Program-made: the position numbers and the translations under genes
In this document: positions 1 to 64,000 of the stretch, one piece after another
Position numbering within the stretch: the stretch's first letter is position 1
Layout of the letters: each line of letters opens with the position of its first letter
Notes under the pieces: model-generated
The model's input: only the letters and a program-made list of their open reading frames with translations
The model's database searches: none
Told to the model about the DNA's origin: nothing
From: an uncultured virus (IMG/VR IMGVR_UViG_3300048580_000163)
Taxonomy: Duplodnaviria > Heunggongvirae > Uroviricota > Caudoviricetes
DNA length: 64,000 nt
Reading direction: 5' to 3' (one strand)
Virus record (IMG/VR): IMGVR_UViG_3300048580_000163
Coordinates: 1-64,000 of that record

Positions 1-638
1 ACGTGGTTTTGTATTCTTTGTACTGCTTTATCGTAGTACTCTTTATCCAATTCACAACAAGTCAATTCAAATCCGTAATCGTGGCAAGCTATTGCAATAC
101 TTCCTGAACCTAAATGTGTGTCAAGTATTTTATCGTTTTCTTTAGCGTATTTATCTAACAACCATTTGTAAAGTGCTACTGGTTTTTGTGTTGGGTGTAT
201 TCTTGTTTCTTTATTACTCATATCGTGCTGAATCATTCCGTGCCAAGATATATTTACAAAGTCTAATTTATTTAACCAACTAACCCAAGCTAATTCTCCT
301 GTGCTATAAGTAGGCATTGTTACATTCTTATGCCAATAAATCATTCCGCCAACTAAACCAAAATAATTAGCACCCCAAACAATCTGTTTTTTTGATACTC
401 TTTTTAATTCATCAAAATATTCATCTGTGGGAATATCTGAATCCCATAATTGAGAACCGTATTTTTTAGATTTTGTTGCTGATTTTTTAGTTTGCATTTT
501 ATCTGTACTATTTTTAACATCTGCATCAATTCCATAAGGTGGGTCTACAATAGCTAAATCAAAATAGTTATCAGGATAACGTGACATCAAAAGCATATTG
601 TCCTCGTTCGTTATTGTTATTTTATCTGTTATTTGCAT
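1..638 (-). CDS. DNA N6/N4 methyltransferase (beta class), 3' end runs off window
   Basis: Manual translation from ATG at 638: MQITDKITITNEDNM...IVDPPYG...HPTQKP...DTHLGSGSIAIAC; absent from ORF track because no stop in window. Confidence 0.9.
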   Translation of the reverse strand, partial: MQITDKITITNEDNMLLMSRYPDNYFDLAIVDPPYGIDADVKNSTDKMQTKKSATKSKKYGSQLWDSDIPTDEYFDELKRVSKKQIVWGANYFGLVGGMIYWHKNVTMPTYSTGELAWVSWLNKLDFVNISWHGMIQHDMSNKETRIHPTQKPVALYKWLLDKYAKENDKILDTHLGSGSIAIACHDYGFELTCCELDKEYYDKAVQRIQNH

Positions 639-737
639 TTAATATTTTTTTATATAGTTCGTTTACCGATTCTTTATTGCAACCTCTTTTATAGTAGAAA
701 TTAATTACTCTTTTAATTCTTTGTAGGTTTGTTTGTT

Positions 738-947
738 TCATAATCTATTTTTAATATGTTCTACAATTTTTTTAGCCTCTCCTTCTTTTAACGGAATATT
801 AAATAAGCTATTGTGGTAAGTCTCTAAAATTTCAATAGCGTAATCGTCTGCTATTTGTTCGCATTGTTTTGCGTATCTTCCAGCCTCTCCATCTGTATTA
901 ATACTTACTTTAGGTTTAAACTTTTCTCTTAATGTCATAACGTACAT
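738..947 (-). CDS. Small phage protein with EQIADDYAI module
   Basis: ORF track; module shared with 5371..5592 and 58507..58752. Confidence 0.6.
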   Translation of the reverse strand: MYVMTLREKFKPKVSINTDGEAGRYAKQCEQIADDYAIEILETYHNSLFNIPLKEGEAKKIVEHIKNRL

Positions 948-1066
948 GTTTATTTTTTATGTGATTCATTTCTTTTGTTTTCTCTAAAACTTCTTTAGCT
1001 TTTAAAGTAGTTTCTTTTTGAATTTCGTAGGATGTAGGGATTCGCTTTCCTACTAAAACTATGCTT

Positions 1067-1333
1067 TTACGCTTGGATAATTTCGACATTAATCTTGTAA
1101 TTTAATTTTTTACACGCTTTTTGCAAAGTTTCAAACGAACAAACTACTTGATTATTTAAAATATGGTTTAAATGTGAGTAGCTGATTTCTGTTTCTCGAG
1201 CAAATTCTCTTTGGCTTATTCCTTCTTTTTTGAAGATTTCTAATAATTGTTTTGTAGTCGGAATTTTTGATAATTCGCCAACCATTTGTAAAGAACAAAT
1301 TAAATCTTGTGAGTAAAAGCTTTTGTAATCCAC
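1067..1333 (-). CDS. XRE-type HTH DNA-binding protein (start possibly 1285)
   Basis: GISQREFARETEISYSHLNHILNN...ETLQKAC pattern. Confidence 0.8.
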   Translation of the reverse strand: MDYKSFYSQDLICSLQMVGELSKIPTTKQLLEIFKKEGISQREFARETEISYSHLNHILNNQVVCSFETLQKACKKLNYKINVEIIQA

Positions 1334-1539
1334 ATTGAAGCATTTTCAATATCTGTCATTGCTAATGATTTCAATCTTCCGTGTTCACTTCCATTTTGTT
1401 CAAGAGCATCAATTCTATTTATGACTTTTGCAAGTTCATATTTCAACTTTAAATGCTCACTACATTCATTGGTCAAGATGTCATCAAAATTAATTCTCAA
1501 TCTTTTTTCTCCTAACGATAATTCTCTTTTTAATTCCAT
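1300..1539 (-). CDS. Putative Acb2/Tad1-like helical-hairpin nucleotide sponge (anti-defence)
   Basis: LGEKRLRINF...RLKSLAMTDIENASMWITKAFT resembles the Acb2-like hairpin; paralog at 17206..17448. Confidence 0.55.
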   Translation of the reverse strand: MELKRELSLGEKRLRINFDDILTNECSEHLKLKYELAKVINRIDALEQNGSEHGRLKSLAMTDIENASMWITKAFTHKI

Positions 1540-1547
1540 AATATTTA

Positions 1548-1578
1548 TAGCATTTTACCTTTCAATCGGGTTTTAATT
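1548..1578 (-). promoter_or_regulatory. Conserved 31-nt leader motif, copy 1
   Basis: AATTAAAACCCGATTGAAAGGTAAAATGCTA, 8 nt before ATG; 27/31 identical to 17457..17487. Confidence 0.7.
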
Positions 1579-1709
1579 TTCATCTTTAAAAAACATTAAT
1601 ACTTTGTGAGTTTTTGCACAATAAACATAAGTTCCAAATCCTCGTGAGCCAAAGCCATAATCAAAATATACTCTTTGTCCTAACATAATTTATATTTAAA
1701 AGCACCATC

Positions 1710-1845
1710 GCACAACAGCGTGTTTATTCAATTGTGGCATAAGGTTTAATTCAATGTTCATTTTGTACTCTTGTTTTCTTTTTGCTTAATCGAAAGGCTA
1801 TTGTGTGTCACACCACGCTGAAATTATAGCGGGCAAACGTTATAT
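1710..1845 (+). repeat. attC-like site 1 (degenerate/chimeric arms)
   Basis: GCACAAC-A ... CAAAC-GTTATAT; inner arms pair only partly. Confidence 0.65.
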
Positions 1846-1851
1846 AATAGC

Positions 1852-2118
1852 TTACTCAACTAACTGCTCAAAGTTATCTTTGAAATATTGTTCAGAAACT
1901 AACCACTGGTCAAAGTGGTTTTTAGGGTTTCTTGAAATCATATCTCCAATTTTAGGACTTCCGTTGTTTTTATCTGCATCAGAAATAGATACATTATAAC
2001 CAAATGGGTATTCAGATATATGAATAAATCCGTGATTATTAAACACATTAATATCTACTTCTGTTACTTCTCTCATTTCTGCAATTTGACTTCTTCTGAA
2101 TTGTTTAAAATTTTTCAT
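1852..2118 (-). CDS. Cassette A cargo: small phage protein (start 2118 or 2154)
   Basis: MKNFKQFRRSQIAEMR...GSPKIGDMISRNPKNHFDQWLV; stop abuts the cassette arm. Confidence 0.75.
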   Translation of the reverse strand: MKNFKQFRRSQIAEMREVTEVDINVFNNHGFIHISEYPFGYNVSISDADKNNGSPKIGDMISRNPKNHFDQWLVSEQYFKDNFEQLVE

Positions 2119-2142
2119 AATATTTGTGAATATAAAGCCATC

Positions 2143-2274
2143 ATATAACAGCATATTACCGATATGGCTTGGCTTTGGTTAATCCGAAATGTGTCGGCTC
2201 ACTTTTTGTTTGTTGTTTATTTGTTTTCGTATGTGTTTAAATACGCCACATCGTTAATATGCGGAACGTTAGCA
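2143..2274 (+). repeat. attC-like site 2
   Basis: ATATAAC-A-GCATATTACCGATATGGC ... GCCACATCGTTAATATGC-GGAAC-GTTAGCA. Confidence 0.85.
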
Positions 2275-2445
2275 AACAGTTTGTTTGTATTGTCCGCAAT
2301 TCAAACAACCGTATGTGCTACATCTGTGTACCTCACATTCAATAAATTTTCTGTTAAGCAAACAAACCGATTTGCTAACATCAGGTATATGCAATTTTTG
2401 CTTTCTACCTGTAAATAATTCTTCTAATTTTCTAAGTGTTATCAT
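2269..2445 (-). CDS. Cassette B cargo: 58-aa Cys-rich protein starting inside site 3
   Basis: Manual translation MITLRKLEELFTGRKQKLHIPDVSKSVCLLNRKFIECEVHRCSTYGCLNCGQYKQTVC; stop is the TTA of GTTA. Confidence 0.65.
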   Translation of the reverse strand: MITLRKLEELFTGRKQKLHIPDVSKSVCLLNRKFIECEVHRCSTYGCLNCGQYKQTVC

Positions 2446-2493
2446 TTTATTTAATTTTAGTTTAAAACTGCATATACCTGAGTGCCGTTAGCA
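2373..2493 (+). repeat. attC-like site 3
   Basis: TGCTAAC-A-TCAGGTATATGCAATTTT ... AAAACTGCATATACCTGA-GTGCC-GTTAGCA. Confidence 0.85.
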
Positions 2494-2499
2494 GTAATA

Positions 2500-3483
2500 C
2501 TACATTCCATCTCCGAATGAAGTTACTACGTTAAATTCTTTTTCTTTTCTTTTTTCTTCCACCCTCTTTAAAGAAATATTAAAATACTTTTTGGTATTAT
2601 CTATTCCAATAAAGTTTCGGTTTAAATTTATACAAGCAATTCCACTTGAACAACTACCCATTGTGTTATCTAATACAATTTCATTCTCGTTTGAGTATGT
2701 CTTTATCAAAAATTCCATCAACGGTATAGGTTTTTGAGTTGGATGTAAGCCATTTTCTCTGTTATACCTCAATATGCTTTTTGGATAACCTGTTTTGTCT
2801 TGTATGTATGTTTCTCTTTTACTCTCACTTGATAAATGTCCAAGTGTTCCTGCTTTACCTTTGTTTGATAAAATCAATTCAGTATCATCAAGTTTAAGGT
2901 TATATGTAATTTTTTTTACAGTTGAAAGTATTTCATTGTACTTATTTTCAATTCCAAATAAATCACATATTTTAGTCCATTGTTTTTCAGTTGGTAATTG
3001 GGAACCATTCATTTTATTTGTAACCCAACCTGTCATTCCACCTGTTCTTGAAAGTTCTAATTTAGAAACATCAATTTGTTTCAAGTTAAGTCGTTTCATA
3101 TTTTCAATCATAATATCAGCAAACTCCATATTCGGTGTTTCATTATAAAATACTGATATGGTTTCGTGTATTTTCAATGGTTGATAATTTACTAATTGAA
3201 AGTTCCCTGCATTGTTCTTTTCCCAAATCCAATCATATTTATACCAATCTAAATTAGAAGTTCGCAATAATGATGAAAATGGTTCTGAACCAAATAAAAC
3301 AATCACACCTTTATCTTTAATAATTCTTTCATATTGTTCCCAAAGTTTATCAAAAGGTATAATTATATCCCAAACACAAGAAGTCGTACCATAAGGCAAA
3401 TCACAGCAAATAAAGTCAATACTTTTATCAGGTATTAATTTCATTTGTTCTATTGTATCTCCGTATCTTAAATCTATTGTCAT
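2500..3483 (-). CDS. Cassette C cargo: DNA N6/N4 methyltransferase with inserted HTH-like domain
   Basis: DLPY motif IV, HPTQKP, DNTMGS motif I; helical insert at about aa 119-181. Confidence 0.9.
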   Translation of the reverse strand: MTIDLRYGDTIEQMKLIPDKSIDFICCDLPYGTTSCVWDIIIPFDKLWEQYERIIKDKGVIVLFGSEPFSSLLRTSNLDWYKYDWIWEKNNAGNFQLVNYQPLKIHETISVFYNETPNMEFADIMIENMKRLNLKQIDVSKLELSRTGGMTGWVTNKMNGSQLPTEKQWTKICDLFGIENKYNEILSTVKKITYNLKLDDTELILSNKGKAGTLGHLSSESKRETYIQDKTGYPKSILRYNRENGLHPTQKPIPLMEFLIKTYSNENEIVLDNTMGSCSSGIACINLNRNFIGIDNTKKYFNISLKRVEEKRKEKEFNVVTSFGDGM

Positions 3484-3574
3484 AATTTTATTTTAATATT
3501 TTTCCACCGCACAAAAAAGAAAAGAAAAAGGTTTCGTTCTTCGATTGAGTATTTGTGGTTTAAATCCGTACTAC

Positions 3575-3668
3575 TGCTAACAGCGTATATAAGAAATGGC
3601 ACAGAAACATTTGTTATTAATTTCAACATTCTGCAAGTACCACTTCTCATATACACAAAACGTTATAA
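3575..3668 (+). repeat. attC-like site 4
   Basis: TGCTAAC-A-GCGTATATAAGAAATGGCAC ... GTACCACTTCTCATATACAC-AAAAC-GTTATAA. Confidence 0.85.
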
Positions 3669-3675
3669 GAAATAG

Positions 3676-3897
3676 CTACGATTCGTTTTTATAATCAGGT
3701 TTAAACTTTTTATTATAATAAATATCTGCATCACAGTTATTTTCAAACCCATCATTAAAAGCTTCTGTTATTTGAATCATTTCCATTTCTTTGGCTTTGT
3801 TTACAATATGTATATTATATTTTGGATGAAATTCATATCCATTTTTATTTTGATTTTCAATATAATCTTCTAACCATTCTACTGCTGTTTGTTTCAT
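3676..3897 (-). CDS. Cassette D cargo: MKQTAVEWL-type small protein
   Basis: ORF track; paralog of 4010..4243. Confidence 0.7.
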   Translation of the reverse strand: MKQTAVEWLEDYIENQNKNGYEFHPKYNIHIVNKAKEMEMIQITEAFNDGFENNCDADIYYNKKFKPDYKNES

Positions 3898-4009
3898 CTT
3901 ATTTGTTAAATGTTTTTTTAATTGTTATTGTAATTCCACCATGATATAAAAAAGCCCAAGCCAATACTATCAATGCAAACCCTGCTAATGCTAAAAATAA
4001 ATCCATATC

Positions 4010-4243
4010 TTATTTCTTTTTAAATTTTGACATAATCTCATCAAACTTTTTACCACTTTGAGGGTTTGGATTGCCAATATTATCAAGAGTCCAATTAACT
4101 ATTTCGTTGGCAATCAATTCCACCTCCACGTCGCTAAATCCTTTTTGTTCCTTTTCCATTTCTTTGGCTTGTTCAAAATCATATTGATTTAAACTTATGT
4201 TGTTCTTGTACCTGAATTCTAACCATTCTACTGCTGTTTTCAT
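4010..4243 (-). CDS. Cassette D cargo: MKTAVEWL-type small protein
   Basis: ORF track; shares TAVEWLE and AKEME motifs with 3676..3897. Confidence 0.7.
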   Translation of the reverse strand: MKTAVEWLEFRYKNNISLNQYDFEQAKEMEKEQKGFSDVEVELIANEIVNWTLDNIGNPNPQSGKKFDEIMSKFKKK

Positions 4244-4246
4244 TTC

Positions 4247-5374
4247 TTATTTATTTTTAAATTTTTCTAAAAAATATTTTGCCGTTTCTTTTGAAACAGA
4301 ACCTTCTTGATTAAATTCTTCATACATAGATAAAAATTGAATTAAGTCAATTATTTCTTCCTCACTATACATTTTATTGTCTTGTTCTTGTTGCCATTTA
4401 GCACCTGCTTCAATACCTTCTAAATATTCAGTAGTGCAAGTTCCATAGTAAGGTTGAGAATTAATAAACTCTTCAAGTGTTTCTTGTTTAGGTTCTTCTT
4501 TTGGAATATAATCTTTTCCCAGCCAAACTGTAACTTTTTTACCATCAATAAAATCTTCGTGAAAATACTCTTGGTGTTCTTCATGAAACATTACTTCTTG
4601 ATTATTTGGATTTACAGACTTTTCCAAACTTTGTGTAAATTTTCTATTGAAATAATCATCTTCATCTGTTGCGTATGGAAATATAGTTTCTTCATCAAAT
4701 CTACCTTGTGAATATGCTTCTTTTATATTATCTTCTTCCTTTTGTAACCAAAAAGAAATATCCTCTTTTTTAAAAATAGTTTTTACAGAATTTAAACTTC
4801 TATTATTTACTAATTCAATTAATTCCATAACTAAACTATTACCATAATCTCTTGCTTTTTGTTTAGTTTCTTTTGATGTTTCAGACATTATTCTCTCTTT
4901 AGTTGATTGTTTTACTTCTTCTTTTGGAATGATGATGTCATACATATTTTCGTAATAACTTGGTTCATCATCCACGAATCCCGCTATTAATGATTCAATA
5001 TCAACAAACTCACAAGTAGGATTCTTAACAAACCATTCTAAAAACTCATCATCAATAGCTTGTACACCATCTTTTATTAAGTCTTGGTCTGTTGTTAAGA
5101 TGATTTTTTCACAAGCATTTAATACTTCAGTAACTCCATCTTGAAATCTAATTATACCTATATTTGATTTAATTTCTACTACTTTATGGACTAATTCTTC
5201 AGAACATAAACACCAATCTCCATCTTTAATTTCTTCATCATTAGTAATGTAGATGTTTTGATACTGTTCTTCATCCTGAATAGGTAATATTTCTTTACAT
5301 AAATGAAATTTGTTAGTAAAGAATTTAACTAACCTACTTGGTTGAGGTGTTGGTAATATGTATATGTTTTTCAT
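4247..5374 (-). CDS. Cassette D cargo: mosaic acidic hypothetical protein
   Basis: 375-aa ORF with recurrent IPKEE modules. Confidence 0.75.
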   Translation of the reverse strand: MKNIYILPTPQPSRLVKFFTNKFHLCKEILPIQDEEQYQNIYITNDEEIKDGDWCLCSEELVHKVVEIKSNIGIIRFQDGVTEVLNACEKIILTTDQDLIKDGVQAIDDEFLEWFVKNPTCEFVDIESLIAGFVDDEPSYYENMYDIIIPKEEVKQSTKERIMSETSKETKQKARDYGNSLVMELIELVNNRSLNSVKTIFKKEDISFWLQKEEDNIKEAYSQGRFDEETIFPYATDEDDYFNRKFTQSLEKSVNPNNQEVMFHEEHQEYFHEDFIDGKKVTVWLGKDYIPKEEPKQETLEEFINSQPYYGTCTTEYLEGIEAGAKWQQEQDNKMYSEEEIIDLIQFLSMYEEFNQEGSVSKETAKYFLEKFKNK

Positions 5375-5592
5375 AATTCTTTTTTAAATATTTCTAATAG
5401 TTCTTTTGAAGTTTTGCCGATATATTTTTTATCCATTATTGAACTTTTACTAATGTACCAATTTAAAAAATCAATAGCGTAATCGTCTGCTATTTGTTCT
5501 AATTCTATTGCTGTATCTAAATCTATATTTAAAGTTGCAGTTGTGTTTTTTTGACTTATTTTAAGTCTTTCAAACTCTTCTTTTAATTTCAT
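5371..5592 (-). CDS. Cassette D cargo: EQIADDYAI-module protein
   Basis: ORF track; ATGA overlap with next gene. Confidence 0.7.
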   Translation of the reverse strand: MKLKEEFERLKISQKNTTATLNIDLDTAIELEQIADDYAIDFLNWYISKSSIMDKKYIGKTSKELLEIFKKEL

Positions 5593-5621
5593 AATATTTA
5601 GTTTTAATTACCCGCTACTTC

Positions 5622-5699
5622 TTATAACAGGTGTTTGTAAATACCAGCCGAAAATAAAATGCGTGTAGGCTGGCATCTACAAGCACCGAAACGTTATTT
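5622..5699 (+). repeat. attC-like site 5 (right end of array)
   Basis: TTATAAC-A-GGTGTTTGTAAATACCAGCC ... GGCTGGCATCTACAAGCACC-GAAAC-GTTATTT. Confidence 0.85.
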
Positions 5700-5861
5700 C
5701 AATTGACTACTTATTAGTTCATAGTAAGCATCACTCTCATTCCAATCCTTTATAAGTGATTGCTTTATTACTTCAAGTCTACCAACTAAAAAAGTATTCT
5801 CTAATTGTTCTGCAATATACATTAGTTTATCTAATTCTGCAATAATTTCTACTTTATTCAT
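5694..5861 (-). CDS. 55-aa hypothetical protein whose stop codon lies in the array junction
   Basis: Manual translation MNKVEIIAELDKLMY...YYELISSQLK; TAA is the TTA of GTTA at 5693. Confidence 0.65.
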   Translation of the reverse strand: MNKVEIIAELDKLMYIAEQLENTFLVGRLEVIKQSLIKDWNESDAYYELISSQLK

Positions 5862-5864
5862 ATT

Positions 5865-6050
5865 TTAAAATAATTTATCATACATTTCTTCCTTTAACTC
5901 AATACAATCTACTTCATTCATTATTGATAATATATCTGTACCATTGTAATAAACTGAATTAAGCACTATCTCTGGTCTTAACTCTGGATCATCATCTATA
6001 GTTTTGTAGTATACATTAACTATTTCACCTCTGTATTTAAAGTGTTCCAT
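5865..6050 (-). CDS. Hypothetical protein
   Basis: ORF track, packed in early operon. Confidence 0.6.
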   Translation of the reverse strand: MEHFKYRGEIVNVYYKTIDDDPELRPEIVLNSVYYNGTDILSIMNEVDCIELKEEMYDKLF

Positions 6051-6245
6051 ATCTTATTTATCTTTAAATTGTCTTAAGGTATTTCTTTAGTTGTTTAATG
6101 CTCAGGAATTCAAATCTAATATCTTCTGTCTCATACAATACAAAGCCACTGCCATCTGAGAATAGTTGTATCATATTAATATCTCCACTCACTTTATTTA
6201 ATTTCTCTAATTTTTTAAGTATTTTTTTCATCTTATTTATCTTCT

Positions 6246-6593
6246 TTAAATTAATTTAGCTACTTCTTCTACACTTACAATAGTGTACCCTTGATTCTCT
6301 GCCATCTTTCTCCAGTAATTCTTAGCCTTAATATCTAAAGCCTCGCAAATATCTGTAACACCATCGAATACAATCTCCTTGCCTTTAGGAGATAATACAG
6401 TAATCATCTTAGATACCCTACTACTCTTACCTACTAAATCTTTTGGTCTTGTCTTATTGTTAACCCTTACATACTCAACACCTTCAAAATCATCTTGAGT
6501 AAATTTATTGTAGTCCTTGTAGTTTAGTTTGTTTAGGTGGTGATTCCTTAATATCTTAGCCACCTCAAATAATGTGAATTTCTTTACTTCCAT
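6246..6593 (-). CDS. Hypothetical protein, possible NUMOD1-like C-terminus
   Basis: KEIVFDGVTDICEALDIK. Confidence 0.55.
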   Translation of the reverse strand: MEVKKFTLFEVAKILRNHHLNKLNYKDYNKFTQDDFEGVEYVRVNNKTRPKDLVGKSSRVSKMITVLSPKGKEIVFDGVTDICEALDIKAKNYWRKMAENQGYTIVSVEEVAKLI

Positions 6594-6614
6594 TTTACGT
6601 TATTATTTTGTTTC

Positions 6615-6818
6615 TTAAATTACTTCCCAATCGCCATTTATTATATGGCAATTTTTAAATCTACCTAAGGATAGTTTCCCCTTATCATTAAGGAAGGTAA
6701 AGCCGTACTGATTATTCCATATAACATCGTACGCCTTACCTCTTGTTATAATACCCTTAACTATTTGGTTTCGTATATCTATAGTACACCTAACCTTCTT
6801 CATCTTCTTCAAACTCAC
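6615..6818 (-). CDS. Hypothetical SH3-like small protein
   Basis: KVRC...ITRGKAYDVI...NDKG. Confidence 0.55.
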   Translation of the reverse strand: MSLKKMKKVRCTIDIRNQIVKGIITRGKAYDVIWNNQYGFTFLNDKGKLSLGRFKNCHIINGDWEVI

Positions 6819-7211
6819 AATGCTCTAAGCAGTCTGCACAAAGTTCATTAAATATGTGGTGTCTACCTGCACCACAGCAATTACTATATTCTTCCATATC
6901 TTATCTCTATTTAGCGCCTCTCACTCTCATTAGTTTAAGACTTCGTTTAAATCTACGTTATATATTACACTTGCTTGTAGTGTTAAGGATTCTAAATCAA
7001 GGCAGAGAAGTTCAAACCAAGTATTATCACTCGGTTCAAACAATCTCATTTGCCAAAATTCATCTACTCTATTTACTACTATTAATCTTTGGTGGTTTGT
7101 CCTTACCATACATTATTTTTCTAATGGTTATTAATCCGAATAACGACTCCTTACGCCCTATCTTATTGTTCTTATCATCAAAGATTGTTGTCTCTCTTAT
7201 AAGTAATTGTA

Positions 7212-7940
7212 TCATACAGTCTCGACTTCATTCTCTATGACCTCCATATCAGCATCTATAAGACCATCTAAGCGTTTTAATATAGTTTCTGAGGTATACA
7301 CTACACTTGAATCCCAATAGTCCTCCATAGAGTCTATATATCCTTCCCTTAAATCATCTTCAACCTCACTTGAATCTCTGTATTCTTGTAAGTATTCGTG
7401 AATACCACCACTATATTCTGCGGTCTTAAATAACTTTGCATCTGTATAGCCGCCTCTAGCATCAGCACCATTGTGTATTTGAATTAAGTAGTAGGTATCT
7501 CCATCAATTTCAAGTCTACTGCCTTGTAATATCTGTGATAGATCTGAGTCTCCATTGTATGTATTGAAGGTGTACTCTACATTAACCTCGTAATTATTTT
7601 GTAGCCACTCGGCTGCTCTATTTGATACGCCATATATAGACTCTCCAGGAAGTTCACCTTCCCAATCTGCTGGATTATTGTTACGTCTATTAAACTTCTC
7701 GCATACATCATCTAATTCAAGACCACATAAGTAATGGAATACAGATACGTTTCTGTATATATCATTGTACTTCATATCGAATTGGTATGATTCTTCATGC
7801 TCATTCATAAAGTCCTTGATTGATTTCTTTTGGTTACGTTGCCAACCTCTACCATTTACACCTCCTGAGTCTAAGAAGTGAGTGCCTGTGTTTTGAGTTA
7901 ATAAGTTATAAACCAATCTTTGTACTGCATTTGTTTTCAT
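7212..7940 (-). CDS. Acidic early protein
   Basis: 242 aa; HFLDSGG and QIHNGADARGGYT motifs. Confidence 0.7.
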   Translation of the reverse strand: MKTNAVQRLVYNLLTQNTGTHFLDSGGVNGRGWQRNQKKSIKDFMNEHEESYQFDMKYNDIYRNVSVFHYLCGLELDDVCEKFNRRNNNPADWEGELPGESIYGVSNRAAEWLQNNYEVNVEYTFNTYNGDSDLSQILQGSRLEIDGDTYYLIQIHNGADARGGYTDAKLFKTAEYSGGIHEYLQEYRDSSEVEDDLREGYIDSMEDYWDSSVVYTSETILKRLDGLIDADMEVIENEVETV

Positions 7941-7972
7941 AATTGTATAAGTTTTAAAGTTATTATTTTAAT

Positions 7973-8584
7973 TTAGTATATGTTTCCATCTTCTGTGAAT
8001 TCGTATTGATTTGATTCAAGTGACTCTAATATATACTCATCTGATGTTAGGTGAGTATATTCTTTTTCTAATGTACTATATAAATCAGCACACAAGTCCA
8101 CATATAACTCCTCTACAAAATTCTCGAAGTCATTTGAAAAACTTTCTATCCATTGATATAGTGGTCTATCCCAATTCAAGTCTCCGTTATCTACTTCCCA
8201 CCATATAGTATGATCACAACTTTTTTCGTGGTAGTAAAGTCCACGTTGTACCCCTTTACCAGATACTGATACGTTATTTCTAAGCCACCCTTTACGCATT
8301 GGTGATAAGTCAAGACCATCTATAAATATATCTTTAAGCCTATCTGAAATTGATGTGTATTTAAACATAGCTCCATCGCCTTGACTCCAAAAACCACTGA
8401 AGTATATTTTACCTATACCGAAATACTCATCGTTGCGTTCCTTGAAGTCTTCATATATAAAATCCCACCAATCAAAATTTACATTTGTATCTCTGTATTT
8501 CTCTATAACCTTCTCAAGTAATTCTTTGTCGTTCTTTATATCATCTATTGAATATACTTTTACTTCTTCTATTGCTGTTCTCAT
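7973..8584 (-). CDS. Acidic early protein
   Basis: 203 aa; FSGFWSQGDGA and acidic C-terminus. Confidence 0.7.
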   Translation of the reverse strand: MRTAIEEVKVYSIDDIKNDKELLEKVIEKYRDTNVNFDWWDFIYEDFKERNDEYFGIGKIYFSGFWSQGDGAMFKYTSISDRLKDIFIDGLDLSPMRKGWLRNNVSVSGKGVQRGLYYHEKSCDHTIWWEVDNGDLNWDRPLYQWIESFSNDFENFVEELYVDLCADLYSTLEKEYTHLTSDEYILESLESNQYEFTEDGNIY

Positions 8585-8596
8585 CTCTATAAGTTT

Positions 8597-9022
8597 TTAA
8601 ATTCTACCGTAATAAGTTTGTCCTTGATATTCTACCTCTGTGTAGTCAACCTTTACATTGTTTGCTGTTGCTTCCCAATCAATTTCTATCCACGAAGGGA
8701 AGTCTTTTGATATATAACCGCAGTCTTTTAGTAGGTCTTCTACATATTCCTCCCAATAGTCTTCTGAAACCAGAGTACAACCATAGTCAAACTCACTACC
8801 TATTGCATCTTCTATCTTGTTTATCTCCTCTATATGCTCCAATTCATCTTCCCAATCTTCTTTCCAGGATTGTATCTCTTCCTCTTCAAATAATATATCA
8901 TCGAAACACTCTGTTCTATCTTCGTAGTGTTCAAAGGTTTCCAAGAATGAATCTAAAATAGATTGTTTTAATTCGTCTCTCTTCTCTATTAGGTCTCTTG
9001 TGTCAATAATATCTTGTCTCAT
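8597..9022 (-). CDS. Highly acidic protein, ArdA-like anti-restriction candidate
   Basis: Very D/E-rich; C-terminal WIEIDWEATANNV resembles the ArdA YIDYEAIARDL end. Confidence 0.55.
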   Translation of the reverse strand: MRQDIIDTRDLIEKRDELKQSILDSFLETFEHYEDRTECFDDILFEEEEIQSWKEDWEDELEHIEEINKIEDAIGSEFDYGCTLVSEDYWEEYVEDLLKDCGYISKDFPSWIEIDWEATANNVKVDYTEVEYQGQTYYGRI

Positions 9023-9118
9023 AATTTTATAATTTTATATTTGTTTAATTTACCAACGTGTTTCTTTTGGGCAGTTAGCTGCCAGTTCTCTTAATGCTTT
9101 TAATAGTTTACTCATATC

Positions 9119-9316
9119 TTAGTCAAAGTTTATAAATATTTCTGATTCTTCTACCTCTGTGGTCATATCGTAGTTACATTTCTTACAGAACACACCATCT
9201 ACATAAGAGTTTTGATTCTTTGCGTGTATCATATTATCTTCTTCATCATAGTAGGCTTTCCAACTTAATGATTCAGTTATAATAAAGTCTTTGCTTTTAC
9301 ATTTTGGACATTCCAT
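9119..9316 (-). CDS. Zn-ribbon protein
   Basis: CPKC and CKKC. Confidence 0.65.
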   Translation of the reverse strand: MECPKCKSKDFIITESLSWKAYYDEEDNMIHAKNQNSYVDGVFCKKCNYDMTTEVEESEIFINFD

Positions 9317-9323
9317 ATCTACT

Positions 9324-9506
9324 TTAAAATTTAAAGACCACTTTATTATATAGCCTCTGATTCAACAATTCTTTTGCTTTGGTATATGATATACCTTCTT
9401 TATTCATGACGTCTGTAATGGCTTCTGAATATACTCTACGTTTGTGTTCTAAGTGTTCGACTACTTGCTGTACATTTACTCTGCCTGATTTGATTCGTTG
9501 TCTCAT
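9324..9506 (-). CDS. Hypothetical protein
   Basis: ORF track. Confidence 0.55.
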   Translation of the reverse strand: MRQRIKSGRVNVQQVVEHLEHKRRVYSEAITDVMNKEGISYTKAKELLNQRLYNKVVFKF

Positions 9507-9509
9507 ATC

Positions 9510-9749
9510 TTAATCAAAATTAAATTCTCTAATTACTTTTATACTCTTATCTGGACTTGTACTAATTAATTTAGTTACGTTATACCCTTGCGAGGTGTAG
9601 TTTCTGCGTGCAGTTTCACTTCCTCCAAGCCTTCTAAACCATTTTAAGGTATTTGCGTCTACAATATTATTGTATTGCTTTAAATCAATAGTTTTTACTT
9701 CTATTGTTTTAGTTCCGTTCTCTGTTCGGGTTTCAGTTAGTTGTATCAT
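9510..9749 (-). CDS. Hypothetical protein
   Basis: ORF track; WFRRLGGSE. Confidence 0.65.
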   Translation of the reverse strand: MIQLTETRTENGTKTIEVKTIDLKQYNNIVDANTLKWFRRLGGSETARRNYTSQGYNVTKLISTSPDKSIKVIREFNFD

Positions 9750-10375
9750 ATACTATTATTTTTTGATTCTAAATTCTTTATACATTAAGAAGCCTACAAC
9801 TAATAAGCAGGCTGTCATTATAATTTGGTTACTTGTGTGCATTCCTATAGATGCAATAATGATGAGTGTGATTGCTTTCATTTTAAAATATTTTATTATT
9901 GGTTAAACTTATTTTTACTTTGTTCCGTGTCTAAAACGAATTAGATTAAAAGTCTATTACTTCACGGATTTATATAAGTAAGGCTACTACAATTTAACGT
10001 AATAGCCTTATATATATTTTTATTATCATTTGCACATTAAGACCGCCTGCAATTAGCGGTTTGACTTCATATTATATGAAGCAACTGAATCGAATAGCAT
10101 CAATACTATTTTCATTTTAAACGCCACAAATATATAAAATACGTGATTTTGTGAAGGCATCATATACGCCGCCGTACATGTGTTATACCTAGTCAAACTA
10201 CACTTTTAAAAAATGTAATTAAGTCAATACAATATTTCAAAGTACAATATTAATACCATCTTAAAATAAAGATATAATGTATTAATACAAAGGAATAACA
10301 AAATAGTATTCCTATATTTGAGAGGTTAACGGTTTCGCTCCGTTTTAATATTTCAAAAAACCTCTTCTTAAATCA

Positions 10376-10777
10376 CTATTTTAAAGTAACTTTTAAAAAT
10401 TTGTTGAATGCTAAACCAACGCTATAAACGGTAAAACGTTGTTTATCTATACATTTTTTATTTATGTACTCTAAAATGGTATTAAATTCTAAACCCTTAC
10501 TAATTACGTTAACATCAATACTTTTGTACTGGCTGTCGTTTGGTATTTGTTTTTTAAAGCGGTTTAATGCTCCCGATAAACTAAAATTTTCTTGTTTATC
10601 TAAATTGTTAACGTTTAATAAAGAAGAATGAAACGAAACTTTTTTAGTTTTTTCCTTTACTACTTTTACTTTTATATCTTTTAATAAGTTTACATTTGAA
10701 ACGATTAAATTTTCGGTTCTTGAATTAGCTTTTTTAGTTGCTACTTTTGTCCTGTTGTTTTTTACTGTTGCTTTCAT
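10376..10777 (-). CDS. Basic first gene of the early arm
   Basis: Lys-rich ORF directly downstream of tandem promoters. Confidence 0.65.
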   Translation of the reverse strand: MKATVKNNRTKVATKKANSRTENLIVSNVNLLKDIKVKVVKEKTKKVSFHSSLLNVNNLDKQENFSLSGALNRFKKQIPNDSQYKSIDVNVISKGLEFNTILEYINKKCIDKQRFTVYSVGLAFNKFLKVTLK

Positions 10778-10831
10778 AATTGATAAATTTTAAATTGTTA
10801 TACTTTTTTTAGTTGTTTTAATTTGATGATG

Positions 10832-10983
10832 TAAAGATATATAAAGTTTTTTAATTTACAATAACTTTAACATAATTTTAACATATTGTATAAATTACTT
10901 CTTTACTTCATTATTACATTGCAAATATAGATATTTAGTTTTAGATAACAATTACTTTAACAAAACTTTAACACTTTTTAACT
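10832..10983 (-). promoter_or_regulatory. Tandem early promoters with TTAACA direct repeats
   Basis: TATCTTTA at 10832-10839 and TATATTTG at 10922-10929 (minus); TTAACA at 10867, 10878, 10957, 10968. Confidence 0.65.
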
Positions 10984-11499
10984 TGATTATTATTAAAACC
11001 TTTGATTTTCAGGTACTTACATTTTATGCAATTTTAAGATTTTATAATTTAATTATATATTAACTTTTAGAATAGTTGTAATTTAGATTAAAATTAGTTT
11101 AGTGATTTGAGTTAGTTGCACCGACAAACGACCCATAAACAACAAAAAAATAAAACCTTTGTACCTTGGATTCAAAAAATGGAACTATAAAACAACAATT
11201 AAAATACATGTAATGTTATTGCGTTAAATAAGTAGTCTAAAAAATACCATCTAATTAATACAGCCTAAAAAGGTAAAAACTTTGAAGGAAATATTTTGAA
11301 AGGAGACCCCCGTACCGAATGAGGAAGAGTTTTGGTGGGGAGGGGTGTGATCGTTGGGCGGGGTTATAATCCCAACAACAGACCATACTAACTAAAACAT
11401 ACAAGATACACCTTAGCCATTGATATAGGTTATATTATAGAACGATTAAGTGGTATGTTGTATACTTATACAAGGGTGTAATTGCATTGTATATTTTTG

Positions 11500-11507
11500 T
11501 ATATTTG
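11500..11507 (+). promoter_or_regulatory. Bacteroidota -7 promoter element
   Basis: TATATTTG upstream of ATG 11529. Confidence 0.55.
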
Positions 11508-11528
11508 TGTATTAAAATAAAGTATATA

Positions 11529-12440
11529 ATGGAATTAATTGATAGGTTAAGTGAATGTTTGGTATCTAACAAATTAATACTTACAAGTAGTGAGATAGAT
11601 TTAGATGAGGCAGAAAGAATAGGAACAGAAGTTTATAGTAGTAATGGAACATTAGCAGGGTATTACATAGATGATGGATATTACAACTATAGTGCATACT
11701 GCAATGTATCGAGAGGTAACTTTGCTAATGCATTTAGGGTTGCTTCTGTTGTGGCATTTTTGAATATAGATAAATCAGATGAGGTTTTATTTGAGTATAT
11801 GGACCTTGTATGTAAAACTTATTTTGATACCGATTCTTTTCATATTGATAGAAATATAATTCTAAAGAACATAAAGAAAGTAAAGAGTGGTTTATATGAA
11901 GTAAGACCAATAATAAAAAAATACTTTTGGGTAAGACCATACACTAATATTGGCGGTGAAGATAAAGTTATAGAGGGTGTATTGTATGAGGGTAAAAGAA
12001 AGCTTGTTATGAATCAATATAATAAAAGTAAAAGAATACAAACATTGAATAAAATAGAGAATGCTGTAAATCTATTAATAGAGGAAGGTAATAAAGGGAA
12101 TACATTCTTAACTATATCCGACATAGAGGAATTAAGTGGTATACCAAAGAAAACAATAAGTAATGTATATGCATTATTTAAGAATGATATAGATAAATAT
12201 AATACTGATGTATTCAAGACAAGTATATATGCTGAATTCGTAAAGATGTCTAATGTATTTACCATAAGCTCATCTATAGTAAAATTCAAAGAAGAAATGG
12301 AAACAAGGCTTACAAAGAGAAAGGTAGCTGGAAAGTCTAATCTACATATAAATACAGTATATAATTTATGGTTAGAAGACGAGGTACAAGATTCTTTAGA
12401 TGAGTATAATAATTGGTTAAGAGAATTTAAAAACAAATAA
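11529..12440 (+). CDS. Hypothetical protein with two HTH-like segments
   Basis: LTISDIEELSGIPKKTI and LTKRKVAGKSNLHINTV; ATG 11529 preferred to 11487. Confidence 0.7.
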   Translation: MELIDRLSECLVSNKLILTSSEIDLDEAERIGTEVYSSNGTLAGYYIDDGYYNYSAYCNVSRGNFANAFRVASVVAFLNIDKSDEVLFEYMDLVCKTYFDTDSFHIDRNIILKNIKKVKSGLYEVRPIIKKYFWVRPYTNIGGEDKVIEGVLYEGKRKLVMNQYNKSKRIQTLNKIENAVNLLIEEGNKGNTFLTISDIEELSGIPKKTISNVYALFKNDIDKYNTDVFKTSIYAEFVKMSNVFTISSSIVKFKEEMETRLTKRKVAGKSNLHINTVYNLWLEDEVQDSLDEYNNWLREFKNK

Positions 12441-12443
12441 GAT

Positions 12444-12764
12444 ATGAAGAAGAAAACAATTAAAATCCCAATCTACCAAGCTTCATTAACTATAATCTAC
12501 GACAAAGACCTATCGTACTTCTCAAAGAAATACAAGACAAGAGAATTAAAAGATTACGGAGCTGTCACAACAAGGATTAGTCACGGAGAATATGTTGTGG
12601 CATTTGAATACAACGAAGGTAGTATAATAGCTCACGAGGTTGTGCATATAGTTAATTACATATTTGAGGATTGCGGAATACAACTAGATAGAGTTAATGA
12701 TGAACCACAAGCTTACATTACAGGGTGGTTGTTTAGAGAAATAGAGAAAGTAATAAATGAATAA
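12444..12764 (+). CDS. HExxH zinc-peptidase-like protein
   Basis: IIAHEVVH...DEPQAY. Confidence 0.65.
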   Translation: MKKKTIKIPIYQASLTIIYDKDLSYFSKKYKTRELKDYGAVTTRISHGEYVVAFEYNEGSIIAHEVVHIVNYIFEDCGIQLDRVNDEPQAYITGWLFREIEKVINE

Positions 12765-12767
12765 GAT

Positions 12768-12980
12768 ATGAAAGAGCAATACATTCAAATGAGAAATACC
12801 AATCAATTCGATATAGGTTGGTTTTATAGATACTACAAAGAGAACGGAGGTTCAGTTGACTTCAATGTATTTCAAATGGTATTTCAATTAAATGAGATGG
12901 TACTTAGTGGTTTAGATAAGAAGTTTGAGCTAACTACATTACACGATAAGAATGGAAACTTTATAAAGGTGGTTGAATAA
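12768..12980 (+). CDS. Hypothetical protein
   Basis: ORF track. Confidence 0.6.
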   Translation: MKEQYIQMRNTNQFDIGWFYRYYKENGGSVDFNVFQMVFQLNEMVLSGLDKKFELTTLHDKNGNFIKVVE

Positions 12981-12984
12981 TTTG

Positions 12985-12992
12985 TATCTTTG
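12985..12992 (+). promoter_or_regulatory. Bacteroidota -7 promoter element
   Basis: TATCTTTG followed by CA. Confidence 0.7.
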
Positions 12993-13020
12993 CAAATCAA
13001 AAATAAAAACATTCTACGAT

Positions 13021-13155
13021 ATGAAAAAAATGATTAAAGAATACGGAGGAAAAGAAAAATACACTTCTAAAACAGCTAAGGCTAAGCACGAGAAAAAAGA
13101 AGGTAAAGCTTTCGAGAAGAAAGAAAAAATGGGTACTGCGTTTAAGAAAAAATAG
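13021..13155 (+). CDS. Small very basic protein
   Basis: MKKMIKEYGGKEKY...; ATG follows the promoter. Confidence 0.65.
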   Translation: MKKMIKEYGGKEKYTSKTAKAKHEKKEGKAFEKKEKMGTAFKKK

Positions 13156-13158
13156 ATT

Positions 13159-13803
13159 ATGTCTATAGATACAAATACAAGATTCTTAGGTGTAGATTCC
13201 TCTAAGGTTGATTTAAGCGAGAAGAAGGATAGGGTTAATAACGCTAAAACAGAATATTACTCACTACAAGATATTTATGGTTATATAAATCCATTAGTAG
13301 GTTTATTCTCTCAAACAACAAGTAGCACTCCAATAGCAAATACAGCTACAGAGGGTAGTTTAATTGGTAGTGGTGTTGGATCATTATCTGTTCCTGCAAA
13401 TGCATTTAAGGTTGGTGATTCATATCACGCAAAGTTAATTGGTCATATATCTTGTAATTCAGCTGCTACATTAAAATTAAATATTAAGGCAGGCTCTGTA
13501 ATACTTGCTGATACAGGTATAATAGATTTAGATACCATAAGTAATAGGCATTGGGAAATCAATGTTTACTTTACAATTAGGGCGATTGGTAGTGCAGGTA
13601 CAGCATCTATTGCTTCTGGTGGTATTTTCTCATACACAAAGAACTCTGGATTAAATTTTGAAGGAACTAACTTTAGTATTGTTAATGATGACACATTTGA
13701 TACAACAGTTAGTAATGCATTGAATGTAACTGCTCAATGGGGTTCAGCAAATGCGGCAGACTCAATTTATTCAGAGATATTTACATTAAGTAAAACATTT
13801 TAA
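13159..13803 (+). CDS. Virion decoration/fibre protein, FLGVD family 1
   Basis: Shared N-terminal RFLGVD..DL.EKK...EYY.L.D; S/T/G-rich. Confidence 0.65.
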   Translation: MSIDTNTRFLGVDSSKVDLSEKKDRVNNAKTEYYSLQDIYGYINPLVGLFSQTTSSTPIANTATEGSLIGSGVGSLSVPANAFKVGDSYHAKLIGHISCNSAATLKLNIKAGSVILADTGIIDLDTISNRHWEINVYFTIRAIGSAGTASIASGGIFSYTKNSGLNFEGTNFSIVNDDTFDTTVSNALNVTAQWGSANAADSIYSEIFTLSKTF

Positions 13804-13817
13804 AAAAAATATAACAA

Positions 13818-14792
13818 ATGGCAACAATTCCAAGTGGAACAAAATTTTTAGGTGTAGACCCTACGTTTACAGACCTAACAGAAAAGAAAGGAAGTAAGGT
13901 AGATAGAAAATCAGAATACTTTACATTAGAGGATATTACAGATGCAGTTGGTACAGGTTCTCAAGGACCAGAAGGACCAGAAGGACCAGCAGGACCTCCA
14001 GGACCAGTAGGACCAGCAGGATTAGAATGGAGAGGAGCTTGGAATACAAATACATCATACGCAGTAGACGATGCAGTTGGTTTTAATGGATCTTCTTGGT
14101 TCTGTATTTCGGCAGTTACAGGTACAGGAAACTCTAACCCAGAAATAGCTACAACAAAATGGGCTTTATTAGCTTCTCAAGGAGCGCAAGGTATTCAAGG
14201 TATTCAAGGACCAATTGGACCTCAAGGAGCTTCTGGTTCAATCGTTAGTACCATAGGTGCAGTAGGAACTAGTTCTTCAACTCCTTACAATGTTTTAGAA
14301 TATGATATAAATACAGTTTCTGGAAGTCCTGGAGGATATGTTAGATTACCTTCAAACCCAGTAATTGGAAAGATTATAACTGTTACTTCAAATGGATTAA
14401 GTCCTTTAAACATTAAAGCTTATGACAATGGAACTACTATAAGTTTTAATCAGTCAAATAGCTATCAATCTACATATCAACTAGATTCATACGATACTGT
14501 TAAGTTTATATACAGGGGTTCTGATTATTGGATGGCAGAAATTATTTCAGGAACAAATATTACTTACAATGGTAAAAAGGTAGGAGCTGGTTTTGGATAT
14601 ACAATTACAGATTCTATTTCTAATCCGACACTTGTAGCTTTAAGCGCTAGTGATTTGAATACAACGTACCCTAACTCTCAATATCCAGTAGGTACAAAAA
14701 TAATGTGCTTTAATATATCTGGAGGTGGTATAATGTACATAAAGAGAGCAACAACAGCTTGGATATCAATGCCAATAACCACAGTTTCGTAA
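13818..14792 (+). CDS. Collagen-containing fibre protein, FLGVD family 2
   Basis: Gly-X-Y repeats; WRGAWN..Y..DDAV module. Confidence 0.75.
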   Translation: MATIPSGTKFLGVDPTFTDLTEKKGSKVDRKSEYFTLEDITDAVGTGSQGPEGPEGPAGPPGPVGPAGLEWRGAWNTNTSYAVDDAVGFNGSSWFCISAVTGTGNSNPEIATTKWALLASQGAQGIQGIQGPIGPQGASGSIVSTIGAVGTSSSTPYNVLEYDINTVSGSPGGYVRLPSNPVIGKIITVTSNGLSPLNIKAYDNGTTISFNQSNSYQSTYQLDSYDTVKFIYRGSDYWMAEIISGTNITYNGKKVGAGFGYTITDSISNPTLVALSASDLNTTYPNSQYPVGTKIMCFNISGGGIMYIKRATTAWISMPITTVS

Positions 14793-14814
14793 TAATTAAT
14801 AAATAAGATAAAAA

Positions 14815-15105
14815 ATGTCAAGCACAATTAAATTTTTAGGTGTAGATTCAACATTAGTTGATCTTACAGAAAGAAAAGATTCAGTTAACAATAGTAAGAC
14901 TGAATATTATTCTTTAAATGATTTACAAGCATTAGTAGTTAACACAACTACATCTGCATTATCATTAGCAACATTAAACTCAACTTACGCAACAAATCCT
15001 ATTGGAACAAGAGTTGTATGTAGAAGTATTTCTGCTGGCGGTTTAGTTTACACAAAAACAGCAGCTACTGCTTGGGTAAGTCAAAGCGTTACTGCGGTAT
15101 CTTAG
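14815..15105 (+). CDS. Short decoration protein, FLGVD family 3
   Basis: Shared N- and C-terminal modules. Confidence 0.65.
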   Translation: MSSTIKFLGVDSTLVDLTERKDSVNNSKTEYYSLNDLQALVVNTTTSALSLATLNSTYATNPIGTRVVCRSISAGGLVYTKTAATAWVSQSVTAVS

Positions 15106-15132
15106 GTTAAATTACTTAATCAGATTACAATT

Positions 15133-15164
15133 AAAAGACCATTCATTTTGTTTGGTCTTTTTTT
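15133..15164 (+). terminator. Intrinsic terminator
   Basis: AAAAGACCA/TGGTCTTTT plus T-run. Confidence 0.7.
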
Positions 15165-15190
15165 ATTACTTTTGTGAAAAGATTTAACTT

Positions 15191-15517
15191 ATGATTGAAA
15201 GATTTATAGAGGATTTTAACTCACAGATAAAGAGACCAAATGTATTTTTATTCTCATTACTATTAGCAAATAAATTCAAGGGAGAAATATTGGTTAATTT
15301 TCAATCTGATGATTCTATGCCTGACGTAGTGGTCTTGATAGGAACAGATTTCTACGATATGTTTGGCAAAATAGACGATAACATAATTAATGTTGATGAT
15401 TATACAATTTTAGATAGACTTAATCTATTATATAATGCGAGATTTTATAATTATGCAAAATGGTCGTTTGTGTACGAAGAGAATGACGATGAAATGTACT
15501 TTAATGATGTAAATTAG
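15191..15517 (+). CDS. Hypothetical protein
   Basis: ORF after TACTTTTG at 15167. Confidence 0.6.
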   Translation: MIERFIEDFNSQIKRPNVFLFSLLLANKFKGEILVNFQSDDSMPDVVVLIGTDFYDMFGKIDDNIINVDDYTILDRLNLLYNARFYNYAKWSFVYEENDDEMYFNDVN

Positions 15518-15519
15518 AT

Positions 15520-15873
15520 ATGGTAGATAATAACAACATAACAGTAAGTTTTGATTTTGACGCAACATTGTCATTACCGTCAGTACAAGAATACGCTAAG
15601 GAGTTAATTGAAGTCGGATATAATATAATTGTAACCACAACAAGACATAGCAAATATCTTAATCAAGACTTAATAAAGGTAACTGATAAACTTGGTATAA
15701 ACAAAATTGTTTACACTGATGGAGACAAGAAACAGCATTATATGGAAGGTGTAGATATACACTTTGATAATGATGAAACAGAGCTAAGAGAAATAAGTAG
15801 AAGTACATACACAGAAGTAATTAACGTAACAGACAATCAATGGAAAGCAACAGCCCAGAATTTACTGCAATAA
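15520..15873 (+). CDS. HAD-superfamily phosphatase-like protein
   Basis: SFDFDATL, VTTTR, K, HFDND. Confidence 0.75.
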   Translation: MVDNNNITVSFDFDATLSLPSVQEYAKELIEVGYNIIVTTTRHSKYLNQDLIKVTDKLGINKIVYTDGDKKQHYMEGVDIHFDNDETELREISRSTYTEVINVTDNQWKATAQNLLQ

Positions 15874-16235
15874 ATGTAGAATTATTTAATCGAGTAGATA
15901 ACTTTATAGATGAAGACAATAACTTCGAATTAGCAAGAATGATTTATGATTCAATAGACCAACTACACAACACAAACAAAGATGATTATATGTCAACTTC
16001 AATACCAATATCAATTATAGCCTCTATTGTGTGTAATCAAGAAGAGGATATTATATACGACAGGAGAGGTGATGTATTGTTAGAATCAAACTCAATTGTA
16101 TTCTCTGATGAGTTAGATGACTTGGTGTATGAAGGAAGACTTGATGAGGCAGAACAACTAATTGAAGATGAATTAATTACAAGAGAAAGATACGAATTAT
16201 TAAACGAAATGAAGAAATATGAAAGAAACTGCTAA
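15840..16235 (+). CDS. Acidic hypothetical protein
   Basis: ORF track. Confidence 0.55.
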   Translation: MESNSPEFTAINVELFNRVDNFIDEDNNFELARMIYDSIDQLHNTNKDDYMSTSIPISIIASIVCNQEEDIIYDRRGDVLLESNSIVFSDELDDLVYEGRLDEAEQLIEDELITRERYELLNEMKKYERNC

Positions 16236-16488
16236 GTACTATAAAGACAATCCGAAGGCTAAAGCAAAGAAAGATGCGTACCAAAAGGAGTACAACAAAA
16301 AACCTGAACAAGTTAAGAAGAGGGTTGAATTGAATAAGGTTAATCGAGATAGAGGAACTTATGGAAATGGAGATGGTCTTGATATGGCACACACTAAGAA
16401 TGGTATTGTAAAGAAGAATGCTTCTGTTAATCGGGGAAGTAAAAAAGATGCACCAGGCGATGTCAGAGCAAGAGGTAAAAAGAAATAG
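16219..16488 (+). CDS. Basic protein, degenerate HNH-like
   Basis: GDGLDMAH...SVNRG. Confidence 0.55.
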   Translation: MKETAKYYKDNPKAKAKKDAYQKEYNKKPEQVKKRVELNKVNRDRGTYGNGDGLDMAHTKNGIVKKNASVNRGSKKDAPGDVRARGKKK

Positions 16489-16491
16489 TTT

Positions 16492-17184
16492 ATGAGCGAT
16501 TTTAAGGACTTTTTAGAGCAGAATGAAAAAACACTCAAGGAAGAGAAAGTCTTGTCTGAAATCAATAGTTTCTTAATAAAACCAATTGCGGATAGTACTA
16601 TACATAAAGCAAAGAAGTATAGACCAATGAAGCGGAAGTATGAGAGGTCAAAAAAAAGACCACTCAAGAAGAAGGTTGTAAAGGTTATATCTTGCAATAG
16701 AGAGTTTGACTTTATGAAGTTTTATGGTATCGTAAAGAGATGGGCTTCCGTAATGTATGATCTAACTATTGATGAAATAGAGATGCTTATGTACTTTTAT
16801 TCAGAACCACTATTCTCAAAGAAGGAGTTTGATGTATACAACTCTGCAATGCTTCAAAAGAATAAGAGTATAAAGAGGTTTATTGATTTAGGATTGATAG
16901 AGGCTCTTCCTGGTAATACAATGATTAAGGTTGCAGGAAATAGATTGTACAGATTAACCATAAAGGCAAATAGAAGGGTTTCTAGCATATACAAGAAACT
17001 AACTATGCAAGAAGAGCTTAGTGAATACTCATCAAGTAATAAATTCTTTAATAGCTACGAAACAAGTTACAAGGATAAGAGGATTGCAAAACTTATGGTT
17101 GAGTATAACAAGAAGAGGAATGAAATTTTAAATGGTGGTTTAGGAAATCACTTAGAGGATGAAATAATAAGAGAGGGCGATTAA
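16492..17184 (+). CDS. Winged-helix-like regulator candidate
   Basis: YDLTIDEIEMLMY...LYRLTIKA. Confidence 0.5.
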   Translation: MSDFKDFLEQNEKTLKEEKVLSEINSFLIKPIADSTIHKAKKYRPMKRKYERSKKRPLKKKVVKVISCNREFDFMKFYGIVKRWASVMYDLTIDEIEMLMYFYSEPLFSKKEFDVYNSAMLQKNKSIKRFIDLGLIEALPGNTMIKVAGNRLYRLTIKANRRVSSIYKKLTMQEELSEYSSSNKFFNSYETSYKDKRIAKLMVEYNKKRNEILNGGLGNHLEDEIIREGD

Positions 17185-17197
17185 ACCCTCTCTTTCT
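17169..17197. terminator. Terminator between convergent genes
   Basis: AAGAGAGGG/CCCTCTCTT. Confidence 0.65.
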
Positions 17198-17205
17198 TAT
17201 TCGTT

Positions 17206-17448
17206 CTATTTAAAAGTTAGAGCCTTGACTACATTCATTTGAGCATTCAATATTTCACCTATTGCTTTATCTATTAATAGTTGTTTTAGAGATGCTTGAT
17301 GTTCGGGCTGTGTATTCTGAAATAATAAATCAGCTAGCTCAGCACAAAGCTCTTTTGCTTTTTGAACTCTTTCGTCTCCAGAAGAATTAAACGTCAATCC
17401 TACCAGCCTTTCTCCGAATGTCATTTCTCCTAAATCGGTATCCTGCAT
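17206..17448 (-). CDS. Putative Acb2/Tad1-like sponge, copy 2
   Basis: TFGERLVGLTFN...AIGEILNAQMNVVKALT. Confidence 0.55.
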   Translation of the reverse strand: MQDTDLGEMTFGERLVGLTFNSSGDERVQKAKELCAELADLLFQNTQPEHQASLKQLLIDKAIGEILNAQMNVVKALTFK

Positions 17449-17456
17449 TTTATTTT

Positions 17457-17487
17457 TAGCAATTATCCTTGCAATCGGGTTTTAATT
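17457..17487 (-). promoter_or_regulatory. Conserved 31-nt leader motif, copy 2
   Basis: AATTAAAACCCGATTGCAAGGATAATTGCTA, 8 nt before ATG. Confidence 0.7.
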
Positions 17488-17492
17488 AAAAT

Positions 17493-17744
17493 TTACTCTA
17501 CAATCACTACATTCTCATACCCCATAACCAAGTACTCGATTCCTTGATAATTGATAGGGTATGTTCTGTGTCTATCAAACCAAATGGTCTCTCCAACATT
17601 AACCTTATCTACATTCTCTCCAATCTCAATTACCTCACCTCTGTGAAACTTAATGTCTTGACCATCTCCTAAATAAAGACCGCTACTTGTCTTCACGTCT
17701 TCCTTAATTTCCTTAACTAAAATGTTACTTAATACTACCTTCAT
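17493..17744 (-). CDS. groES: Co-chaperonin GroES
   Basis: KTSSGLYL mobile loop, GEVIEIG, VNVGE; adjacent to groEL. Confidence 0.9.
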   Translation of the reverse strand: MKVVLSNILVKEIKEDVKTSSGLYLGDGQDIKFHRGEVIEIGENVDKVNVGETIWFDRHRTYPINYQGIEYLVMGYENVVIVE

Positions 17745-19306
17745 TAGTTACTTCTTTTATGTGTTATTGTGGTATTGGTTAATAAAACTGTTGTAGCTAC
17801 ACTTGCAGCATTCTCTAAGGCTAACCTAATAACCTTTGAAGGATCTATAATTCCTTTCTCAAACATATCTACAATTTCGTAATCCTTAACATCATATCCG
17901 TAGTTATCTTTTTGTGCTAATAAGTTTCCTTCAATCGAATCCAACTTAACCCCTGCATTACTTAAAATAGTGCGCATAGGAGCTTGAATTGACTCAAGTA
18001 GACACTTATATCCTTTTGATACAGGAACGAGCTTTAAAGAGGCGTTATATAGCGCTAAACCTCCTCCTACAACTACACCTTCAGATATCGCACTCTTAAC
18101 CGCATTGATTGCGTCATCTACTCTATCAATCTTCTCCTTAATTTCTACTTCAGTTGTTCCTCCGACTTTAATTACAGAAACACCACAAGCTAACTTTGAA
18201 ATACGGTCTCTTAAGTATTCCTTTTCTAAATTGTTGTTTGAGTTCTTGATTACTTTATTCAGCTCTTCAATCTTTGATTGAACCCTATCTGCATTAGGTT
18301 TCTCGTTAAAGAATAATACAGTGTCATCTTTAGTTACAGTCAATCTACTACATTTACCAAGCAATTCATTCATATCATACCCTTCAATGTTTGTAGAGGT
18401 ATCTAAATCAATAATTAAACCACCTGTAGCTAAAGAAATATCTGTCAAGTAATCTCTGCGCTTCTCACCTATACTTGGCGGTATAATTGTAGCCACTTTA
18501 AGACCGTTCTTTTTATTAGCATATAACACCTTCATAACCTCAAACTCCATTTCAGATATGATAAGTAGCTCTTTCTTTGCGTGGTGACAAAACTCTATAA
18601 CAGGTAGTAATTCTGTAATATTCTGAAACCTTCTGTTAGATAGTAAGATAAATGGGTTGTTATTAAACTCAATTGATCTATTCTCTGGTTTATTTACAAA
18701 CCCCTCAAATTCATATCCTCTTGCGATTGGCATACCGTCAATAAAGTCCAAATAGGTTTCTGAACTTTCTGATTGCTCGTAAGATACAACACCATTCTTT
18801 CCAGCAGATATAAAGGCTTTTGCAATTATTTCTCCTAATTCAGAATCATTATTTGCAGATATTCTTGCAACATCAAATAAATAAGAATCATCAACTTCTT
18901 TAGATGTACTCTTGATATAATCAACAACTTCTTTTACAGCAAAGTCAATACCATTCTTTAAATCGATTGCTGATTCACCTTTCTTTAAATACTTCTGGCT
19001 ATTGTCGATAATTGCCTTTGTAAGTACAGCTGTGCCAGTTGTACCGTCACCTGCTTCATTGACTGTTTTTCTACAAGCTTGCTTTACAAATTCACAGCCT
19101 AAACTTTCTGTTGCATCTTCAAGGAAAATACTTTCCGCTACTGATACACCATCCTTTGTTACGATTGGTAGTCCTCCTGGACTCTCAATTAATACTGTTC
19201 TACCTCTATATCCCATAGTTGTAGCAACCGCATCACAAACCGTTGAGATACCTTTAATTAAAGGCTCTTTTGCTTCTTGATTAAATTTAACTTCTTTTAT
19301 AACCAT
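17744..19306 (-). CDS. groEL: Chaperonin GroEL
   Basis: TKDGVSVA, AGDGTT, GVVVGGG, GIIDP. Confidence 0.97.
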   Translation of the reverse strand: MVIKEVKFNQEAKEPLIKGISTVCDAVATTMGYRGRTVLIESPGGLPIVTKDGVSVAESIFLEDATESLGCEFVKQACRKTVNEAGDGTTGTAVLTKAIIDNSQKYLKKGESAIDLKNGIDFAVKEVVDYIKSTSKEVDDSYLFDVARISANNDSELGEIIAKAFISAGKNGVVSYEQSESSETYLDFIDGMPIARGYEFEGFVNKPENRSIEFNNNPFILLSNRRFQNITELLPVIEFCHHAKKELLIISEMEFEVMKVLYANKKNGLKVATIIPPSIGEKRRDYLTDISLATGGLIIDLDTSTNIEGYDMNELLGKCSRLTVTKDDTVLFFNEKPNADRVQSKIEELNKVIKNSNNNLEKEYLRDRISKLACGVSVIKVGGTTEVEIKEKIDRVDDAINAVKSAISEGVVVGGGLALYNASLKLVPVSKGYKCLLESIQAPMRTILSNAGVKLDSIEGNLLAQKDNYGYDVKDYEIVDMFEKGIIDPSKVIRLALENAASVATTVLLTNTTITHKRSN

Positions 19307-19329
19307 AATAAATTTGATTTTTTATATTG

Positions 19330-19361
19330 CAAATATACACTTTTTTTATTTCGTATCTTTG
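19330..19361. promoter_or_regulatory. Back-to-back divergent -7 promoters
   Basis: TATATTTG (minus, 19330-19337) and TATCTTTG (plus, 19354-19361). Confidence 0.7.
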
Positions 19362-19392
19362 CAGAGATTTATTAAAAATATTATAATTAACT

Positions 19393-19665
19393 ATGCTAAA
19401 GGTAAATAAGTCTGAGATGAAATGTAATGTTGCAAAACGTACACCATCTCACCCTAAGAAAAGTCATATAGTAAAGGCTTGCGAAGGAGGGAAAGAGAAG
19501 ATAATTAGATTTGGAGAGCAAGGAGCTAAGACAGCAGGAAAACCTAAAGCAGGAGAAAGCGATAAGATGAAGAAGAAAAGAGCTTCATTTAAAGCAAGAC
19601 ACGGAAAGAATATAGCGAAAGGAAAAATGTCTGCTGCATATTGGGCTGACAAAGAAAAATGGTAA
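19393..19665 (+). CDS. Small basic virion-associated protein
   Basis: KIIRFGEQG...SFKARH...SAAYWA. Confidence 0.7.
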   Translation: MLKVNKSEMKCNVAKRTPSHPKKSHIVKACEGGKEKIIRFGEQGAKTAGKPKAGESDKMKKKRASFKARHGKNIAKGKMSAAYWADKEKW

Positions 19666-19691
19666 ATAATAACTTAAAAATATAAAATAAA

Positions 19692-19958
19692 ATGTCATAT
19701 CAAAAATTACAAGCAAATAGAGCTGCTGCTGTAACACCAAGTAATACAGCTAATATTCCATCATTATCTTCAGAAGCAGGAACACCGAATAGAGGCTGTG
19801 TGCTTTACGTTGGTACGAAAGGTAATTTAAAAGTATTGACTGTCGGAGGAGATGAAGTAACTTTTACAAACTTCCAAGATGGTAGTTTCTTACCAGTGCA
19901 GGTAGTTAGGGTTTATTCAACAGGAACAACAGCATCTAACATCATAGCTCTTTGGTAA
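19692..19958 (+). CDS. Head-spike base-like protein
   Basis: AAAVTPS, LYVGTKGNL, LPVQVVRV.STGT resemble the Rcc01079-type family. Confidence 0.6.
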   Translation: MSYQKLQANRAAAVTPSNTANIPSLSSEAGTPNRGCVLYVGTKGNLKVLTVGGDEVTFTNFQDGSFLPVQVVRVYSTGTTASNIIALW

Positions 19959-19959
19959 T

Positions 19960-20760
19960 ATGTTTATAGCAATAGCAAATGCAATAGGAGCTAATAGGTC
20001 TTCTGGTATTAAATACGACACATCTTACAAAGCTGTATTAGATAGAGCTACTAGTCTTGGATATCCAATACCTTCATCTGCACAACAAATTGTACAAAAT
20101 CAGTTAGTTTTAGATTTAAAAGCAGGAGGCATTTGGGATAAACTTGATGTGTTTTATGTTTTTGCGACTGGGACGGGTGCTACAAATGCGTTTGCTTCAT
20201 TGAATTGGAAAACTCCCACATTATATCAATCTACATTAAACAATCCATTAACTTTTGCTACAAATAATGGATTTACTAATACTAGCACTGGTTCTATTTC
20301 AACAAACTTTATTCCTTCAACTAATGGGGTAGAATATAAACTAAGTGATGCGAGTAGATTTGCTTGGGTACACACTGCTGGTACAGGAACTATCGATGGT
20401 GTGAGCGGTAGTTTATCGAATAGATTTACTTTTGATGCAGTTTTACCTCAAAACATCAACAATGGAACAACAAGTAATGCTATTGGTGCTTTATCAGGAA
20501 CGGGTTTGAAATCAATTAACAGACCTGCAAGTAATCAAATAAGAGTCTTTCAAAATACAAATTTAAGTGTAAGTGGAACTAGTAATAGTTCAGCATTAAC
20601 TACAACACCTCAATTAGTTTTTAGGTCATTAACAACTTACGGAACTCACACAATTTCCGTTTATGGAATGGGAGCTTCTTTAGTCACTTCTGGAGGTGAT
20701 GCAACTTTGAACACAAATTTATACAATGCAATTAATACTTATATGACAAATTTAGTTTAA
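19960..20760 (+). CDS. Virion spike/fibre protein
   Basis: T/S/N/G-rich; follows the spike-base gene. Confidence 0.6.
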   Translation: MFIAIANAIGANRSSGIKYDTSYKAVLDRATSLGYPIPSSAQQIVQNQLVLDLKAGGIWDKLDVFYVFATGTGATNAFASLNWKTPTLYQSTLNNPLTFATNNGFTNTSTGSISTNFIPSTNGVEYKLSDASRFAWVHTAGTGTIDGVSGSLSNRFTFDAVLPQNINNGTTSNAIGALSGTGLKSINRPASNQIRVFQNTNLSVSGTSNSSALTTTPQLVFRSLTTYGTHTISVYGMGASLVTSGGDATLNTNLYNAINTYMTNLV

Positions 20761-20761
20761 T

Positions 20762-20965
20762 ATGATAGTTTTACATCCAAATACAGAACAATACAATGCT
20801 TTAAATGGTTACACAAATGGTGTTTGCAGGTTAGAGTTTATAAAAGATGGGGCAGATAAATGGTTTATAGGTCTTGACGCACTTACATACGAACCATTTC
20901 AGCCAATTCACGACCAATTAAATGAGTTAGAAAGGATTGAATATACGCCTTGTATAGATGAGTAG
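20762..20965 (+). CDS. Hypothetical protein
   Basis: ORF track. Confidence 0.6.
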   Translation: MIVLHPNTEQYNALNGYTNGVCRLEFIKDGADKWFIGLDALTYEPFQPIHDQLNELERIEYTPCIDE

Positions 20966-21164
20966 AAAAGAAAAAATAGACCTTTACTTAAATAAATGGA
21001 TAAGCAGAAAGTTAACAGTATTTATTGTTGCTTCAATTGCATTATTCTTTAGTAAGGTTGATTCAGATAATTGGACTATAGTAGCTACAATGTATATAGC
21101 TGTAGAAGGCGCTACAAATATAGCAGAACGTTTAATTAAAGCAAAGAACAATAATGTCACTTAA
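20958..21164 (+). CDS. Holin-like membrane protein
   Basis: SRKL plus two hydrophobic segments before endolysin. Confidence 0.65.
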   Translation: MSRKEKIDLYLNKWISRKLTVFIVASIALFFSKVDSDNWTIVATMYIAVEGATNIAERLIKAKNNNVT

Positions 21165-21333
21165 CGATTTGAAGATATACGGACTAAATTCGCTTGCTAT
21201 GGCTGTAAGTTTTTCTAATGTAGAAGCTACATTAAAGATATTCCTTTTATGCGTATCTATTATTTATACCATATTGAAGACCATAGAATTATTAAAGAAT
21301 AAAAAGAATGACAACAAAGGAGATAATTTCTAA
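21154..21333 (+). CDS. Second holin-like membrane protein (59 aa)
   Basis: Manual translation MSLNDLKIYGLN...LKIFLLCVSIIYTILK with basic tail. Confidence 0.65.
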   Translation: MSLNDLKIYGLNSLAMAVSFSNVEATLKIFLLCVSIIYTILKTIELLKNKKNDNKGDNF

Positions 21334-21772
21334 ATACGGAAAACCTAATGTAACTGGTGAAGGTTATCTTATGACTATTAATCTTCCGTACCCTATGCGA
21401 TTAGCTTGGGATACAGATACAAAGGTTACTAAAATGAGATGCCATAAATTAGTTGGCGCTAGATTCCTTGCTGTATTTAATGAAATACATAGAGTTTATG
21501 GCTATAATAAAATAGTTGATCTTGGTATTGATTTATTTGGAGGTTGTTTTAACTTTAGAAAGATGAGAGGTGGTGATGACTGGAGTACTCATTCTTGGGG
21601 AATTTCGATTGATTTAGATCCTGGTAGAAACCAATTAAAAGAAACGTCAAAAACAGCAAGATTTGCTAGACCAGAATATAAACCTATGATTGATATATTT
21701 TATAAACACGGATTTATATCGTTAGGTAGAGAGAAGAATTACGATTGGATGCATTTTGAAATAAAAGAATAA
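21308..21772 (+). CDS. Endolysin, M15-family peptidase
   Basis: STHSWGISID and DWMHFE. Confidence 0.88.
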   Translation: MTTKEIISKYGKPNVTGEGYLMTINLPYPMRLAWDTDTKVTKMRCHKLVGARFLAVFNEIHRVYGYNKIVDLGIDLFGGCFNFRKMRGGDDWSTHSWGISIDLDPGRNQLKETSKTARFARPEYKPMIDIFYKHGFISLGREKNYDWMHFEIKE

Positions 21773-21779
21773 AGTAACT

Positions 21780-22988
21780 ATGGCAAGAATAAAGACATAC
21801 ACAATAGATAACTTAATATCAGATAACGATATTATAATTGGAAGTGATAACGATAACTTTGACCAAACAAAGAATTATCAAGTATCAGCATTAAGACAAT
21901 ACATAGTAAGTGGGTTAGATCCAGAGACTGGAGGTAATCTAAAGATAACTACAATTGTAGATAATGATTCAGAGGAAACAACTCCTGAGGATTATTTCAA
22001 CAATTCAGAAACTCCAATTATTGTATTACATTATGAGATTGTATTCTTAATTTTAAATGGAAGAACATTTATATTTAGAAAAAATAACGATACTTATGGC
22101 GTTGATGAAACTCAAGTTGTATCAGGTGATTTTACAGAAATAGATATTACATCTATAATTAATGCAAATCTACAAGATTTAGATAACGTATTGAATCAAG
22201 GAAATGTATCTCAGGAAGACGCAAAAATAGGTTCTTTATTCTTGTATGATGAAACAAATACTAGTTACGGTAAGATATTTACAGATAAAGACACTTTCAT
22301 ATTTCAAAACCGTCAACTAAATAATATACTTGAAGCTGGAAGTGGATACATTACATTAAGAAACAATAACTCTACAAACGATAAATTCTCAATTCAAAAA
22401 CCAGCAGGTCTAACAACTGCAAGAACAGCTACATTCCAAAATGCATCTGGTACGATTGCTTATTTATCAGACATACCTACTATTGAAATTCAAGAATTAG
22501 CAGATGGAGATAACATATCTATTGAATCAAGCGATGGTGTATATACAATTAACTCGCAATACTACAATAGACCGTATGCAAATCATATTGAGCTTAGAGA
22601 TTCATTAACAAATACCACTTATTTTTCAGACGGTCAAAACTATGTATATGATGTTACAAGTCCAATAAACTCTATAAGAGTAAAGTTTAATGATCCTATA
22701 TTCAAGAATACAACAAGCAATGTTAAGGTTGCTTCGGTATTTATTGAGTTTGAATCAGGTGCTGAAATTAAGAAAACAAGAACAGATATATATAATACAA
22801 ATGTTTCATTAACTAGTAACTATATTACGTTTCCATTTAATTTTTCTTCTCTTAGCACTACTATTGGGGAAAGACCTATAGATGTAAAAGTTACTCTATA
22901 TCCAGACGTAATTACAAATGGAGTAGAATTATGTGATGGAACAATATCTGAATCAATATCAAATTTTTTAAACGATGATTTATTCTAA
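21780..22988 (+). CDS. Tail fibre/structural protein
   Basis: MARIKTY..D..IIGSD N-terminus; beta-rich. Confidence 0.6.
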   Translation: MARIKTYTIDNLISDNDIIIGSDNDNFDQTKNYQVSALRQYIVSGLDPETGGNLKITTIVDNDSEETTPEDYFNNSETPIIVLHYEIVFLILNGRTFIFRKNNDTYGVDETQVVSGDFTEIDITSIINANLQDLDNVLNQGNVSQEDAKIGSLFLYDETNTSYGKIFTDKDTFIFQNRQLNNILEAGSGYITLRNNNSTNDKFSIQKPAGLTTARTATFQNASGTIAYLSDIPTIEIQELADGDNISIESSDGVYTINSQYYNRPYANHIELRDSLTNTTYFSDGQNYVYDVTSPINSIRVKFNDPIFKNTTSNVKVASVFIEFESGAEIKKTRTDIYNTNVSLTSNYITFPFNFSSLSTTIGERPIDVKVTLYPDVITNGVELCDGTISESISNFLNDDLF

Positions 22989-23535
22989 AATATTAAATCG
23001 AGTTATATTTATAGCTATTGGGGTTGTAATGGCTTTTTCTGTATTGCATTTCTGTGAATATAGAGGTGTCTCTGAAACAATAACATACAAAGATAAAATA
23101 ATAAAGATAACAGATACTTTAAGGGTAAAAGACAATAATATTGTTACTAAGTACAAGACTGTGTATATAAGAAAAACTGATACGTCTTTAGTGTATTTAG
23201 ATAAACCAGACACAACGTCAATTACAGCAAAAGTATACAACCAACCGATAGAAGGCAAGAGAGTTAAAGGTATTGCCCATATCACAACAACTGGGGAATT
23301 GTTAGATTTCTGTTCAGAGGTAGAAGTTAACGATACAATAAGAGAAACCACAATTACAAAATACAGAGATAGGAGTAAGGCTTTTGTTTCGGCATCGTAC
23401 AATACAAACAATCAATTGAATTTAGGAATTGATTGGAACATAAAGAATAAGATATTATTAAAGGGAGGTGTTGGATATGAAACACAAACGTTAAAGCCTT
23501 ATATTTCATTAGGAATCGGTATCCCTATATTTTAA
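22975..23535 (+). CDS. Membrane-anchored protein, spanin candidate
   Basis: N-terminal TM; amphipathic beta C-terminus ending in F; near lysis genes. Confidence 0.5.
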   Translation: MIYSKILNRVIFIAIGVVMAFSVLHFCEYRGVSETITYKDKIIKITDTLRVKDNNIVTKYKTVYIRKTDTSLVYLDKPDTTSITAKVYNQPIEGKRVKGIAHITTTGELLDFCSEVEVNDTIRETTITKYRDRSKAFVSASYNTNNQLNLGIDWNIKNKILLKGGVGYETQTLKPYISLGIGIPIF

Positions 23536-23568
23536 TTATCTTTGCATATATTTTTAATTTAATTTAAT

Positions 23569-23793
23569 ATGAATTTAGTAAGAAAGATATCCGTTAAAAT
23601 GGATAATAACAATATTATGCACTACCAAGTGAACAGTAATGTATTTGGTGGCTCTGGAGTAGTTTCAGATATAATAAAGGAAGATATGTTCTTTGACATC
23701 TATGTAAAGGAAATAGATAGCGATGTAAAAGCTATATGGAAGTCTTTTAATTTAAGCAATGTAATTCATATCGAATACTATACGCAATTATAG
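23569..23793 (+). CDS. Hypothetical protein
   Basis: ORF after TATCTTTG at 23537. Confidence 0.7.
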   Translation: MNLVRKISVKMDNNNIMHYQVNSNVFGGSGVVSDIIKEDMFFDIYVKEIDSDVKAIWKSFNLSNVIHIEYYTQL

Positions 23794-23797
23794 TCTT

Positions 23798-24340
23798 ATG
23801 AGAAGTCCACATTATTTTATAGTTAGACCTTTCAATAAAGAGAGGTATTCTAATAATTCATCTAATGGATTAATTTTAAATATATCTGTTGAGGACCACA
23901 ACTTCACACAAAGATTAGCAGAAGTAGTATCAACACCTATTGGTTATGAAGGGGATGTAGAAATTGGAGATACAATAGTTGTACATCACAATACATTTAG
24001 GATTCAATATAATAATCAAGGGTTTCCTTTGGAGAGTAAATATCATATTAAAGATGACTTATTTTATGTTGAGAAGGAATTAGCTTATATGGTTATAAAG
24101 GGTGATGATAAAATTGCATTACCTCCATTTTGTTTTATAGAGCCTACAACTATCAATGATAAGTATGAAGGACATAAAGAGAATGAACAAATATGTATCT
24201 TAAAGTATAAGAATAAAGATATGACTAATCTAAACGAAGGTTCGTTGATTGGCGTTAAGAAAGATTCAGAATACGAGTTCAAGATATTTGACGAGAAGTT
24301 ATATATGATTAATCAAAATAGAATTATATTGCATTTATGA
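23798..24340 (+). CDS. GroES-like (tandem-domain) protein
   Basis: FIVRP...NGLIL...AEVVSTP...VEIGDTIVV, with a second similar half. Confidence 0.55.
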   Translation: MRSPHYFIVRPFNKERYSNNSSNGLILNISVEDHNFTQRLAEVVSTPIGYEGDVEIGDTIVVHHNTFRIQYNNQGFPLESKYHIKDDLFYVEKELAYMVIKGDDKIALPPFCFIEPTTINDKYEGHKENEQICILKYKNKDMTNLNEGSLIGVKKDSEYEFKIFDEKLYMINQNRIILHL

Positions 24341-26967
24341 TAGGATTAAGTAAAGATATAGAGATAGCTGTTGAAACTGTAATCGAAGGATTAGAGTATA
24401 GCACTGATATGTCTTTAATTGAACCTGACAAGGTAAAGACTATTGTAAAGGCTAAGGTTGATTCATTTAAGTATGGTAAGGAATTACTACTTAGATGGCA
24501 AAACAGCACAAACGCTCCTTCTGAGGATAAATTTAAGAAATATGTAGTAAGACTTGTTAAGGCTGGAGATATTGCCTTAGGAGTCCTTAGAGACGCTTTA
24601 CGTTCAAAGATTGACTACGATGATTTAGATCCTTCAAAACACCACTTAGCTATTTCAGTTAAACCATCAATTCATCAAGCGATTGTAGAAATTGATTCAT
24701 CACTTATTGAATTAAGACTTCAAATAGATGCTGATAAAATTAATCTTAAGGAGAATGAGTTTAAGAGAGGGTATCCTGAGAAGTTTGCTTGTGGAGAGTT
24801 TTTACCAAGAAAGAACTATTATAAAGAATGGTATGATGAAGAAAATGATTCAATCATATTAGACCCTAATGGTACAAGGGGTGAGGTAATAAACCTTAGT
24901 GGTTTAAATATAACTCTACCAAAAGTACCTTACAGAAAAGATATATTATTCTGGGATAAGAAGAAGGAAGATCAATATTGGAGAAGATTAGATGTGCCAA
25001 GTGGTTTATCTCAAGAAAACGCAGAAGCATACACTGAATACATTATAGAGGAATTTAGGAGAAGAAGAGAGGGTATCTGGTTTATGAATAATGGAAAACC
25101 TCAGTATCTAACTGGTAGTCATTACTTTGCACTTCAATGGGTAAAGATGGAAGATTCAGGTGGATATATGGACTTCAGGACAGCCCAAAGAGATATGTTT
25201 TATTTCACAGAGGCTTGTATTGTAGACCCTCGATGTTTAGGTGAGTTATTTGTAAAATCAAGACGTACAGGTTATACCTATCAAATTATATGTCAACTAC
25301 TTAATGATGCAACCTCAACTTCAAATGCAAGAATAGGTATGACATCAAAAACTAATGATGATGCTGCAAAGGCATTCTCTAAGTTTAGTTATGCATTCCT
25401 TAATTTACCATTCTTCTTTAAACCTATTGTAAGGGGTATTGAAGATTCAAAGAAAGCCTTAGATTTTGCAAGACCGCAAGACAAGAGTAAGTTATCTAAG
25501 AAGAATAGAGATACAAATACAGATGATTACTTAAATACGTTAGTAGACTTCTTACCAACAAAGGATTCAGCTTATGATGGTCAAAAGATGTTTAGATATC
25601 TTGGAGATGAGGCATCTAAGTGGGAAAAGCCTGCTAACTTCGAGAAGCATTGGGGTCAAGTATCACCAACATTCGATACAGGTGGTAAAATTGTAGGGAA
25701 GGCATTTATAGGCTCAACCGTTAATGCGATGAATAAGGGTGGAGAAGAATTCTTCAAACTATACAAGTCATCAAGTATTAAGAAGAGAAATAAGATTACA
25801 GGTAGAACACCATCAGGGTTGTACTCGTACTTTCTTCCAGCTCATAAGAATATGGAGGAATTCACAGATAAATATGGTGTTTGCCACGAAGTTATAGAGA
25901 AGGGTAGTTTTTACTACAATGTGTATGGTGATAAGAAGACTATTGGTAGTGTTCAATTCTTAGAGGCGAAGAGAAGTAGTAAGAGAAAGGAAAGCGACAT
26001 TTCTTATAATGAGGAATTAAGAGCATTCCCTATGACTATAGATGAAGCATTTAGAGATGAGTTGTTGCAATCTACCTTTAACATAGAAAAGATAATAGAC
26101 CAAATAAAGATAAATGAAGACCACGATGCTGATAGCAAAATTGCGGTTGGTAATTTCCAATGGAGAGATGGTATTAAAGATACAATAGTTGATTTCCACC
26201 CTAATGAGAAAGGAAGATTTAAGCTATCTTGGATACCTCCAGAGGAGATGAGGAATAAATTTGAGACAAAAAGTGGTCCAGGAGGACACTCAAAATACCC
26301 ATTAAATGGAGATATAGGGGCTTTCGGTTGTGATACATACGATATATCAGGAACAGTAGAAGGTGTTAGAAAAGATGGTTCTTACGATGAAGATACCAAT
26401 AGAGCTTCAAAGGGAGCTTTACACGGACTAACGGGATTTAGTTTTTCTAATGCACCTAATCATACGTTCTTTTTAGAGTATGTAGCAAGACCAAAAACCG
26501 CAGAGATATTCTTTGAAGATGTATTAATGGCGTGTGTATTTTATGGTATGCCTATATTAGCAGAGAATAATAAGCCACGTTTATTATATCACTTTAAGAA
26601 TAGAGGGTATAGAGGTTTTAGTATAACTCGTTTTGATAAGGCTGAAAATAGGCTTTCACCAACAGAGAAAGAATTAGGAGGTATGCCTAACTCCTCTGAA
26701 GATGTTAAGCAAATGCACGCAACAGCTATTGAATCTTACATAGAGAAATACGTTGGTAGTAATGCAGATGACGATGAAGTGCCTCAGAATATAGTGTTTA
26801 ATGACACACTAAAGGATTGGATTAAGTTTGATATTAATAATAGAACAAAGTTTGATGCCTCTATTAGTTCTGGTTTAGCTATAATGGCAGTAAATAGAAA
26901 AATGTATGCTCCAGCACAGAAGGTGACTGAGGATATAGTTATAAATTTTAAGACTTATAATAAATAA
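24337..26967 (+). CDS. terL: Terminase large subunit with long helical N-terminal extension
   Basis: KSRRTGYT Walker A, YLGDEA Walker B, IGST, GCDTYD nuclease. Confidence 0.92.
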   Translation: MIGLSKDIEIAVETVIEGLEYSTDMSLIEPDKVKTIVKAKVDSFKYGKELLLRWQNSTNAPSEDKFKKYVVRLVKAGDIALGVLRDALRSKIDYDDLDPSKHHLAISVKPSIHQAIVEIDSSLIELRLQIDADKINLKENEFKRGYPEKFACGEFLPRKNYYKEWYDEENDSIILDPNGTRGEVINLSGLNITLPKVPYRKDILFWDKKKEDQYWRRLDVPSGLSQENAEAYTEYIIEEFRRRREGIWFMNNGKPQYLTGSHYFALQWVKMEDSGGYMDFRTAQRDMFYFTEACIVDPRCLGELFVKSRRTGYTYQIICQLLNDATSTSNARIGMTSKTNDDAAKAFSKFSYAFLNLPFFFKPIVRGIEDSKKALDFARPQDKSKLSKKNRDTNTDDYLNTLVDFLPTKDSAYDGQKMFRYLGDEASKWEKPANFEKHWGQVSPTFDTGGKIVGKAFIGSTVNAMNKGGEEFFKLYKSSSIKKRNKITGRTPSGLYSYFLPAHKNMEEFTDKYGVCHEVIEKGSFYYNVYGDKKTIGSVQFLEAKRSSKRKESDISYNEELRAFPMTIDEAFRDELLQSTFNIEKIIDQIKINEDHDADSKIAVGNFQWRDGIKDTIVDFHPNEKGRFKLSWIPPEEMRNKFETKSGPGGHSKYPLNGDIGAFGCDTYDISGTVEGVRKDGSYDEDTNRASKGALHGLTGFSFSNAPNHTFFLEYVARPKTAEIFFEDVLMACVFYGMPILAENNKPRLLYHFKNRGYRGFSITRFDKAENRLSPTEKELGGMPNSSEDVKQMHATAIESYIEKYVGSNADDDEVPQNIVFNDTLKDWIKFDINNRTKFDASISSGLAIMAVNRKMYAPAQKVTEDIVINFKTYNK

Positions 26968-26975
26968 AGTAAAAA

Positions 26976-29417
26976 ATGATAAAGAAGAAAGCGGAAGGTA
27001 TTTCCATTCCTTACAGAAGTTTTCCAAATCAAAATGTACCATTTGAGGTTCAAAAGGGAAAAGATTATGGATTACAAGTTGGCGAAAGTATTCAAGCAGA
27101 ATGGTTTAAAAGAGAAAGCTCTACCTGTAAGTATTATCAACAAAGAGATGAATTTCACAAGAGAAGAATGTATGCTAATGGATTGCAGAGTGTTGCAAGA
27201 TATAAGGAGTACTTCGCTGTTAATGGAGATATGTCTTATTTGAATTTAGATTGGAAGGTTATACCAGTTATCCCTAAGTATGTAGATATAATTGCTAATG
27301 GAATGGCTCAGAGAGAATTCTCTATTAATGCTATTGCAGTAGACCCTACATCTGTTGAAGAAAAATCAAAGAAGAGAGAGAATCTTAAGACAGATATGAT
27401 TGGGAAGGAGTTAGCTCAAAAAATAAAGAATGATGTTGGGATTGAAGTAACTTCTGTTCCTTTAGATCAAATACCAGAAAGTGAAGATGAGATAGATATT
27501 AAGATGGAGTTTGAATTTAAGCCACCAATTGAACAAGCTGTAGAGATAGCTGTTGAAACGGTATTTAAAGAGAATAACTACAACGAAATTACAAGAAGAA
27601 AAATAGAGAAGGATATAATCGAGATTGGTGTTGGTTTTGGAAAACATAGATTCGTTCCTGGAGACGGAATTAAGATTGAATATGTTGACCCTGCAAACTT
27701 AATTTGGTCGTACACAGAAGACCCTTACTTTCAAGATTGCTTCTACTACGGAGAATACAAGAATACAAATTTATCAGAAGTTTATAAGGAATTTCCAAAT
27801 CTAACTGATGAGCAAAAACAAAGACTACAAAGCATATCTTCATCTTGGAATAACTATTATGAATTGAACCTTAATGGTCAATCTCAAGATGTATTAGATG
27901 GTAAATTAGGCTTATTGTACTTTAATTACAAAACCTCAAGAGAGAAAGTTTGGAAGAAGAAGAAGAATTCAAAGGGTGGATTAAAAGTTATCGCAAAAGA
28001 TAATGACTTTGTATATAAAGGAACAGGTGATGCCGACTTTGAGAAATTAACTAAGATTGAAGAGGTGTGGTTCGAAGGTATTTTAGTACTAGGAACAAAT
28101 ATCTTATTAAAGTGGGAGGTTTGTAAGAATATGGTTAAGGAGAAATCAAACTTAAACAAAGTACAGCCTAACTACATTGGTATTGCTCCTAAAATGTATA
28201 AAGGACATATAGACTCAACTGTGAACAGAATGATACCATTTGCAGATGACATTCAGATGTCTTGGTTAAAGCTACAACAAATAAAACAAAGAGTTGTTCC
28301 TGATGGTCAATACATTGATGTTGATGGGCTAGTAGGTATTAATCTTGGTGGTGGAAATAAATACACCGTAGAAGACGCTATGAATATGTACTTCCAAACA
28401 GGTTCTGTTATCGGTAGAAGTTCTAATGTAGGCGGTGAATTTAACAATGCTAAAGTGCCTATTCAAGAGATTAGACATTCATCAGGTCAAGATAAGATTA
28501 GTTCATTATGGGATTCAATTCAAATATCTATGGATATGATTGCATCTGTAACAGGAATTAATCAAGCTATTGATGCAAGTAATCCTGATAAGAATAGTTT
28601 AGTTGGTATTCAAAAGATGGCAGCGTATTCTTCAAATGTAGCGACAAGACACATATTAGCAGGCAGTATGTTTGTTACAAGAGAGTTAGCTAAATGCATT
28701 ACAATTCGTATTGCAGACGTATTACAATTCTCTGAGACCAAACAAGACTTGATAAATAAAATATCAGCTAACAATGTTACTGCGTTGGATAAGATTAAGA
28801 ATATGTATATCCACGACTTTGCTATAAACATCGAATTAACACCTGACGAAGAAGAAAGAGCTAAATTAGAAGGGGATATTACATTTGAAATTCAACAAGG
28901 AAATCTTGGTGTAGAAGATAAGTATGCTATTCTTGGTATTAAGAATTTATCCTTAGCATCTAAATACCTTTCAATTAAGAAGGAGAAGAGAATGAAGGAG
29001 AGACAAGAGCAAAAAATGCAAGAAATTAATGCTCAAACTCAAGGTAATATGCAATCTGCTCAAGCTGCTTCAGAAGGCAAGGCTCAGTTAATTCAATTAG
29101 AAGGTCAAAGTAAAGCGATGGTAGAGCAAGCAAGAGTAGCTGCCGAGATAGAGAAGATGAAGGCTGAAGTTGAAATGAAGCTTATGCTTATGGAGAAAGA
29201 GTTTGGATACCAAATGCAACTTAAGGGGATTGAGGTTGATGGTATGAAGACCAAAGAACAAATGAAGGAGGATAGAAAAGACGAGAGAACAAAATTACAA
29301 GCTACACAGCAATCTAAGATGATAGAGCAACGTAAAAAAGATTTACCTGCGGTGTCATTCGAGAGTAATGAAGATAGTCTTAATGGGTTTGACTTAAGTT
29401 CTTTTGACCCTAGATAA
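26976..29417 (+). CDS. Portal protein
   Basis: 813 aa after terminase; PVIPKYVDI, VDPANL, VTGIN; Q/M-rich coiled C-terminus. Confidence 0.88.
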   Translation: MIKKKAEGISIPYRSFPNQNVPFEVQKGKDYGLQVGESIQAEWFKRESSTCKYYQQRDEFHKRRMYANGLQSVARYKEYFAVNGDMSYLNLDWKVIPVIPKYVDIIANGMAQREFSINAIAVDPTSVEEKSKKRENLKTDMIGKELAQKIKNDVGIEVTSVPLDQIPESEDEIDIKMEFEFKPPIEQAVEIAVETVFKENNYNEITRRKIEKDIIEIGVGFGKHRFVPGDGIKIEYVDPANLIWSYTEDPYFQDCFYYGEYKNTNLSEVYKEFPNLTDEQKQRLQSISSSWNNYYELNLNGQSQDVLDGKLGLLYFNYKTSREKVWKKKKNSKGGLKVIAKDNDFVYKGTGDADFEKLTKIEEVWFEGILVLGTNILLKWEVCKNMVKEKSNLNKVQPNYIGIAPKMYKGHIDSTVNRMIPFADDIQMSWLKLQQIKQRVVPDGQYIDVDGLVGINLGGGNKYTVEDAMNMYFQTGSVIGRSSNVGGEFNNAKVPIQEIRHSSGQDKISSLWDSIQISMDMIASVTGINQAIDASNPDKNSLVGIQKMAAYSSNVATRHILAGSMFVTRELAKCITIRIADVLQFSETKQDLINKISANNVTALDKIKNMYIHDFAINIELTPDEEERAKLEGDITFEIQQGNLGVEDKYAILGIKNLSLASKYLSIKKEKRMKERQEQKMQEINAQTQGNMQSAQAASEGKAQLIQLEGQSKAMVEQARVAAEIEKMKAEVEMKLMLMEKEFGYQMQLKGIEVDGMKTKEQMKEDRKDERTKLQATQQSKMIEQRKKDLPAVSFESNEDSLNGFDLSSFDPR

Positions 29418-29445
29418 AAAATAGTTATATTTGCAATAAAAAAAT

Positions 29446-30348
29446 ATGATAGGAATATACAAGATAACTTCTCCGTCTGGGAAAATATATATAGGTCAAA
29501 GTACAAATATAAACAGCAGAATAAGAAAATACAGAAATAACAACTGTAAAAATCAAGTTAGATTGTATAATTCTATCTTAAGTTATGGATTTAAAAATCA
29601 TAGTTTTGATATTATTGAAGAGTGCTTTATAAACGAATTAAACGAAAAGGAAAGGTTTTGGCAAGATCATTATAACTCCACAGGAAATGAAGGATTGAAT
29701 TGTAAACTTACAGAAACAGATTCTCTTAGTGGTAAGCATTCAGAAGAAACAAAGTCAAAAATAGGATTTTCTAATAAAGGTAAAAAAAGAAGCGCAGAGC
29801 AAATAGAGAATATGTCTATTGTAATGAAGGGTAAATTTTCTGGGGAAAAACATCCAATGTATGGTAAAAATCATACTGAAGAAACTAAAGATAAAATATC
29901 TGAATCAAAAAAAGGCAATAAAAATATGCTTGGCAAAAATCATTCAGACGAATCTAAAGAGAAAATATCTAATTCACTTAAAGGATTTAAGCATACAGAA
30001 GAAAGTAAAATAAAAATATCAAAAGGATTAGTAGGTAGAAAAGTATCTATTGAAACTAGAAAGAAAATATCAGAAAGCAATAAAGGAACTGTATTTTCAA
30101 AAGAAAGAAGGGAGAAAATATCCAACGCATTAAAAGGAAGGGTGTTATCAAAAGAGTGCTTAGAAAAAAGAAGCAAAAGTATATCTGGGGAAAATAATTA
30201 CAAATCAAAATTAGTCTTAGATTTAGATAGTGGAATATATTATTATTGCGTAAGAGAAGCTGCTGTGGCTAGAAATATAAATATATCTACACTGAATAAT
30301 TACTTAAGTGGAAATAGACCAAATAAAACAAGTCTAATATATGTTTAA
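29446..30348 (+). CDS. GIY-YIG homing endonuclease with NUMOD3 repeats
   Basis: GIYKITSPSGKIYIGQS; repeated HSEETK.KIS; own TATATTTG at 29426. Confidence 0.92.
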   Translation: MIGIYKITSPSGKIYIGQSTNINSRIRKYRNNNCKNQVRLYNSILSYGFKNHSFDIIEECFINELNEKERFWQDHYNSTGNEGLNCKLTETDSLSGKHSEETKSKIGFSNKGKKRSAEQIENMSIVMKGKFSGEKHPMYGKNHTEETKDKISESKKGNKNMLGKNHSDESKEKISNSLKGFKHTEESKIKISKGLVGRKVSIETRKKISESNKGTVFSKERREKISNALKGRVLSKECLEKRSKSISGENNYKSKLVLDLDSGIYYYCVREAAVARNINISTLNNYLSGNRPNKTSLIYV

Positions 30349-30428
30349 ATTATCAGAATTCGAACCACGATAAATAAAAACTATTATTTTGTAATTTTGC
30401 AGAGAAATTTAATTAAATCAAATACTAT

Positions 30429-31448
30429 ATGTTTAAAATGAAATTAGAAGGGTCTGAGTACTCTGATGTTCAAAATAATGATGTGATCATTGACAATGAA
30501 GGAGTGTCTGAAGTGAACGACCAAATTACAGATTCGGTTACAACAACAAATGATACACCTGATGAGATTATAGAAGACAAACAAGTTCTTACATTTAATA
30601 ATGACGATGACGTATTAGAATACCTTAAGACTAAGGAAGAATTATTATCTAAGGTAGCTCCTAAAAGCGAAAGCAAGGAATTACCAGAAGATGTTAAGAA
30701 GTACTTAGAGTTTAAAGAGGAAACAGGTAGGGGGTATAATGATTTTTTAGAATACCAAAAAGACTTTTCTGAATTAGACGAACAAGATATTGTTAAGAAG
30801 TATATGCGAGAAATGAATCCTGAATTCGACAATGAAGATATTCAAGATGAATTTTTAGATGCATACGCTTATGATGAAGACCTTGATGATGACAAGGATA
30901 TAAGAAAAAAGACTCGTGCATTTAAGAAGGCTCACGCAGATGCCTTAGAATACTTTAATAAACAAAAGGAAAAATATGCTGTACCATTAGGGTCTAGTGA
31001 TACAGAAATTCCAGCTGAATATAAAAGTGCTAAGGAGTTTGTAGATTCTATTAAAGGGCAAGAGGAATTATCTCAAAAACAGAATGAAATATTCTTGAAG
31101 GAGACTGATAATTTATTTAGCAATGAATTCAAAGGTTTTGAATTTAAAGTTGGTGAAGAAGTTATTAATCACAAACCTTCAAATATTCAATCTACGAAAG
31201 AGACACAATCAAACGTGATGAATTTTTTAGGAAAGTTCTTAGATGAGAATGGTTTTATCAAAGACCCTGAAGGATACCACAAAGCATTGTATGTAGCTAT
31301 GAACTACGAATCAATCTTATCAAACGTATATGAAACAGCTAAGGCTAAGGCTATAGAGGATGAGGTTAGAAATAGTAAGAACATAGATATGGGAATGCGT
31401 AGAGCGCCAGAGAGCATATCTACTGGCACAAAGTTTAAATTAGTATAA
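30429..31448 (+). CDS. Capsid scaffolding protein (putative)
   Basis: Acidic, immediately before MCP. Confidence 0.65.
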   Translation: MFKMKLEGSEYSDVQNNDVIIDNEGVSEVNDQITDSVTTTNDTPDEIIEDKQVLTFNNDDDVLEYLKTKEELLSKVAPKSESKELPEDVKKYLEFKEETGRGYNDFLEYQKDFSELDEQDIVKKYMREMNPEFDNEDIQDEFLDAYAYDEDLDDDKDIRKKTRAFKKAHADALEYFNKQKEKYAVPLGSSDTEIPAEYKSAKEFVDSIKGQEELSQKQNEIFLKETDNLFSNEFKGFEFKVGEEVINHKPSNIQSTKETQSNVMNFLGKFLDENGFIKDPEGYHKALYVAMNYESILSNVYETAKAKAIEDEVRNSKNIDMGMRRAPESISTGTKFKLV

Positions 31449-31483
31449 AAAAGAAATAATAAAAAAAACAAAAACACACACAA

Positions 31484-32842
31484 ATGGCATTAAATTCAAG
31501 TCCAGGAGTAAAATTAACTCCTACTGCAACAAAAGAAATCTTAAATAGCAACTACTTAGATGCTTCTGATTTCGACTTCACAAATCAATTCTTACCTGAA
31601 TTGTATGAAAAAGAATTCGCTCGTTACGGAAACCAATCGTTAAAAGGTTTCTTAGAGAAAATGGGTCAAGAGATGGCTATCCAATCTGACTTAATTAAAT
31701 GGTCTGAAGAAGGTCGTTTAAGACCAGTTGGTACAGGTGTAACTCGTTCAGGAGCTGTATTTACTTTGAATGGACATTCTTTCCGTTTAAATGATACTGT
31801 AATCTTAAATGATGGTACAGTTGAAATGAAAGGTATTGTAACAGCGGAAGACGCAAATACATTTACAGTTGCTGCTTCTACATCTGCTGGTTTCGGTACT
31901 GCTGGTAATACTGGTGCTTTAGCTGCTTCAGGAATCAACGTATTCACTTACTCTAATGAGTATAGAAAAGGAACTAATGGTAGAGCTGAATCTTTAGAGG
32001 CTACTCCAGACATCTTTGATAACAAACCAATCATCATCAAGGAATTAGATGAAGTTAATGGTTCTGATATGGCTCAAGTTGGTTGGATTGAAGTTGAAGG
32101 TGAAGGTGGTAATGGGTACTTATGGTACTTAAAATCAAGAGCGCAATCTCGTCAAAGATTTGATGACTATATCGAGATGGGTATGGTAGAGGGTGTTTCT
32201 TTCGAAAGTGGTTCTGCTGCTGCTACTGCTGGGTACACAGGTACTGAAGGTTTCTTCGAAGCTGTTGCTCAAGGTAACGTATTCTCTGGTGTAATCTCTA
32301 CTATGGATGATGTAGATGAAATCTTATCTCGTTTAAACAAACAAGGTGCTATTTCTGAATATATGATGATGAATGATTTCGAACAAGACAGAGCTATTGA
32401 TTACTTGTTAGCTGCTCAAAATTCTTATGGTGTTGGAGGTACTTCTTACGGAGCTTTCAATAACAGCGAAGATACAGCTTTAAACTTAGGTTTCTCAGGT
32501 TTCAAAGTTGCTGGTTACGAAATCTACAAATCTCAATGGAAATACTTAGATGATCCAACTGCTCGTGGTTTGTTCTCTGGTAACTCTGCAATCAACTCTG
32601 TTCTATGTCCTTCTGGAACAAAAACAGTTAGAGATGAAGTTTTAGGAGCTAATGCTACTTTGCCATTCTTACACGTTAAATACCGTAAGTCTGCTACTGA
32701 AGACAGACGTTATAAAGTGTGGAGCGTTGGTGGAGCTGGAAATGTAAGTAATTCAGACTTAGATGCTAACCAACTACACATGTTGACAGAAAGAGCCTTA
32801 TGTACGATGGGTCGTAATAATTTCGTACTTGTTAAAGGTTAG
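31484..32842 (+). CDS. Major capsid protein
   Basis: Position, 452 aa, strongly biased high-expression codons, terminator follows. Confidence 0.85.
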   Translation: MALNSSPGVKLTPTATKEILNSNYLDASDFDFTNQFLPELYEKEFARYGNQSLKGFLEKMGQEMAIQSDLIKWSEEGRLRPVGTGVTRSGAVFTLNGHSFRLNDTVILNDGTVEMKGIVTAEDANTFTVAASTSAGFGTAGNTGALAASGINVFTYSNEYRKGTNGRAESLEATPDIFDNKPIIIKELDEVNGSDMAQVGWIEVEGEGGNGYLWYLKSRAQSRQRFDDYIEMGMVEGVSFESGSAAATAGYTGTEGFFEAVAQGNVFSGVISTMDDVDEILSRLNKQGAISEYMMMNDFEQDRAIDYLLAAQNSYGVGGTSYGAFNNSEDTALNLGFSGFKVAGYEIYKSQWKYLDDPTARGLFSGNSAINSVLCPSGTKTVRDEVLGANATLPFLHVKYRKSATEDRRYKVWSVGGAGNVSNSDLDANQLHMLTERALCTMGRNNFVLVKG

Positions 32843-32875
32843 TAACTATTTGAAAATCAATAAGTTATAAATAAT

Positions 32876-32906
32876 AAAAGAGAGGTGTAATGCCTCTCTT
32901 TTTTTT
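32876..32906. terminator. Bidirectional intrinsic terminator
   Basis: AAAAGAGAGGT/GCCTCTCTTTT plus T-run. Confidence 0.8.
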
Positions 32907-33594
32907 ATAGATACTCAAGACCTGTGTTGTTTACCTTTGTTTTCCCATTTAATAGGCATTTTACTTTTGAGTATGTAAATCCAAAATCTTCAGCGGCTTC
33001 TCTTATGCAGTCATATACCTTGCCATTGTTTGAGTTTATTATTTTTCTACTCATAGGATTATCTTCTCCTTTTTTAGATATTGTTTTCTGTATATCTGAC
33101 ATTTTTTTTCTAATCTCATCAGAGTGTTTTTTGCCATAGTAAGGATTTTTTTCTCCTTTAAATTTACCTGTATTTGATAATCTTATTTTTTCTCTTACTT
33201 CTTCTGAAGTTTTTTTCCCTTTATTTGGCGATACTGTACCATACATTGGATTTTTTTCTCCTTTTTTACTTTTACTTAATCTTATTTTAGTTTCTTCTGA
33301 ATGACTAAAACCTGCGCATCCTTCTCCTCCATCAGTTAAATTAGATAATGTTCCGTTTTTATCTATAATCTTGCCATATAGTTTTATAAATTCAATTTCT
33401 TTTTCAACAGCAAAATCCCAAGAAACGTCTTCAAAAAGTATTTCTACTTCATATTCTGTTTTAGACACAATACTATTCCATATTTTATTTCTACAAGATT
33501 TGCTTTTTGCTCTATGAAGCCCTGACCTTGTTCCTATGCCAATATAAAACACTTGATTTGTATCTTTTCGTATATGTCTATAAACGTATGCCAT
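32905..33594 (-). CDS. GIY-YIG-like homing endonuclease with NUMOD3 repeats
   Basis: YVYRH...FYIGIG, NLTDGGEG, HSEETK. Confidence 0.88.
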   Translation of the reverse strand: MAYVYRHIRKDTNQVFYIGIGTRSGLHRAKSKSCRNKIWNSIVSKTEYEVEILFEDVSWDFAVEKEIEFIKLYGKIIDKNGTLSNLTDGGEGCAGFSHSEETKIRLSKSKKGEKNPMYGTVSPNKGKKTSEEVREKIRLSNTGKFKGEKNPYYGKKHSDEIRKKMSDIQKTISKKGEDNPMSRKIINSNNGKVYDCIREAAEDFGFTYSKVKCLLNGKTKVNNTGLEYL

Positions 33595-33698
33595 ACTTAT
33601 TTTTTTTACAAATATATATAATTACTTCTAAACGAAAAGTTAAAATTACAACTTATTTTATTTCGTATCTTTGCAGAATAATTCTAATTTAATTTAAT

Positions 33699-34448
33699 AT
33701 GGCAGTAAAAGCTAAAAAGACTGAAGAAGCAGTCAAAGACAAGACATACGTCTTACTTACAAAGAATCCACCTATGCAACTATTCTTAAGAAATAGACAT
33801 AAGAAAGGGTCTCCATTACAATTCTTTGATGAAGAAGAAGGAACATTAAAGAGTTTGTGTTATGGAACAAATCAAAAATCTGTATTTGAAGATGAACAAA
33901 GCGGAGACGTTATCTTAGGCTCAATTATCTTTCAGAATGGTAAACTTACTGTTCCAAGAACAAATCCACAATTACAAAAATTCTTAGAGATTACACCTGA
34001 CAATGGTATTGTATTTGAAGAATTTAAACCAGATGAAATTGCTGAGAAAGAGTTAAGTTCATTAGAGGTCGAAATGGAATCATTACAAACAGCTATGGCA
34101 TTAACTTTACCTGAAATTGAAAGTATTGCATTATCATTATATGGTAGTTCAGTATTATCTAAGAAAACAGCAGAGGTTAAGAGAGATGTATTCTTATATG
34201 CTAAATCAAACCCAGAAAGTTTTATGAAGTTAGCTTCAGATGATCTAACTAAGTTGAAGGGATTAGCTGTAAGGGCTACAGAATTAAATCTTGCTCAATA
34301 CAAAGGAAATGCATTCTATAATGGTGAAACATTATTATGTAAAGTTCCATTTGACGAGACAGACAAGTTTAATACACTTGCAAGATGGATGAATGATACA
34401 GACGAAGGAAAAGCCTTTAACAAGTACGTTCAAAGTAAGATTAAATAA
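33699..34448 (+). CDS. Putative virion/assembly protein
   Basis: After TATCTTTG at 33666; followed by terminator. Confidence 0.6.
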   Translation: MAVKAKKTEEAVKDKTYVLLTKNPPMQLFLRNRHKKGSPLQFFDEEEGTLKSLCYGTNQKSVFEDEQSGDVILGSIIFQNGKLTVPRTNPQLQKFLEITPDNGIVFEEFKPDEIAEKELSSLEVEMESLQTAMALTLPEIESIALSLYGSSVLSKKTAEVKRDVFLYAKSNPESFMKLASDDLTKLKGLAVRATELNLAQYKGNAFYNGETLLCKVPFDETDKFNTLARWMNDTDEGKAFNKYVQSKIK

Positions 34449-34478
34449 TACGCACCCATTTCGTTTTATGTGAAATGC

Positions 34479-34509
34479 AAAAGCCTCTATTGATTAGGGG
34501 CTTTTTTTT
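34479..34509 (+). terminator. Intrinsic terminator
   Basis: AAAAGCCTCTA/TAGGGGCTTTT plus T-run. Confidence 0.75.
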
Positions 34510-34542
34510 ATTTTGTATCTTTGCAAATAAATTTACTTACAA

Positions 34543-35268
34543 ATGATAAATCAAGTATATACTACGGTATTAGCTATATTAAATAAAGACAATAGAGGCT
34601 ATGTTAGTCCTTTGGAATTTAATTTATATTCTGAATTAGCGCAAATGGCTATATTCGAAGAGTTATTTCATAAATACTCTAAGGCTATATCTAAGCAGAA
34701 TGCAAGAATGTATCACTCTGAATTTTCAGATATACCAAAGCATATTAGAGAAGCATTTGACGTATTTATTTCTGAGGCTAATTTATCCTTAATAACTGAA
34801 AGTGGCTTACATCAATATACTGCAACTGATTTTTACAAGGGTGTTAAGATAGAAAGATTACCAACTGGAGCAAATCAATTTTCTGGAAGAATAGAAGTCG
34901 AAGAAGTTAGTAAGTTAGAGATAACTAAATTACTTAATAATAATTTAATATCTCCTACAACAGAGTATCCTGTTTATGTTGGTATTGATGGTAAATATAG
35001 AATATTCCCAATAGTTAGTGGAGCTACAATCATAGGTACTTATATCAGAAAGCCTAAAGCACCGAAATGGACTTACTTAAGTGTTGGAGGAAACCCTTTG
35101 TTTAATGCGTCTGCAACAGACTATCAAGATTTTGAATTGCCAGAACAATTCTTTTCAGATTTAGTTATAAAGATATTAGGGTATTGTGGTATTGAAATCA
35201 GAGAGAATGATGTGGTACAGATAGCACAAGCAATGGAAACCGCAAGTACAAATAACGAACAATTATAA
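34543..35268 (+). CDS. Head-tail adaptor/tail ring protein (putative)
   Basis: NKDNRGYVSPLEFN, YIRKPKAP, ELPE; position. Confidence 0.6.
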   Translation: MINQVYTTVLAILNKDNRGYVSPLEFNLYSELAQMAIFEELFHKYSKAISKQNARMYHSEFSDIPKHIREAFDVFISEANLSLITESGLHQYTATDFYKGVKIERLPTGANQFSGRIEVEEVSKLEITKLLNNNLISPTTEYPVYVGIDGKYRIFPIVSGATIIGTYIRKPKAPKWTYLSVGGNPLFNASATDYQDFELPEQFFSDLVIKILGYCGIEIRENDVVQIAQAMETASTNNEQL

Positions 35269-35278
35269 AATATAATAG

Positions 35279-36139
35279 ATGGCACACCAAATTTTACCAC
35301 CAATAAATTACTATAATAACGAGGATAATTGGGGTAGTTATCAGTATGTATCTCTATCTCAATTGGTTAATAATTTTATGTTAGAACAAATTGGAGACGA
35401 TAGGTTACTATCTAATGTAAAGAGATATAATGTATTACAACACTTTAAGAGAGGTATTCAGGAATTTAATTATGATACATTAAAGGAAGTAAAGGTTGTA
35501 GAGTTAGAGTTAAGTGATTCTTTATTACTTACACTCCCTCACGACTTTGTTTCGTATGTTAGGGTTTCTGTATTAGGAAATGATGGATTATTAAGAACAT
35601 TGTCTAAAGATTCAAGAACATTAATTGGTACAGCTTATTTACAAGACCACGAATTCAATATATTGTTTGATGAAAACGGATATCCTTTAGAGGCTAATGA
35701 AACAGAAACATTTAAGAAATATAACGAAAGAGTAGTTAGTAGAGATAATAGTTATTGTGATCACGACCTAACTGGTCCTAACTATGGGATTAATCCTTCA
35801 CTTAATGCAAATGGATACTTTAGTATAGACAAGAGAAAAGGTGTGATGTCATTCTCTTCTAATATTGGTGGTAGAGTAATTGTATTAGAGTATGTATCTG
35901 ATGGTCTTGAATATAATAACGGAGACGAAGTGATGGTACATAAATTAGCTGAGCAAGCCTTATATAGTTATGTGAAGTATGCTATCTTAAATAATAAGTA
36001 TGGTGTTCAGGAATACATAATTAATAGAGCTAAGAAAGACTACTATAGAGACCTACAAAATGCTAATATCAGAATGTTAGATTTAAGAGGCGGTGAATTA
36101 TTCATATTATTTAATGGTAGAAAGAAATGGCTAAAATAA
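35279..36139 (+). CDS. Tail ring protein (putative)
   Basis: LPHDFVSYVRVS, VLEYVSDG. Confidence 0.6.
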   Translation: MAHQILPPINYYNNEDNWGSYQYVSLSQLVNNFMLEQIGDDRLLSNVKRYNVLQHFKRGIQEFNYDTLKEVKVVELELSDSLLLTLPHDFVSYVRVSVLGNDGLLRTLSKDSRTLIGTAYLQDHEFNILFDENGYPLEANETETFKKYNERVVSRDNSYCDHDLTGPNYGINPSLNANGYFSIDKRKGVMSFSSNIGGRVIVLEYVSDGLEYNNGDEVMVHKLAEQALYSYVKYAILNNKYGVQEYIINRAKKDYYRDLQNANIRMLDLRGGELFILFNGRKKWLK

Positions 36140-39100
36140 AAAATAATTTTCTTAAGGCAACGGTTAATAAAGATTTTGATGAAAGATTGACGCCTAATGG
36201 TCAGATGACTGATGCAGAGAATGTAATGGTTATTTCTGAAGATAATGGAGGTGTTGGTGTGCTAAAGAATGTAAAGGGTAATTTAAAAGTTACGTCTTTA
36301 AATATAGCTAATTCTGAAACAATTGGGAGTATAGAGGATGATGCAAAGAATAGGGCTTTCTATTTTGTAGCATCTCCTTCTTATGACTATGTTATTCAAT
36401 ATAATATAATTGATAATACCACAGAGATAGTACTTCAGTCAACTCACGGAACAGGTGTATTGAATTTTGATAATGAATATCGCATATCGCATTCTGACTT
36501 ATTTGTAAGTGTAGAAGGTTATGATTTATTGTCTTGGACTGATGGTCTAAACCCTCCAAGAATAATTAATATAGAGAGAGCTAAGACTTATGGTATTGAT
36601 GGTTTTACGGAAGATGAGGTATCTGTAATGAAACCTTCTCCGATATACGCTCCTATAATAACTCTTCAATCAACAGTTACCACAGAATTAACTAATTTCT
36701 TAGAAGATAAATTTTTACAATTTGCTTATAGATATAAATATGAAGATGGGTATTATTCAGCAATATCTTCCTGGAGTCAAGTTGCATTTTTACCTTCTTC
36801 ATTTGCATTAGATTATCAAACCTATGAAAACTTAGGTATGGTTAATTTAGCAAATACAGTTAATATAAGCTTTAATTGCGGGAATAGACACGTTATAGGT
36901 ATTGATTTATTATTTAAGGAAAGTGAAAGTTCTACCGTATATATAATAGATAAGTTTATAAAGAGTGAAGAAGGATGGAACATACCTAATCAATCAATTA
37001 CATACAACTTCTATGGAAATAAAATATATGGTGTATTAGAGGAATCTCAATACTTTAGAAATTTTGATAATGTTCCATTAAAAGCAAAAGCACAATCTGC
37101 AATTGGTAATAGATTAGTCTATGGTAATATTACAGAAGGAAGAGACATACCAGAACCTGTGAAATTAAATGTAGATTATTTCTCATCATCATTGGTTATA
37201 GATGAAAAGGAAGGAATTGTATCTGATGTTGTTAAAAGCACGACATACTCAAATGTAGTAGACTTTGAATTTGGAACGCCAGAAGGTGGCTCTGCTCCTG
37301 TAGATGAAATAGATTATGAAACAAATACAATTATTGTAGACAGAACAACTGATTTTCCATCTGCAACAAATATAGATTTAATTTTAAAGGTATCTCCAAA
37401 AGGAGTTTATTTCGGTTCAACATACTCAGTATATGTAAAAGATGGAAGTACTACATTGTTTTCTACAATAGATGTTTCTGGAGAAGAAAATATAACATAT
37501 ACTATGCCTATTTCTTTAGCAACAATATATAACTTAAAGCTTTATGTTGTTTCTGATGATGGTATGATTTATGATTTAGATTTAGAATATAATGCTTATT
37601 ATGTTGTAGGTCCTAAAATATATGTGTCAAAATACAAATACTATGCATACGACCAATTGTGTTATCCTAAAGATGGAGGATACGATTCAACATTAGCGGG
37701 AGATACAATTATAGATTATTCAGCATCATTTGATTTTACTGATTTTGAATTTGTTTCTGGAATACAAATGCGTTTTGATTTTGAATTACAATCTTCTTTG
37801 GTATATGAAGTTCAACCTGCATTTACATATTTCTATAACCTAACAGATTCTTATACCGACTTAAATGATTTTATGACAAACTCTGGATTTGTACTTGATT
37901 TCGAAGGTACATTTTCATCTGCGTTTTACGACCCTTTAAATCCGAATTCTAAGGCAAGTAATGCTGGAGATATAGTTAGTGTTCAGCCATTTGTTACAAG
38001 TGTTTCTGGAGACATATTGACAATAACAATGCCTTATGTAAAGTATTTTGTTACAGAAGAAAGCACTTGGCAAGAAAATAAAGATGATTTTTATTTAATA
38101 AACTCATTAAACTTTGGTCTTTATAGTGAAGATGCTTTTGCAAGTATGCACTCAAATAGAAACTATACTTGTGATGTAATATATTTAGATGACAAAGGAA
38201 GAAAAACCACAGTTATAAGTGGTGGAGAAACATCTGTTTATATTCCTGCATCAGAAAGCGAAAGAGTTAATTCGATAAGAGTTACTACGGCAAGTAATCC
38301 ACCTTCTTGGGCTAAGTATTATAAATTTGCTATAAAGGAAACAAAGAGAGAGTATGACACAATATATGGAAATGTTGTTTATGAAGATGGTATTTATAGA
38401 TGGATACAATTAGTTGGTGAAAACAAAAATAAAATAAAAGAAGGTGATGTACTAGAATTAAAATCAGATTACTCAGGACCTACAGAAATACCAATACAGA
38501 TAAAAGTGTTGGAGGTAGCTACCCAACTAAAAGACTTTTTGCCAGACAACGAAACATCTGGAGGAGATCCTATTCTTGAGTCAAGTGGTCTTTACTTTAA
38601 GATAAAACAAGGAGCTTTCGATATAAATATAGATGGAGACACATTTGTAACGTACGAAGGATTTAGAAGTCAAAGATATATGAGGGGAGATGAAGTTTAT
38701 ACTGCTCCTTTGTTTGGTGAGTTTGATGATTCGACAGTTCCTGTTTTTATTCCTACTCCAGTTAAGAATGGCAGTCAAATAAGATTCTTTGTTAGGATGT
38801 ATATGTTTAAGAATGGAGCTTTCGACCAACAAGTAGAGATAATAAAATTCGCAGAAGATGATTACGATTCTATTAGAGAATGGTGGGAAGCTGAAATAGC
38901 TGATAATCAAGCTTGGTTAAACTTTGCAGAAGATAGACTTCAGGATTTTGGCTGGGATGAAAATAAAAGATTTTATGTTGCGTCTAATAGAGACGGTACA
39001 GCAAGAAGTAATGTTCGTTTAAATGTGGTATTTGATGTTAAATTTTCATCTGGAACTTTAATATTTGAAAACTACAAAGAAGAGCAATTAAATGCACCTT

Positions 39101-40587
39101 ATTTTGAAAGTGTAGAAACATATAATGTCGTTGGTGGAAATCATTTTTCTGGAAATGCATTAGCTCCAAATGTACATATATTAAAGAAAACATTTAACTG
39201 TTTCACTTTTGGAAATGGTTGCGAAAGTAACACTATTAAGGATTCGTTTAATGGAAAAAGATTTTATATAAACTCAAATCCAACATCTATAACGGAAGAC
39301 ATATATAGACAAGTAAATAGATATGCTGATTTAACATATTCTGGTGTTTATCAGGAAAGCACTGGAGTTAATAAACTTAATGAATTCAATTTATCTTTAG
39401 CTAATTATAAGGATGATTTAGTTAAGAAATACGGAAGTATTATAAGACTTGATTCAGACCAAACTGATTTACTTGTAATTCAAGAGGATAAATGGAGTAA
39501 GGTATTGTATGGTAAGGATTTATTATATAACACAGACGCAACAACTAACCTATCAAGAATTGAAGATGTATTAGGTCAACAAGTTTTATATGCTGGAGAA
39601 TACGGAATATCATCACACCCTGAGTCTTATGATGACTACGGAACAAATGCTTTCTGTACTGATGACAAGAGAGGTGTTGTATTAGGTATGAATAACTCTA
39701 ATGGTCTTAGTGAGATAAGTAATTCAGGAATGAGGGATTACTTTAAAACCTTATTTAGAGATAATGAAATTGTAAATGTAATTGGTCAGTATGATGCATT
39801 CTTTGACATATACATTATGAATATCAAGTACAAAATTAAGGGGAAAGATTATACATCTTTACCAGTTAAGTATGATTATGTTACTTGGTCTTACTCTCCA
39901 GAGGTAAATGGATTTTTAGGTAGACAATCGTTTGACCCTGATAGTATGTTGAGAGTGAACAATGAATTCCTATCATTCAAAGGAGCAGATGTTTACAAGC
40001 ACAATGTGGGGTCTTATAATAACTTTTACGGAACATTAGGTCAATCTACATTTGCATTTAACTTTAATGAAGAGCCTTCAACAAGAAAGATATTTAAGAA
40101 TATATCTATAGAAGGTAATTCAGCTTGGAATGTAGAAGTTAGTACAGATATGCAGAATGGATACGCATATTCTTCTGACTTTCTTAATAAAGAAAATGTT
40201 TATTACTCATACATAAGAGGATTAGATTCTTTAGATTTAAAGACATTATCTGTAACAGGATTGGGCGTTATCCAGAATATAATTGGATCTGACTACTTCC
40301 TTAGCGAAGTACCAAGTTCAGTTAGTGTTGGAGATAAGATATATAACACAAATAGAAATTTATTTGGAACAGTTTCTGGAATAGGACCTGACTACATAAG
40401 TATAACACCTGAACCATTTATTACATTCATAGTAAATATAGGAGACTTTATATTATCTTCAAAACCTAGCTCAATTGAAACGTCTGGTATTAGAGGGTAT
40501 TATATGAATACACGATTTAATTTACAAACCACAGGTTATGCTGAGGTGTACGCTATAAATTCAGAAGTCGCAAAATCTTTTGAATAA
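36127..40587 (+). CDS. Tail nozzle/stabilisation protein (P22 gp10-like)
   Basis: VNKDFDERL.P.G...DAENV, WTDGLNPPR, FAYRYKYEDG. Confidence 0.7.
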   Translation: MAKIKNNFLKATVNKDFDERLTPNGQMTDAENVMVISEDNGGVGVLKNVKGNLKVTSLNIANSETIGSIEDDAKNRAFYFVASPSYDYVIQYNIIDNTTEIVLQSTHGTGVLNFDNEYRISHSDLFVSVEGYDLLSWTDGLNPPRIINIERAKTYGIDGFTEDEVSVMKPSPIYAPIITLQSTVTTELTNFLEDKFLQFAYRYKYEDGYYSAISSWSQVAFLPSSFALDYQTYENLGMVNLANTVNISFNCGNRHVIGIDLLFKESESSTVYIIDKFIKSEEGWNIPNQSITYNFYGNKIYGVLEESQYFRNFDNVPLKAKAQSAIGNRLVYGNITEGRDIPEPVKLNVDYFSSSLVIDEKEGIVSDVVKSTTYSNVVDFEFGTPEGGSAPVDEIDYETNTIIVDRTTDFPSATNIDLILKVSPKGVYFGSTYSVYVKDGSTTLFSTIDVSGEENITYTMPISLATIYNLKLYVVSDDGMIYDLDLEYNAYYVVGPKIYVSKYKYYAYDQLCYPKDGGYDSTLAGDTIIDYSASFDFTDFEFVSGIQMRFDFELQSSLVYEVQPAFTYFYNLTDSYTDLNDFMTNSGFVLDFEGTFSSAFYDPLNPNSKASNAGDIVSVQPFVTSVSGDILTITMPYVKYFVTEESTWQENKDDFYLINSLNFGLYSEDAFASMHSNRNYTCDVIYLDDKGRKTTVISGGETSVYIPASESERVNSIRVTTASNPPSWAKYYKFAIKETKREYDTIYGNVVYEDGIYRWIQLVGENKNKIKEGDVLELKSDYSGPTEIPIQIKVLEVATQLKDFLPDNETSGGDPILESSGLYFKIKQGAFDINIDGDTFVTYEGFRSQRYMRGDEVYTAPLFGEFDDSTVPVFIPTPVKNGSQIRFFVRMYMFKNGAFDQQVEIIKFAEDDYDSIREWWEAEIADNQAWLNFAEDRLQDFGWDENKRFYVASNRDGTARSNVRLNVVFDVKFSSGTLIFENYKEEQLNAPYFESVETYNVVGGNHFSGNALAPNVHILKKTFNCFTFGNGCESNTIKDSFNGKRFYINSNPTSITEDIYRQVNRYADLTYSGVYQESTGVNKLNEFNLSLANYKDDLVKKYGSIIRLDSDQTDLLVIQEDKWSKVLYGKDLLYNTDATTNLSRIEDVLGQQVLYAGEYGISSHPESYDDYGTNAFCTDDKRGVVLGMNNSNGLSEISNSGMRDYFKTLFRDNEIVNVIGQYDAFFDIYIMNIKYKIKGKDYTSLPVKYDYVTWSYSPEVNGFLGRQSFDPDSMLRVNNEFLSFKGADVYKHNVGSYNNFYGTLGQSTFAFNFNEEPSTRKIFKNISIEGNSAWNVEVSTDMQNGYAYSSDFLNKENVYYSYIRGLDSLDLKTLSVTGLGVIQNIIGSDYFLSEVPSSVSVGDKIYNTNRNLFGTVSGIGPDYISITPEPFITFIVNIGDFILSSKPSSIETSGIRGYYMNTRFNLQTTGYAEVYAINSEVAKSFE

Positions 40588-40605
40588 ATACTTTATCTTT
40601 GCAAT

Positions 40606-41013
40606 ATGGATATAAGAATTGCTGAACATACTGATTATAAAATGCTAACAGAGTGGTGGGGTTTTTGGAGATTTCCAGCCCCATCAATCAAGGCATTACC
40701 GCAATATGATTTAGGTAAATTCAATGGAGTTATAGCTTCAGAAGGAGGTAAAGATTTAGCTTGTGGTTTTATGTACACCACTAATTCCAATATGGTGTGG
40801 ATAGAGTTTATGGTTACAAATCCTAAGACCACATCAGAAGAAAGAAATAAGGCTATTTTAAGCGTGTTAGAGGAGTTATCTTTCTCAGCTAAAGAGTTAG
40901 GTTATTCAATTGTGTTTTCGTCTATTAAGAACGAGAATTTAATTAATAAATATGTAGAGAACGGGTTCTCTATAGGAACAAGAGGAACAACTGAATTAAT
41001 AAAAATACTATAA
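40606..41013 (+). CDS. GNAT-fold virion assembly protein
   Basis: AKELGYSIVFS...YVENGF; sits between nozzle and ejection genes as in podoviruses. Confidence 0.6.
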   Translation: MDIRIAEHTDYKMLTEWWGFWRFPAPSIKALPQYDLGKFNGVIASEGGKDLACGFMYTTNSNMVWIEFMVTNPKTTSEERNKAILSVLEELSFSAKELGYSIVFSSIKNENLINKYVENGFSIGTRGTTELIKIL

Positions 41014-41025
41014 AAAATATATAAG

Positions 41026-41817
41026 ATGGCCGCAGCTACGAGTATTGCAATGGCAGGTGTAGGACTATTAGGTTCTGGATACCAAGCTATAAAGGGAGCA
41101 AAAGATGCGAGAGACGCAAAAAATGCCCTAGATAATTATCAAAGACAAGAGTTTAATAATGTTGCAGAAGGTATGCAAGTTTCTACTTTAGGTGCAGACC
41201 TACAAAGAGAGGAGCAGGCAAGATTAGCTGCTACACAAGTTGGCGCTTTACAAGGAGCTGGCGTTAGAGGTGTACTTGGTGGTCTTGGTAGAGTTGAGGC
41301 AGGTAATCAAATGCTTAATAGACAAATTGGTGCTGAATTAGATGCGCAACAAAAACAGATAGACCAAATGTATGCTCAAGACGAAGCTAACATTAGAAAT
41401 ATGCAAGAGCAAAGAGAGATGCAAGATATATCAGGATTGTCTTCACAATACAATGCTGGTAATCAACAGATGTGGCAAGGTATTGGAGGGATAGCTCAAA
41501 CAGGAATAGCTGGTCTTGGGGCTTTAGGTAAGTCTAATGAAGCTACTAAAGGATTAACTAAAACAGCCGAACAAGCTACAAAGGCATTAGATACTTCCTC
41601 AAATAAAATGAATGAAGCTTTCAGTGGTTTAAACAATACTTTAACTAGAACAGGAGGAAGTGGTTTAGGAGCTATGAATTATTTAGAAAATCAACCTTTA
41701 TTTGGCAATTACAATATACCTTCTTTAACAACACCTGTTCAAAGAAAAGCAAATATAAGTAATAACTTAAGAGGTTATTCTGTTGATCCGTATAGTGGTA
41801 ATTTAATTTTTGAATAA
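41026..41817 (+). CDS. Ejection/internal virion protein
   Basis: A/G-rich hydrophobic N-terminus, Q-rich coils. Confidence 0.65.
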   Translation: MAAATSIAMAGVGLLGSGYQAIKGAKDARDAKNALDNYQRQEFNNVAEGMQVSTLGADLQREEQARLAATQVGALQGAGVRGVLGGLGRVEAGNQMLNRQIGAELDAQQKQIDQMYAQDEANIRNMQEQREMQDISGLSSQYNAGNQQMWQGIGGIAQTGIAGLGALGKSNEATKGLTKTAEQATKALDTSSNKMNEAFSGLNNTLTRTGGSGLGAMNYLENQPLFGNYNIPSLTTPVQRKANISNNLRGYSVDPYSGNLIFE

Positions 41818-41823
41818 AAAGAA

Positions 41824-43293
41824 ATGGCAGTAGTAGGTAATGTAGGAACATACGCTCAAGTACAACCGATTCAAGGTCCTGACTTTGGAGGAATGGTTAA
41901 GGCTGAATTTGATAAGATAGACTTAGCTAAAAAAACTAAGGCAGCAGCTATAGCGAAAGCAAAGGCAGATGAATTAAAAGATAGAAAAGACCCTAATGCT
42001 TATTCAGCTTCTGGTCTAGCTGGATATGATGAATCTATGTCTAAATTATATAAAGACTTTTACAATAGTGCAATAGAGAATAAAAAGCTATACGAAAAAA
42101 CAGGAGATTCTAGGTATCTATACGAATACGATAAGACTGTAAACGAAATGAATACCATAACAAATGAAGCCAAAGGTTTGGCAGATTACTTTAAGACAGC
42201 TGAAGACTTGGCTAAATCTGGTAAGTTAAATAAAGATAATTACGATGAAGTAATGTCTGATTTACAACAACTTAGAGATGGTAAGGCTAAGTACATATTT
42301 AAAGATGGTAGAGGATTTGTTCAATTGTATGACCAAGATGGCACAGAGAGAGAGCCTCAATATATAGGTGGGTTTGTAAAAGACAATCTAAATCTTGTAG
42401 GGGATATTGAATTAAATGATGAATATAAAAAAGTTGTAGATAGAGTTACAGCTCCATTAAAAGAAAGTGGTAGTTATTATAGCAATGTTAAGGTTAGAGA
42501 TATAAATTCTCCAGAGGCTCAACCTCAAAGAGAAGCTATACAATTAGCGGCAGACGCATTAGCTGGAGATAATGCAGCGATGACAAAGTGGTATCAATCT
42601 GAAATAAAGCCTACGACTAAAGTAAGAAAAACAAGTAATTGGACTGATGACGAAAAGAAAGCGGCATCTAAGTACTTTTATGATAATATGGCTAAATCAT
42701 ACGGTAAAGAAGTTGAGAGAGGTTATGGAGCGCCACCTAGTAATAATGGAGGAGGTAAAGGTGACGAGAAGGAAATAATTAAACCTACTGACTTTAGATT
42801 ACCTGGAGGAGGTAAAGGACACGCTTGGGATGCCTCTGGGGCTAAAAACCCTAGAGTATCTTCTTTGAAGGTGAATGTTTATAATGAAAAAGGAAAACCT
42901 GTTGGTACTAAGGTAGTAGATAATCTTGTATTACTTAACGTATATATGGTTAAGAATGCACAAGGTAAAGAATTCATAAAAGTTAAGTATTCAGAGCCTA
43001 CTGGTACAGAAAGTCAAACATATACAAAAGAAGACGTTAGTGACATAGAAAAACAACTTGCTTCATTAAGAAGTAATACAGACGCTTATAACGAAAAGAA
43101 GAATGAACTTGAATTAGCTAAAAGAAGTTTGTCTGGAATAAAGACCACTAACAGAAACGAATTAGTTATACCTAGAGAAGCAGATGACCAAGCTGGTAAC
43201 GTAGCAAATGCATTAGGATTAAGTTCTACCGATGAGTTATTTGATAAATACAGAGAGTTAGCTGGGTTTAATAAGAAGGCTGAATTAGATTAA
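41824..43293 (+). CDS. Ejection/internal virion protein
   Basis: Position and helical composition. Confidence 0.55.
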   Translation: MAVVGNVGTYAQVQPIQGPDFGGMVKAEFDKIDLAKKTKAAAIAKAKADELKDRKDPNAYSASGLAGYDESMSKLYKDFYNSAIENKKLYEKTGDSRYLYEYDKTVNEMNTITNEAKGLADYFKTAEDLAKSGKLNKDNYDEVMSDLQQLRDGKAKYIFKDGRGFVQLYDQDGTEREPQYIGGFVKDNLNLVGDIELNDEYKKVVDRVTAPLKESGSYYSNVKVRDINSPEAQPQREAIQLAADALAGDNAAMTKWYQSEIKPTTKVRKTSNWTDDEKKAASKYFYDNMAKSYGKEVERGYGAPPSNNGGGKGDEKEIIKPTDFRLPGGGKGHAWDASGAKNPRVSSLKVNVYNEKGKPVGTKVVDNLVLLNVYMVKNAQGKEFIKVKYSEPTGTESQTYTKEDVSDIEKQLASLRSNTDAYNEKKNELELAKRSLSGIKTTNRNELVIPREADDQAGNVANALGLSSTDELFDKYRELAGFNKKAELD

Positions 43294-43309
43294 TAATTTA
43301 CACATAAAA

Positions 43310-46300
43310 ATGGACGAATTAAAAAAATTATACGAAGTATTAGTAAGAGAGGGGAAATACACAAAATCCTTTGATGAATTTCAAAATAAATGGTCTAATG
43401 ATGAGCCTTATAAAGACAAGGTTTATGAGGTTGTAAAAAGAGATGGTCTTTACTCTAAAGATAAAGACTCGTTCTTACAGAAATACTCAAGCGTAACGTC
43501 AAAAAAAAAAGTAGAATCGACTGGTACTTCAGAAGAAGCTCCTTCGGTATCTCCTGTACAACAAACGAAAGCAAAGTCTTTTTCGGTTGGAGGAAAACCT
43601 CTTCAAACTGGGGCTTCGGCATCTTCTGTTGGGAAAAATAAAGCCTTATTTGGCGCACCTGTTCAGTCTTTTACAGAGCAAAAGTCAAAAGAATTTAAAG
43701 AAGCGAAGAAGAAAGAAATTACTGTAATTGATAAAAAACCTGTAGTAGATATAACTTCTCAGTTCAATGTAAAACCAAATACATTTACGGAAGCTGTATC
43801 TGCTCAAGTTGATAATGATTTTAAAGTTGCTCCAGTATCCCCATTAAGCGTAGTGGTGTCTGAAAAACAAAAGCAAAGAAAAGCGTCTCAACAAGAAGGT
43901 CTTGATAATTACTTAACCAAAGAAAGCATAGATTTCGAAGATGCTTTAGCTGGTAAAGGATTTCTTAATAATGTAGAAAATTTTGCAAGAGGCTCTTGGA
44001 ATACAGCCTTAGCCTTAGCTTCTAATTTGCCATTTGGTATTGGGGAGAAAGCAAGTGAAGTAATAGGAAGCACTGGAGTTGTAGCTGATAAAACATCTGT
44101 AGATAAATACTTTAATAAAGCAAAGCAAGAGTTTGAAAAAGAAGGTAAAAGCGTAACTCCTGAGAGATTAAAAGAAAGAGCAAAAGAGATAAAATTAAAG
44201 GAAGCTAAGGATAATTATATTGAGAATCAAGACGCTGAATTCTTAAACGAAATAAAAAATGAAGAATATGTAGACCCTAAATCTGGTGAAGTTATTAAAA
44301 TTCAAGATGCATTAAGAATAAATGATTTTGAAAAATACAATACACTAAATAAAGAGTCTGTAAAATACTCAAACCTATTAAAATTAAATAAAGAGAAGGT
44401 AGATGGTTTTTATAATGACTTAAAGCAAACTAAGAATGTATTAAACCACCAGATAATATTTGGTAACTTTGATTACGCTACAGATATATACAATGGTCTT
44501 TTAAATAAAGAAGATAAGAATCAAGATGATTTAGATTTTATATCTTACTACGAAACTAATAAAGATAAAGCTGCATCTAGCCCTATAAATCCTAATTTAA
44601 AGCAAATAGTTAGTAAGTTAGAGGAAGAAATTAAATCTAAAGCAGACGACTTTAATTCTGCATTAGATACTCAACTTAACTACATAGAGAAATTTGATAA
44701 ATCATTCACTGGAAAAGAAGATGCTTATGACGACTTCGATAACTCAAGAAGAAGTTACGATGGTGTTTTTGGAGATAAGGTTTATTTATCGGCAGCAGAG
44801 ACAGTGAATGGAACTATTAAGACAATTCAAACATTAGCTGAATTATCAGACAAACTTAAAGGTAAAATAGGTCTTCCTTTACAAGGAGCTGACTCATACC
44901 TATTCAATAAAGTATTTAAAGATTATAATTACTACGACTTTTCTAAAGAGTTAGAGAAACAAAAAGAACTTGTAAGAGAAGATGTAAAGGAAGTAACTAA
45001 CGCAAGTAGTTTACTAAACTATGTATCAGATGTAACAGCTACTCAAACAGGTCAAATGGCTTTACCTATGCTTGCTGGATATGGAAAAGTAGCTATGCCT
45101 TTATTAAGACAATCTGCCGTTTATTTTTCATCAGGTTTTGGTAGAGGTGTTGGTGAATCTGAAGAATTTGAAGAGAGGTTTAAAAGAGGTTTAGTTGAGC
45201 CTGGAGAGATAGGTAAAGTACATACGTTTGCTGAGAAGTTGATTCACGGAGGTATTACTGGAGGAGCTGATATATTAGGTAATTTGCCAACAGCCTTAAG
45301 GTTATCCAAATCATTTAACTCGCTACTTTCAAAACCAGAGACTGCTAATATATTTTGGAAAAGCTGGACCAAAAAAGGATTAGATGAGGCAAAAGAACTT
45401 GGTACTGATTTATTAAAAGAGAACACGGAAGAGTCTTTAGCTGAAATATTCCAGGACTTATCAAGAGTATTTGTGCTTAATGAAGATGGCGTGAATATAG
45501 GTCAATCTATTGATGATGTAATAAAAGATACTACAACATTTACATTAATATCTAAAATATTCCCACTTATGGGTAGAGGTGTTATAAATAGAATTGCATC
45601 TACTTCTGACAAGAATAAGATTTCTGAACTTGAAAAAGAGTTGTATTATTGGAAAGGAAAACTTGGTGAAAATGTTAGTGAAGAAACTAAAGCTATATAT
45701 TCCGATAGAATTTCTAAGATACAATCAAATATAGATAAGACCAATTTATCTATAATAGATAAGGTTAAGAAAGATGCTGGAGGAGTAAGTGCTATTGAAT
45801 CTTTAAATACAGAAATAGATAATATGCTTCAAGAGGCTAATAAGATAAATGAGAACAAAGAATTATCTAAAGAAGAAAAGAAGGTATTATTAGATGCTCA
45901 AAAAGAATTATACACTTCGTTGATTTCTAACAGAGATGCGTTAATAGATGGAAGTAAAACATCATTTGATTTATTACCTGAAGAAGTTCAGACTAAATTC
46001 AAAGATGAAGCAAAAAGTATATTAAAACAAGCATTGATTGATAAAGGAGAAGAAGAAACTTTAATAAATATAAATGCAGAATCAATAAACAACAAAGCAA
46101 AAGAATTATATAACCAAAAAATAGAAGAAGATGCAAAAAGAAAGCAAACTGATGGGCAAATCACCAGTGAAGAAAAGCCTACAACCACAGCCGAAGAACA
46201 AACCGTTAGCACAACACAGCAAGAAGGTAATGTCGGGTTGCAAGAAAAAATAAATTCTGTAGAGTTAGATTTTAATAATAATAACTTAGATAAAATAGAA

Positions 46301-49300
46301 ATCTCTCTATCTAGACAAGGTTTTATTGGTGATTTTTTAAATGACTATGAATTCTTAGCTGAAGGAAGTGAGCATTCTGTTTATATAAGTAAAGATGGAA
46401 AAACTGTTATAAAGATAGGAGAGCCTTACGGAAGTAATGAGGGGTTTATGCCAAGAGTAAAGGATGCAATTTCAATAAGTAATTTAATTGGAGATGGCAG
46501 TCTTGAGGTTATAGGTTATTATGAGCAAAATGGAGTTAAAAACCCTATATATAAACAAAATTATTTAAAAGGAGAGACCGCTTCTCAATCAGAGGTTTCT
46601 TCTTATTTAGAGTCTAAAGGTTTTTTAAATATAGGAAATGATAACTTTGTTGTAAATGTAGATGGTAAGTTTTTAAGAATATCAGATACGTCTGACAATT
46701 TTATAAAAGATGATAACGGAAATATTTTTGCTATAGATGCAGGCATAGTTGAAATATCTGAAAATGATTTAACAGACAGTCAAAAACAAGAAATTAACAA
46801 AAAAAACATTAAAACACAAGAAGAAATAGTAACGCCTAAAGATGAAGATTTAGAAATACAAGAAGATGAGGTAATAACTATTCCAGAAGACGAGATAGAG
46901 GCTTTAAGACAAGAAGTTACTGAACAAAGAATAGAGGGTAGTTTATCTGATAATATCGGTCAAAAAGGATATATTGGATCAAAAGAAGGTATGATTAAGA
47001 TAGATGATACCAATCGAAACACTATTGTATTTGAAACAAATAATGAAATAATAGAGTTAGGAAAGGTTAATGAAGATTCTAACAGACCGATAGCGTCTTT
47101 TGGTATTTCTAAATTCCCTCAAGAAGGAGTAAGAACGGAAGCTAAGCAAGGTAAATCAATACCAGTAGTAAAAATAGATGGTAAAGAATATGAATTTGTA
47201 AGTAGAGCGAGAGACAAAAAAGGAAAAGCTGTTGTTAAATTAAAAGAAAAAGAAACTGGTCTTGTAAGAAGAATATCTGGAGAAAAAGCAGAGAGAATTT
47301 TAAAAGATGTTTCATTGCAATCTGACAAAAAAGAGACAAAACTTAATTTACAAGTGGCTGGTAAAGAAGTTGTTGGAAAAACAGATAAAGAAATAAAAGC
47401 AGAAGAGAAGAAAAGAAATTCTGAAGAAAGAAGAAAGAGAAGAGAAGAGTTTCAATCTAAAACACTTAACGAACTTAAAGAAGAAGAAAAGAAATCAGAA
47501 GAATTATTAGCTAAAATAGAAGAAGAAATATTAGATGAATTAGTTAAGAAATCTAAGAACAAAGATTTAGTTAAGGTAGGTCAAAGAGTATTTCAAGTAA
47601 CCAAAAAACAAGATGGAACATTTGCCGTATCACAAGTAAATCCTGAAGGTAAACTTGTTGGTATTAGAGATGAGGCTACAAGAAATAAAGCTATTGGCGT
47701 ATTTAAAGCTAAAAAAACAAAGGCAGATAAAAAAGATTTACAAGAGGCTCAAAACTTAATAGAAAGCTTTAAGAAAGATGAAAGAGATAGAATTGAGAAA
47801 CTATTAGATAAAGCTATAAGTGCTTTAGATTTAAAAGGTAAGGGTGCTTTTGATGCTTCAATAGCCTTACCAGCTTACGCTGCTAAAAAGTTCTTACAAG
47901 GAATTAAGGTTTCTTATAAAGCAGGTAAAACTCTTGCGGAAGCTATAAATGATGGTATAAAACTAGTTAGAGATATGGGCTATATATCTGTTTCTGATTT
48001 TGATTTAAAGGAATACGCATTAAAACAATTATCAACTAAAAAAGAAGACAAAGATGCCATTCAAGAGCAAACAACAAGTGAAATTCCTGTACAGCCAGAA
48101 ACCGCAGTTAGCGAAGAAGTGGAGCAAGGAGAACCCGAAGCAAAACCTGAAGAGTCTACCGAGCAAGGTGAAGAAAAAGTAAAACCACTAAAAGAAGTTA
48201 AGAGTCAACTACAAGAGCTATTTAGTGCAGCTAAAGAAGCTATATCTATAACGAAAAATAGAGCTAAAGAAATTGATAAGTTAAAGAAAGACTTAAATCA
48301 ATTTGTAAAGTCTAATTTAGTTGGTCTTGATGCTTCTGATATTATGAAGTCTGCTTATCAGAAAATAACGTCATTAGTTCAAAATACTACTGATGCAAAC
48401 TTTGAGGGGCAAGCAGAAAAGATTAATGATATTATAGATGACTTATATCTTAGAAGAGAGTTAAGAGACGAGGCTATACTTGACAAGAAAATCAAGGAAG
48501 CTTCTAAAGATACTTTTTACAAGGATAAAACTTCTGGAAAAGTTACCAAAACTAAAGTAACTGATGAATTTAAGAAGAAGATTGAAGAGGCTAAGAAGAA
48601 GTTCTCTAAAATAAACAACCCTACAATAGCTGATAAGACTGTATTTTATTTGGAGGTTAATAAACTATTAAAAGATGGTATTAAGGCAAGAAAAGCTATA
48701 AATGAAGCAAGAGATTCTAAATCAAGAGAGAATGCAAATAGATTAGCTATAATTTCTTTAAATAAGAATAAGAGTATTGAGCCTAAGAAAACAGTTAAAC
48801 TAGAGTCAACTACAATAGATAAGATTTTCGATAAATTCTCAGGTGGAGTTATCTTTAATGGTAAGATATATTTGAATACAAAATCAGGTAAATCTAACTT
48901 TATCACAGATACTGAAGGACTAAGTAGGGTGTCTTTTAATCCAATATCTACATCAAATGTAGCTAGTAGTGCGGAAACTAATAGAAAGGGCTTTAAAACG
49001 GCTTTTAATGACATTAGAAGAAGATATAGTACCGCAACATTCAGTGCTGATAAATTTTTTGAGCCTTTATTTTCAGTTGAAGGAGCTAAAGAATTCCTTG
49101 ATAAAAATTGGATAAATAGACTGAAGGTTTACTCTGAGAAGCTTGGTAGAAAAGTAAGTGAATTTAGAGATGTTCGTGATAACTTTATTAAGGATGTTAT
49201 TGGTAAAGATAATTTCTTAAACAATAATAGAATCTTAAAGTCTAATACATACGATGTAATTAAGACTGCTGTTGCTATATTTAAGGGTGGTGATAAGAGT

Positions 49301-52030
49301 AGTCCTCTTTGGTCTTTTGTTGGTAGAAATGAAATTCAATTTAGCATAGATGTTAATGGAAAGAAAGTTGAAGGAGACTATCTTGGTATTATTGACGAAT
49401 TAGATTTAATGATTAAGAAAGACCCTTCTATAAAGAAATTTAAAGACCAATTTGTAAGTAGATATATTCCTTTCGATAAAATGAAGAATGAAGGTGTTGC
49501 AGCATTATTTAATATGCTTAGACAACCTGAAGGATTGAATAAATTCTTAAATTCATATTCAATTGATGACGCTAAGGCTATTATATCTTATGTAAATGAG
49601 AATCCTGGAATTAGAGAGGTTGCTGATAAGTCTGCTAAATTGTTTGAAAATATAAGAGATTATGTAAATCCTACATTAGATAAATTAGGATATGATACTT
49701 TAGGTGAGGCAAAATATGTTAGTAAAGAGGATGCGTTAAAAATTAAAGATGATAAGTCAACTAGAGATTTGTATGAGATTTTAGATATGGTTTACCCTAA
49801 TGGTCTTCCTGAAAAGATACCATACTATCCATTATCGGCTGAATCATTATCTGGTACAAATGAAGGCAATGTTTTAGAGTTCTTTGAAGATTCTGAGAAT
49901 CCTAATGCTGATTATAGTCTATTATTCCCTTCTTTATTTACAAGAACATCTGGAGGTAATTTAAACCTTAATGATTTATCTGTAACACGTTCATTTGACA
50001 ATATAGCAAAAGAAGCTATCACATTAGTTCAAGGGTCTGATATTGTATCTGATGTTAGGAATTTATATGCTAATGAAGGAAACAATGTGGCTATGATTAG
50101 TGCATTTGGAAAAAGTTGGAATGATAAGTTTAAGACAAAGATATTAAACATAGTTAGAGACGATGCTTATAATACATCTATGGGGTCTAAAGACTTAGTA
50201 GGGTCTGCATCAAGATTTTGGGTAGCAAGTAGATCAACACTTAGAGCGGCTCAGTTAGCTTTAAATGCATTTTCAGCTATATCTCAGTTAACTGGTATTC
50301 CAATTGCTTATGCTAAGAAAGGAAACCTTAAATACCTAAAAGATACATTAAAGAATTTAGCTAAAAAAGAAACTAGAAATAAAGAGTTTAATGAATTAAA
50401 AGAAGCTTATAACGCAATAGTTAATTCGAAGAACTACATTGAGAGAACAAATAAGAGGAAAGATAATGCTGAGGTTGCTGCTATTCAAAGTATAAATGAT
50501 AACTTAGGTTACAGGGTTTCTGGAGCATTAATATCTGACTTACTTATATTCACAACAGTATTCGACCAAATATCAGTTATAGCTTTAACACCACTATATA
50601 AAGGTAAATACCAAGTAGACTCGCAAACTACAACTACTGAAAATGTAGATGAGTTCTTTGCAGAGGAAGTTAATAAGACATTGCAATCAAATGCTCCATT
50701 CTATACTGGTACTGCGTTTTATCAGAAATGGGCTTTAGCTTTAGGTTTAGGAGGATATTTGCAATCTCCAAGACAGATTATGGAGATGATGAGTTCTGAT
50801 ATAAATTCAATGTTAAGAAAAGATGGAGATTATGCTTCTAAGATGAAGAGGATTATAGCTATGTCGTCTTTTGGACTAATACTTCCTGTAATGATAAAAG
50901 AGGCTCTTAGAGGCAGTGATGATGAAGATGAGGAAAGTAAAGCAGATAAGAAGACATCTATATTGCAGTTTGGAAATAAAATTATAGATTCTATACTTGA
51001 GAGTATGGGGTTTGCTGGAACGTTAACATCTTCAATTAAGAATGCTGCTTTAATTAAATATAGTCCTGACGTTATGGAGATGGATGTAAATCCTTCCGAT
51101 CTTAAATCTCAAGATGTGGTTATGCAAGCATTAAAAGGAGCTTCACCAAACATATCTATAACAATGAGGGGTATTGATAATGTAATTGATAAGAAAGAGA
51201 TATACACAAATACAGACCAATTCTTATTTGCTTTAGAGACTGGAACTGGATTTGCTGGAGCTAAACTTAAAAAGAATATAGACTACGTTGTAGCGGTTGG
51301 AAGTGAAAGTTATGACTACAAAGATTATTGGTCTTTAGTAACAGGTAAGGTAACTCAAGATGAATTCAAGCAGTACGAAAAAGAGTTAAATACATTTAGA
51401 GAAACTTTAGATAAGGCTGTATATCCTAGATTAACACCTAATAAGACGTTAAATACATCATTCTTAAATGAGAAGCAAATGAACGAGTTGTCTAAGATGG
51501 GCTTTGAACAAAAAGCAGAGTACATTGAGAATATAAGACTTAATTTAATGCGCAAGAGTGTAGTAGAGCAGGTTGAATTCCTTAAGAAGTTAGGCGGTAT
51601 GGATAAGACTAAAGGCTACTATAAAGTAAGGGAGTCTAAGATAAAAGAAGAGCTATCTGAAGACGCATTTAAGTTACTTGAGAATAAGTATTATAGTGGA
51701 GAGAATTTAATGACAGTAGAAGAGTTAACTGACAAGTTAGATGAGTTTGCTAAAGAAGAGAATATATCAGAAGAAACATCTTTAAGCATATTAAAGGAAG
51801 CTATAAAGAAAGCTAACGAAAAGATAAGTGAAAAGTTTGTTATTCCAGCTATAAAGAAATTAGATAAAGTGAGTAAAGGTAGGGATAGAGCTAAGTATAT
51901 TTACGATAATGTAGGTGATTTAATGGAAGGAGATAATATTAAATATATTGAAATGATGGGAGATGATTTCGATGAAGATACTAGCGATGAATACTTTGAA
52001 ATACTAAGGAAGAAACAAAATAATAAGTAA
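43310..52030 (+). CDS. Giant polyvalent ejection protein with kinase-like domain
   Basis: 2906 aa; EGSEHSVY...VIK...DTSDN...AIDAG at about 46350-46760. Confidence 0.75.
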   Translation: MDELKKLYEVLVREGKYTKSFDEFQNKWSNDEPYKDKVYEVVKRDGLYSKDKDSFLQKYSSVTSKKKVESTGTSEEAPSVSPVQQTKAKSFSVGGKPLQTGASASSVGKNKALFGAPVQSFTEQKSKEFKEAKKKEITVIDKKPVVDITSQFNVKPNTFTEAVSAQVDNDFKVAPVSPLSVVVSEKQKQRKASQQEGLDNYLTKESIDFEDALAGKGFLNNVENFARGSWNTALALASNLPFGIGEKASEVIGSTGVVADKTSVDKYFNKAKQEFEKEGKSVTPERLKERAKEIKLKEAKDNYIENQDAEFLNEIKNEEYVDPKSGEVIKIQDALRINDFEKYNTLNKESVKYSNLLKLNKEKVDGFYNDLKQTKNVLNHQIIFGNFDYATDIYNGLLNKEDKNQDDLDFISYYETNKDKAASSPINPNLKQIVSKLEEEIKSKADDFNSALDTQLNYIEKFDKSFTGKEDAYDDFDNSRRSYDGVFGDKVYLSAAETVNGTIKTIQTLAELSDKLKGKIGLPLQGADSYLFNKVFKDYNYYDFSKELEKQKELVREDVKEVTNASSLLNYVSDVTATQTGQMALPMLAGYGKVAMPLLRQSAVYFSSGFGRGVGESEEFEERFKRGLVEPGEIGKVHTFAEKLIHGGITGGADILGNLPTALRLSKSFNSLLSKPETANIFWKSWTKKGLDEAKELGTDLLKENTEESLAEIFQDLSRVFVLNEDGVNIGQSIDDVIKDTTTFTLISKIFPLMGRGVINRIASTSDKNKISELEKELYYWKGKLGENVSEETKAIYSDRISKIQSNIDKTNLSIIDKVKKDAGGVSAIESLNTEIDNMLQEANKINENKELSKEEKKVLLDAQKELYTSLISNRDALIDGSKTSFDLLPEEVQTKFKDEAKSILKQALIDKGEEETLININAESINNKAKELYNQKIEEDAKRKQTDGQITSEEKPTTTAEEQTVSTTQQEGNVGLQEKINSVELDFNNNNLDKIEISLSRQGFIGDFLNDYEFLAEGSEHSVYISKDGKTVIKIGEPYGSNEGFMPRVKDAISISNLIGDGSLEVIGYYEQNGVKNPIYKQNYLKGETASQSEVSSYLESKGFLNIGNDNFVVNVDGKFLRISDTSDNFIKDDNGNIFAIDAGIVEISENDLTDSQKQEINKKNIKTQEEIVTPKDEDLEIQEDEVITIPEDEIEALRQEVTEQRIEGSLSDNIGQKGYIGSKEGMIKIDDTNRNTIVFETNNEIIELGKVNEDSNRPIASFGISKFPQEGVRTEAKQGKSIPVVKIDGKEYEFVSRARDKKGKAVVKLKEKETGLVRRISGEKAERILKDVSLQSDKKETKLNLQVAGKEVVGKTDKEIKAEEKKRNSEERRKRREEFQSKTLNELKEEEKKSEELLAKIEEEILDELVKKSKNKDLVKVGQRVFQVTKKQDGTFAVSQVNPEGKLVGIRDEATRNKAIGVFKAKKTKADKKDLQEAQNLIESFKKDERDRIEKLLDKAISALDLKGKGAFDASIALPAYAAKKFLQGIKVSYKAGKTLAEAINDGIKLVRDMGYISVSDFDLKEYALKQLSTKKEDKDAIQEQTTSEIPVQPETAVSEEVEQGEPEAKPEESTEQGEEKVKPLKEVKSQLQELFSAAKEAISITKNRAKEIDKLKKDLNQFVKSNLVGLDASDIMKSAYQKITSLVQNTTDANFEGQAEKINDIIDDLYLRRELRDEAILDKKIKEASKDTFYKDKTSGKVTKTKVTDEFKKKIEEAKKKFSKINNPTIADKTVFYLEVNKLLKDGIKARKAINEARDSKSRENANRLAIISLNKNKSIEPKKTVKLESTTIDKIFDKFSGGVIFNGKIYLNTKSGKSNFITDTEGLSRVSFNPISTSNVASSAETNRKGFKTAFNDIRRRYSTATFSADKFFEPLFSVEGAKEFLDKNWINRLKVYSEKLGRKVSEFRDVRDNFIKDVIGKDNFLNNNRILKSNTYDVIKTAVAIFKGGDKSSPLWSFVGRNEIQFSIDVNGKKVEGDYLGIIDELDLMIKKDPSIKKFKDQFVSRYIPFDKMKNEGVAALFNMLRQPEGLNKFLNSYSIDDAKAIISYVNENPGIREVADKSAKLFENIRDYVNPTLDKLGYDTLGEAKYVSKEDALKIKDDKSTRDLYEILDMVYPNGLPEKIPYYPLSAESLSGTNEGNVLEFFEDSENPNADYSLLFPSLFTRTSGGNLNLNDLSVTRSFDNIAKEAITLVQGSDIVSDVRNLYANEGNNVAMISAFGKSWNDKFKTKILNIVRDDAYNTSMGSKDLVGSASRFWVASRSTLRAAQLALNAFSAISQLTGIPIAYAKKGNLKYLKDTLKNLAKKETRNKEFNELKEAYNAIVNSKNYIERTNKRKDNAEVAAIQSINDNLGYRVSGALISDLLIFTTVFDQISVIALTPLYKGKYQVDSQTTTTENVDEFFAEEVNKTLQSNAPFYTGTAFYQKWALALGLGGYLQSPRQIMEMMSSDINSMLRKDGDYASKMKRIIAMSSFGLILPVMIKEALRGSDDEDEESKADKKTSILQFGNKIIDSILESMGFAGTLTSSIKNAALIKYSPDVMEMDVNPSDLKSQDVVMQALKGASPNISITMRGIDNVIDKKEIYTNTDQFLFALETGTGFAGAKLKKNIDYVVAVGSESYDYKDYWSLVTGKVTQDEFKQYEKELNTFRETLDKAVYPRLTPNKTLNTSFLNEKQMNELSKMGFEQKAEYIENIRLNLMRKSVVEQVEFLKKLGGMDKTKGYYKVRESKIKEELSEDAFKLLENKYYSGENLMTVEELTDKLDEFAKEENISEETSLSILKEAIKKANEKISEKFVIPAIKKLDKVSKGRDRAKYIYDNVGDLMEGDNIKYIEMMGDDFDEDTSDEYFEILRKKQNNK
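46131..46253 (+). CDS. Nested +1-frame small basic ORF (40 aa)
   Basis: MQKESKLMGKSPVKKSLQPQPKNKPLAQHSKKVMSGCKKK; A-rich upstream. Confidence 0.45.
   Translation: MQKESKLMGKSPVKKSLQPQPKNKPLAQHSKKVMSGCKKK
48054..48182 (+). CDS. Nested +1-frame MPFKS-type small basic protein (42 aa)
   Basis: MPFKSKQQVKFLYSQKPQLAKKWSKENPKQNLKSLPSKVKKK. Confidence 0.65.
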   Translation: MPFKSKQQVKFLYSQKPQLAKKWSKENPKQNLKSLPSKVKKK

Positions 52031-52037
52031 AAAAATT

Positions 52038-52064
52038 GGAGGGGTTAAATTCCCCTCCTTTTTT
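52038..52064. terminator. Terminator between convergent arms
   Basis: GGAGGGG/CCCCTCC flanked by A- and T-runs. Confidence 0.8.
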
Positions 52065-52067
52065 ATT

Positions 52068-52451
52068 TTATAGTAACGCACTTAGATTTACAGATGTATA
52101 TCCCATAGGCTTTAAAATCTTACCATCAGGATTCTTCAACACCTTTCCGTCATCTTGAACCTTAGTCATATTGTTCTCGTGGACCAAAGTAAATCCCTTG
52201 ATAAACTCTTCAGTCATTCCGTGTGCAGCGACTGTACCAAATAATACATACGCCATATCAATTAAGGCATCAAGTATTTCTACTTTATTATTCTGTAAGC
52301 AAGCCACAAAATACTCTCTATTCTCTTCAGACATAAGGTTATATCTAAGTGAAGCTACTTTATCTTCTACATTAGATGGTCTTCCTTTTACTTCTTGGTC
52401 ACAAGCTATCATAAAGTGTGATACCATTTCTATTGCTTTATTTATTTCCAT
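52068..52451 (-). CDS. MazG-like NTP pyrophosphohydrolase
   Basis: EENRE...DALID; VHENNMTK...DGKILKP. Confidence 0.85.
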   Translation of the reverse strand: MEINKAIEMVSHFMIACDQEVKGRPSNVEDKVASLRYNLMSEENREYFVACLQNNKVEILDALIDMAYVLFGTVAAHGMTEEFIKGFTLVHENNMTKVQDDGKVLKNPDGKILKPMGYTSVNLSALL

Positions 52452-52468
52452 AAGGTTGTTACTTTATT

Positions 52469-53752
52469 TTAAAACCAGTAAGGTATTGATATTTTTGTAT
52501 TATTTTCTTTATCTATGTTAAAAAAGTTAAATCCAGACTTGCTATTCTTAAAATTTGTCTTAACCCAATTACTTGGAGGAGAGAATGCTGGGTAGTTATA
52601 GTAACTGAAATCATTACTTGTAGTGTCGTCATATATAGCTTGATGAGAATCTCCTTTACTAAATTCTATGTAATTACCATTATACAATCTATGTTCCTTA
52701 CAATATTGATCTATCTTTTCAGCCTGAATAGCATCTAACTTTGGTTTAAATCCAAACTTCTGCTCACCAATATCTTTTCCGTGAGATATCACAAATGTAT
52801 GATTACCTACAGAGTAATGGTGTATAAATCTCTTTATAGAGTTAACATAAACTTTATTAGGGTATTTAGCTTCTAAAATATTCTTTACGGCTTGAGAAAC
52901 AAAGTAAGAAAATACTCCTGAGTGATTGTCATTGGTTATGTTATTACAAACTATTGTATCATAATTATCAATCAAGGCATCTACTAAGTAAATCTTAAAC
53001 TCTAAGGCTAAATCAAAAGCCTCTTTGTCATTCATATTCTGAGGAAGTTCGTGACCTTTTCTTGTTGTATTACCTCCAAGACCATCCATAAAATCACCTA
53101 AATCATCTATAATCAATGTATTACAAGTAGAGAATTTCTTGACGTGACTAATCATCTTATGCAACCTATTCAACACCTCTTCTTTATCCCACTTACCTTC
53201 ATATAAAGAATCTCCATCTTTACCATTTACATTCATAGCTATATGGGTGTCAGTATAAACAAGTCTATCAAACCAATCATTATTATCTAATGTCTTTAGA
53301 TCTTCAAAGACAACTGGTTTTATATGTTTCTTTACTATTTCTTCAAAGCTATCTTCAAGGTTAAACATAACATCATCTTCCGAAGAATAAAATACAACAT
53401 TATAAAATGGTATTCCTGAGTGAGATATTAATTTATAACTCCTAATCTTACTACAATCTAAACCATAAAACTCGCAATACTTCTCAATAGACATTAACTG
53501 ACCATCAGGACCTATTGCTGTAAATCCTTTAGGCTTCTTTTCTTTATCGTTTGAGTAATTATTACTATCTGATTCAGAGTCATTTGTAAGACCTAAGTCT
53601 TTTAACTTCTTTGAAAACGACCTCCGTAAACTATCATTATACTCAACATCACTCTCACGACAAGCAGTGATACAAGACTGAGTTATATTTTGACTCTCTA
53701 AATAAAGTTCGCTAACTCTATTTAATAATTTTTCTTTAAGATTATTGTCCAT
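52469..53752 (-). CDS. Calcineurin-like metallophosphoesterase
   Basis: TDTH, LGDFMDG, DNH, SHG, GDSH. Confidence 0.75.
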   Translation of the reverse strand: MDNNLKEKLLNRVSELYLESQNITQSCITACRESDVEYNDSLRRSFSKKLKDLGLTNDSESDSNNYSNDKEKKPKGFTAIGPDGQLMSIEKYCEFYGLDCSKIRSYKLISHSGIPFYNVVFYSSEDDVMFNLEDSFEEIVKKHIKPVVFEDLKTLDNNDWFDRLVYTDTHIAMNVNGKDGDSLYEGKWDKEEVLNRLHKMISHVKKFSTCNTLIIDDLGDFMDGLGGNTTRKGHELPQNMNDKEAFDLALEFKIYLVDALIDNYDTIVCNNITNDNHSGVFSYFVSQAVKNILEAKYPNKVYVNSIKRFIHHYSVGNHTFVISHGKDIGEQKFGFKPKLDAIQAEKIDQYCKEHRLYNGNYIEFSKGDSHQAIYDDTTSNDFSYYNYPAFSPPSNWVKTNFKNSKSGFNFFNIDKENNTKISIPYWF

Positions 53753-53990
53753 CTTTTTTCAGGTATTTATCAAAGTCATTCTTGATTTCCTCGCAGTAAG
53801 ATTGTATCTTATCTATTGCAGAGAATGTATAGGCTCTTTCGTGGTCTACCATACTCTCGTACAAGAAATCAGTTGCTTGATTAATTTTTTTCATCATTCG
53901 ATTGATTAATACAATTCTCTCGCTTTCAAGGAGTGCCTTATTAACTTGGTGTCTTGGGTGTTTAGTTTCCATTTCTTTATATTCTTTCAA
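53742..53990 (-). CDS. Hypothetical protein
   Basis: ORF track. Confidence 0.6.
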   Translation of the reverse strand: MKEYKEMETKHPRHQVNKALLESERIVLINRMMKKINQATDFLYESMVDHERAYTFSAIDKIQSYCEEIKNDFDKYLKKDGQ

Positions 53991-54420
53991 GGATTAATTT
54001 AATCGTTTCTACGCACTCTAAATTTGTTTGCGGAACATATATGTCACATTTAATATTCTGTCGATTTAACATACCCTTAAATAGCTTCATTCGCATATTG
54101 TAAGGTTCTGTTGGCAAACCTTTGGTCTCTATGATTGCATAATAGTCATTATGTCTAATCACAAAGTCAGGTTTATAAGACATATCATTTACCTTCTTAA
54201 AACCACGATTGATATAATCACCTTTACCAGATGATAACCTTGCGTGGTAGTTATTATTGAAAATGAAAGAGTCAGAAAGTGTATAGCTCTCTGACTCGTA
54301 TTTAAAGTTTATATTGTTTTCCTTAAGAAGTTTGTACATTGTACCTTCTAAACGAGACGAGAAGTTAATACCATCAATGGTAATCTTCTTCGATTTTATT
54401 AATCTTCTATCATACTTCAC
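53977..54420 (-). CDS. PD-(D/E)xK nuclease, endonuclease I/DUF1064-like
   Basis: FSSRLE, YKPDF, IIETKG. Confidence 0.82.
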   Translation of the reverse strand: MKYDRRLIKSKKITIDGINFSSRLEGTMYKLLKENNINFKYESESYTLSDSFIFNNNYHARLSSGKGDYINRGFKKVNDMSYKPDFVIRHNDYYAIIETKGLPTEPYNMRMKLFKGMLNRQNIKCDIYVPQTNLECVETIKLILERI

Positions 54421-54480
54421 TATAATAATTTCTTATTTGATGTCAAAGTTATATAAAAAAAATTGATTATTTAGTATTTT

Positions 54481-54942
54481 TTATGAGTTTTTTTTAAATC
54501 TACCATCAAAAACGACAATCATACTATCTTTTGTTCCGCTTTGAGTCTTTCCTTTGGAATTAAGTGGAAGATAAAAATTACCATTACTATCTATTTTACC
54601 AAACTTTATTCTCCCTTTTATAAATTCAATTGAAATTGCATTTGGTTTTATTGATTCGTGAAACAACTTAGTAGATGTAGATACTGGTATTAAGAATACA
54701 CAAACCTTTCCTTTATTCATTTCTTCAATACCCTTCTTTATAAATGCTTCTTTTAGTTTTTGAGAGTAAGGTGGATTTACAAAGTTAGAGTAACCCCATT
54801 CAATTTGTAGTCCATCATTTACTATTTCTCCTTCGTTATAAGGACAAGGATCGAAATCAAAGTTGAAACGACTATTTAACTCTTCATAAAATTCTGGAGG
54901 AGTTGCGTAGTTATCATCGTTGTTTATATGAATGTTCTTCAT
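54481..54942 (-). CDS. DNA N6-adenine methyltransferase (phage Dam-like)
   Basis: ATP, FDFDPC, FVNPPYS, GRIKF. Confidence 0.85.
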   Translation of the reverse strand: MKNIHINNDDNYATPPEFYEELNSRFNFDFDPCPYNEGEIVNDGLQIEWGYSNFVNPPYSQKLKEAFIKKGIEEMNKGKVCVFLIPVSTSTKLFHESIKPNAISIEFIKGRIKFGKIDSNGNFYLPLNSKGKTQSGTKDSMIVVFDGRFKKNS

Positions 54943-54945
54943 AAT

Positions 54946-55443
54946 CTATTTAGTATTTTTCTTAAGTTTTTTTACCAAATCTTTCATAGTATCTTTCTCA
55001 AGACCATCAACTATGCAATTCATTAACTCCTCAAAGTCTCCTGAAGCCTCAAAGAATAACTCATCTTTACCAGTTGCTACAATAGAATCGGATAGTTTAT
55101 GAAAAGCCTTTAACTTATCTGAAGCATTACGAACAGCATTTCTAACGTGCTTGTTTAATCCTGGAATAACTGGTATGTCATCATTATACCTATTCAATTC
55201 TCTGTATAATAACTCACCAACAACTAATATCTTTGATACTATCTTAGAGTATTCTGTCTTAAATACCTCAACATCAACACTCTTAACCTCTAACTTAAAG
55301 TGTTCAGCTAATTTAATTGCATCCTTAATGTTTGGTATTGGTGTTGCGTTTACAAATGAATCAGTGTAGTAGGTTTTATTTATGTCTTTAAAGTTAAGGT
55401 ACTTTCCTTTATTATCCTTTAAAAAGTTTATTGTTTCCTTCAT
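54946..55443 (-). CDS. Hypothetical protein
   Basis: ORF track. Confidence 0.65.
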   Translation of the reverse strand: MKETINFLKDNKGKYLNFKDINKTYYTDSFVNATPIPNIKDAIKLAEHFKLEVKSVDVEVFKTEYSKIVSKILVVGELLYRELNRYNDDIPVIPGLNKHVRNAVRNASDKLKAFHKLSDSIVATGKDELFFEASGDFEELMNCIVDGLEKDTMKDLVKKLKKNTK

Positions 55444-55915
55444 GTCTTTAAAATTTACTTAATTTAGTTTGATTAATCTCTGATAACAATTCGTGGTATC
55501 TCCTATTTAAAGCTTCGTCATTATGACCCTGTAGATAGTGGAATTGAATGGCATTTTTTACCTCCTCTAACTCCTTATGAAGTCTTTCCAACTCGATTTG
55601 GTGCGATGTGCAAGACATAATTTATTTTATTAAGGTTAATATTAAGTGCGAAAGTGTAAATCCAGCTATACCTCCTAAGAGTAGTGTCATATAATTACTT
55701 GCCTTTAAATCTTTTATTATTTGTTCCTGAACCTTTATTAACTCAAGGTATTGTTTTTCTTTATTCATTTTACTCTTCTTTAAATGTTTCATCAAATCTT
55801 TTTAATGCGATATTAGCCCATACAAAAGCTCCATCATTTTTAATGGCATTAGGCGCTGATACATAAGCTACATATACATCACACCAAAGCTTCATCCTTA
55901 CTGATTCTAATTCTT

Positions 55916-56170
55916 TCATTCTTTTTCCTTCTTTAAAAATTCTTTACAATCACCTACTGTATAAATACCTTGTTGGGTATTATCTAAAGCATAAACCCTC
56001 ATATCGTCTGGAAGATATTCTCCAACCTTTATTAACCACTTACTATAAGTTCCCCTAAAAAATACAGGTTCAAATATATCTCTTGATATATAATCTAATA
56101 AATCATTATCTTCATCTACTAACTTTTCGTGTTCAATGTTTTGTGTTAATATTCCAAATTTTGTACTCAT
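55916..56170 (-). CDS. Hypothetical protein
   Basis: ORF track. Confidence 0.6.
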   Translation of the reverse strand: MSTKFGILTQNIEHEKLVDEDNDLLDYISRDIFEPVFFRGTYSKWLIKVGEYLPDDMRVYALDNTQQGIYTVGDCKEFLKKEKE

Positions 56171-56850
56171 ATCTCTATTATATTTCCATTACTACTTAAT
56201 TTACCAAATCTACCATCTGTTACAACTGAGCCATTGCTAAACCAAGTATCGCAAATACTTAACTTTTGCACACCAGCATTGATAATATCCTTGCAGTTAT
56301 GGATATGTCCAAAAAGACAATAAGCAGGCTGCACCTCTAATATCCTATTCAATAAAGACTTATCTCCGCAAGATTCCATATAGTTATTCTTATCATAAGA
56401 CTTATCTAAGATTCCTTTTGGTGGTCCGTGAGTTACAACAATATCTACATCTTCATCAATTGCCAATCTCCAGAATCTCTCAAGCTTTGTTCTTTCCTTC
56501 ATAAAAGCCCAATTACCAAAGTTAGGTGTGTGTGGTGATCCAAATATCTTAATCCCATCAATTGTTACAGATTCATTTTCAAGATAAATAATACCAGCAT
56601 CTTCGAAATCTTTCTTTGTTACAAGTTTTTTCTCAATTGAGGTATCGTGATTGCCTGCAACATAAATCTTGTATTTTATAGGTAATTCTTTATACCAATC
56701 AATGAAGTCTCTAACTTCTGGTTCGTTGTTATAAGGATCTCTTGGATTACTACAATCACCTGAATGTATAATCATATTAATACCGCTTGGTATATTTAAT
56801 AAATCGTGATATGTATGGGTATCTGAGATGTGAAGTATTCTTAAGCTCAT
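56167..56850 (-). CDS. Metallophosphoesterase (MPPED-like)
   Basis: SDTH, HSGD, GNHD, THGPP, GHIH. Confidence 0.9.
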   Translation of the reverse strand: MSLRILHISDTHTYHDLLNIPSGINMIIHSGDCSNPRDPYNNEPEVRDFIDWYKELPIKYKIYVAGNHDTSIEKKLVTKKDFEDAGIIYLENESVTIDGIKIFGSPHTPNFGNWAFMKERTKLERFWRLAIDEDVDIVVTHGPPKGILDKSYDKNNYMESCGDKSLLNRILEVQPAYCLFGHIHNCKDIINAGVQKLSICDTWFSNGSVVTDGRFGKLSSNGNIIEI

Positions 56851-58036
56851 TTTATTTCTTTTTTATAAATTTCTAATAGTTCTTCTGTATTATATCTCAA
56901 GTATAAATCGTAGTCAATAGTGTCAATTTCACTACTTCTTAAACTTTCTACCCATTCAGAAAATTTAACAGCAAAATCTTCTTTTTCTTTTTGTAATTGC
57001 TTTTGTCTATAATTACTATCTTCGTATTGTAGTGTTGTCATAATTTATTCTTTAATTTTTTTGTAAATGCATAGTGCTTATGGCTTTATGAAGCCTTACA
57101 ACTTCCTTCTTATATTTATTTACTGATTCTTCTTTAAATTCTAACTCAGCAATATAAGATTTTAATTTTCCGTTTTCAATTTCTAAATTTGAAATGGTCT
57201 TTATTAAATATGACACAAGTTCATCTTTTTGATATTCCCTCTTTAGGCTAATTAAAACATTGTCTATGTATCTATTTCTACCCATATCTTATTCTCTAAA
57301 TAATTCGTAAATACTATTCTCTGTTGCAAATCTAATGTAATCATCTTTATCTTCAAGTATTTCAGTTACTGGTGTTGTTTGCCAGGTAAAATAAATATTA
57401 AACGGAGACATAATTAAACTTCTACCTACGGCTGCTGATTGAAAGTCTGCTTTATATCTTCCATTCTCATCAAATTCTAACCACTTAATTGCAAAAGATT
57501 TATTAGTTAAACCATCTCTTTCTCTAACCAATCTATAATTATGCTCCATAATCAAACTCAACTTTATATCCTAACTCCCTTAATACAGCCTCTAAAGCAG
57601 TCTGAACATCTTCTCCTAAGTAACCATTATCGTGTATCTCAGGATTAGGGTGTTCTAATTTCTTACCATTCAAGTACAAGTATGTTCCGTAGCTATCACA
57701 ACAACCATCACCGCATTGATGATGCCAATCCTCGAATTTAATCTTTATTGTATTCTCATTAAATAAAAGCTCTTGACTCTTTATAACCTCTATCTCAGGA
57801 TCGCAATCACATCTATCTGTATGACCGCAATAACATTTTATTTCCATACCTTACTTATCTTTAAAATCCTCTAATTCTTTTCCCCACTCTATAATAAACT
57901 CCCTAATACTTTTTTGATGAAATGTAGCTTGAACAAGTAATCCTTCAAAAGCCTCAAAGTATTCCTCTAAAGAAACATCATCGTGTTCAGTTTTAAAGGT
58001 TATTGTTTTTCCGTATGACTTAAGTTGTAATTCCAT
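56847..58036 (-). other. Run of five small hypothetical CDSs
   Basis: 56847..57041, 57052..57285, 57289..57561, 57539..57847, 57851..58036, tightly packed. Confidence 0.6.
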
Positions 58037-58132
58037 ATCTTATTTTCTTTTTATTTCTTTTAAAATTGAATGTAAAATGTATCCTATAAGTGTTAATTGT
58101 AACGATATAATTAGAAGCATATTTTATTTTTT

Positions 58133-58510
58133 TTACAAATCTACTAAATTAATTTTACTACTAACTAAAATTGTCGAATTATTTTCTAAATATTCTGTAA
58201 GCGTGGCATTTACAAAACTCTCAGGCACATCGAAGTAAGATGCAATCTCTGGACTTGAGTTATCTTTATTAGACAAGAAATACTCTATTATATATATCTT
58301 TTTCTTTGAATATATAAGTGATGAATACAACCTCTTATAATGACTCTTCTTAAAGTTTATAATACTCTCAAATTCTTCTTCATCAAAGTAAAGCACCTTA
58401 CCACTCTTTCTATTATCCTTTACTATGCCTAATACCTTCATTCTATGCGTTATAGTTGTTTTATCTATATTGCAGTACTCAGCTATATCTTTTACGGTGT
58501 ATGTATTCAT
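58133..58510 (-). CDS. HTH DNA-binding protein
   Basis: YTVKDIAEYCNIDKTTI; SSPEIASYFDV. Confidence 0.7.
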   Translation of the reverse strand: MNTYTVKDIAEYCNIDKTTITHRMKVLGIVKDNRKSGKVLYFDEEEFESIINFKKSHYKRLYSSLIYSKKKIYIIEYFLSNKDNSSPEIASYFDVPESFVNATLTEYLENNSTILVSSKINLVDL

Positions 58511-58752
58511 AGTCCTTTTTCTTTTTTATAGATTTCTAATACTTCTGCTGATGTATAAGGTTTAAGTCCTAATTTAATAATCCAATTTCCATTAGGCAGC
58601 CTAGTATTATCCCATTTATATAACCACTCCGCAAACTCAATAGCAAACTCATCTGCTATCCCCTCAATAACTTCAGCGGTAGGTGTATAAATTATAGAGT
58701 AATCGCTAAGTTTATTACTGCGTGCCTCTTGTATTTTATCTACTAATTTCAT
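58507..58752 (-). CDS. IADEFAIEF-module protein
   Basis: ORF track. Confidence 0.6.
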   Translation of the reverse strand: MKLVDKIQEARSNKLSDYSIIYTPTAEVIEGIADEFAIEFAEWLYKWDNTRLPNGNWIIKLGLKPYTSAEVLEIYKKEKGL

Positions 58753-58755
58753 ATA

Positions 58756-60603
58756 TTAAAATGGTATTGCGTTATTAATATCTATTGGTCCAAACGCTTG
58801 GTCTGGTGTAGGTGTTGGCAATGGAGTATCACACTCATCAATCTCCTTTACAACCTTTCTAATTATAGGCTCTGCATTCTCGTTCAACAAGTAAGGAAGA
58901 CCATCTTCATTAACTGAATAACAAAAATCTGCTATTGGAAATCCCCTTGTGTGGCTAAAGTGAGCTTTAACACAATCACCTTCTGGAGTTACCTGACATA
59001 CAGTCTCTGCCTTCTTTAACATAGAAGACCCTATATGCCCTACAGCCTTAGTAGTTCCAAAGTTAGAGTGCAAGATAGTTGTTAAGTGAAATTGCTTATC
59101 ATCGGTCCACTTCATTACTTTTTGTATTACAGCCTGACTTTCTTTTAGATCATTAAAGTCGTTAACTAAATCAGCAAGACCATCAATCGCTATAAAACCA
59201 ATATTATCCTTCATCTCGCTTTCGTAAATCAACCACTCTATAAATTGAAGTCTTTCTTTAGGCTCGTATGGTCTTAATGCAAAAGGCTTATAAAACTCGT
59301 AATTTTCAACGCCAACTAATCTTGTGACCCTCTTAAATACATTCTGGGCATGCCAACTTGATTGCTCAGTATCCAAATCAATAATAAAGCATTCCCTATC
59401 TCTGTGGCTTTTTATAGACGATGTATAGTTAGATGTTTGACCTCCAATAAAAGAAGCTGTAATCAAAGATTTTAAGAATGTCTTCTTAGACTTAGATGCT
59501 CCAACAATACAACTAAAGTTTCCATAAGTACCAAATGGTATAGGAAAATCTTTACTACCCATTCTATGCGTTCCAATTGATACTGCTACTGGTGGATACT
59601 CAATCTTCTTTGTTACATCAACAAATGAAGCCTTGTATATATTCTCAAGGTTTACGGATATACTTTGTTTTGGAGATACATCATTAGGCAGATATTCTTT
59701 TATTATGGTATCTTCATCTGTAAATGACTTAGTTCCAAATACGTGTGTCTTATTATAAGCACTCTCGATACAAGAATTAATCTCTTGAATTTCAAAACCA
59801 GTGTGTTCGAACTGAGACATAAAAGACTTAGCTTGCAACTCAGGTATTCCAAATTCATTGAAAGCCATAGCAAGGATGTAGGTATTCCTATTTCTCTCTC
59901 CGTCTATAAGACCATATCTATCTGACCACCACTTATAAAGACCATCTATAATTCTATTATTATCAGCTTTAACCTGAACCTTTACTTCCTTAACCTCTAC
60001 GATTTGAGTTTTTTGCTCAAGCATCTTATCGAATACTAAAGAATCCTCATTTATATAAATGCCTTCATCGTAAGAAACATAACAAACCCTTGCCTCATTA
60101 ACACAAGAATCATCAAAGTTAGGTGAATTAAAGTGTTCCTTAAGACCATAAAAGTATTTCCTGTGGTTTTCAATTTTAGTTGGAACTTTAACCAATACCT
60201 TTAAACCTTCACCAGATGGAGATACAAATACAGAGAATACATAGTCATCATTCATTAAATCATCCTTAATAGAAATCATCTCGAACTCATTACTGAACTT
60301 ATCTAAATCAAGACACATAAGACCACTATGCTCTACCAATCCCTTATCTGTTCTCCAAGAAACCTTATTGTTTCTACCTGATTCAACACCATCTTGTTTA
60401 GATGAAGAGAATAGTATTGATGTCAAAGACGACTTTAATCTACTTTGATTACCCTTATCGTTCTCATTTCTAATAGCCTCTACCTTATCTTTAAAAGCCC
60501 CATCTTTTATTGCCTTTAATATCTTACTAACCTCAACATATCTTGGTTCAGATGTATCGTTAATGTTATTAAATACTGCTACTTTCATATCTTTATTTTT
60601 CAT
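58756..60603 (-). CDS. Primase-helicase (BT4734/VirE-N-like primase plus AAA helicase)
   Basis: HSGLMCLDLD, SPSGEGLK, GERN; GASKSKKT, DTEQ, IDG, GHIGS. Confidence 0.85.
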   Translation of the reverse strand: MKNKDMKVAVFNNINDTSEPRYVEVSKILKAIKDGAFKDKVEAIRNENDKGNQSRLKSSLTSILFSSSKQDGVESGRNNKVSWRTDKGLVEHSGLMCLDLDKFSNEFEMISIKDDLMNDDYVFSVFVSPSGEGLKVLVKVPTKIENHRKYFYGLKEHFNSPNFDDSCVNEARVCYVSYDEGIYINEDSLVFDKMLEQKTQIVEVKEVKVQVKADNNRIIDGLYKWWSDRYGLIDGERNRNTYILAMAFNEFGIPELQAKSFMSQFEHTGFEIQEINSCIESAYNKTHVFGTKSFTDEDTIIKEYLPNDVSPKQSISVNLENIYKASFVDVTKKIEYPPVAVSIGTHRMGSKDFPIPFGTYGNFSCIVGASKSKKTFLKSLITASFIGGQTSNYTSSIKSHRDRECFIIDLDTEQSSWHAQNVFKRVTRLVGVENYEFYKPFALRPYEPKERLQFIEWLIYESEMKDNIGFIAIDGLADLVNDFNDLKESQAVIQKVMKWTDDKQFHLTTILHSNFGTTKAVGHIGSSMLKKAETVCQVTPEGDCVKAHFSHTRGFPIADFCYSVNEDGLPYLLNENAEPIIRKVVKEIDECDTPLPTPTPDQAFGPIDINNAIPF

Positions 60604-61549
60604 ATTCTATTTTTATAGGTAACATTCTACCGCCCTCCATAAGTCTTGCTGTCTTCTGTCTTTCCCAAGTAGCTAAATCTTTATCGCTTAGTAGTTTCTT
60701 TTGCTCATCACTTAATTCCCTTACCCAAAAGTCTGATGGTAGTACTTGTTTTTTAGTCGGAACAGAAGATGATCTTATAAGTAAATCAGACATTTTTTCT
60801 CTTAACTTAGATGTAGACATTATATTCTTCATCCAGAATTCATCATTCATTAAAAAAGCATATACCTTTCTAAAATCTTCCTCTGTTTTTTTATCTTGCG
60901 TAAAAGATAATCTTATTGGATCGACATAGTTTTTGTAAGTAGCGTTTTCTTGGTCTCTAAAATCATTAACACCTAAAGCCTTTTTGTTCTTTATAAATAA
61001 ATCTCTAAAACCAATAGCTATTTTAAAATATACTTGTTCTTGCTTATCGAGTGTAGTAACATCAACTTCTGATAATTTGGTTTTAAATAAATCTTTCTTA
61101 GAATCTTTTTTCGTAGGTGTCTGAGAAGACCCTACAAGAGAATTATTATTTATATTATTATAACTTGTATTATTATCTTTAATCGTATGTTGATACCCCT
61201 TTAATTCTATGTTGATACCTATTGTATCGTTATTGATACCTGTTAAACCATTATTTATACCTATTGAAGATAGTCTTATCACTCTTTTTTGTATCTCTTT
61301 TGAACCTTCTTTATATATGTAATTGCAAGATATAAACCCATTATCTTTTAGGTTTTTAATCCATTTAGATATAGCTTGAGGTGTACAAGAATAAAGTTCA
61401 GCGAAGTAGTCATTAGATGCCCAACAATAACCTTCCTTGTGTGTTAGAGCTGTTATTTCTGCATACAAAAGTTTTTCGTTTGCATTGATTTGTTTACTAT
61501 ACCTTACATCTGCTGTAAGAATAGCGTAGTAGTTTGGTTGTTCTTTCAT
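60593..61549 (-). CDS. Replication initiator with N-terminal HTH
   Basis: YYAIL.ADVRY, GYCWASNDYFAELY; C-terminal FWMKNIMSTSKLR. Confidence 0.8.
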   Translation of the reverse strand: MKEQPNYYAILTADVRYSKQINANEKLLYAEITALTHKEGYCWASNDYFAELYSCTPQAISKWIKNLKDNGFISCNYIYKEGSKEIQKRVIRLSSIGINNGLTGINNDTIGINIELKGYQHTIKDNNTSYNNINNNSLVGSSQTPTKKDSKKDLFKTKLSEVDVTTLDKQEQVYFKIAIGFRDLFIKNKKALGVNDFRDQENATYKNYVDPIRLSFTQDKKTEEDFRKVYAFLMNDEFWMKNIMSTSKLREKMSDLLIRSSSVPTKKQVLPSDFWVRELSDEQKKLLSDKDLATWERQKTARLMEGGRMLPIKIEYEK

Positions 61550-61550
61550 T

Positions 61551-61668
61551 TGTAGTGGTTTTTAAAAAGACAAAATCCCAATACAGCCACTACACTATAT
61601 TGAGATTTGTCGGATTGCTAATTTAGCATAAATTTTCTCTGCAAGTAGTGGATTGCTCTGCAAATATA
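61551..61668 (-). promoter_or_regulatory. Promoter plus attenuator-like leader of the initiator
   Basis: TATATTTG at 61661-61668; terminator hairpin 61569-61611 with loop TGTAGTGG complementary to two CCACTAC copies. Confidence 0.7.
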
Positions 61669-61699
61669 CAAAATATTTTAATACAAAAAAGTGATTACA

Positions 61700-61800
61700 A
61701 AAAAAAGATGTCTTTCCATCAGTCAATCCATATCCACTTTTGACAGTCAATTATGAGTTAACCGTTTTCTTATACTGTCAGTTGAAACGACCAAGTGGAA
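61700..61800 (-). ncRNA. Putative structured RNA
   Basis: TCCACTT/AAGTGGA, TGACAGT/ACTGTCA, GATG-GAAAGA-CATC plus T-run. Confidence 0.45.
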
Positions 61801-61851
61801 TAGCTACCTTACAGGATTTGTAAAGATTTTTATCATAAGAAAACTACTATG

Positions 61852-61927
61852 CTCCAAAGGAAGTATTCGAAACTTCATTTATCAACAGTTGCCCATTGAT
61901 TGTGTTACCAAGTTACACTACTTTGGA
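61852..61927 (-). ncRNA. tRNA-like RNA with non-canonical anticodon arm
   Basis: TCCAAAG/CTTTGGA acceptor, D-arm with TGG, GAAGT-TTCGAAT-ACTTC T-arm. Confidence 0.7.
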
Positions 61928-62006
61928 TTTAGCTTCTAATCAATTATCAGTTTGAACGCTTTACACAGCTTAGCTATTTTACCTTTGCAAATATAAGAAC
62001 TATCTT

Positions 62007-62237
62007 CTAAATAAAGAAAGCTTCATCTATATAATTTAATATAACCTCCTTAATTAATTCCTTATCTAAATACATTCTCTGCATCATATCAATTCCGAGT
62101 TCAACACTTATGTTCTTATCTGAGTTTATCATATTTGATGTGTAACTCTCTGATCTCCTGATGTACTTTGCAAACTCCCTATTATTCTTTTGCCCAGATA
62201 GTTCAAAGATTACCCTTTGCAGTGTCTTATTTTCCAT
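62007..62237 (-). CDS. XRE-like HTH protein
   Basis: NNREFAKYIRRSESYTSNMIN. Confidence 0.6.
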   Translation of the reverse strand: MENKTLQRVIFELSGQKNNREFAKYIRRSESYTSNMINSDKNISVELGIDMMQRMYLDKELIKEVILNYIDEAFFI

Positions 62238-62709
62238 CTCCTACAGCTTTCTTAATATTAGTTATATCTCTCTTTAATCTCTCTAAATATAGAATCATAT
62301 CCATTCCTTCCTCAATTGCGTGATCAATCCACTGCTCTGTTGTAAGGTCATCCCTATCTAATGTGGTGTTGTATTTCTTAATACCAACATCACTCCTGCT
62401 CTTAAATTTATCTACAATTGCTTCAACTATGGTATCTTTCTTGCCTTTCTTCTTTAGTAGTTTAAATTCCTTACCAATCATACAAGAAGTTATCTTCATA
62501 CCATCAATACCATTTATTGGTTTGCTTATGGTTAATACACTACCATCTTGATTTACCACTTCAACTACCTCTCCTTTCACAGCTAATGTGTAGTTTGCAT
62601 TGTCTTCCATACACTTAAGTTTTCTACCAACAAATGATTTAGTTTCTTCTCCCTTAACTTCTTTCGATTCCTTTACTACAATGTTATAAATTGCTTCGTC
62701 TAAATACAT
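62227..62709 (-). CDS. Protein with C-terminal MazG-like domain
   Basis: RSDVGIKKYNTTLDR...HAIEEGMDMILY. Confidence 0.6.
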   Translation of the reverse strand: MYLDEAIYNIVVKESKEVKGEETKSFVGRKLKCMEDNANYTLAVKGEVVEVVNQDGSVLTISKPINGIDGMKITSCMIGKEFKLLKKKGKKDTIVEAIVDKFKSRSDVGIKKYNTTLDRDDLTTEQWIDHAIEEGMDMILYLERLKRDITNIKKAVGDGK

Positions 62710-62713
62710 AATC

Positions 62714-62965
62714 TTATTTATTTATATGGTTATTAATTATACTTAATTCATTATTTGCTTCTTGTAATCTCTTATTTAATTCTCTCTCGAAGACTACATC
62801 AAACATTTTCTTAATCTTAATTGATTCTTCTGTGGTCTTACCATTGAATACCACAAATCTAATACTCTTAACATCCTCCGATACAGAGTCTTTTTTATTT
62901 GCATTGATTAGAGTATTGTATATTACATTTACTCTATTGATAATTTTCTCCTTAATTGTTTCCAT
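62714..62965 (-). CDS. Hypothetical protein
   Basis: ORF track. Confidence 0.55.
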   Translation of the reverse strand: METIKEKIINRVNVIYNTLINANKKDSVSEDVKSIRFVVFNGKTTEESIKIKKMFDVVFERELNKRLQEANNELSIINNHINK

Positions 62966-63347
62966 TTTTACTTTCTTTTATAATTGATATTAGTTTCTTC
63001 AAACATTCAAGTTCTGCTTCTTCGTAAGTAAGTGATTTTCCAAAACTATAAGAACGTTTACCTAATACGTCATCTAAATAAACCTGATAGTATTTTACAG
63101 AAGTATGTCTATAACATCCAATATGAAATTCAAATTCATACTTCTCTCTAAACCATCTAAATGCTTGTTGGTAAAGTGGCGCAGTACAAACTATATCATT
63201 CAAATCTTCATTTCTCCTACCCATATTTGGTCTTAGTACAAGATGTTTTTTATCTCCAGTATAATAACCAAAACAAGGCTCATCAAATCCTAATTCTTTT
63301 AAAGCTAATGCTTGTTCATATGGAATGAACTCTCTTTCTATACCCAT
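62952..63347 (-). CDS. Hypothetical phage protein
   Basis: EFIPYEQALALKELGFDEPC...APLYQQAFRWFREK. Confidence 0.7.
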   Translation of the reverse strand: MGIEREFIPYEQALALKELGFDEPCFGYYTGDKKHLVLRPNMGRRNEDLNDIVCTAPLYQQAFRWFREKYEFEFHIGCYRHTSVKYYQVYLDDVLGKRSYSFGKSLTYEEAELECLKKLISIIKESKNGNN

Positions 63348-63349
63348 AG

Positions 63350-63658
63350 TTACCTTCTTTTTTCTTGAATATAGTTAAACACTTGATTGTATGACTGAAT
63401 AACCTCTCTCTCTGCATCACTTTGATTGCTAAACACAACCCTATTCCTCTTACTATCACTCTCATTCGTGTCAATCCTCTTATAACTTATGGTATCTTTA
63501 ATACCCTCTAAATTGTCATTAAGGTTATATCTAACCACATAGAATCCGTAATCTGCCTTCTCTACTGAGAAAGCCACCTTGACTTCCTTATTAATTACCC
63601 CTACCATTGCTATTTCTTCCTCCTTAGGGAAAAATGCTTCTACCTTTTGTTTTGCCAT
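63350..63658 (-). CDS. Hypothetical protein
   Basis: ORF track. Confidence 0.6.
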   Translation of the reverse strand: MAKQKVEAFFPKEEEIAMVGVINKEVKVAFSVEKADYGFYVVRYNLNDNLEGIKDTISYKRIDTNESDSKRNRVVFSNQSDAEREVIQSYNQVFNYIQEKRR

Positions 63659-63661
63659 AAT

Positions 63662-64000
63662 TTATTCTTGATTAAAATCTACCTCAGTTAAGTCAATCTT
63701 AACATTCAGATTATCTAATAACTTAACCTGAACGTAATTCTTTATAAAGTTCTTCTGCCATCTACTTCCGTAGTTATCACGATATGCTCGACAAGTGGTC
63801 ATAAAGTGATTCTTAGAGCCTTTTAAGACACTTTCTGCATACTTGATACCTTTGCCCTTAATACCACTAATTGAATCAGTGCTGTCGCCCATAATCACCT
63901 GAACCCATAAATTATAATTAGCCTCCTCTTCTGTGATATTATACACCTGACCAAATCTCTGGTAGTAGGTGTCAAACATTACTATCGGATATTGCTTGAG
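63662..64000 (-). CDS. 5'-3' exonuclease (T7 gp6/FEN-like), 5' part outside window
   Basis: MGDSTDSISGIKGKG H3TH; frame open to window end (LKQYP...). Confidence 0.85.
   Translation of the reverse strand, partial: LKQYPIVMFDTYYQRFGQVYNITEEEANYNLWVQVIMGDSTDSISGIKGKGIKYAESVLKGSKNHFMTTCRAYRDNYGSRWQKNFIKNYVQVKLLDNLNVKIDLTEVDFNQE

Follow-up and report, generated by a model that had tools for sequence, protein, structure and literature searches.

A nearly invariant start-codon leader of small accessory genes in unrelated Bacteroidota phages

Start-associated and intergenic elements in phages and hosts

Among the closest described counterparts of the element analysed here are the start-associated sequences (SAS) of the Cluster K mycobacteriophages, which the sections devoted to them in the original report describe as 13 bp long, carrying a Shine-Dalgarno core, located 3-7 bp from the start codon and present many times per genome in a single phage cluster (Pope et al., 2011, PMC3203893). 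Like the leader, they are short, asymmetric and conserved, have one orientation and stand directly before start codons, which are mostly ATG. In both cases the genes that follow are non-structural and of varied families, and the stop codon of the upstream gene sometimes falls inside the motif. Host genomes have few or no copies of either, and for each a part in translation initiation has been proposed (for SAS, PMC3203893). The leader differs from SAS in its length of about 36 nt, in its hosts, which ignore Shine-Dalgarno sequences, in its copy number of only 1-4 per genome and in its occurrence in unrelated phages of 68-308 kb, and it has no sequence similarity to SAS. It is nevertheless asymmetric, kept in one orientation and in a fixed close register, placed before unrelated genes and rare in hosts, and hence shares a functional class with SAS, not a sequence family.

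The PeSLs of T4-type phages are likewise conserved regulatory sequences that flank small, variable and mostly uncharacterised genes and act as joints for modular shuffling; in the published descriptions they are composites of a promoter and a stem-loop terminator, whereas the leader has neither a stem-loop nor a canonical promoter box (PMC2839356, PMC4122927). With PeSL-type cassettes the leader has shuffling in common, but not the early promoter and stem-loop terminator. Integron attC sites and CALINs in phages resemble the leader, as far as the account of Qi et al. goes, in forming arrays of small, promoterless-looking genes with a repeated site and one-by-one swaps (Qi et al., 2023, PMC9892861). 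However, attC sites are folded, imperfect inverted repeats of 55-140 nt at the 3' end of the cassette, flanked on either side by conserved core sites, whereas the leader has 36 nt, is unfolded and keeps a fixed distance to the start codon that follows it. When 14 copies were folded as DNA together with the 160 nt 5' of each, the energies lay between -5.3 and -13.6 kcal/mol, and no hairpin involving the leader, attC-like or otherwise long, was shared by the copies.

The DUF805b RNA (Rfam RF02914) is also a small conserved element shortly before start codons in Bacteroidota and mobile elements. The leader, in contrast, does not match the RF02914 model, has no supported hairpin and is unrelated in sequence to the RF02914 consensus. 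A DUF805b-like sequence was seen before another small gene of this phage. Ordinary Bacteroidota initiation regions share with the leader A at -3 and -6, an unstructured character and the lack of a functional Shine-Dalgarno sequence; in Flavobacterium johnsoniae, according to Baez et al. (2019, PMC6847099), initiation is favoured by A at -3, A at -6 and low structure. The same work describes a host preference for A at -12 and -13 and no fixed sequence, whereas the leader has an invariant G and U at these positions and about 25 fixed bases.

Three copies in one phage genome

The window, that is, the whole stretch of DNA analysed, comprises the first 64,000 bases of a phage record of 68141 bases. 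In agreement with the initial annotation, a repeat with 27 of 31 identical positions occurs on the minus strand at 1548-1578 and 17457-17487, and each copy ends 8 nt 5' of the ATG of a small ORF (1300-1539, 79 aa, and 17206-17448, 80 aa). Its observation that TAnnTTTG is lacking was also correct, as inspection of both window copies showed. When as many as 3 mismatches were allowed, a search with the degenerate 31-mer found only these two sites in the window, and two or more matches were obtained in none of 100 dinucleotide shuffles. The similarity between the copies begins sharply at the 5' edge and ends at the ATG with unrelated flanks on either side, and the conserved block is longer than 31 nt, running from about -36 to -1 relative to the ATG.

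So delimited, leader copy 1 occupies 1540..1575 (minus strand; nhmmer E 4.1e-10) and leader copy 2 occupies 17449..17484 (minus strand; E 4.6e-11). Copy 1 deviates from the family consensus by a C-to-A change at -23, where the orthologous copies in L027 and L036 keep C. The TAA stop of a 37-codon upstream ORF (1573..1686, minus strand) forms positions -36 to -34 of copy 1, and a stop abutting the leader in this way is the commonest geometry in the leader family. Copy 2 makes up almost all of the 44-nt gap between the groES stop and the following ATG. The motif had been reported from nowhere else, which is true of the window but not of the genome, since a third copy lies beyond it at 66587-66629 on the minus strand, before an unrelated, non-Acb2 gene of 92 aa (genome 66311-66589). 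A search of the whole genome with the leader profile gave exactly these three copies (E 2e-13 to 4e-10, next match E 4.3) and no decayed ones, presence being all-or-none; the same profile, used to look for an antisense partner, had no opposite-strand match below E 5. The gene following copy 3 has a paralogue in the window (1852..2154, minus strand, 81% DNA identity, likely start 2118), before which only the last ~11 nt of the leader are kept. At ordinary genes of this phage the preceding stop lies a few nt before the ATG and positions -12 to -14 are A-rich, and by this difference in geometry the three leader genes form a distinct class.

The protein encoded behind copy 1 (1300..1539, minus strand) matched Pfam PF24729 (Acb2_Tad1_hairpin) with 36 bits and E 7.9e-9, above the curated cut-off of 27, and PF24729 is precomputed on nine of ten of its database relatives. 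The top four matches of its family profile among PDB sequences were Vs.4 of T4 (7uq2, E 0.0068), p26 (8ixz/8h2j, E 0.019) and 'Acb2 homolog 43' (9ptq, E 0.046), a match to solved Acb2 structures that appears weak but specific. The protein behind copy 2 (17206..17448, minus strand) is a distant homologue of protein 1, as had been supposed, with 27% identity over 73 residues in BLASTP (E 2e-5) and an hhalign probability of 97.4% between the two families (E 1.2e-11, 72 columns). Against PF24729 it reached 12.4 bits, under the cut-off of 27; the domain is precomputed on none of its listed relatives, and its family profile had no match among PDB sequences. The Acb2 fold is a helical hairpin that assembles into a hexamer with nucleotide pockets. 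The AF2 model of protein 2 (pLDDT 82.3) predicts a short helix and two long antiparallel helices, i.e. a helical hairpin, for which Foldseek returned no match at E <= 0.001 and VIA-align only generic helical matches (Z <= 6.9). The Acb2-like assignment, originally made by eye, is backed by Pfam for protein 1; protein 2 is linked to it, as a distant homologue, through the alignment of the two families.

Directly 3' of Acb2-like gene 1 lies an XRE-type HTH_3 gene (1067..1285, minus strand; PF01381, 36.5 bits). Upstream of leader 2, on the same strand and in the same apparent operon, are groES (17493-17744, Pfam Cpn10) and groEL (17744-19306, Pfam Cpn60_TCP1). A canonical Bacteroidota -7 box, TAnnTTTG, at 19330..19337 (minus strand) begins 31 nt before the groEL ATG and is likely the promoter of the groEL-groES-acb2-like unit. 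Contigs of an RNA library covering 17199-19295 (X16) and 17203-17864 (X9) cross leader 2 and bridge groEL, groES, the leader and Acb2-like gene 2; being contigs and not reads, from one sample and with 5' ends that cannot be read, they give a weak hint of cotranscription only. The segment 651-1300 had no RNA-contig cover and may be absent from the strain in that sample.

Anatomy, distribution and shuffling of the leader family

A first scan found the extension of the motif together with an ATG at 30 of 63 loci, namely the low-GC ones; in 23 of these 30 the ATG came exactly 34 nt after the start of the motif (range 28-36 nt). Pattern scans of low-GC viral contigs then yielded 93 distinct copies, with a constant distance to the ATG in all. 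The core consists, in order, of CCGATTGCAAGG, wTAAg, TGCTA, 9 nt and the ATG, or at the RNA level of the segments CCGAUUGCAAGG, UAA and UGCUA, and the region 5' of it is A-rich. The copies cannot be counted as independent, and the search patterns themselves imposed several of the invariant positions; unforced positions nonetheless vary little or not at all (A-33, C-30 and A-16 in 93/93 copies, A-15 in 92/93, A-6 in 91/93 and A-3 in 88/93), and TGCT, 9 nt and ATG follow one another in 93/93 distinct copies of the profile set. About 25 bases are fixed in exact register with the ATG, and only positions -32, -31, -18, -17, -14 and -8 vary freely; by eye, these did not correspond to third codon positions in any frame checked. 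The motif is asymmetric, without dyad or inverted repeat, and all three genome copies and the 93 distinct metagenomic copies are sense to the downstream gene.

Of 83 copies, 65 follow an ORF of at least 40 aa on the same strand whose stop is 31-56 nt from the ATG; in 26 of those 65 the stop lies 32-33 nt before the ATG, abutting the core. Tandem arrays carry 3-4 leader copies with 4-22 nt from stop to core; in tight arrays the distance from a stop to the next ATG is only 32-50 nt, leaving nothing but the leader between genes.

The leader-driven proteins amount to 99 distinct sequences in 45 clusters. Acb2-like proteins constitute one cluster, the largest with 19 members, which does not agree with the idea of an Acb2-specific element; others include Tad2-like proteins, HU and Hc1, and PHROGs offered no function for most. 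Enrichment of Acb2-like genes behind the leader is real all the same, such a gene with its leader being found in six of nine distinct multi-copy arrays inspected, and in one array (L090) Tad2-like and Acb2-like genes occur together. Conversely, a motif kept upstream of homologues was not what we found. Of the 80 top-ranking viral loci with a relative of protein 2, only 2 have the leader; for protein 1 it was present at 4 of the 80 top-ranking loci, all 4 being among the 40 low-GC ones.

Five complete records of 78-308 kb have 1-2 leader copies each, and four of the five lack a homologue of the 2906-aa protein of this phage; the leader is not confined to one phage lineage. A scan of 185,579 species, one genome per species, gave 6 matches, of which 4 were true copies, in runs of small same-strand ORFs. 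A chromosomal copy is present in the cultured strain Flavobacterium caseinilyticum AT-3-2. The 39-nt leader found only chance matches (E = 7) by blastn among 50,697 GenBank phage records, and no published description was among the papers listed in a full-text search with the 10-base core or in the literature found on conserved intergenic and promoter motifs of Flavobacterium phages. Taken as a whole, the leader is a nearly invariant start-codon leader of about 36 nt that precedes small accessory genes in unrelated Bacteroidota phages. Several of these genes are predicted to act in anti-defence, and the element itself appears to have no catalogued counterpart.

The order of genes is shuffled at the leader. 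A hybrid junction in L063 has the flank of copy 3 on one side of the leader and the gene of copy 1 on the other, and a gene whose product starts MNSLDFCYW has, in four arrays, three different upstream and four different downstream leader-driven neighbours.

Translation start, promoter or recombination joint

With a confidence somewhat short of an even chance, we favour the reading that the element acts on the mRNA as a translation-start leader, portable and recognised by its sequence, and doubles as a recombination joint for small, often counter-defence cassettes. The leader is normally the whole spacer between two same-strand genes and heads small accessory genes, many of them coding for putatively abundant binder proteins such as the Acb2-like and Tad2-like sponges, HU and Hc1. 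Most likely transcribed within a polycistronic mRNA, it would there form a dedicated Shine-Dalgarno-independent translation-initiation region whose invariant single-stranded sequence may be read by a host-common component, namely the ribosome or else a conserved RNA-binding factor. The near-identity of all copies would at the same time let it work as a homology joint for the exchange of single genes, from array to array and from phage to phage.

Several observations count in favour of a translation-start leader: the fixed register of TGCT, 9 nt and ATG, the intercistronic position in 65 of 83 copies, the location of leader 2 in the groEL-groES-acb2-like unit with its canonical -7 box and, as a weak hint, the RNA contigs that cross it. 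The distinct geometry of the three leader genes, the occurrence of the leader in unrelated lineages and the shuffling at it count on the same side. In one further copy (L005) a canonical -7 box has its G at -56, so a transcript starting from it would carry the entire leader as 5' UTR. A at -3 and -6 and the unstructured leader match the determinants of F. johnsoniae and likewise argue for a role in translation. On the other hand, the invariant U-13 and G-12 are contrary to the host preference for A and count against it. Pairing of the leader with 16S rRNA was rejected: with three leaders and Flavobacteriaceae 16S, RNAduplex placed the best site at 532-559, an internal region, with energies of -18.6, -21.9 and -23.0 kcal/mol. 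Among 40 shuffled leaders, 6, 1 and 5, respectively, attained these values, which makes the pairing non-significant.

The main rival, which we regard as possible though rather unlikely, is a compact non-canonical promoter with a short leader, in which CCGATTGCAA would be a variant -7-type element used by the host RNA polymerase with another or a phage-modified sigma factor, transcription would start near -19 or at the ATG, and each small gene would be a self-contained unit. In length the element corresponds to the usual spacing between -7 box and ATG, the box G lying at -13 to -26 in the canonical promoters of this phage and at -24 for groEL; its core ATTGCAA resembles the TTTGCAA that ends the -7 boxes of this phage, with its G also at -24, which counts against a translation-start leader, and the stretch 5' of the core is A-rich. 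Moreover, TAHHTTTG is absent within 200 nt in 14 of the 16 copies without a close upstream ORF, and these need another driver, which favours a promoter inside the element. The PeSLs of T4-type phages, as presented in PMC2839356, set a precedent of tandem strong promoters before small early genes. Yet the primary-sigma -7 element of Bacteroidota (TAnnTTTG/TAHHTTTG, start 4-5 nt downstream) does not occur within the 36-nt block of any of the three copies: aligned to it, the leader reads C, C, n, G, A, T, T, G, and in place of the near-invariant T-12, A-11 and T-8 given in the promoter data of Baez et al. (2019, PMC6847099) it has C, C and A. The leader has no -33 element either. A single-base register with the ATG would be needless for a promoter unless the mRNA were leaderless, and most F. 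johnsoniae mRNAs are leadered according to the transcript data in that paper; the core is no more invariant than the 17 nt that follow the putative start, and leader 2 sits within a unit having its own canonical promoter. With 1-4 copies per genome across unrelated phages, no phage polymerase co-occurs with the leader. A virion RNA polymerase promoter was considered and dropped, since only one of the five carrier genomes has a homologue of the 2906-aa protein, whose sole DFDxD-type motif is at residue 2886; for phage phi14:2, a preprint reports no motif common to the early transcripts.

We consider it improbable that the leader is a recombination or mobility module only (a joint, the end of a small mobile element or an integron-like site) with an incidental effect on expression. 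The hybrid junction in L063 and the shuffled gene order agree with such a module, as do the all-or-none presence of copies in the genome and hairpins with an AAC|GTT junction that adjoin some cassettes. Against it, neither an inverted repeat nor an attC-like fold is present in the leader, the 14 copies folded together with 160 nt upstream giving only weak structures that differed among them; the conserved block spans from the upstream stop to exactly the ATG, in tight arrays only the leader separates the genes, and this window has no recombinase linked to the leader. Only six positions vary among 93 copies from unrelated genomes, the rest being fixed, and this points to site-specific purifying selection. 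Less probable still is a DNA or RNA operator for a dedicated repressor, either the XRE-type HTH protein encoded directly after gene 1, which would be Aca-like, or a leader-driven nucleic-acid binder. Sequence invariance without covariation would fit recognition by a protein, but the motif is asymmetric and without dyad, and copies 2 and 3 and the tandem arrays have no adjoining HTH gene. The least probable reading, to which we give very little credence, is that of the initial annotation, a riboswitch-like small RNA sensing cyclic nucleotides or the Acb2-like protein. The enrichment of Acb2-like genes (19 of 99 leader-driven proteins) and the array L090 shared with a Tad2-like gene are consistent with it, and a minimal H-type pseudoknot (CC/GG, GCA/UGC) can be drawn with the variable positions in loops. 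However, the drawn helix is disrupted by the C-to-A change of copy 1, only 21 of the 93 copies can make the third pair of stem 1, the leader also precedes 44 other protein clusters and it is missing at 78 of 80 and 76 of 80 homologue loci. A search of Rfam with seven copies (three in L001-L003, four in L004) at E <= 10 gave no credited match, a 16-bit PreQ1 match (E 9.7) overlapping the A-rich tail of one L004 copy being read as chance. Four copies folded into three different structures with minimum free energies of -1.1 to -6.1 kcal/mol and z-scores of 0.03, -1.23, -1.62 and -0.16, no better than shuffled sequence. Where stem positions had been left free, sets of 30 and 37 distinct sequences contained no compensatory change: the same letters were kept in 29 of 30 and 36 of 37, the exceptions being one G-U-compatible and one pair-breaking change, and -31 and -18 did not covary. 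Lacking a family match, a stable fold and compensatory changes, the proposed RNA element has found no backing in these searches; the broader notion of a cis-regulatory element survives insofar as the leader is cis-acting and tied to the gene start, but not as an autoregulatory or immune-nucleotide-sensing RNA dedicated to Acb2.

Bacteroidota ribosomes ignore Shine-Dalgarno sequences, and strong site-specific initiation in these bacteria is little explained, except for low structure and a handful of adenines. With its roughly 25 invariant bases in register with the ATG, common to unrelated phages and absent from host genes, the leader is a candidate for a dedicated initiation or expression signal. 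A bolder version, which we hold to be doubtful, is that the leader is a Shine-Dalgarno-independent recruitment or expression signal reserved for counter-defence genes and high-copy binders and recognised by some component that Flavobacteriales and Chitinophagales hosts have conserved. In that case it would represent a new mode of bacterial translation initiation, and the leader would be a sequence beacon making the roughly 40 uncharacterised families behind it candidate anti-defence genes. As it marks arrays with known sponge families (Acb2-like, Tad2-like), the leader is usable to find new counter-defence genes. It also exemplifies the shuffling of single genes between phages at a regulatory sequence, with no visible recombinase, and as a portable sequence of 36 nt it may serve as an expression part for Flavobacterium genetics.

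The repeated leader and its genes in the phage genome

All relevant genes lie on the minus strand. The initial annotation had reported a 31-nt sequence occurring at 1548-1578 and 17457-17487, and this repeat was confirmed: on the minus strand the two copies share 27 of 31 bases. Both stop 8 nt short of the ATG of an Acb2-like gene, gene 1 (1300-1539, minus strand, 79 aa) and gene 2 (17206-17448, minus strand, 80 aa), respectively. The similarity sets in abruptly and stops at the ATG. A search with the degenerate 31-mer, allowing up to 3 mismatches, returned two matches in the window, both of them the leader copies, while none of 100 shuffles contained two matches. The statement that the sequence occurs nowhere else thus holds for the window at this threshold but not for the genome, where a leader profile found exactly three copies (E 2e-13 to 4e-10; next match E 4.3). 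The third copy, at 66587-66629 of the 68141-base virus record and beyond the window (bases 1-64000), lies 8-9 nt before the ATG of a gene for a 92-aa protein without Acb2 similarity. This gene is a paralogue of window ORF 1852-2154, which probably starts at 2118 (MKNFKQF...) rather than at 2154; upstream of 2118 just the last ~11 nt of the leader remain, as if recombination had cut it.

The assignment of both genes as Acb2-like, originally made by eye, was upheld by Pfam and PDB profile searches for protein 1 and by BLASTP and hhalign for protein 2. Protein 1 passed the Pfam Acb2_Tad1_hairpin model (36 bits, cut-off 27), and the top four matches of its family profile among PDB sequences were T4 Vs.4, PaMx33-type p26 and an 'Acb2 homolog' (E 0.007-0.046). 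Protein 2 failed the Pfam model (12.4 bits) and is homologous to protein 1 (BLASTP E 2e-5; hhalign, family versus family, 97.4%, E 1.2e-11). Its AF2 model is a helical hairpin, with which fold searches gave generic helical matches only. Because of the 27/31 match, the Pfam score and the homology between the two proteins, the repeat and the Acb2-like call both stand.

Immediately 3' of gene 1, an XRE-type HTH gene (1067-1285, minus strand) recalls pairs of an anti-defence gene and an Aca-type repressor. A 127-nt exact repeat (window 1223-1349 = genome 68015-68141), which connects the record end with an internal position, spans the final 50 nt of gene 1 as well as the beginning of the gene that follows. 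Its appearance is that of a k-mer overlap from assembly or of an alternative junction, and bases 1-1222 may be a strain variant; RNA-library contigs covered 1301-2600 and hardly 651-1300.

Distribution of the leader and the proteins behind it

A scan of 2.9 million viral contigs with the 15-base core yielded 63 loci, by a rough estimate about the number expected by chance. The full extension was present in 30 of them, all low-GC, and 23 of these 30 had an ATG at a distance of exactly 34 nt from the start of the core. With a second scan 94 loci were obtained; pooling left 93 distinct copies that keep the standard register. These copies are related to one another, and the search patterns fix part of the motif; counts refer to distinct sequences and not to independent events. 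With the A of the ATG as +1, the conserved block covers roughly -36 to -1. The search patterns dictated several of its positions; among those left free in at least one scan, A at -33, C at -30 and A at -16 occur in 93/93 copies, followed by A at -15 (92/93), -6 (91/93) and -3 (88/93), and real variation is confined to -32, -31, -18, -17, -14 and -8.

Of 83 copies, 65 follow a same-strand ORF whose stop is 31-56 nt away from the ATG. For 26 of them this distance is 32-33 nt, and the stop therefore abuts the leader core. In the window, the upstream neighbour of copy 1 is a 37-codon ORF (1573-1686), and that of copy 2 is groES. There are tandem arrays of 3-4 copies whose genes are separated by the leader alone. 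The phage has a second kind of small start-proximal element, a sub-threshold match to the Rfam DUF805b RNA (L003, a stretch of this genome outside the window, 343-375 minus strand, genome ~65455-65487; 20.8 bits against a gathering score of 35.6, E 0.016-0.032). The ATG of a 98-aa ORF follows ~21 nt after it, and in other phages the relatives of this ORF have the leader rather than this element.

Each of five complete carrier records (78-308 kb) has one or two clustered copies. Since four of the five lack a homologue of the 2906-aa protein encoded at 43310-52030, the carriers are not one lineage. Among one genome per species for 185,579 bacterial and archaeal species, a 19-base pattern had 6 matches, of which 4 are true copies. 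These come from a Flavobacteriaceae genome, Flavobacterium caseinilyticum, a Sediminibacterium MAG and a small low-GC contig; each lies within a run of small same-strand ORFs, and one heads a protein 2 homologue. No copy was found among 50,697 GenBank phage records, and a full-text literature search found no description of the leader.

The 2906-aa ORF has no Pfam match, and its single DFDxD-type motif lies at residue 2886; the neighbouring 1486-aa protein (36127-40587) carries the crAss muzzle-protein C-terminal domain (PF25729). The phage is in part crAss-related; these features do not identify a virion RNA polymerase. In a 99.6-kb viral record (G004, with L008/L009) the 2906-aa gene recurs at 100% identity together with a second ORF, of 3269 aa and 30-36% identical to it; the record may combine two phages in a chimeric or concatenated assembly. 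Two GIY-YIG/NUMOD3 homing-endonuclease-type genes (29446-30348 and 32905-33594) lie within the structural gene block.

The leader-driven proteins (99 distinct, 45 clusters) mostly belong to no known family. Acb2-like profiles matched 19 of the 99, with 12 belonging to the protein 2 type and 7 to the protein 1 type (a truncated duplicate is included in the 19); others are Tad2-like (PF11195), HU (PF00216), histone-like Hc1 (PF07432) or crAss001_48-related. An Acb2-like gene is present in 6 of 9 distinct multi-copy arrays, and array L090 combines it with a Tad2-like gene. The enrichment of sponge genes behind the leader is real. An Acb2-specific reading of the leader nevertheless fails on both of the counts named initially, because the leader is rare at homologue loci, being absent from 78 of the best 80 viral loci encoding protein 2 relatives (present at 2) and from 76 of the best 80 for protein 1 (the 4 carriers all among 40 low-GC loci), and because it precedes unrelated genes. 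Many of the 78 protein 2 loci without this leader have a canonical TAtaTTTG box followed by an A/T-rich leader. The protein 2 homologues of other phages at L310, L311, L314, L320, L321, L332, L355 and L378 have in common a different leader, A/T-only and made of TTAAA-type repeats (upstream of the match at 401), which lies just before the ATG and usually behind a TAtaTTTG box.

RNA structure, promoter and translation start

The suggestion of a structured RNA element was not borne out. No Rfam family matches the leader. Four folded leaders gave -1.1 to -6.1 kcal/mol, z-scores of 0.03 to -1.62 and three different structures, and 14 copies folded together with the 160 nt upstream of them showed no common hairpin. 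The sequence permits the drawing of a minimal pseudoknot (CC pairing with GG, GCA with UGC; variable positions in loops), and two dedicated scans were run with the stem positions left free. GCA/TGC was kept in 29 of 30 distinct sequences, the exception being a G-U-compatible change, and CC/GG in 36 of 37, the exception breaking the pair; neither scan contained compensatory changes. A third base pair of stem 1 is possible in only 21 of 93 copies, and the C-to-A change in copy 1 disrupts the drawn helix. The folding, the stem-free scans and the stem 1 counts thus indicate that the constraint is on sequence and not on pairing.

A non-canonical promoter is the main rival to the proposed translation-start leader on the mRNA. 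It is kept as such because no canonical box lies within 200 nt of 14 of the 16 copies that lack a close upstream ORF, and because the core ATTGCAA is similar to TTTGCAA, the tail of this phage's own boxes, and its distance from the ATG equals that in the groEL promoter. However, the block lacks TAnnTTTG, as initially observed, and with it the Bacteroidota -7 element, of which T-12, A-11, T-8, T-7, T-6 and G-5 are described as nearly invariant in F. johnsoniae (Baez 2019, PMC6847099). Leader 2 moreover lies inside a unit already headed by a canonical box 31 nt before groEL. RNA-library contigs run from ~19296 to ~17200 across groEL, groES, the leader and gene 2; as they are contigs and come from a single sample, they are no more than a weak hint. 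Finally, the exact ATG register is a requirement of a translation signal; a promoter would need single-base register only if the mRNA were leaderless, which the same source describes as rare in F. johnsoniae (PMC6847099).

For the reading as a translation signal, the relevant background is that Bacteroidota ribosomes are described as not using Shine-Dalgarno pairing, initiation being helped by low structure and by A at -3, -6, -12 and -13 (Baez 2019, PMC6847099). The leader, itself unstructured, matches this at -3 and -6, where it has A, but carries an invariant U at -13 and G at -12. Its pairing with 16S rRNA was no better than that of shuffled leaders. In other genes of this phage stop and start are coupled at a distance of a few bases, with abundant A at -12 to -14, so the leader genes form a separate class.

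This phage's canonical promoters have the extended form TAtnTTTGCAa (19330-19337, 29420-29440, 33670-33690, 34515-34535, 40590-40605 and others). The one before 40606-41013 ends ~6 nt from the ATG, which suggests a nearly leaderless mRNA.

The leader as a joint between genes

Among described elements, the Start-Associated Sequence of Cluster K mycobacteriophages comes closest. PMC3203893 presents it as an asymmetric 13-bp motif that keeps a single orientation and lies 3-7 bp ahead of start codons, mostly ATG. It heads non-structural genes of many families, is rare in host genomes and has no established function. In contrast, our leader is about three times longer, has no usable SD and few copies per genome, and crosses phage lineages.

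An AAC|GTT junction occurs 10-16 nt past cassette genes (window 1836-1841 minus strand; L003 ~1185-1200; the 167-kb relative L063, oriented, ~985-1035). In L063 an imperfect ~40-nt hairpin lies directly 3' of the Acb2-like gene, ahead of this junction. Junction and hairpin resemble integron-like cassette ends and are separate from the leader. For the leader itself, folding and the stem-free scans supported neither an attC site nor a hairpin.

L063 carries a hybrid: before the leader its sequence aligns with the upstream flank of copy 3 (93% identity) and after it with the gene of copy 1 (94% identity), the leader being the only part common to both alignments. A gene starting MNSLDFCYW has, in four arrays, three different upstream and four different downstream leader-driven neighbours. 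On the basis of this hybrid junction and these neighbour changes, the leader behaves as a joint for swapping single genes, an exchange like that at the PeSLs of T4-type phages as portrayed in PMC2839356 and PMC4122927.

Follow-up and report, generated by a model that had tools for sequence, protein, structure and literature searches.

Integrons are viewed as bacterial devices, but lytic phages turn out to follow the same logic, with methyltransferases as cargo that probably counter host restriction. Phage-borne clusters of attC sites (CALINs), including one in Polaribacter phage P12002L, were described by Qi et al. (2023, Front Microbiol, PMC9892861), and with such clusters already in print the phenomenon is not unprecedented. 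As presented in the parts of that paper considered here, they occur in virulent phages, lack an integrase, have hairpin sites with GTT cores and carry DNA methyltransferases, in all of which they resemble the array reported below. Qi et al. treated the sites as classical IntI substrates and counted two in P12002L, which by their account point in divergent directions. The portions of the text and supplement that we drew on mention no Flavobacterium phage, and the abstract, section 3.4 and supplement describe no own-end signature, shuffling among relatives, antisense layout or phage recombinase.

Classical integrons share with our array the AAC...GTT cores, the covarying imperfect hairpin, the complementarity of each cassette to its own R'' arm and the G|TT crossover, and in related phages such arrays diverge from a tyrosine recombinase gene with a conserved attI-like stretch. 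Unlike classical integrons, such as the Bacteroidota chromosomal integron L075, the present locus has no IntI, its hairpins lie upstream of the genes rather than following a sense open reading frame, and the outer stem is 14–15 bp with a fixed mismatch. In T4-type phages, small accessory genes in hyperplastic regions are reportedly shuffled at intergenic stem-loops (PeSLs). Shuffling of accessory phage genes at such elements is common to both systems. PeSLs, however, are repeats of conserved sequence that act through homologous recombination, whereas the sites described here are diverse in sequence, conserved in structure and joined over 4–7 nt; at a mean column identity of 55%, they are not conserved repeats long enough for homologous exchange.

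The window (the whole 64,000-nucleotide stretch analysed here) belongs to the 68-kb genome of a Flavobacterium-type phage. We consider it likely that positions 1714–5695 are an orphan array of four mobile cassettes, part of an integron-like gene-capture system of Flavobacteriia/Bacteroidota phages and their hosts. Five AAC...hairpin...GTT sites on the plus strand bound four units within this interval: S1 (AAC at 1714, GTT ending at 1841), S2 (2147, 2270), S3 (2377, 2489), S4 (3579, 3664) and S5 (5626, 5695). The first-pass annotation had claimed five such sites and four units, and a covariance model, R3, recovered exactly these five, all on the plus strand, when both strands of the window plus L012 (69,141 bases) were searched at E ≤ 1; R3 derives from 123 sites in recombinase-adjacent arrays at 27 other viral loci, and its alignment was made with the model R1, in which two of the nine seed sequences are S4 and S5 themselves. 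Matches to S2–S5 fell between 1e-11 and 2e-10 (S2, 2.5e-11 at 2141–2276; S3, 2e-10 at 2371–2495; S4, 1.2e-11 at 3573–3670; S5, 6e-11 at 5620–5701), and S2 also matched R1 at 3.1e-4. S1, which the annotation had counted among its five sites, is degenerate. It matched R3 at 1708–1847 with E 0.012 and several non-standard pairs, was missed by R1 at E ≤ 1, and has a family-like left arm, an eroded right arm and an outer stem of just 7 bp. Its GTT (1839–1841) is nonetheless the start of the first cassette.

Scanning with a covariance model, as the annotation had proposed, also located sites across other viral contigs and Bacteroidota loci. R1 matched 107 sites in 12 sources, every one on the strand opposite the genes. 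From the matches listed by a pattern scan of viral contigs, only those confirmed by a covariance model were used, since many were judged by rough estimate to be chance. The site family shows compensatory changes at 18 of 20 inner pairs, with 88.5% of cells pairing as against 61% in shuffled and 32–39% in slid alignments, so that covariation keeps the stem despite the low sequence identity. TAAC/GTTA is invariant in all 51 distinct sites, an A.C mismatch recurs in 50 and a T.G pair in 39. This is the attC type of site, an imperfect AAC...GTT inverted repeat in which structure is conserved over sequence. Folding energies were lower than those of shuffled sequences for S3 (z −3.24) and S5 (z −3.43), weakly so for S4 (−1.68), and not for S2 (+0.17) or S1 (+0.78); as two to three of six sites beat their shuffles, folding energy was dropped as a sufficient criterion. 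Rfam scans of window positions 1–12000 and mymlan 1500–9000 returned no relevant family.

The units carry the permutation expected of integron cassettes. Each left end had been said to pair with the unit's own right-hand arm, and it does so at 12/14 positions in A, 13/14 in C and 13/14 in D, and in B with one indel (12/17 ungapped). Of 29 distinct units, drawn from 10 sources, 20 match their own end at 10/14 or more positions beyond the triplet (mean 9.5), as against 2 of 48 for the arms currently faced (mean 5.4). Position 11 of this pairing is matched in none of 22 cases and is A versus G in 21. End pairs of the GTT..AAC type with at least 12/14 matches are frequent genome-wide (36 in 68 kb), so the significance of the pairing depends on adjacency to hairpins, and genome-wide counts of terminal inverted repeats were set aside as uninformative stand-alone evidence. 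Units whose two ends complement each other imply a joined, circular form. Cassette starts that pair with their own R'' arm, crossover at G|TT and co-inheritance of the site with its unit are all seen, with exceptions on the AAC side involving h3, U5 and U6.

All four cassettes have their genes on the minus strand. Cassette A (1840–2268) holds an open reading frame of unknown function at 1852–2154 (or from an ATG at 2118), with no Pfam or PHROG match, together with hairpin S2; an 82% paralogue at 66295–66598 does not have the right-hand site. Cassette B (2269–2487, 219 bp, hairpin S3) encodes a Cys-rich 58-residue product at 2269–2445, also without a Pfam or PHROG family, whose ATG sits in the loop of S3. 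An N6/N4 DNA methyltransferase (2500–3483; PF01555 at 4.8e-24, phrog_67) and hairpin S4 make up cassette C (2488–3662). Cassette D (3663–5693) carries frames at 3676–3897, 4010–4243, 4247–5374 and 5371–5592, all of unknown function, and hairpin S5. In mymlan6-1 the same ends as those of D enclose a 238-bp unit whose cargo is unrelated, and in the comparisons of window D with mymlan U1 and window A with snusmum U22 end sequences are shared with no protein similarity in the cargo. The annotation's integron-like reading requires correction as to orientation, as the window frames are antisense to the sites and those of L075 are sense; each hairpin thus stands in front of its own gene. With a DNA methyltransferase as the identifiable cargo, the array is plausibly an exchangeable anti-restriction kit. 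Parts of it may be frozen, given the eroded S1 and the A paralogue lacking its site.

Comparison with relatives supports the annotation's proposal that accessory genes are shuffled as integron-like cassettes. The block 2487–3665, cassette C with its hairpin, recurs in L013 (93.2% over 1179 nt) and L014 (90.7%), and in part in L015 (93.1% over 2656–3666), so a homologous unit with the same ends does occur elsewhere. L013 and L015 are themselves arrays of 7–9 methyltransferase genes with such sites between them. In mymlan6-1 the gene unit of cassette C is kept alone (88%), flanked by different hairpins. Muminvirus-type phages with stretches 97–100% identical differ in whole cassettes, the joints falling inside (A)AC|GTTA. 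In 25 of 26 comparisons between phage pairs in which a hairpin is shared and the right-hand unit differs, identity extends only 4–5 letters from the G; in 76 of 78 in which the unit is shared and the hairpin before it differs, it extends 4–7 letters. Breakpoints in relatives lie at the GTT core, and the fixed gene order that would have spoken against mobility was not seen. Hairpin h6 has unit U7 at its left in five of five phages and six different right neighbours, and unit U5 shifts position relative to methyltransferase unit U6.

Some exchanges, at least two or three of them at the AAC side, depart from the GTT core or replace the hairpin: h3 occurs with three different left units, U5 with h3 or h10, U6 with h7 or h29, and cassette C with another hairpin in mymlan. 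A single-crossover-point model does not predict these AAC-side exchanges or hairpin replacements. Public contigs gave few usable hints: the homology of one X9 contig begins at 2486, and an X8 joint (3694 to 5380) represents cassette D in a shorter form. These contigs, short unitigs with many paralogous joints, showed neither a circle nor a clean excision junction, which in such material is no evidence of absence. Judged from the comparison with relatives, cassette mobility is real among the compared phages. A hairpin-insertion (IS200/IS605-like) reading and an invertible-segment reading were both dropped, because hairpins are inherited with the neighbouring unit and all frames taken as genes in these arrays lie on one strand.

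The annotation had invoked a host recombinase or one outside the window, and no tyrosine recombinase is encoded in the 68-kb genome, neither next to the array nor as an IntI with its specific insertion and an attI. The array is thus an orphan and would need an enzyme in trans; with five sites in 4 kb, it falls within the definition of a CALIN as two or more neighbouring attC-type sites with no integrase nearby. The five other phage records searched, four array-bearing ones and elemoA, likewise had no recombinase, and the 8.2 kb of elemoA scanned held no site. Among 23 array-bearing IMG/VR contigs just five encode one, three of these next to the array. The enzyme beside such arrays in related viruses is a Xer-like tyrosine recombinase of ~267 residues; relatives of its 268-residue form occur at 80 viral loci. 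Of the 59 loci with at least 1.5 kb of upstream DNA, 49 carry a site, the nearest 152–2297 bp away, and 160 of 163 R1 hits at recombinase loci lie upstream of the gene on the opposite strand. Two such loci have a conserved stretch in common as far as GTTA, at which point their cassettes diverge.

Aligned with IntI, this recombinase shows 26% identity and gaps spanning IntI residues ~190–250, and it does not have the IntI insertion; against TIGR02249 it scores 136–150 bits in two stretches, below the cut-off of 265. Homologues 36–48% identical occur in 85 of 401 sampled Bacteroidota genomes. The annotation had suggested looking for a recombinase beside matching host arrays. R3 sites indeed lie within 1.5 kb at 8 of the 20 host loci fetched, but the layout differs, the bacterial sites being downstream of the homologue on the same strand and the phage arrangement divergent. 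The MAGs that contain L013 and L015 also encode recombinases, which were rejected as candidates because they sit on other contigs without adjacent sites. The cognate enzyme is probably the short Xer-like recombinase rather than a classical IntI.

On the plus strand, a cassette is organized as G|TT-x, reverse-strand gene or genes, x'-AAC and an imperfect hairpin of 64–125 nt. In a circular cassette x would pair with x', lengthening the stem by GTTA plus 6 bp, a fixed A.C mismatch and 3–4 bp. We propose that a tyrosine recombinase then cuts a single folded strand at the conserved G|TT and exchanges it, so that cassettes would be excised, inserted and reordered, either among co-infecting phages or in exchange with the host. 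The enzyme would most likely be the ~267-residue recombinase whose gene adjoins such arrays in related phages; here a co-infecting phage or a host homologue would have to provide it in trans, or possibly a host integron integrase would act. The sites, the permutation, the conserved block, the shuffling among relatives and the link between recombinase and array are observed; the chemistry, the circle, the enzyme acting on this phage and, with no recombinase encoded in its genome, any present activity of the array are inferred. We lean towards a distinct, as yet unnamed phage-borne "integron" with a short Xer-type recombinase lacking the IntI domain and inverted cassettes whose upstream folding site can supply expression signals. 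In it, anti-restriction and other accessory genes would circulate among unrelated phage lineages (elemo-like, Muminvirus-type and large phage contigs) and Bacteroidota chromosomes, with orphan arrays serviced in trans.

The sites have also to be considered as ordinary attC sites of a classical CALIN, with host IntI alone moving the cassettes during infection. The AAC/GTT cores are those of attC, as are the imperfect hairpin and the permutation signature, chromosomal attC sites beside intI share the TAAC-A..GTTT..AAAC..GTTA layout, and an IntI above the TIGR02249 cut-off is present in 113 of the 401 sampled Bacteroidota genomes, but the site family is tightly tied to a different recombinase without the IntI insertion, and the antisense frames and the fixed mismatch at position 11, absent by eye from two chromosomal cassettes, also set it apart. 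With R1 the chromosomal attC sites reach E 0.086 at best, a weak score, and with R3 they do better (7.7e-5 to 0.7). R2, built from 15 IntI-associated Bacteroidota chromosomal attC sites, finds no window site at E ≤ 10 and reaches 0.0056 at best on a phage site. The sites of P12002L match R1 (6.7e-6, 6.2e-5 and 1.1e-3), and its methyltransferase DNA shares 71% identity with cassette C. In the assay reported by Qi et al. (PMC9892861), P12002L_attC2 was recombined by IntI1 and P12002L_attC1 failed. Taken together, we regard movement by host IntI alone as improbable.

It is less probable still that the hairpins are expression signals only (terminators, RNase III-type processing sites or promoters) between modules swapped by homologous or illegitimate recombination. 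Such signals could account for sites that all lie in transcribed intergenic DNA in a single orientation relative to the genes, and for a start codon within a hairpin loop in cassette B; the neighbouring annealing and exonuclease genes and the PeSL precedent would suit this kind of exchange. Yet the sites covary at 55% average identity, the junction identity is below the need of homologous exchange, own-end complementarity points to a joined form, a dedicated tyrosine recombinase lies beside such arrays and Rfam offers no matching family.

For Muminvirus isolates, the methyltransferase repertoire was linked to plating efficiency by the original authors in the part of their paper used here (PMC7077304), and cassette turnover at these sites would thus offer a direct way of changing host range. 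If an enzyme lacking the IntI insertion works on attC-like folded sites, this would bear on the origin of integron recombination from Xer-type enzymes and would provide a tractable phage–host system for testing single-strand hairpin recombination.

The array abuts the phage backbone at 5690–5888, where elemo-phage homology begins at the AACGTT of S5; from 5690 onwards the window is 94% identical to 68 elemo records. In elemoA no hairpin lies left of this junction, and the homologues of 65484 and 5690 are connected across 434 bp. The counterpart here is ~7 kb and spans a probable circular join (68014 to 1223), a public-contig joint confirming that the contig end continues into 1223. Alignment with elemoA thus suggests that the array region is an accessory island. 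An ERF annealing protein and a 5'-3' exonuclease are encoded next to it.

Five AAC-hairpin-GTT sites lie on the plus strand of the window, S1 (1714–1841), S2 (2147–2270), S3 (2377–2489), S4 (3579–3664), and S5 (5626–5695), each laid out as x'-AAC-[imperfect hairpin]-GTT-y and placed between minus-strand ORFs; within window 1–10,000 all ORFs taken as genes are on the minus strand. The sites delimit cassettes A (1840–2268), B (2269–2487), C (2488–3662, encoding an N6/N4 DNA methyltransferase), and D (3663–5693). Folding energy as the sole criterion distinguished S3 and S5, and weakly S4; the other two did not stand out. The first-pass annotation had claimed all five sites, and a covariance model built from 123 sites at 27 other viral loci, none of them the phage studied (R3), confirms them: over 69 kb it matched S1–S5 and nothing else, four at E values of 1e-11 to 2e-10 and the eroded, degenerate S1 at 0.012. 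The Cys-rich 58-aa ORF of cassette B (2269–2445, minus strand) begins at an ATG within the loop of S3, the hairpin belonging to that cassette.

A separate model seeded with nine sites, including two from the window (R1), recovered 107 sites within 209 kb of sequence from the phage studied and nine Muminvirus, Lillamyvirus or Hattifnattvirus phages, all 107 oriented opposite to the gene strand. Covariation was computed on 51 distinct site sequences, where compensatory changes occur in 18 of 20 inner pairs and 88.5% of cells pair, vs 61% in shuffles and 32–39% with slid partners. The same set carries a conserved T.G pair (39/51) and a conserved A.C mismatch (50/51).

Each unit's left end had been said to complement its own right-hand arm better than the arm it faces, and this pattern extends beyond the window. 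Leaving the triplet aside, own ends matched at no fewer than 10 of 14 positions in 20 of 29 distinct units, vs 2 of 48 facing arms at that level. Position 11 counted from the G pairs in 0/22; in 21/22 the left end has A there and the right end the equivalent of G. Own-end pairing together with this mismatch implies that the hairpin of a circularised unit would gain an outer stem, which would comprise GTTA plus 6 bp, the fixed mismatch, and then 3–4 bp. End pairs anchored on GTT/AAC are common across the genome (36), and given this background their value lies in the hairpins they abut.

Among nine related isolates, stretches of the array region are 97–100% identical, yet unit order and content differ. 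One hairpin (h6) has a constant left unit in five of five phages and six different right neighbours. The three genes of unit U5 lie to the left of a methyltransferase unit in some phages and to its right in others. Gain and loss at GTT had been proposed as a check, and the breakpoints among relatives fall within (A)AC|GTTA. Identity extends over 4–5 letters in 25 of 26 comparisons of one hairpin followed by different right units, and over 4–7 letters in 76 of 78 comparisons of one unit preceded by different hairpins. Exceptions are a hairpin with three different left units (h3) and two units with two following hairpins each (U5 and U6).

A homologous unit with the same ends was also found in other contexts. 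Block 2487–3665, which is cassette C plus its own hairpin, exactly from GTT to the next GTT, recurs in L013 (93.2%), L014 (90.7%), and L015 (93.1%, spanning 2656–3666 only). Two of these loci, L013 and L015, carry seven to nine methyltransferase genes in rows with such sites in between. Phage mymlan6-1 keeps the cassette C gene unit alone (88%), with exact limits GTTAGCAGTAATAC...GTACTACTGCTAAC and different flanking hairpins. Homology to the elemo backbone starts from the AACGTT of S5, and the elemo-group phage elemoA spans in 434 bp what occupies ~7 kb here across the inferred circular join. A second small array lies at genome 65815–66600 (2815–3600 of L012, the genome end), with a unit at 65815–66180 whose ends pair at 12/14 and a hairpin at 66178–66300 (R1 E 0.11, no R3 match); the hairpin is followed by a paralogue of cassette A (82%) with no right-hand site.

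Two TnpB (OrfB_IS605/Cas12f-like) genes lie within or adjoining the L013 methyltransferase array (1150–2322 and 9136–10332), one of them immediately past the stop-codon (GTT) end of the cassette C copy, where no hairpin was found. Another viral contig, L136, holds two divergently oriented hairpin-site arrays at 4015–4976 (minus) and 6869–7662 (plus).

The integron-like reading is supported by the own-end signature and by shuffling at GTT, with the corrections that S1 is eroded and that the sites are antisense to the genes. The suggestion of a recombinase from the host or from outside the window also holds, as no tyrosine recombinase was found in the 68-kb genome. Among the matches listed, 5 of 23 array-bearing IMG/VR contigs encode a ~270-aa tyrosine recombinase, which in three of the five lies 1–1.5 kb from the array. 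Used as a query, this enzyme retrieved 80 viral loci, in which 160 of 163 R1 matches are upstream of the recombinase gene on the opposite strand; a site is present in 49 of the 59 loci with sufficient upstream DNA, the nearest 152–2297 bp away. Two recombinase loci share a conserved gene-adjacent stretch that ends at GTTA, where their cassettes diverge. This short Xer-like enzyme has its highest scores with the XerA and XerC/D models, each under its cut-off, and matches the integron integrase (IntI) model in two stretches at 136–150 bits (cut-off 265). It is 26% identical to a Bacteroidota IntI, with gaps across IntI residues ~190–250.

Hosts could be the source of enzymes for the array. In 401 sampled Bacteroidota genomes, IntI scored above cut-off in 113 and a homologue of the short enzyme, 36–48% identical, occurred in 85. 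Another proposed check was to look for a tyrosine recombinase beside matching host arrays; of 20 bacterial homologue loci retrieved, 8 have R3 sites no more than 1.5 kb away. There, the sites are downstream of the recombinase homologue on the same strand, whereas in phages they are upstream and divergent. IntI-associated chromosomal attCs of Bacteroidota resemble the phage sites weakly, and ORFs in the chromosomal integron L075 are sense to its sites whereas the phage sites oppose the gene strand. The chromosomal attCs of L075, L071, and L078, from three Bacteroidota genomes, are near-identical (87% mean column identity).

The available text of Qi et al. 2023 (PMC9892861) describes virulent phages with attC clusters lacking an integrase (CALINs), including Polaribacter phage P12002L with methyltransferases, and recombination of one P12002L site by IntI1; R1 matches sites in P12002L. 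A term search of the available text of the Muminvirus isolate paper (PMC7077304) returned no hairpins, cassettes, or inverted repeats. Nothing in the literature searched describes a phage array accompanied by an Xer-like recombinase, though supplements may name more phages. The window array is an orphan representative of a system that, in its complete form, appears not to have been published within that literature.

The complete record is one 68,141-bp virus sequence of ~30% G+C, of which the window is bases 1–64000, and elemo-group Flavobacterium phages give its best DNA matches. Its genes include a crAss-type muzzle domain, ERF with a 5'-3' exonuclease, and GroES (PF00166) and GroEL-like (PF00118) genes (17493–19306, minus). 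The late genes are interspersed with two that resemble homing endonucleases, GIY-YIG/NUMOD3 at 29446–30348 (plus) and NUMOD3 at 32905–33594 (minus). Window 1223–1349 is identical (100%) to the contig's final 127 nt (genome 68015–68141), and public contigs continue from the contig end into window 1350–1959, indicating that the genome closes at 68014->1223. Window 1–1222, where another N6/N4 methyltransferase is encoded, is then a population variant forming an alternative branch. Directly beside the array, a 79-aa protein (1300–1539, minus) has the Acb2/Tad1 hairpin domain (PF24729, E 7.9e-9) and may act as a sponge for nucleotides used in defence signalling.

Follow-up and report, generated by a model that had tools for sequence, protein, structure and literature searches.

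In IS200/IS605 and REP/RAYT systems, single-strand DNA hairpins are recognised by their structure; the enzymes are of the HUH Y1 type, and the hairpins lie at element ends or stand as solitary REPs. In T4-type phages, homologous recombination is guided by PeSL elements, which are short conserved linkers. For integrons, the insert of the integrase IntI is called essential for integron function in the available part of one source (PMC8138268), and IntegronFinder reports almost no integrons in Bacteroidetes, according to the available part of another (PMC9024848). In 2023, Qi et al. filed an array in Polaribacter phage P12002L as a CALIN, regarding its sites as standard attC with divergent directions; a separate architecture, recombinase or bacterial counterpart was not described (PMC9892861).

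Here we analysed a stretch of 64,000 nucleotides from an uncultured virus, hereafter the window, in which four hairpin sites occur between positions 2,143 and 5,699. They are very probably the attC-equivalent recombination sites of an integron-like cassette system of Bacteroidia, present here in a virulent-type Flavobacterium podophage. The system is widespread and apparently undescribed, with a site shape and a recombinase unlike those of classical integrons.

A preliminary description had ordered each site as AAC, a single A, stem, loop, return arm, 5-nt spacer and GTT, and all four sites follow this order at the places it gave. The uninterrupted stems of 18-20 base pairs hold with respect to bulges, which are absent from the stems of 18, 18, 20 and 20 positions, but sites 1-4 contain 2, 1, 4 and 3 non-Watson-Crick positions, respectively. 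Most mismatches were rightly called A/C, since eight of the ten non-standard positions are A/C when read on the + strand and hence G.T on the minus strand, the remaining two being one T.G and one true mismatch. The four A/C positions assigned to site 4, however, belong to site 3; site 4 has two A/C and one T.G. All four window sites share A/C at stem position 14, the outer boxes TAAC and GTTA, and a central spacer of 1 nt (A) versus 5 nt. The outer boxes and the A after AAC are each invariant (34/34) in a phage-site alignment that by design leaves out the window sites, together with sites of spacing (2,5) or (1,4). Across the phage family, 8 of 34 sites carry 1-3 extra nucleotides between stem positions 12 and 13. 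A hairpin nearly the same as that of site 3 lies upstream of a 90%-identical methyltransferase in viral locus L013.

The window was searched with a covariance model, R1, made from 34 sites of other phages and zero window sites. The search returned exactly the four window sites, all on the + strand, with E values from 6e-13 to 9e-10; beyond them, the best R1 match in the 64 kb reached only E 1.8, and the four-site pattern is more than chance. Degenerate site 0, whose GTT forms the left boundary of cassette 1, was not detected by R1 and has no significant fold (Table 1). The plain TAAC...GTTA pattern was not enriched (46 matches versus 57 expected), and thus the signal lies in the structure rather than in the motif. 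The earlier observation that pairing is kept between differing stems extended to the larger alignment: among 34 phage sites, 88.1% of the cells were paired, versus 59.7% after shuffling and 29-36% with the partners slid, and the double-sided changes amounted to 176 versus 50, a count as high in 0 of 500 shuffles. The corresponding values for 34 bacterial sites were 86.7% and 60.3%. Covariation in both the phage and the bacterial sets argues that the site structure is under selection. Position 14 was without a standard pair in 29/29 and 34/34 cells of the phage and bacterial sets, respectively, and the presumed strand marks of the family are the A/C at this position and, often, T.G at position 5.

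Table 1 Sites and cassettes of the array in the window
Feature	Position	Strand	Description
Degenerate site 0	~1713-1841	+	Starts AAC-A-GCGTG, ends CAAAC-GTT (GTT 1839-1841)
Site 1	2147-2270	+	AAC-A, 18-position stem, 76-nt loop, GGAAC, GTT; R1 66.6 bits, E 1.3e-12
Site 2	2377-2489	+	AAC-A, 18-position stem, 65-nt loop, GTGCC, GTT; R1 55.6 bits, E 3.9e-10
Site 3	3579-3664	+	AAC-A, 20-position stem with four A/C positions, AAAAC, GTT; R1 68.1 bits, E 6.1e-13
Site 4	5626-5695	+	AAC-A, 20-position stem, 18-nt loop, GAAAC, GTT; R1 53.9 bits, E 9.4e-10
Cassette 1	1840-2268	+	88-aa ORF 1852-2118 (minus), function unassigned, and site 1; bounds between G and TT
Cassette 2	2269-2487	+	58-aa Cys-rich ORF 2269-2445 (minus) and site 2
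Cassette 3	2488-3662	+	N6/N4 DNA methyltransferase 2500-3483 (minus) and site 3
Cassette 4	3663-5693	+	Minus-strand ORFs 3676-3897, 4010-4243, 4247-5374 and 5371-5592, and site 4

The predicted strand bias was borne out when both strands were folded. The minus strand was the more stable in all four window sites, with -14.7, -18.9, -13.1 and -14.1 kcal/mol for sites 1-4, versus -9.7, -15.2, -7.8 and -12.9 kcal/mol for the plus strand. The minus-strand z-scores were -1.6, -4.6 (-4.59), -3.8 and -3.8; site 1 is weak alone because its 76-nt loop dilutes the signal. In a larger set of 77 sites, the model-antisense strand gave the more stable fold in 68, by 2.24 kcal/mol on average. Counting against the recombination-site reading, 20 of 34 phage sites retain a C.A mismatch at position 5 on their better-folding strand.

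A strand bias would also arise if the hairpins acted as RNA within the phage transcript, for example as RNase III processing sites, attenuators or modules for translation start, with the G.U bias coming from minus-strand genes. In the window phage, all cassette genes have the better-folding strand as their sense strand, and some loops supply the start codon, as in the methyltransferase gp014 of mymlan6-1 and in window ORF 2269-2445, whose ATG lies inside the loop of site 2 and which ends on the TTA of site 1's GTTA as its stop codon. We nevertheless regard this reading as improbable. Phage cassettes are antisense and bacterial cassettes sense with respect to the site (25 of 26 bacterial intervals), yet the A/C at position 14 is kept in 34/34 bacterial sites, and the bias therefore follows the DNA site, not the transcript. 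An RNA function also leaves unexplained the homology breaks between G and TT, the cassette-level box complementarity and the cassette relocation described below. Rfam yielded zero families over the whole window at gathering scores, and merely two chance snoRNA matches (E 4-5) in 2100-5750. Since no T-run follows the hairpins on the sense strand, a reading as terminators was dropped. As recombination sites, the hairpins may have an additional role in expression.

By comparison with related genomes, the four sites are seen to be cassette boundaries in a variable stretch of a Flavobacterium phage. Site 4 is the right end of the array, and its TTA is the stop codon of a backbone gene (5694-5861, minus strand). 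Homology to Elemovirus genomes is recorded from 5690. At the junction of G and TTA in site 4, the relative reads ...AAC-T-TTATTTCAATTG and the window reads ...AAC-G-TTATTTCAATTG, so that the homology starts directly after the G. The methyltransferase module common to the window and mymlan6-1 (Muminvirus) extends from C-GTT to AAC-A, with 84.5% identity over window positions 2486-3582. The own R'' box pairs with the cassette start over at least 7 nt, mostly exactly 10, in 21 of 23 cassettes, whereas the same pairing inside one single site was found in just 4 of 23. In the window, this complementarity is 7 nt for cassette 1 (the 7 nt after the G of degenerate site 0 and the R'' box of site 1) and 9, 10 and 10 nt for the ends of cassettes 2, 3 and 4. 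The cassette 3 methyltransferase matched PF01555 (4.8e-24) and PHROG 67. Zero Pfam or PHROG families matched the ORFs of cassettes 1 and 2, and those of cassette 4 had no Pfam match and only one weak PHROG match, to a function-unknown family.

Three Lillamyvirus genomes, lillamy9-1, 9-6 and 9-7, are 98.4-100% identical outside a few events: an interior cassette of 439 bp was relocated to first place in the array, one cassette was replaced and one was deleted. All of the event junctions fall inside GTTA(T), and head insertion is visible in lillamy9-7. These differences indicate that cassettes moved recently between near-identical phages. The comparative evidence supports an exchange between G and TT at the resolution of the shared GTTA(T), with the window/Elemovirus junction placing the exchange after the G. 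Counting against a simple scheme, the methyltransferase gene common to the window and mymlan6-1 has a different hairpin in each phage, which a strict unit of gene plus own site does not predict. In addition, the same hairpin is followed by CAAAC or ATAC between lillamy9-1 and 9-6, unexpected if the exchange always occurs between G and TT. Site orientation is fixed: across 79 viral loci, 66 sites were antisense to the methyltransferase gene and 7 were in sense. When metagenome contigs of four runs were compared with window positions 1-8000, a whole-cassette skip at GTT was found in 0 of the 15 joints listed (137 in total). Several short metagenome contigs have an end at 2489-2491 or 3660, which hints at branching there only weakly at best.

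Mobility of the hairpins themselves, as miniature inverted repeats or hairpins moved by an IS200/IS605-type transposase, or their service as PeSL-like linkers guiding homologous recombination, is an explanation to which we give almost no credence. Inverted repeats common to Flavobacterium genomes and phages are catalogued as MITEs in the available part of PMC11602168 and may include sites of this kind, and TnpB genes lie inside one large phage array. Nevertheless, the stems differ in sequence while the pairing stays, and the hairpins therefore do not represent copies of a single element; a gene travels together with one hairpin, and the hairpin does not travel alone; and the junctions have only 4-5 nt in common. 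Furthermore, no TnpA-type gene accompanies the window array among the PHROG and Pfam matches, and the bacterial elements are linked to a tyrosine recombinase.

This bacterial counterpart emerged from a survey of 151 sampled Bacteroidia genomes (21 candidates scored per genome; many assemblies incomplete), 106 of which contained R1 matches. Bacterial arrays extend up to ~93 kb and begin beside an Xer-like recombinase, which lies at the model-5' end on the same strand in G009:C43, G140 (two arrays), G119, G160 and G055, as well as in a named plasmid of Chryseobacterium sp. SNU WT5. Sites were present in 67 of 75 recombinase-positive versus 39 of 76 recombinase-negative genomes (odds ratio 7.9, p 3e-7), and in 66 of 74 positive genomes when the unpublished G106 was left out (p 3e-7). 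The 39 negative genomes with sites and the 8 positive ones without them speak against strict linkage; the adjacency at the array heads and the association across genomes nonetheless show that sites and recombinase are linked in bacteria.

The array recombinase (P0001) has the tyrosine-recombinase core: it matches PF00589 at 1e-39, and all 4 aligned homologues have identical residues near HxLRH and the C-terminal Y. Against the integron-integrase model TIGR02249 it scored 223.1 bits, below the cut-off of 265, in two separate stretches, and in the IntI insert region only 18 of its residues face 60 chain residues of VchIntIA (2a3v). The short, insert-less form is common to the four homologues, as is a conserved N-terminal extension of ~100 aa. 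The protein aligns end to end with XerA-type proteins (PDB 4a8e, 5hxy; E 3e-37), and the source annotations call it XerD or site-specific integrase. The distinct recombinase clade that had been proposed is thus supported by context, through an array-adjoining enzyme below the TIGR02249 cut-off and without the IntI insert.

On the phage side, a PF00589 tyrosine recombinase was found in 0 of 11 phage records, and the window phage is therefore CALIN-like, with sites present and the recombinase absent. No recombinase relatives were retrieved from viral contigs with a single protein and a 4-sequence alignment, the exact-word method making this weak evidence of absence. In G008, the sole PF00589 match is on a contig other than the phage-like one. 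A close DNA copy of the window cassettes was present in only 5 of 401 bacterial genomes, and the strongest match (G009:C166) is on a phage-like contig; these matches thus yielded no direct case of a cassette shared between phage and host.

On the + strand, a cassette begins with the TT of a GTT and ends with the G of the following GTT, in the order gene(s) (antisense in phages), 10-nt box ending in TAAC, one A, hairpin and 5-nt spacer. The 7 nt directly behind GTT are complementary to the box that precedes AAC in the same cassette, and excision as a circle would therefore restore a complete site, carrying a 10-bp outer helix. The minus (bottom) strand would fold as single-stranded DNA, with strand and polarity presumably marked by the asymmetric 1 x 5 internal loop and the fixed non-Watson-Crick positions (14 A/C, often 5 T.G). 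A tyrosine recombinase would cut beside the spacer, at the equivalent of the G-to-TT junction on the + strand, and the later steps of the exchange would follow those of integrons. Catalysis probably falls to the host Xer-like recombinase, a relative of IntI that lacks the IntI insert and has the extra ~100-aa N-terminal domain. Single-strand folding in vivo, the exact cut, the acting enzyme and activity during infection are all features that we infer.

We lean slightly towards a broader interpretation, in which Bacteroidia possess a second kind of integron, with its own site grammar and an insert-less Xer-like recombinase, and phages tap the host enzyme to shuffle cassettes. The grammar would comprise a 10-bp outer box, a 1 x 5 spacer, a long stem and fixed wobble marks instead of flipped-out bases, and the extra N-terminal domain may read the folded DNA. 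Phages would use the host enzyme during infection for anti-defence cassettes, methyltransferases above all, and their reverse orientation would let the hairpin lead the gene and even supply its start codon. The window would then be one phage-side outpost of the Bacteroidia system. With integrons thought nearly absent from Bacteroidetes, and the insert of their integrase regarded as indispensable for handling folded sites, a widespread insert-less cassette system would widen the integron definition and give a natural comparison for tyrosine recombinases reading folded DNA. It also draws attention to large cassette arrays, of up to ~93 kb, that stand unannotated in Bacteroidia genomes. For phages, it would offer a concrete mechanism by which methyltransferase genes and other accessory genes are rapidly gained, lost and reshuffled, changes that set host range among co-occurring flavobacterial phages.

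Among the known systems, Xer/dif resembles this one in the end-to-end alignment of its XerA-type enzymes with the array recombinase, which differs from them in its ~100 extra N-terminal residues. Whereas dif is short, double-stranded and present once per replicon, the sites here are hairpins of 60-190 nt, with up to dozens to an array. Unlike in IS200/IS605 and REP/RAYT, no HUH Y1 enzyme is linked to the sites, and the gene cassette is the mobile unit.

If the sites were ordinary attC served by a classical IntI, the phage array would be a plain CALIN, as Qi et al. filed that of P12002L (PMC9892861). The integron logic in common (AAC...GTT boxes, exchange between G and TT, a better-folding bottom strand, arrays) is compatible with this, and the nearest plasmid-borne homologue of the array recombinase is IntI1 (32% identity). 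We consider this reading very improbable, however. The spacers are 1 and 5 nt, versus 5 and 6 nt (AATTC, TCAGGC) in the classical site examined, whose inner repeats differ by one extra base; a bulged base occurs in 0/4 window sites. R1 does not find classical attC: with filters off, its best match on a class 1 integron with two such sites was 11.6 bits (E 1.7). The linked recombinase, as described above, is below the IntI model cut-off and insert-less. IntegronFinder reports hardly any integrons in Bacteroidetes (PMC9024848), yet R1 matched 106 of the 151 Bacteroidia genomes. On this and the R1 test on the class 1 integron, which are indirect evidence, the window sites appear unlike ordinary attC. 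P12002L itself resembles the window as a virulent marine-flavobacterium phage with methyltransferase genes between AAC...GTT hairpins (alike by sequence reading) and no integrase, and its methyltransferase gp38 is 70.7% DNA-identical to that of the window. Its sole site beginning AAC-A, P12002L_attC1, differs in having a bulged A and a 4-nt spacer; this site was detected by HattCI only and, of six tested, is the one without verified IntI1 recombinants (PMC9892861). At E 0.01, R1 detected zero P12002L sites, and a Flavobacterium phage is absent from the lists in the main text and supplementary file 1, part 1, of Qi et al. (PMC9892861).

Relative to classical integrons, the system departs in its central spacer (1 x 5 nt versus about 5 x 5 in classical sites), in its 10-bp outer box, and in the long stem of the window sites, which has fixed A/C and T.G positions instead of the L box extrahelical bases of classical attC. 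Its recombinase, unlike IntI, lacks the insert, has an extra N-terminal domain and is co-directional with the array. Like integrons, it has promoterless-looking cassettes in arrays, each with one folding site, and outer AAC/GTT boxes with the exchange mapped to GTT, such that the right part of a site belongs to the next cassette. As in integrons, too, folding favours the bottom strand, the array head is where new cassettes come in, and the long bacterial arrays adjoin one tyrosine recombinase.

A free, genome-wide scan for AAC, 0–6 nt, a stem, a loop, a return arm, 0–6 nt and GTT returned sites 1 to 4, all with spacings of 1 and 5 and in a single orientation, together with one unrelated match of different spacing near 67.2 kb. 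The architecture previously proposed for the sites, AAC-A, an ungapped stem-loop, 5 nt and GTT, was thereby borne out in 4/4 sites. Of the ten non-Watson-Crick stem positions, eight carry A/C on the + strand and the other two are a T.G and a true mismatch, in agreement with the preliminary description that most mismatches are A/C on the top strand; however, the four A/C positions that it assigned to site 4 belong to site 3. Stem position 14 is A/C in all four sites. When both strands were folded, the check that had been suggested, the minus strand, as single-stranded DNA, was the more stable in every site. Taken together, the earlier observation is confirmed with small corrections only. A small GC hairpin, CCGAAAT...TCGG, is common to the loops of site 1 and of one site in the Muminvirus phage mymlan6-1, and is followed by a T-rich run on the + strand; the two together resemble a terminator that would act on transcription in the direction opposite to the genes.

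Positions of the sites, arrays and neighbouring features
Feature	Sequence	Position (strand)	Details
Site 1	window	2147-2270	stem of 18 positions, 2 non-Watson-Crick
Site 2	window	2377-2489	stem of 18 positions, 1 non-Watson-Crick
Site 3	window	3579-3664	stem of 20 positions, 4 non-Watson-Crick
Site 4	window	5626-5695	stem of 20 positions, 3 non-Watson-Crick
Loop of site 1	window	2190-2215	GC hairpin
Loop of site 2	window	2399-2463	start codon of next gene
ORF starting in site 2 loop	window	2269-2445	
Stretch shared with mymlan6-1	window	2486-3582	84.5% identity
Cassette 4 region	window	3739-5607	high contig depth
Backbone gene at site 4	window	5694-5861	
Acb2/Tad1-domain ORF	window	1300-1539 (-)	79 aa
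DNA methyltransferase gene	window	3-638 (-)	outside array
DNA methyltransferase gene	window	54481-54942 (-)	outside array
Site loop	mymlan6-1 (L002)	6171-6294	start codon of next gene
Site loop	mymlan6-1 (L002)	6480-6530	GC hairpin
439-bp cassette	lillamy9-1	5642-6080	
439-bp cassette	lillamy9-7	2042-2480	
Spacer CAAAC	lillamy9-1 (L004)	7009-7013	
Spacer ATAC	lillamy9-6 (L005)	7009-7012	
Short site	L003	2143-2197	
TnpB genes	G008:C1 (L142)	6453-7625, 14439-15635	
Array 1	G140	4,308,701-4,401,943	P0001 homologue 500 bp beyond, same strand
Array 2	G140	16,559-55,740	another P0001 homologue at 57,693
Single-strand-binding protein gene	G140 (L159)	13702-14112	
Array	Chryseobacterium sp. SNU WT5 plasmid, 66 kb		recombinase gene, then six sites, same strand
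IS110 transposase and group II intron reverse transcriptase	SNU WT5 (L168)	18284-22066	between sites

The early regions of Flavobacterium siphophages are filled with sites of this architecture, mymlan6-1 having at least 9 and the Lillamyvirus phage lillamy9-1 having 14; the architecture also occurs in many uncultivated viral contigs retrieved via the window methyltransferase, in which a strict scan (800 kb) found 66 sites antisense to the methyltransferase gene and 7 sense. We aligned 34 phage sites, excluding those of the window. Paired cells amounted to 88.1%, as compared with 59.7% after shuffling and 29–36% with the partners slid, and double-sided changes numbered 176 versus 50, a value reached in 0/500 shuffles. 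The A after AAC and a T-A pair at stem position 6 are fixed, position 5 is T.G in 20/34 sites, and position 14 forms no standard pair in 29/29. R1, the covariance model built from these 34 sites, recovered the four window sites with E values of 6e-13 to 9e-10, on the + strand only, and gave no further match in the window below E 1.8. The model-antisense strand was the more stable in 68 of 77 sites (mean 2.24 kcal/mol, Wilcoxon p = 1e-11), which fall into families and are thus not fully independent. Therefore, both covariation and strand bias, on which the preliminary description had staked its reading, are present in the larger sets. The short members of the family, with 12–14-bp stems (loci L014, L019, L020 and L003), have a conserved 11-nt loop, CATTAAAACGA, of which a site in Polaribacter phage P12002L carries a close variant.

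The source virus record comprises 68,141 bases (31% G+C), of which the window is the first 64,000, and is 88–94% identical to Elemovirus (Flavobacterium podophages) from window position 5690 onward. Between the Erf-type region of these relatives (window genome to 65,484) and 5690, it holds ~8.3 kb versus 0.43 kb in phage elemoA_2-5C, and the four sites occupy the right-hand 3.5 kb of this variable stretch. Just left of the array, flanked by no site, lies a 79-aa ORF matching the Acb2/Tad1 hairpin domain (PF24729, E 8e-9, 36 bits, cut-off 27), a candidate sponge against cyclic-nucleotide defence signals. Two more DNA methyltransferase genes lie outside the array with no adjoining sites, the first of which shows ~72% DNA identity to a gene that Lillamyvirus and Muminvirus phages carry outside their arrays. 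The cassette 4 region has a contig depth 10–100 times that of its neighbours (up to ~2,100 versus ~10–40) in four lake-water runs; other genomes in those samples probably hold abundant related sequence.

Four concordant lines of evidence from sequence identify the sites as cassette boundaries. The window and its Elemovirus relative are alike from TTATTTCAATTG onward and the preceding base is T in the relative versus G in the window, indicating that homology starts directly after the G of the site 4 GTT, whose TTA is the stop codon of the backbone gene. The stretch shared with mymlan6-1 spans the C-GTT of site 2 to the AAC-A of site 3; the hairpins flanking it differ between the two phages on both sides, and the methyltransferase gene bears different hairpins in the two. 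An integron-type unit, ordered TT, genes, box, hairpin, G, predicts complementarity between the start of a cassette and its own box. The window, mymlan6-1 and lillamy9-1 together provided 23 cassettes, in 21 of which the sequence following GTT is complementary to the box that precedes that cassette's own AAC over at least 7 nt, mostly over exactly 10 (7, 9, 10 and 10 nt in the four window cassettes); such pairing inside one single site occurs in only 4/23.

The near-identical isolates lillamy9-1, 9-6 and 9-7 differ in their cassettes, and their alignment provides direct, sequence-level evidence of cassette movement. The donor excision of a 439-bp cassette is exact, and its entry is at ...TTGTA-G/TTAT..., the array head. 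A second cassette is replaced in lillamy9-6 and a third is absent from lillamy9-7, and all of these junctions fall within GTTA(T). One hairpin has the spacer CAAAC in lillamy9-1 and ATAC in lillamy9-6 and mymlan6-1, and the change coincides exactly with the point at which the adjoining cassette differs. Exchange at G/TT only does not explain this difference, suggesting additional exchange on the AAC side or within sites. No clean cassette-skipping joint was seen among the 15 joints listed of 137 in metagenome contigs. In the proposed mechanism, the minus strand would fold as single-stranded DNA in vivo, and we infer the cut position, to the nucleotide, and the identity of the acting enzyme.

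In the phage arrays, the longest inter-site ORF is opposite to the model strand in 22/22 intervals having one, and a hairpin thus precedes each phage gene; in bacterial arrays, the corresponding ORF shares the model strand in 25 of 26 intervals. Since the A/C marks remain with the site whichever way the genes point, RNA folding alone cannot account for the strand bias. Read in sense, a phage cassette ends ...TAA/C, and this TAA can act as a stop codon, as it does for the ORF starting in the site 2 loop and for the backbone gene at site 4. Long loops can supply the start codon of the next gene, at site 2 and in mymlan6-1. The ORF from the site 2 loop reads through the hairpin arm and box (GAT GTT AGC, D-V-S), and the mymlan6-1 methyltransferase gp014 retains its conserved N-terminal GDC motif only if translation starts within the site upstream of it.

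PF00589 was found in 0/11 phage records (the window genome, three named isolates and seven viral contigs, several rated complete). R1 matched arrays in contigs binned with MAGs, two of which are large phages (judged by ribonucleotide reductases with inteins, an endonuclease I match and many methyltransferases). The array of a 185-kb phage-like contig, G008:C1, contains two IS605-type TnpB genes opposite in strand to the cassette genes, with no TnpA seen. Contig G009:C43 is bacterial: three sites (67–77 bits) separate a RloB/AAA_21 pair and T9SS-tailed proteins, and are followed by P0001, a 377-aa tyrosine recombinase, and then by housekeeping genes. Among 151 genomes sampled evenly over the class Bacteroidia, sites (R1, E 1e-5 or better) were present in 106 and a P0001 homologue (E 1e-50) in 75. 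Sites occurred in 67 of the 75 recombinase-positive versus 39 of the 76 negative genomes (odds ratio 7.9, p = 3e-7); with the unpublished G106 excluded, 66/74 positive genomes carry sites and p is unchanged. Genome G140 has two arrays with a recombinase gene beyond the sites, a layout repeated in G119, G160 and G055; in G140, the gene immediately upstream of an array recombinase, on the same strand, encodes a single-strand-binding protein (PF00436, 6e-40). TAAC-A, the 5-nt spacer and GTTA are all present in the bacterial sites too, and their position 14 forms no standard pair in 34/34. The SNU WT5 plasmid array is interrupted by an IS110, two more transposase genes and by a group II intron, an arrangement reminiscent of classical integrons, in which group IIC introns target attC sites.

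The best curated family for P0001 was the integron integrase model, at 223 bits versus a cut-off of 265 and in two stretches. P0001 has 18 residues opposite 60 of the solved Vibrio integrase chain (VchIntIA, 2a3v), and aligns in one piece with XerA. Four homologues have in common the short form, the catalytic motifs and a conserved ~100-residue N-terminal domain, for which sub-threshold DUF5710/HARP matches offer a lead only. The family is a large one, with 5,959 cluster representatives reaching E 1e-40 among 8,000 scored, annotated at source as XerD, site-specific integrase or tyrosine recombinase, and its nearest relative on plasmids of other phyla is IntI1 (32% identity). The integrase insert is reported to be essential to integron function, yet not conserved throughout the 'integron-like' subgroup (PMC8138268), and the Xer ancestry of integron integrases is the subject of PMC4792948.

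The full-text literature open without subscription gave no description of the site class, its recombinase or the bacterial arrays. Qi et al. 2023 describe a CALIN (attC cluster without integrase) with two methyltransferases in phage P12002L, in which the site starting AAC-A was predicted by HattCI only and is the one of six without verified IntI1 recombinants (PMC9892861); according to IntegronFinder 2.0, Bacteroidetes proper contain a single complete integron (PMC9024848); and a MITE census finds many inverted repeats common to Flavobacterium and its phages, drawing no integron link (PMC11602168). The Muminvirus/Lillamyvirus isolate paper relates varying methyltransferase content to plating efficiency; the words 'integrase', 'hairpin', 'palindrome' and 'stem-loop' are absent from it, and 'repeat' denotes repeated lab steps only (PMC7077304).

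Plasmid pJF-789 carries a class 1 integron whose site after blaGES-5 shows spacers of 5 nt (AATTC), from AAC to the inner repeat, and of 6 nt (TCAGGC), ahead of GTT; the inner repeats of this site differ by one extra base. These spacers and the extra base are among the attC features listed in PMC4889954, namely R and L boxes, unpaired central spacers, extrahelical bases and a variable terminal structure. R1, with filters off, gave nothing above 11.6 bits on this plasmid. The earlier interpretation, a structure-recognised single-stranded DNA substrate for a distinct recombinase clade, is supported. Within the window lies a recombinase-less array of four cassettes, an outpost of an integron-like system unlike classical integrons in both site and enzyme.

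Follow-up and report, generated by a model that had tools for sequence, protein, structure and literature searches.

Can a long phage gene hide, in another reading frame, a second gene that is better conserved than the one around it? The question is raised by an uncultured virus of the Caudoviricetes (IMG/VR record IMGVR_UViG_3300048580_000163), whose first 64,000 nucleotides, referred to here as the window, were analysed as a whole. At the end of its virion module lies a 2906-codon open reading frame (ORF; 43310..52030, + strand), described here from the ORF itself, family searches and its neighbours, which are terminase, portal and virion structural proteins; the 2906-aa giant protein matched no Pfam and no PHROG family. 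Within this gene, on the same strand and in its +1 frame, a second ORF runs from ATG to TAA (48054..48182, + strand, 42 codons plus TAA). Its translation is exactly as given in an earlier, sequence-only reading of this DNA, which had placed it across an acidic linker of the giant protein. The 42-aa product begins with MPFKS and is strongly basic (13 K+R against 1 D+E, pI 10.56, charge +11.5), whereas the giant gene reads the same DNA (48053..48181, + strand) as a 43-residue acidic linker (residues 1582-1624, DAIQEQTT...EEKV), delineated by translation, charge and BLASTP, with 14 D+E against 2 K+R and a charge of -12.2. An AF2 model of the small product (pLDDT 86.2) contains helices at residues 6-15 and 17-26.

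By its length alone, the small ORF is no more than chance would provide, as the giant gene holds 6 stop-free runs of at least 43 codons in its +1 and +2 frames and 3 ATG ORFs of at least 30 aa in the +1 frame. Its homology and its frame-specific conservation, on the other hand, exceed chance. Taking together the ORF and its translation, a profile match, the conservation pattern and the structural model, we put the probability at roughly 0.8 that this is a genuine gene embedded out of frame in a giant virion-module gene, which is started internally, acts in the head and is the older partner of the two.

Relatives of the nested gene

The sequence-only reading had noted a likeness to stand-alone MPFKS proteins of phages, and this likeness is borne out at several levels. 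The PHROG family phrog_1375 matches the window peptide weakly (E=9.6e-4, 20.5 bits, residues 3-27), and also matches 31/45 of the family proteins scanned. A hidden Markov model (HMM) built from 31 unique free-standing members matches the window ORF over residues 1-42 at E=5.6e-17, with a runner-up of 3.2 among 2310 six-frame pieces. Out of 1.84 billion representatives searched, 4178 cluster representatives match a wider profile at E<=1e-3, 641 of them at E<=1e-10, and among the best 150 of the 4178 matches the module begins at residue 1-3 in 135. The core of the family reads MPFKS(K/E).Q..(F/Y/W)(L/M)(Y/F)...P..AK(K/R)W, within 35-55 aa that end in a Lys-rich tail, and M1, P2 and F3 are invariant in 74 family sequences. 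Free-standing ORFs of the family occur in phages C75C1, S-CBS2 and 023Pt_psg01, and the free-standing forms extend to Shine-Dalgarno (SD)-using and high-GC phages. Judged by sequence comparison, the window gene thus belongs to PHROG 1375 and its relatives, a large family of phage proteins that are small and basic and whose genes as a rule are free-standing and lie in head-morphogenesis modules. With free-standing genes such as URG13095.1 of phage 023Pt_psg01 it has the family core in common; unlike them, it has no intergenic space and lies wholly inside 43310..52030, out of frame, which is a difference of arrangement and not of protein family.

Altogether, 86 loci were collected, of which 32 are nested in giant ORFs, 33 are free-standing and 21 are nested in a second context, near the 5' end of a ~400-aa gene that occupies the scaffold position between the portal and a phrog_13704 protein in related phages. 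All 53 nested loci have the same geometry (+1 frame, same strand). One free-standing assignment was made by hand and then checked: in L059 (63% GC) all three frames are open, the upstream 541-aa ORF ends 8 nt before the small ATG, and the conserved part of the next gene starts after the small stop. There is a single copy of the small gene in the complete genome of the window's virus (68,141 bp) and one copy per record in 5/5 related records, and a record with a scaffold-nested copy contains a 2068-aa open frame that weakly matches the window giant protein (E=3e-5) and holds no second copy.

Further searches returned little about fold or function. The window peptide matches 0 Pfam families at E<=10, and 74 family members at E<=1 give scattered chance matches only. 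In a language-model search the nearest Pfam-bearing cluster was a viral one with 15% DUF3008 (PF11450) members (score 0.86); DUF3008 has a similar KSK.Q start, and 0/74 family members match it at E<=1; this connection is a lead only. Foldseek against the PDB gave one row (E=5.9) and the VIA-align wide structure search one row (Z=2.5), neither of them usable fold information for a 42-residue hairpin. PDB profile matches to designed propeller repeats (Cake, Bagel, Scone) were judged spurious because they are sums of 4-bit repeats, each with an i-Evalue in the hundreds. Within the literature covered, no publication on this gene was found: a text search with the peptide's first residues led to unrelated literature only, no paper on these genes was found in the elemovirus literature, and the works retrieved on embedded or overlapping small phage genes were general ones.

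Proposed translation start and possible products of the small frame

The putative translation-initiation region of the nested gene (48037..48053, + strand), proposed from its sequence, from A enrichment in 31 giant-nested loci and from a position weight matrix (PWM) score, contains no SD sequence. The A-rich start context described earlier is confirmed, with A at -16..-11, -9, -8, -6, -4, -3 and -2. According to a study on Flavobacterium johnsoniae (PMC6847099), A at -14..-11, -6 and -3 are positive determinants of initiation, and in the window these positions correspond to 48040-48043, 48048 and 48051. Across the 31 giant-nested loci, the frequency of A is 0.68/0.81/0.77/0.87 at -14..-11 and 0.71 at -3, compared with 0.35-0.39 in the host genes. 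The PWM score of the nested start lies at the 97.3rd percentile of 1132 internal ATGs; among the gene starts of the window itself, its context score reaches only the 29th percentile. SD-like motifs precede 0/44 of the window ORFs of at least 120 aa; among the collected loci, GGAGG is found upstream of the nested ATG in L016, L027 and L085 and GGAG in L068. The 70 nt around the start are weakly structured (-1.4 kcal/mol), not differing in fold from shuffles (z=0.92). Metatranscriptome contigs from two runs of one sample are identical to parts of 46500-49500, including 47924-48329, but such RNA-library contigs say nothing about where a transcript starts or ends or whether it is translated, and they may stem from carried-over DNA. 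In the mechanism that we propose, ribosomes on the late structural mRNA would begin at the internal ATG, using the SD-free, A-rich signals of Bacteroidota hosts, and a separate 42-residue protein would result.

Instead of a separate protein, the small frame might contribute to a frameshift fusion, by either of two routes. A shift out of the giant frame would join the N-terminal 1581 residues to a basic tail, whereas a start at the internal ATG followed by a -1 slip at the lysine tail would join the MPFKS module to the C-terminal 1280 residues. The idea gains some appeal from the wider family, since in 66 of the best 150 profile matches the module forms the N-terminal domain of a longer protein (at least 100 aa), and P0095 (1075 aa) carries it in frame at the C-terminus, in a fusion that may be natural or due to an assembly indel. 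Lys codons before a stop can be shift-prone, and the ORF ends in AAG AAA AAG TAA, an end of this type. Against it, the window ORF contains no in-frame X_XXY_YYZ heptamer, and the heptamers present in 11/32 giant-nested ORFs sit in mid-ORF rather than in the tail, none being conserved at the 3' end; most Lys codons are AAG, and the median length of the longest A run is 4. Entry from the giant frame is also constrained. A TAA in the small frame (48021..48023, + strand) lies 10 codons upstream of the ATG, the stop-free run starting at 48024, and therefore limits such an entry to a 10-codon space; among the loci this stop stands 1-30 codons upstream (median about 4), and nothing in between is conserved beyond A-richness. 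The ATG, by contrast, is invariant, and it is where the free-standing forms start. We consequently regard a fusion as quite improbable, and a separate protein as the preferred product.

The long fused relatives were also compared with the window directly. The C-terminal extensions of the 66 long forms cluster as 5, 4, 3, 3 and 2 plus singletons, and no window protein matched them at E<=1e-3. The fused form P0077 (980 aa) had been likened by eye to the C-terminal half of the giant protein (a hydrophobic stretch, then an acidic patch), a likeness not supported by BLASTP, where the best E was 0.029 elsewhere and 6.6 at the spot itself. BLASTP of P0095 against the giant protein found nothing.

Conservation of the two frames

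The overlap is the part of the giant protein in which similarity is most readily detected. It lies within a BLASTP high-scoring segment pair (HSP) in 24/31 other giant proteins and is the sole HSP with 22/31 of them, the flanks of the overlap cassette being non-homologous. The host-frame linker was found only together with the nested gene. Which of the two frames is responsible can be read from the substitutions. Most loci had been found via the small peptide, which biases them toward its frame, a bias countered by a search with the host-frame peptide and by flank controls. All linkers found through the host-frame peptide (8/8) hold an intact small ORF from ATG to stop. In six of the eight, a small set in which two are near-identical to the window, changes that alter the host-frame protein but leave the small one untouched number 47, and the reverse 8. 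Read in the small frame, the four diverged linkers of this set are 81-93% identical; read in the host frame, they are 56-63% identical.

The codon positions point the same way. Counted by host codon position 1/2/3, mismatches are 165/53/31 in the overlap (13/13 pairs), compared with 187/135/291 in the upstream flank (4 pairs) and 114/83/145 in the downstream flank (2 pairs). Within the overlap, host position 3 thus varies least and position 1 most, a pattern that is reversed in the flanks. The scaffold-nested class switches likewise, with an entropy by position of 17.1/11.3/7.4 in the overlap against 48.2/26.5/140.6 downstream. These patterns indicate that purifying selection acts on the frame of the small gene and not on that of the giant gene. 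The claim that this is a real nested gene therefore gains support: stand-alone homologs exist, and ATG and stop are kept in the linkers.

The same observations bear on the converse proposal, that what is conserved is a host-frame linker (e.g., a site at which giant multidomain proteins are processed or dock) or a nucleotide element at which modules recombine, the small ORF being a passenger. A host-frame motif, (D/N)A(V/I)Q(E/K)Q..(D/E).., does recur in all nested forms, the cassette has non-homologous flanks on either side, and recombination at this sequence would fit the second, truncated copy (MPFKSKKLMK and then a stop) that phage elemoC carries 132 codons upstream. Yet neither the codon-position reversal nor the 47-to-8 ratio, obtained even in host-frame-found loci, is what such a linker would produce, and a nucleotide element would not give third-position wobble in one frame. 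Moreover, this sequence also occurs as a free-standing gene that no long frame overlaps and that in some cases has a GGAGG of its own. We hold this proposal to be less probable still than a fusion. As for a functionless chance ORF in a Glu/Lys-rich stretch, it has on its side the commonness of alternative-frame runs of this length in the giant gene, and it is hardly credible in view of the substitution ratio, the match to the free-standing-only HMM and the codon-position pattern.

The earlier suggestion that the basic product mirrors the acidic linker holds in so far as the charges are opposite. The relation is mechanical, though, and its causality runs the other way: 12/13 Lys codons (AAR) of the small gene are read in the host frame as GAA (Glu, 8) or CAA (Gln, 4), so the linker is acidic because a Lys-rich gene is read in another frame, as a by-product of the code. 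In the window gene, Ser5 is encoded by AGC and Lys mostly by AAG, choices that keep the host frame open. More generally, where a giant protein is best conserved, the cause can lie wholly in another frame, and this can mislead analyses of domains and linkers.

Proposed role and history of the embedded gene

Under the preferred reading of a genuine, internally started gene, the product is predicted to fold as a hairpin of two helices, with Met-Pro-Phe free at its N-terminus and lysines in its tail. Gene neighbourhood and composition suggest that it may bind a polyanion (DNA or an acidic head protein) and thereby contribute to head assembly or packaging. The free-standing copies in L044 and L070 directly follow portal genes: that in L044 is succeeded by scaffold and major head genes, and that in L070 comes after a 635-aa ORF which in turn follows terminase. 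Terminase genes adjoin the copies in L053, L054, L063, L077 and L078, and phrog_7595/phrog_220-like genes lie beside those in L037, L043, L050, L069, L073 and L079.

With regard to history, the word overprinted in the sequence-only reading implies a birth inside the giant gene, which is unlikely given that the small gene is widespread alone and that no lineage but the nested one has the host-frame linker. More plausibly, the small gene would be the older partner, across which the giant gene here, and the scaffold-position gene in sister phages, grew or fused. The nested forms sit inside the free-standing diversity in a tree of 48 columns with a midpoint root, a basis on which the greater age of the small gene is not proven.

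A more far-reaching scenario, which we think unlikely, adds movement and mutual binding to this history. An old head-module gene would have been swallowed by bigger neighbours, for which its Lys-rich DNA, taken in the -1 frame, encodes an acidic spacer, and the cassette would later have moved between the scaffold-position gene and the giant virion gene. Since the +11.5 peptide and the -12.2 linker come from one stretch of DNA, the two products may associate: the small protein would dock on, neutralise or chaperone the linker that hides its gene. If true, such binding would couple the dose of the small protein to the giant or scaffold protein during head assembly.

Embedded genes are known from other phages. 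In lambda Rz/Rz1, a larger gene completely encloses a small one on the same strand and in the +1 frame, and the pair is embedded or separate across phages. The window ORF has the same arrangement, without any sequence or functional link. Its product shows no Cys and no hydrophobic N-terminus on inspection for spanin features and lacks a signal peptide or lipobox, and its gene is located in a virion module instead of a lysis-cassette position; it is not a spanin. Here, furthermore, the embedded gene occurs in two unrelated host genes and is itself, rather than its host, the conserved partner. The overprinted genes of phiX174 (B in A, E in D, K), like other cases of viral overprinting, are comparable in that DNA is read in two frames under unequal constraint. 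In such classical cases the younger frame is the nested one, whereas the nested gene here is widespread alone (the 4178 cluster representatives) and the host-frame reading is lineage-restricted and weakly constrained; the nested frame thus appears to be neither younger nor narrower in distribution than the host frame.

Occurring free-standing or nested in either of two host genes among related phages, the family offers a natural series for the study of overlaps in which the small gene came first, and it allows one to ask how hosts without SD sequences permit internal starts. The nested gene itself is open to direct test, as elemoviruses are cultured on Flavobacterium sp. BAL314 and host-silent changes exist. 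Gene callers forbid same-strand nesting and so render a conserved nested gene invisible to standard annotation, so that for aquatic Bacteroidota phages both the core gene sets and the censuses of small proteins are incomplete. In GenBank, 69 phage records (68 elemovirus records and MW202828) hold the gene in nested form, and it is unannotated in all of them.

The nested ORF and its relatives in three arrangements

Within the 2906-codon giant ORF at 43310..52030 (+), a small ORF of 42 codons runs from ATG to TAA at 48054..48182 (+) in the +1 frame, and its translation agrees exactly with the peptide given in a sequence-only reading, which had proposed an overprinted small basic gene. The predicted nested product is basic (13 K+R vs 1 D+E, pI 10.56, charge +11.5), and host residues 1582-1624, which lie under it, form an acidic linker (14 D+E vs 2 K+R, charge −12.2). 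The acidity of this linker is mechanical, because in the host frame 12 of the 13 lysine codons (AAR) of the nested ORF become GAA (8) or CAA (4). By length alone the nested ORF does not stand out: six stop-free runs of ≥43 codons occur in the giant gene's two other sense frames, and its +1 frame contains three ATG ORFs of ≥30 aa. The case therefore depends on homology and on the mode of sequence evolution. The giant protein matched no family in Pfam or PHROG. An antisense ATG ORF of 122 codons also lies inside the giant gene, at 48646-49014 (−).

The window's record, a phage genome of 68,141 bases rated 100% complete, was also detected as DNA in lake-water metagenomes. The window encodes GroEL, a GroES-like protein, large terminase, portal, several PHROG 'virion structural proteins' and two homing endonucleases, and its virion module ends with the giant gene. 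The homing-endonuclease genes (both phrog_314) lie within the head module: the first (29446-30348, +) separates portal from the scaffold-position gene, and the second (32905-33594, −) follows the phrog_13704 gene on the opposite strand. The chaperonin genes occupy 17744-19306 (−; GroEL, E=1.4e-125) and 23798-24340 (+; GroES-like), and a GroES-like gene upstream of terminase is also present in the scaffold-nested relatives described below. The large terminase (24337-26967, +) has 876 residues, of which the PHROG match starts only at residue 163; it carries an N-terminal extension, since its relatives have 735-737 residues.

No Pfam family was matched by the nested peptide, and phrog_1375, to which no function is assigned there, was matched at E=9.6e-4. 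A tblastn search of GenBank phages with the peptide returned 83 records. In 68 elemovirus records and MW202828 the match falls inside a giant annotated CDS, with the small ORF left unannotated. Flavobacterium elemoviruses are the closest named relatives with the same nested ORF, which from ATG to stop again has 42 codons in elemoC, and 43 in MW202828. Free-standing ORFs of 34-39 codons starting MPFKS occur in phages C75C1, S-CBS2 and 023Pt_psg01 (annotated in one of the three). Searching IMG/VR with the family alignment matched at least 600 stretches, with 381 confirmed relatives among the matches listed; the best 80 of the 381, together with the window and 5 GenBank loci, make up a set of 86 homologous loci (L numbers).

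Three arrangements are found in this set. The small ORF is giant-nested, within an open frame of >2 kb, at 32 of the 86 loci; it is scaffold-nested at 21, beginning 23-60 codons past the ATG of an acidic gene of ~400 codons between portal and the phrog_13704 protein, which is the scaffolding-gene position; and it is free-standing at 33, including L059 (assigned by hand, then checked). The frame relation to the host is +1 at all nested loci (53/53), where stops close the remaining frame. Scaffold-nested copies belong to phages sharing the window's gene order and PHROGs. The window's own scaffold-position protein (30429..31448) has 38% identity over 261 residues to the protein of these relatives, and its N-terminus is without a nested ORF. 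Exactly one strong copy of the small gene was found in the window's own genome and in each of 5 related records. One record with a scaffold-nested copy shows no second copy of the small gene; it has an open frame of 2068 aa to which the giant protein's C-terminal third is weakly similar (E=3e-5).

ElemoC (L001, MT497067) has a second, truncated copy at 5605-5637, MPFKSKKLMK (10 codons) followed by a stop. This copy precedes the intact nested ORF by 132 host codons and underlies the repeated host motif QEDAVQKQ. Its sequence hints at a possible relic of cassette duplication or recombination.

Putative start signals inside the giant gene

In the window, the nested start is preceded by adenines at −14 to −11, −6 and −3 and lacks an SD. 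According to PMC6847099, adenines at −14 to −11 (chiefly −12 and −13), −6 and −3 act positively on initiation in Flavobacterium johnsoniae, and SD sequences, as described there, are not used. Among 31 unique giant-nested loci, the A frequency is 0.68, 0.81, 0.77 and 0.87 at −14 to −11 and 0.71 at −3, against a background of 0.35-0.39 in the host genes. At giant-nested loci the upstream protein sequences are unrelated, and apart from this A enrichment conservation is nil before the ATG and after the stop. The window's own gene starts likewise have an A peak at −14 to −11, and an SD-like motif was found in none of the 44 window ORFs of ≥120 aa. The nested ATG outscores most of 1132 internal ATGs by PWM (97.3rd percentile); set against true starts, its score falls at the 29th percentile. 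Genomes holding nested forms show almost no SD usage, and many free-standing forms carry a GGAGG of their own, in genomes that use SD. At L016, L027 and L085 a GGAGG, and at L068 a GGAG, stands inside the giant ORF, 5-13 nt ahead of the nested ATG, and other ORFs of these loci almost never have an SD. The RNA around the nested start is nearly unstructured, yet not below shuffles. RNA-library contigs identical to the nested-ORF region exist, and carry little weight for expression.

That the small frame is instead used through frameshifting is improbable: there is no conserved slippery site, and the shift would need to occur within a few codons of the upstream stop.

The frame that selection follows

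Most loci were found via the small peptide and are hence biased to its frame, so IMG/VR was re-searched with the host-frame linker peptide. All eight loci confirmed in this search have an intact ATG-to-stop small ORF, with unrelated flanks. Six of them were compared with the window, omitting L090 (no different from L089 over the stretch examined) and L093 (elemo-type, with indels); 47 changes are silent in the small frame and non-silent in the host frame, and 8 are the opposite. Identity at the four diverged loci is 81-93% in the small frame vs 56-63% in the host frame.

Mismatches were also counted per host codon position in 13 pairs of giant-nested loci, picked as tree neighbours, with flanks used only at ≥30% identity. 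At host positions 1, 2 and 3 they number 165, 53 and 31 in the overlap (13/13 pairs), 187, 135 and 291 in the upstream flank (4 pairs), and 114, 83 and 145 in the downstream flank (2 pairs). For the scaffold-nested loci (n=10), column entropies at the same positions are 17.1, 11.3 and 7.4 in the overlap, 16.6, 8.0 and 20.0 upstream (23 columns), and 48.2, 26.5 and 140.6 downstream (142 columns). These mismatches and entropies indicate that both host genes are ordinary coding sequence outside the overlap, and that inside it wobble shifts to the third base of the small gene. Selection acting at the host-frame or nucleotide level is contradicted by these codon-position data and is still less probable than a frameshift. 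A chance ORF has next to no likelihood, being excluded by homology: a profile of the 31 unique free-standing members only matched the window ORF over residues 1-42 at E=5.6e-17, the next-best of 2310 six-frame pieces reaching E=3.2.

Searched by BLASTP (E≤1e-5) with the window's giant protein, 25 of the 31 other giant hosts were matched and 6 had no match. The overlap is covered by an HSP in 24, and this is the sole HSP in 22; the elemoC protein is matched at other places, its linker not being matched. By this HSP pattern, an acidic low-complexity spacer is the best-kept piece of the giant proteins, for a cause lying in another frame.

In DNA runs X9 and X22 (lake metagenomes), contigs of related strains align at 48034-48124, only over the nested ORF, and are dissimilar on either side of it. 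Within the aligned part they carry Y13F, Q18K, K21E and changes silent in the small frame (by our reading of the codons).

History and candidate role of the small gene

A midpoint-rooted tree of 74 peptides (48 columns) unites all 19 scaffold-nested rows (98/92) and places them as sister (95/83) to a main giant-nested group of 25 rows. The free-standing rows fall outside both nested groups, and giant-nested L046, L055 and L068 are placed elsewhere. Of 1.84 billion cluster representatives, 4178 were matched by a profile of 74 members at E≤1e-3, and 641 of these reached E≤1e-10. The tree, rooted at its midpoint, and the wide free-standing distribution favour an old small gene that would later have been covered by larger genes, at least twice or with relocation.

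Embedded genes are known from lambda (Rz/Rz1), and overprinted genes with dual coding from phiX174. The present case resembles the former in its embedded arrangement and the latter in dual coding, but differs from both in that the embedded partner is the conserved and probably the older of the two, and that sister phages have one small gene inside two host genes unrelated to each other; unlike in Rz/Rz1, the nested product is not a spanin. A literature search on the nested gene, elemoviruses and embedded or overlapping small phage genes found nothing in print on the nested gene.

AlphaFold2 (74-row alignment, pLDDT 86.2) predicts helices at residues 6-15 and 17-26, followed by an extended basic tail; M1, P2 and F3 are invariant in the family alignment. 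Head modules tend to be the setting of free-standing copies. At L044 the small gene comes immediately after portal and precedes the scaffold and major head genes, and at L070 it comes immediately after a 635-aa ORF, itself preceded by terminase. The copies at L037, L043, L050, L069, L073 and L079 neighbour phrog_7595/phrog_220-like 'minor head protein and DNA pilot' genes, and those at L053, L054, L063, L077, L078 and L059 adjoin terminase genes. From this location and the product's features, we infer a putative role in head assembly or packaging, with polyanion binding.

Among the best 150 of the 4178 profile matches (P numbers), 39 are ≤60 aa and 66 are ≥100 aa, and the module lies at the extreme N-terminus in 135. 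The extensions of the long forms are heterogeneous and mostly singletons; of the 61 long forms that were scanned, four (P0019, P0062, P0135, P0150) have the MPFKS module fused to DUF5661. In P0095 (1075 aa, predicted), the module stands in frame at the C-terminus, after a 1034-residue part resembling the N-part of a giant gene, which may reflect a genuine fusion or an indel introduced in assembly. Other long forms have Gly/Ala-rich, membrane-like extensions.
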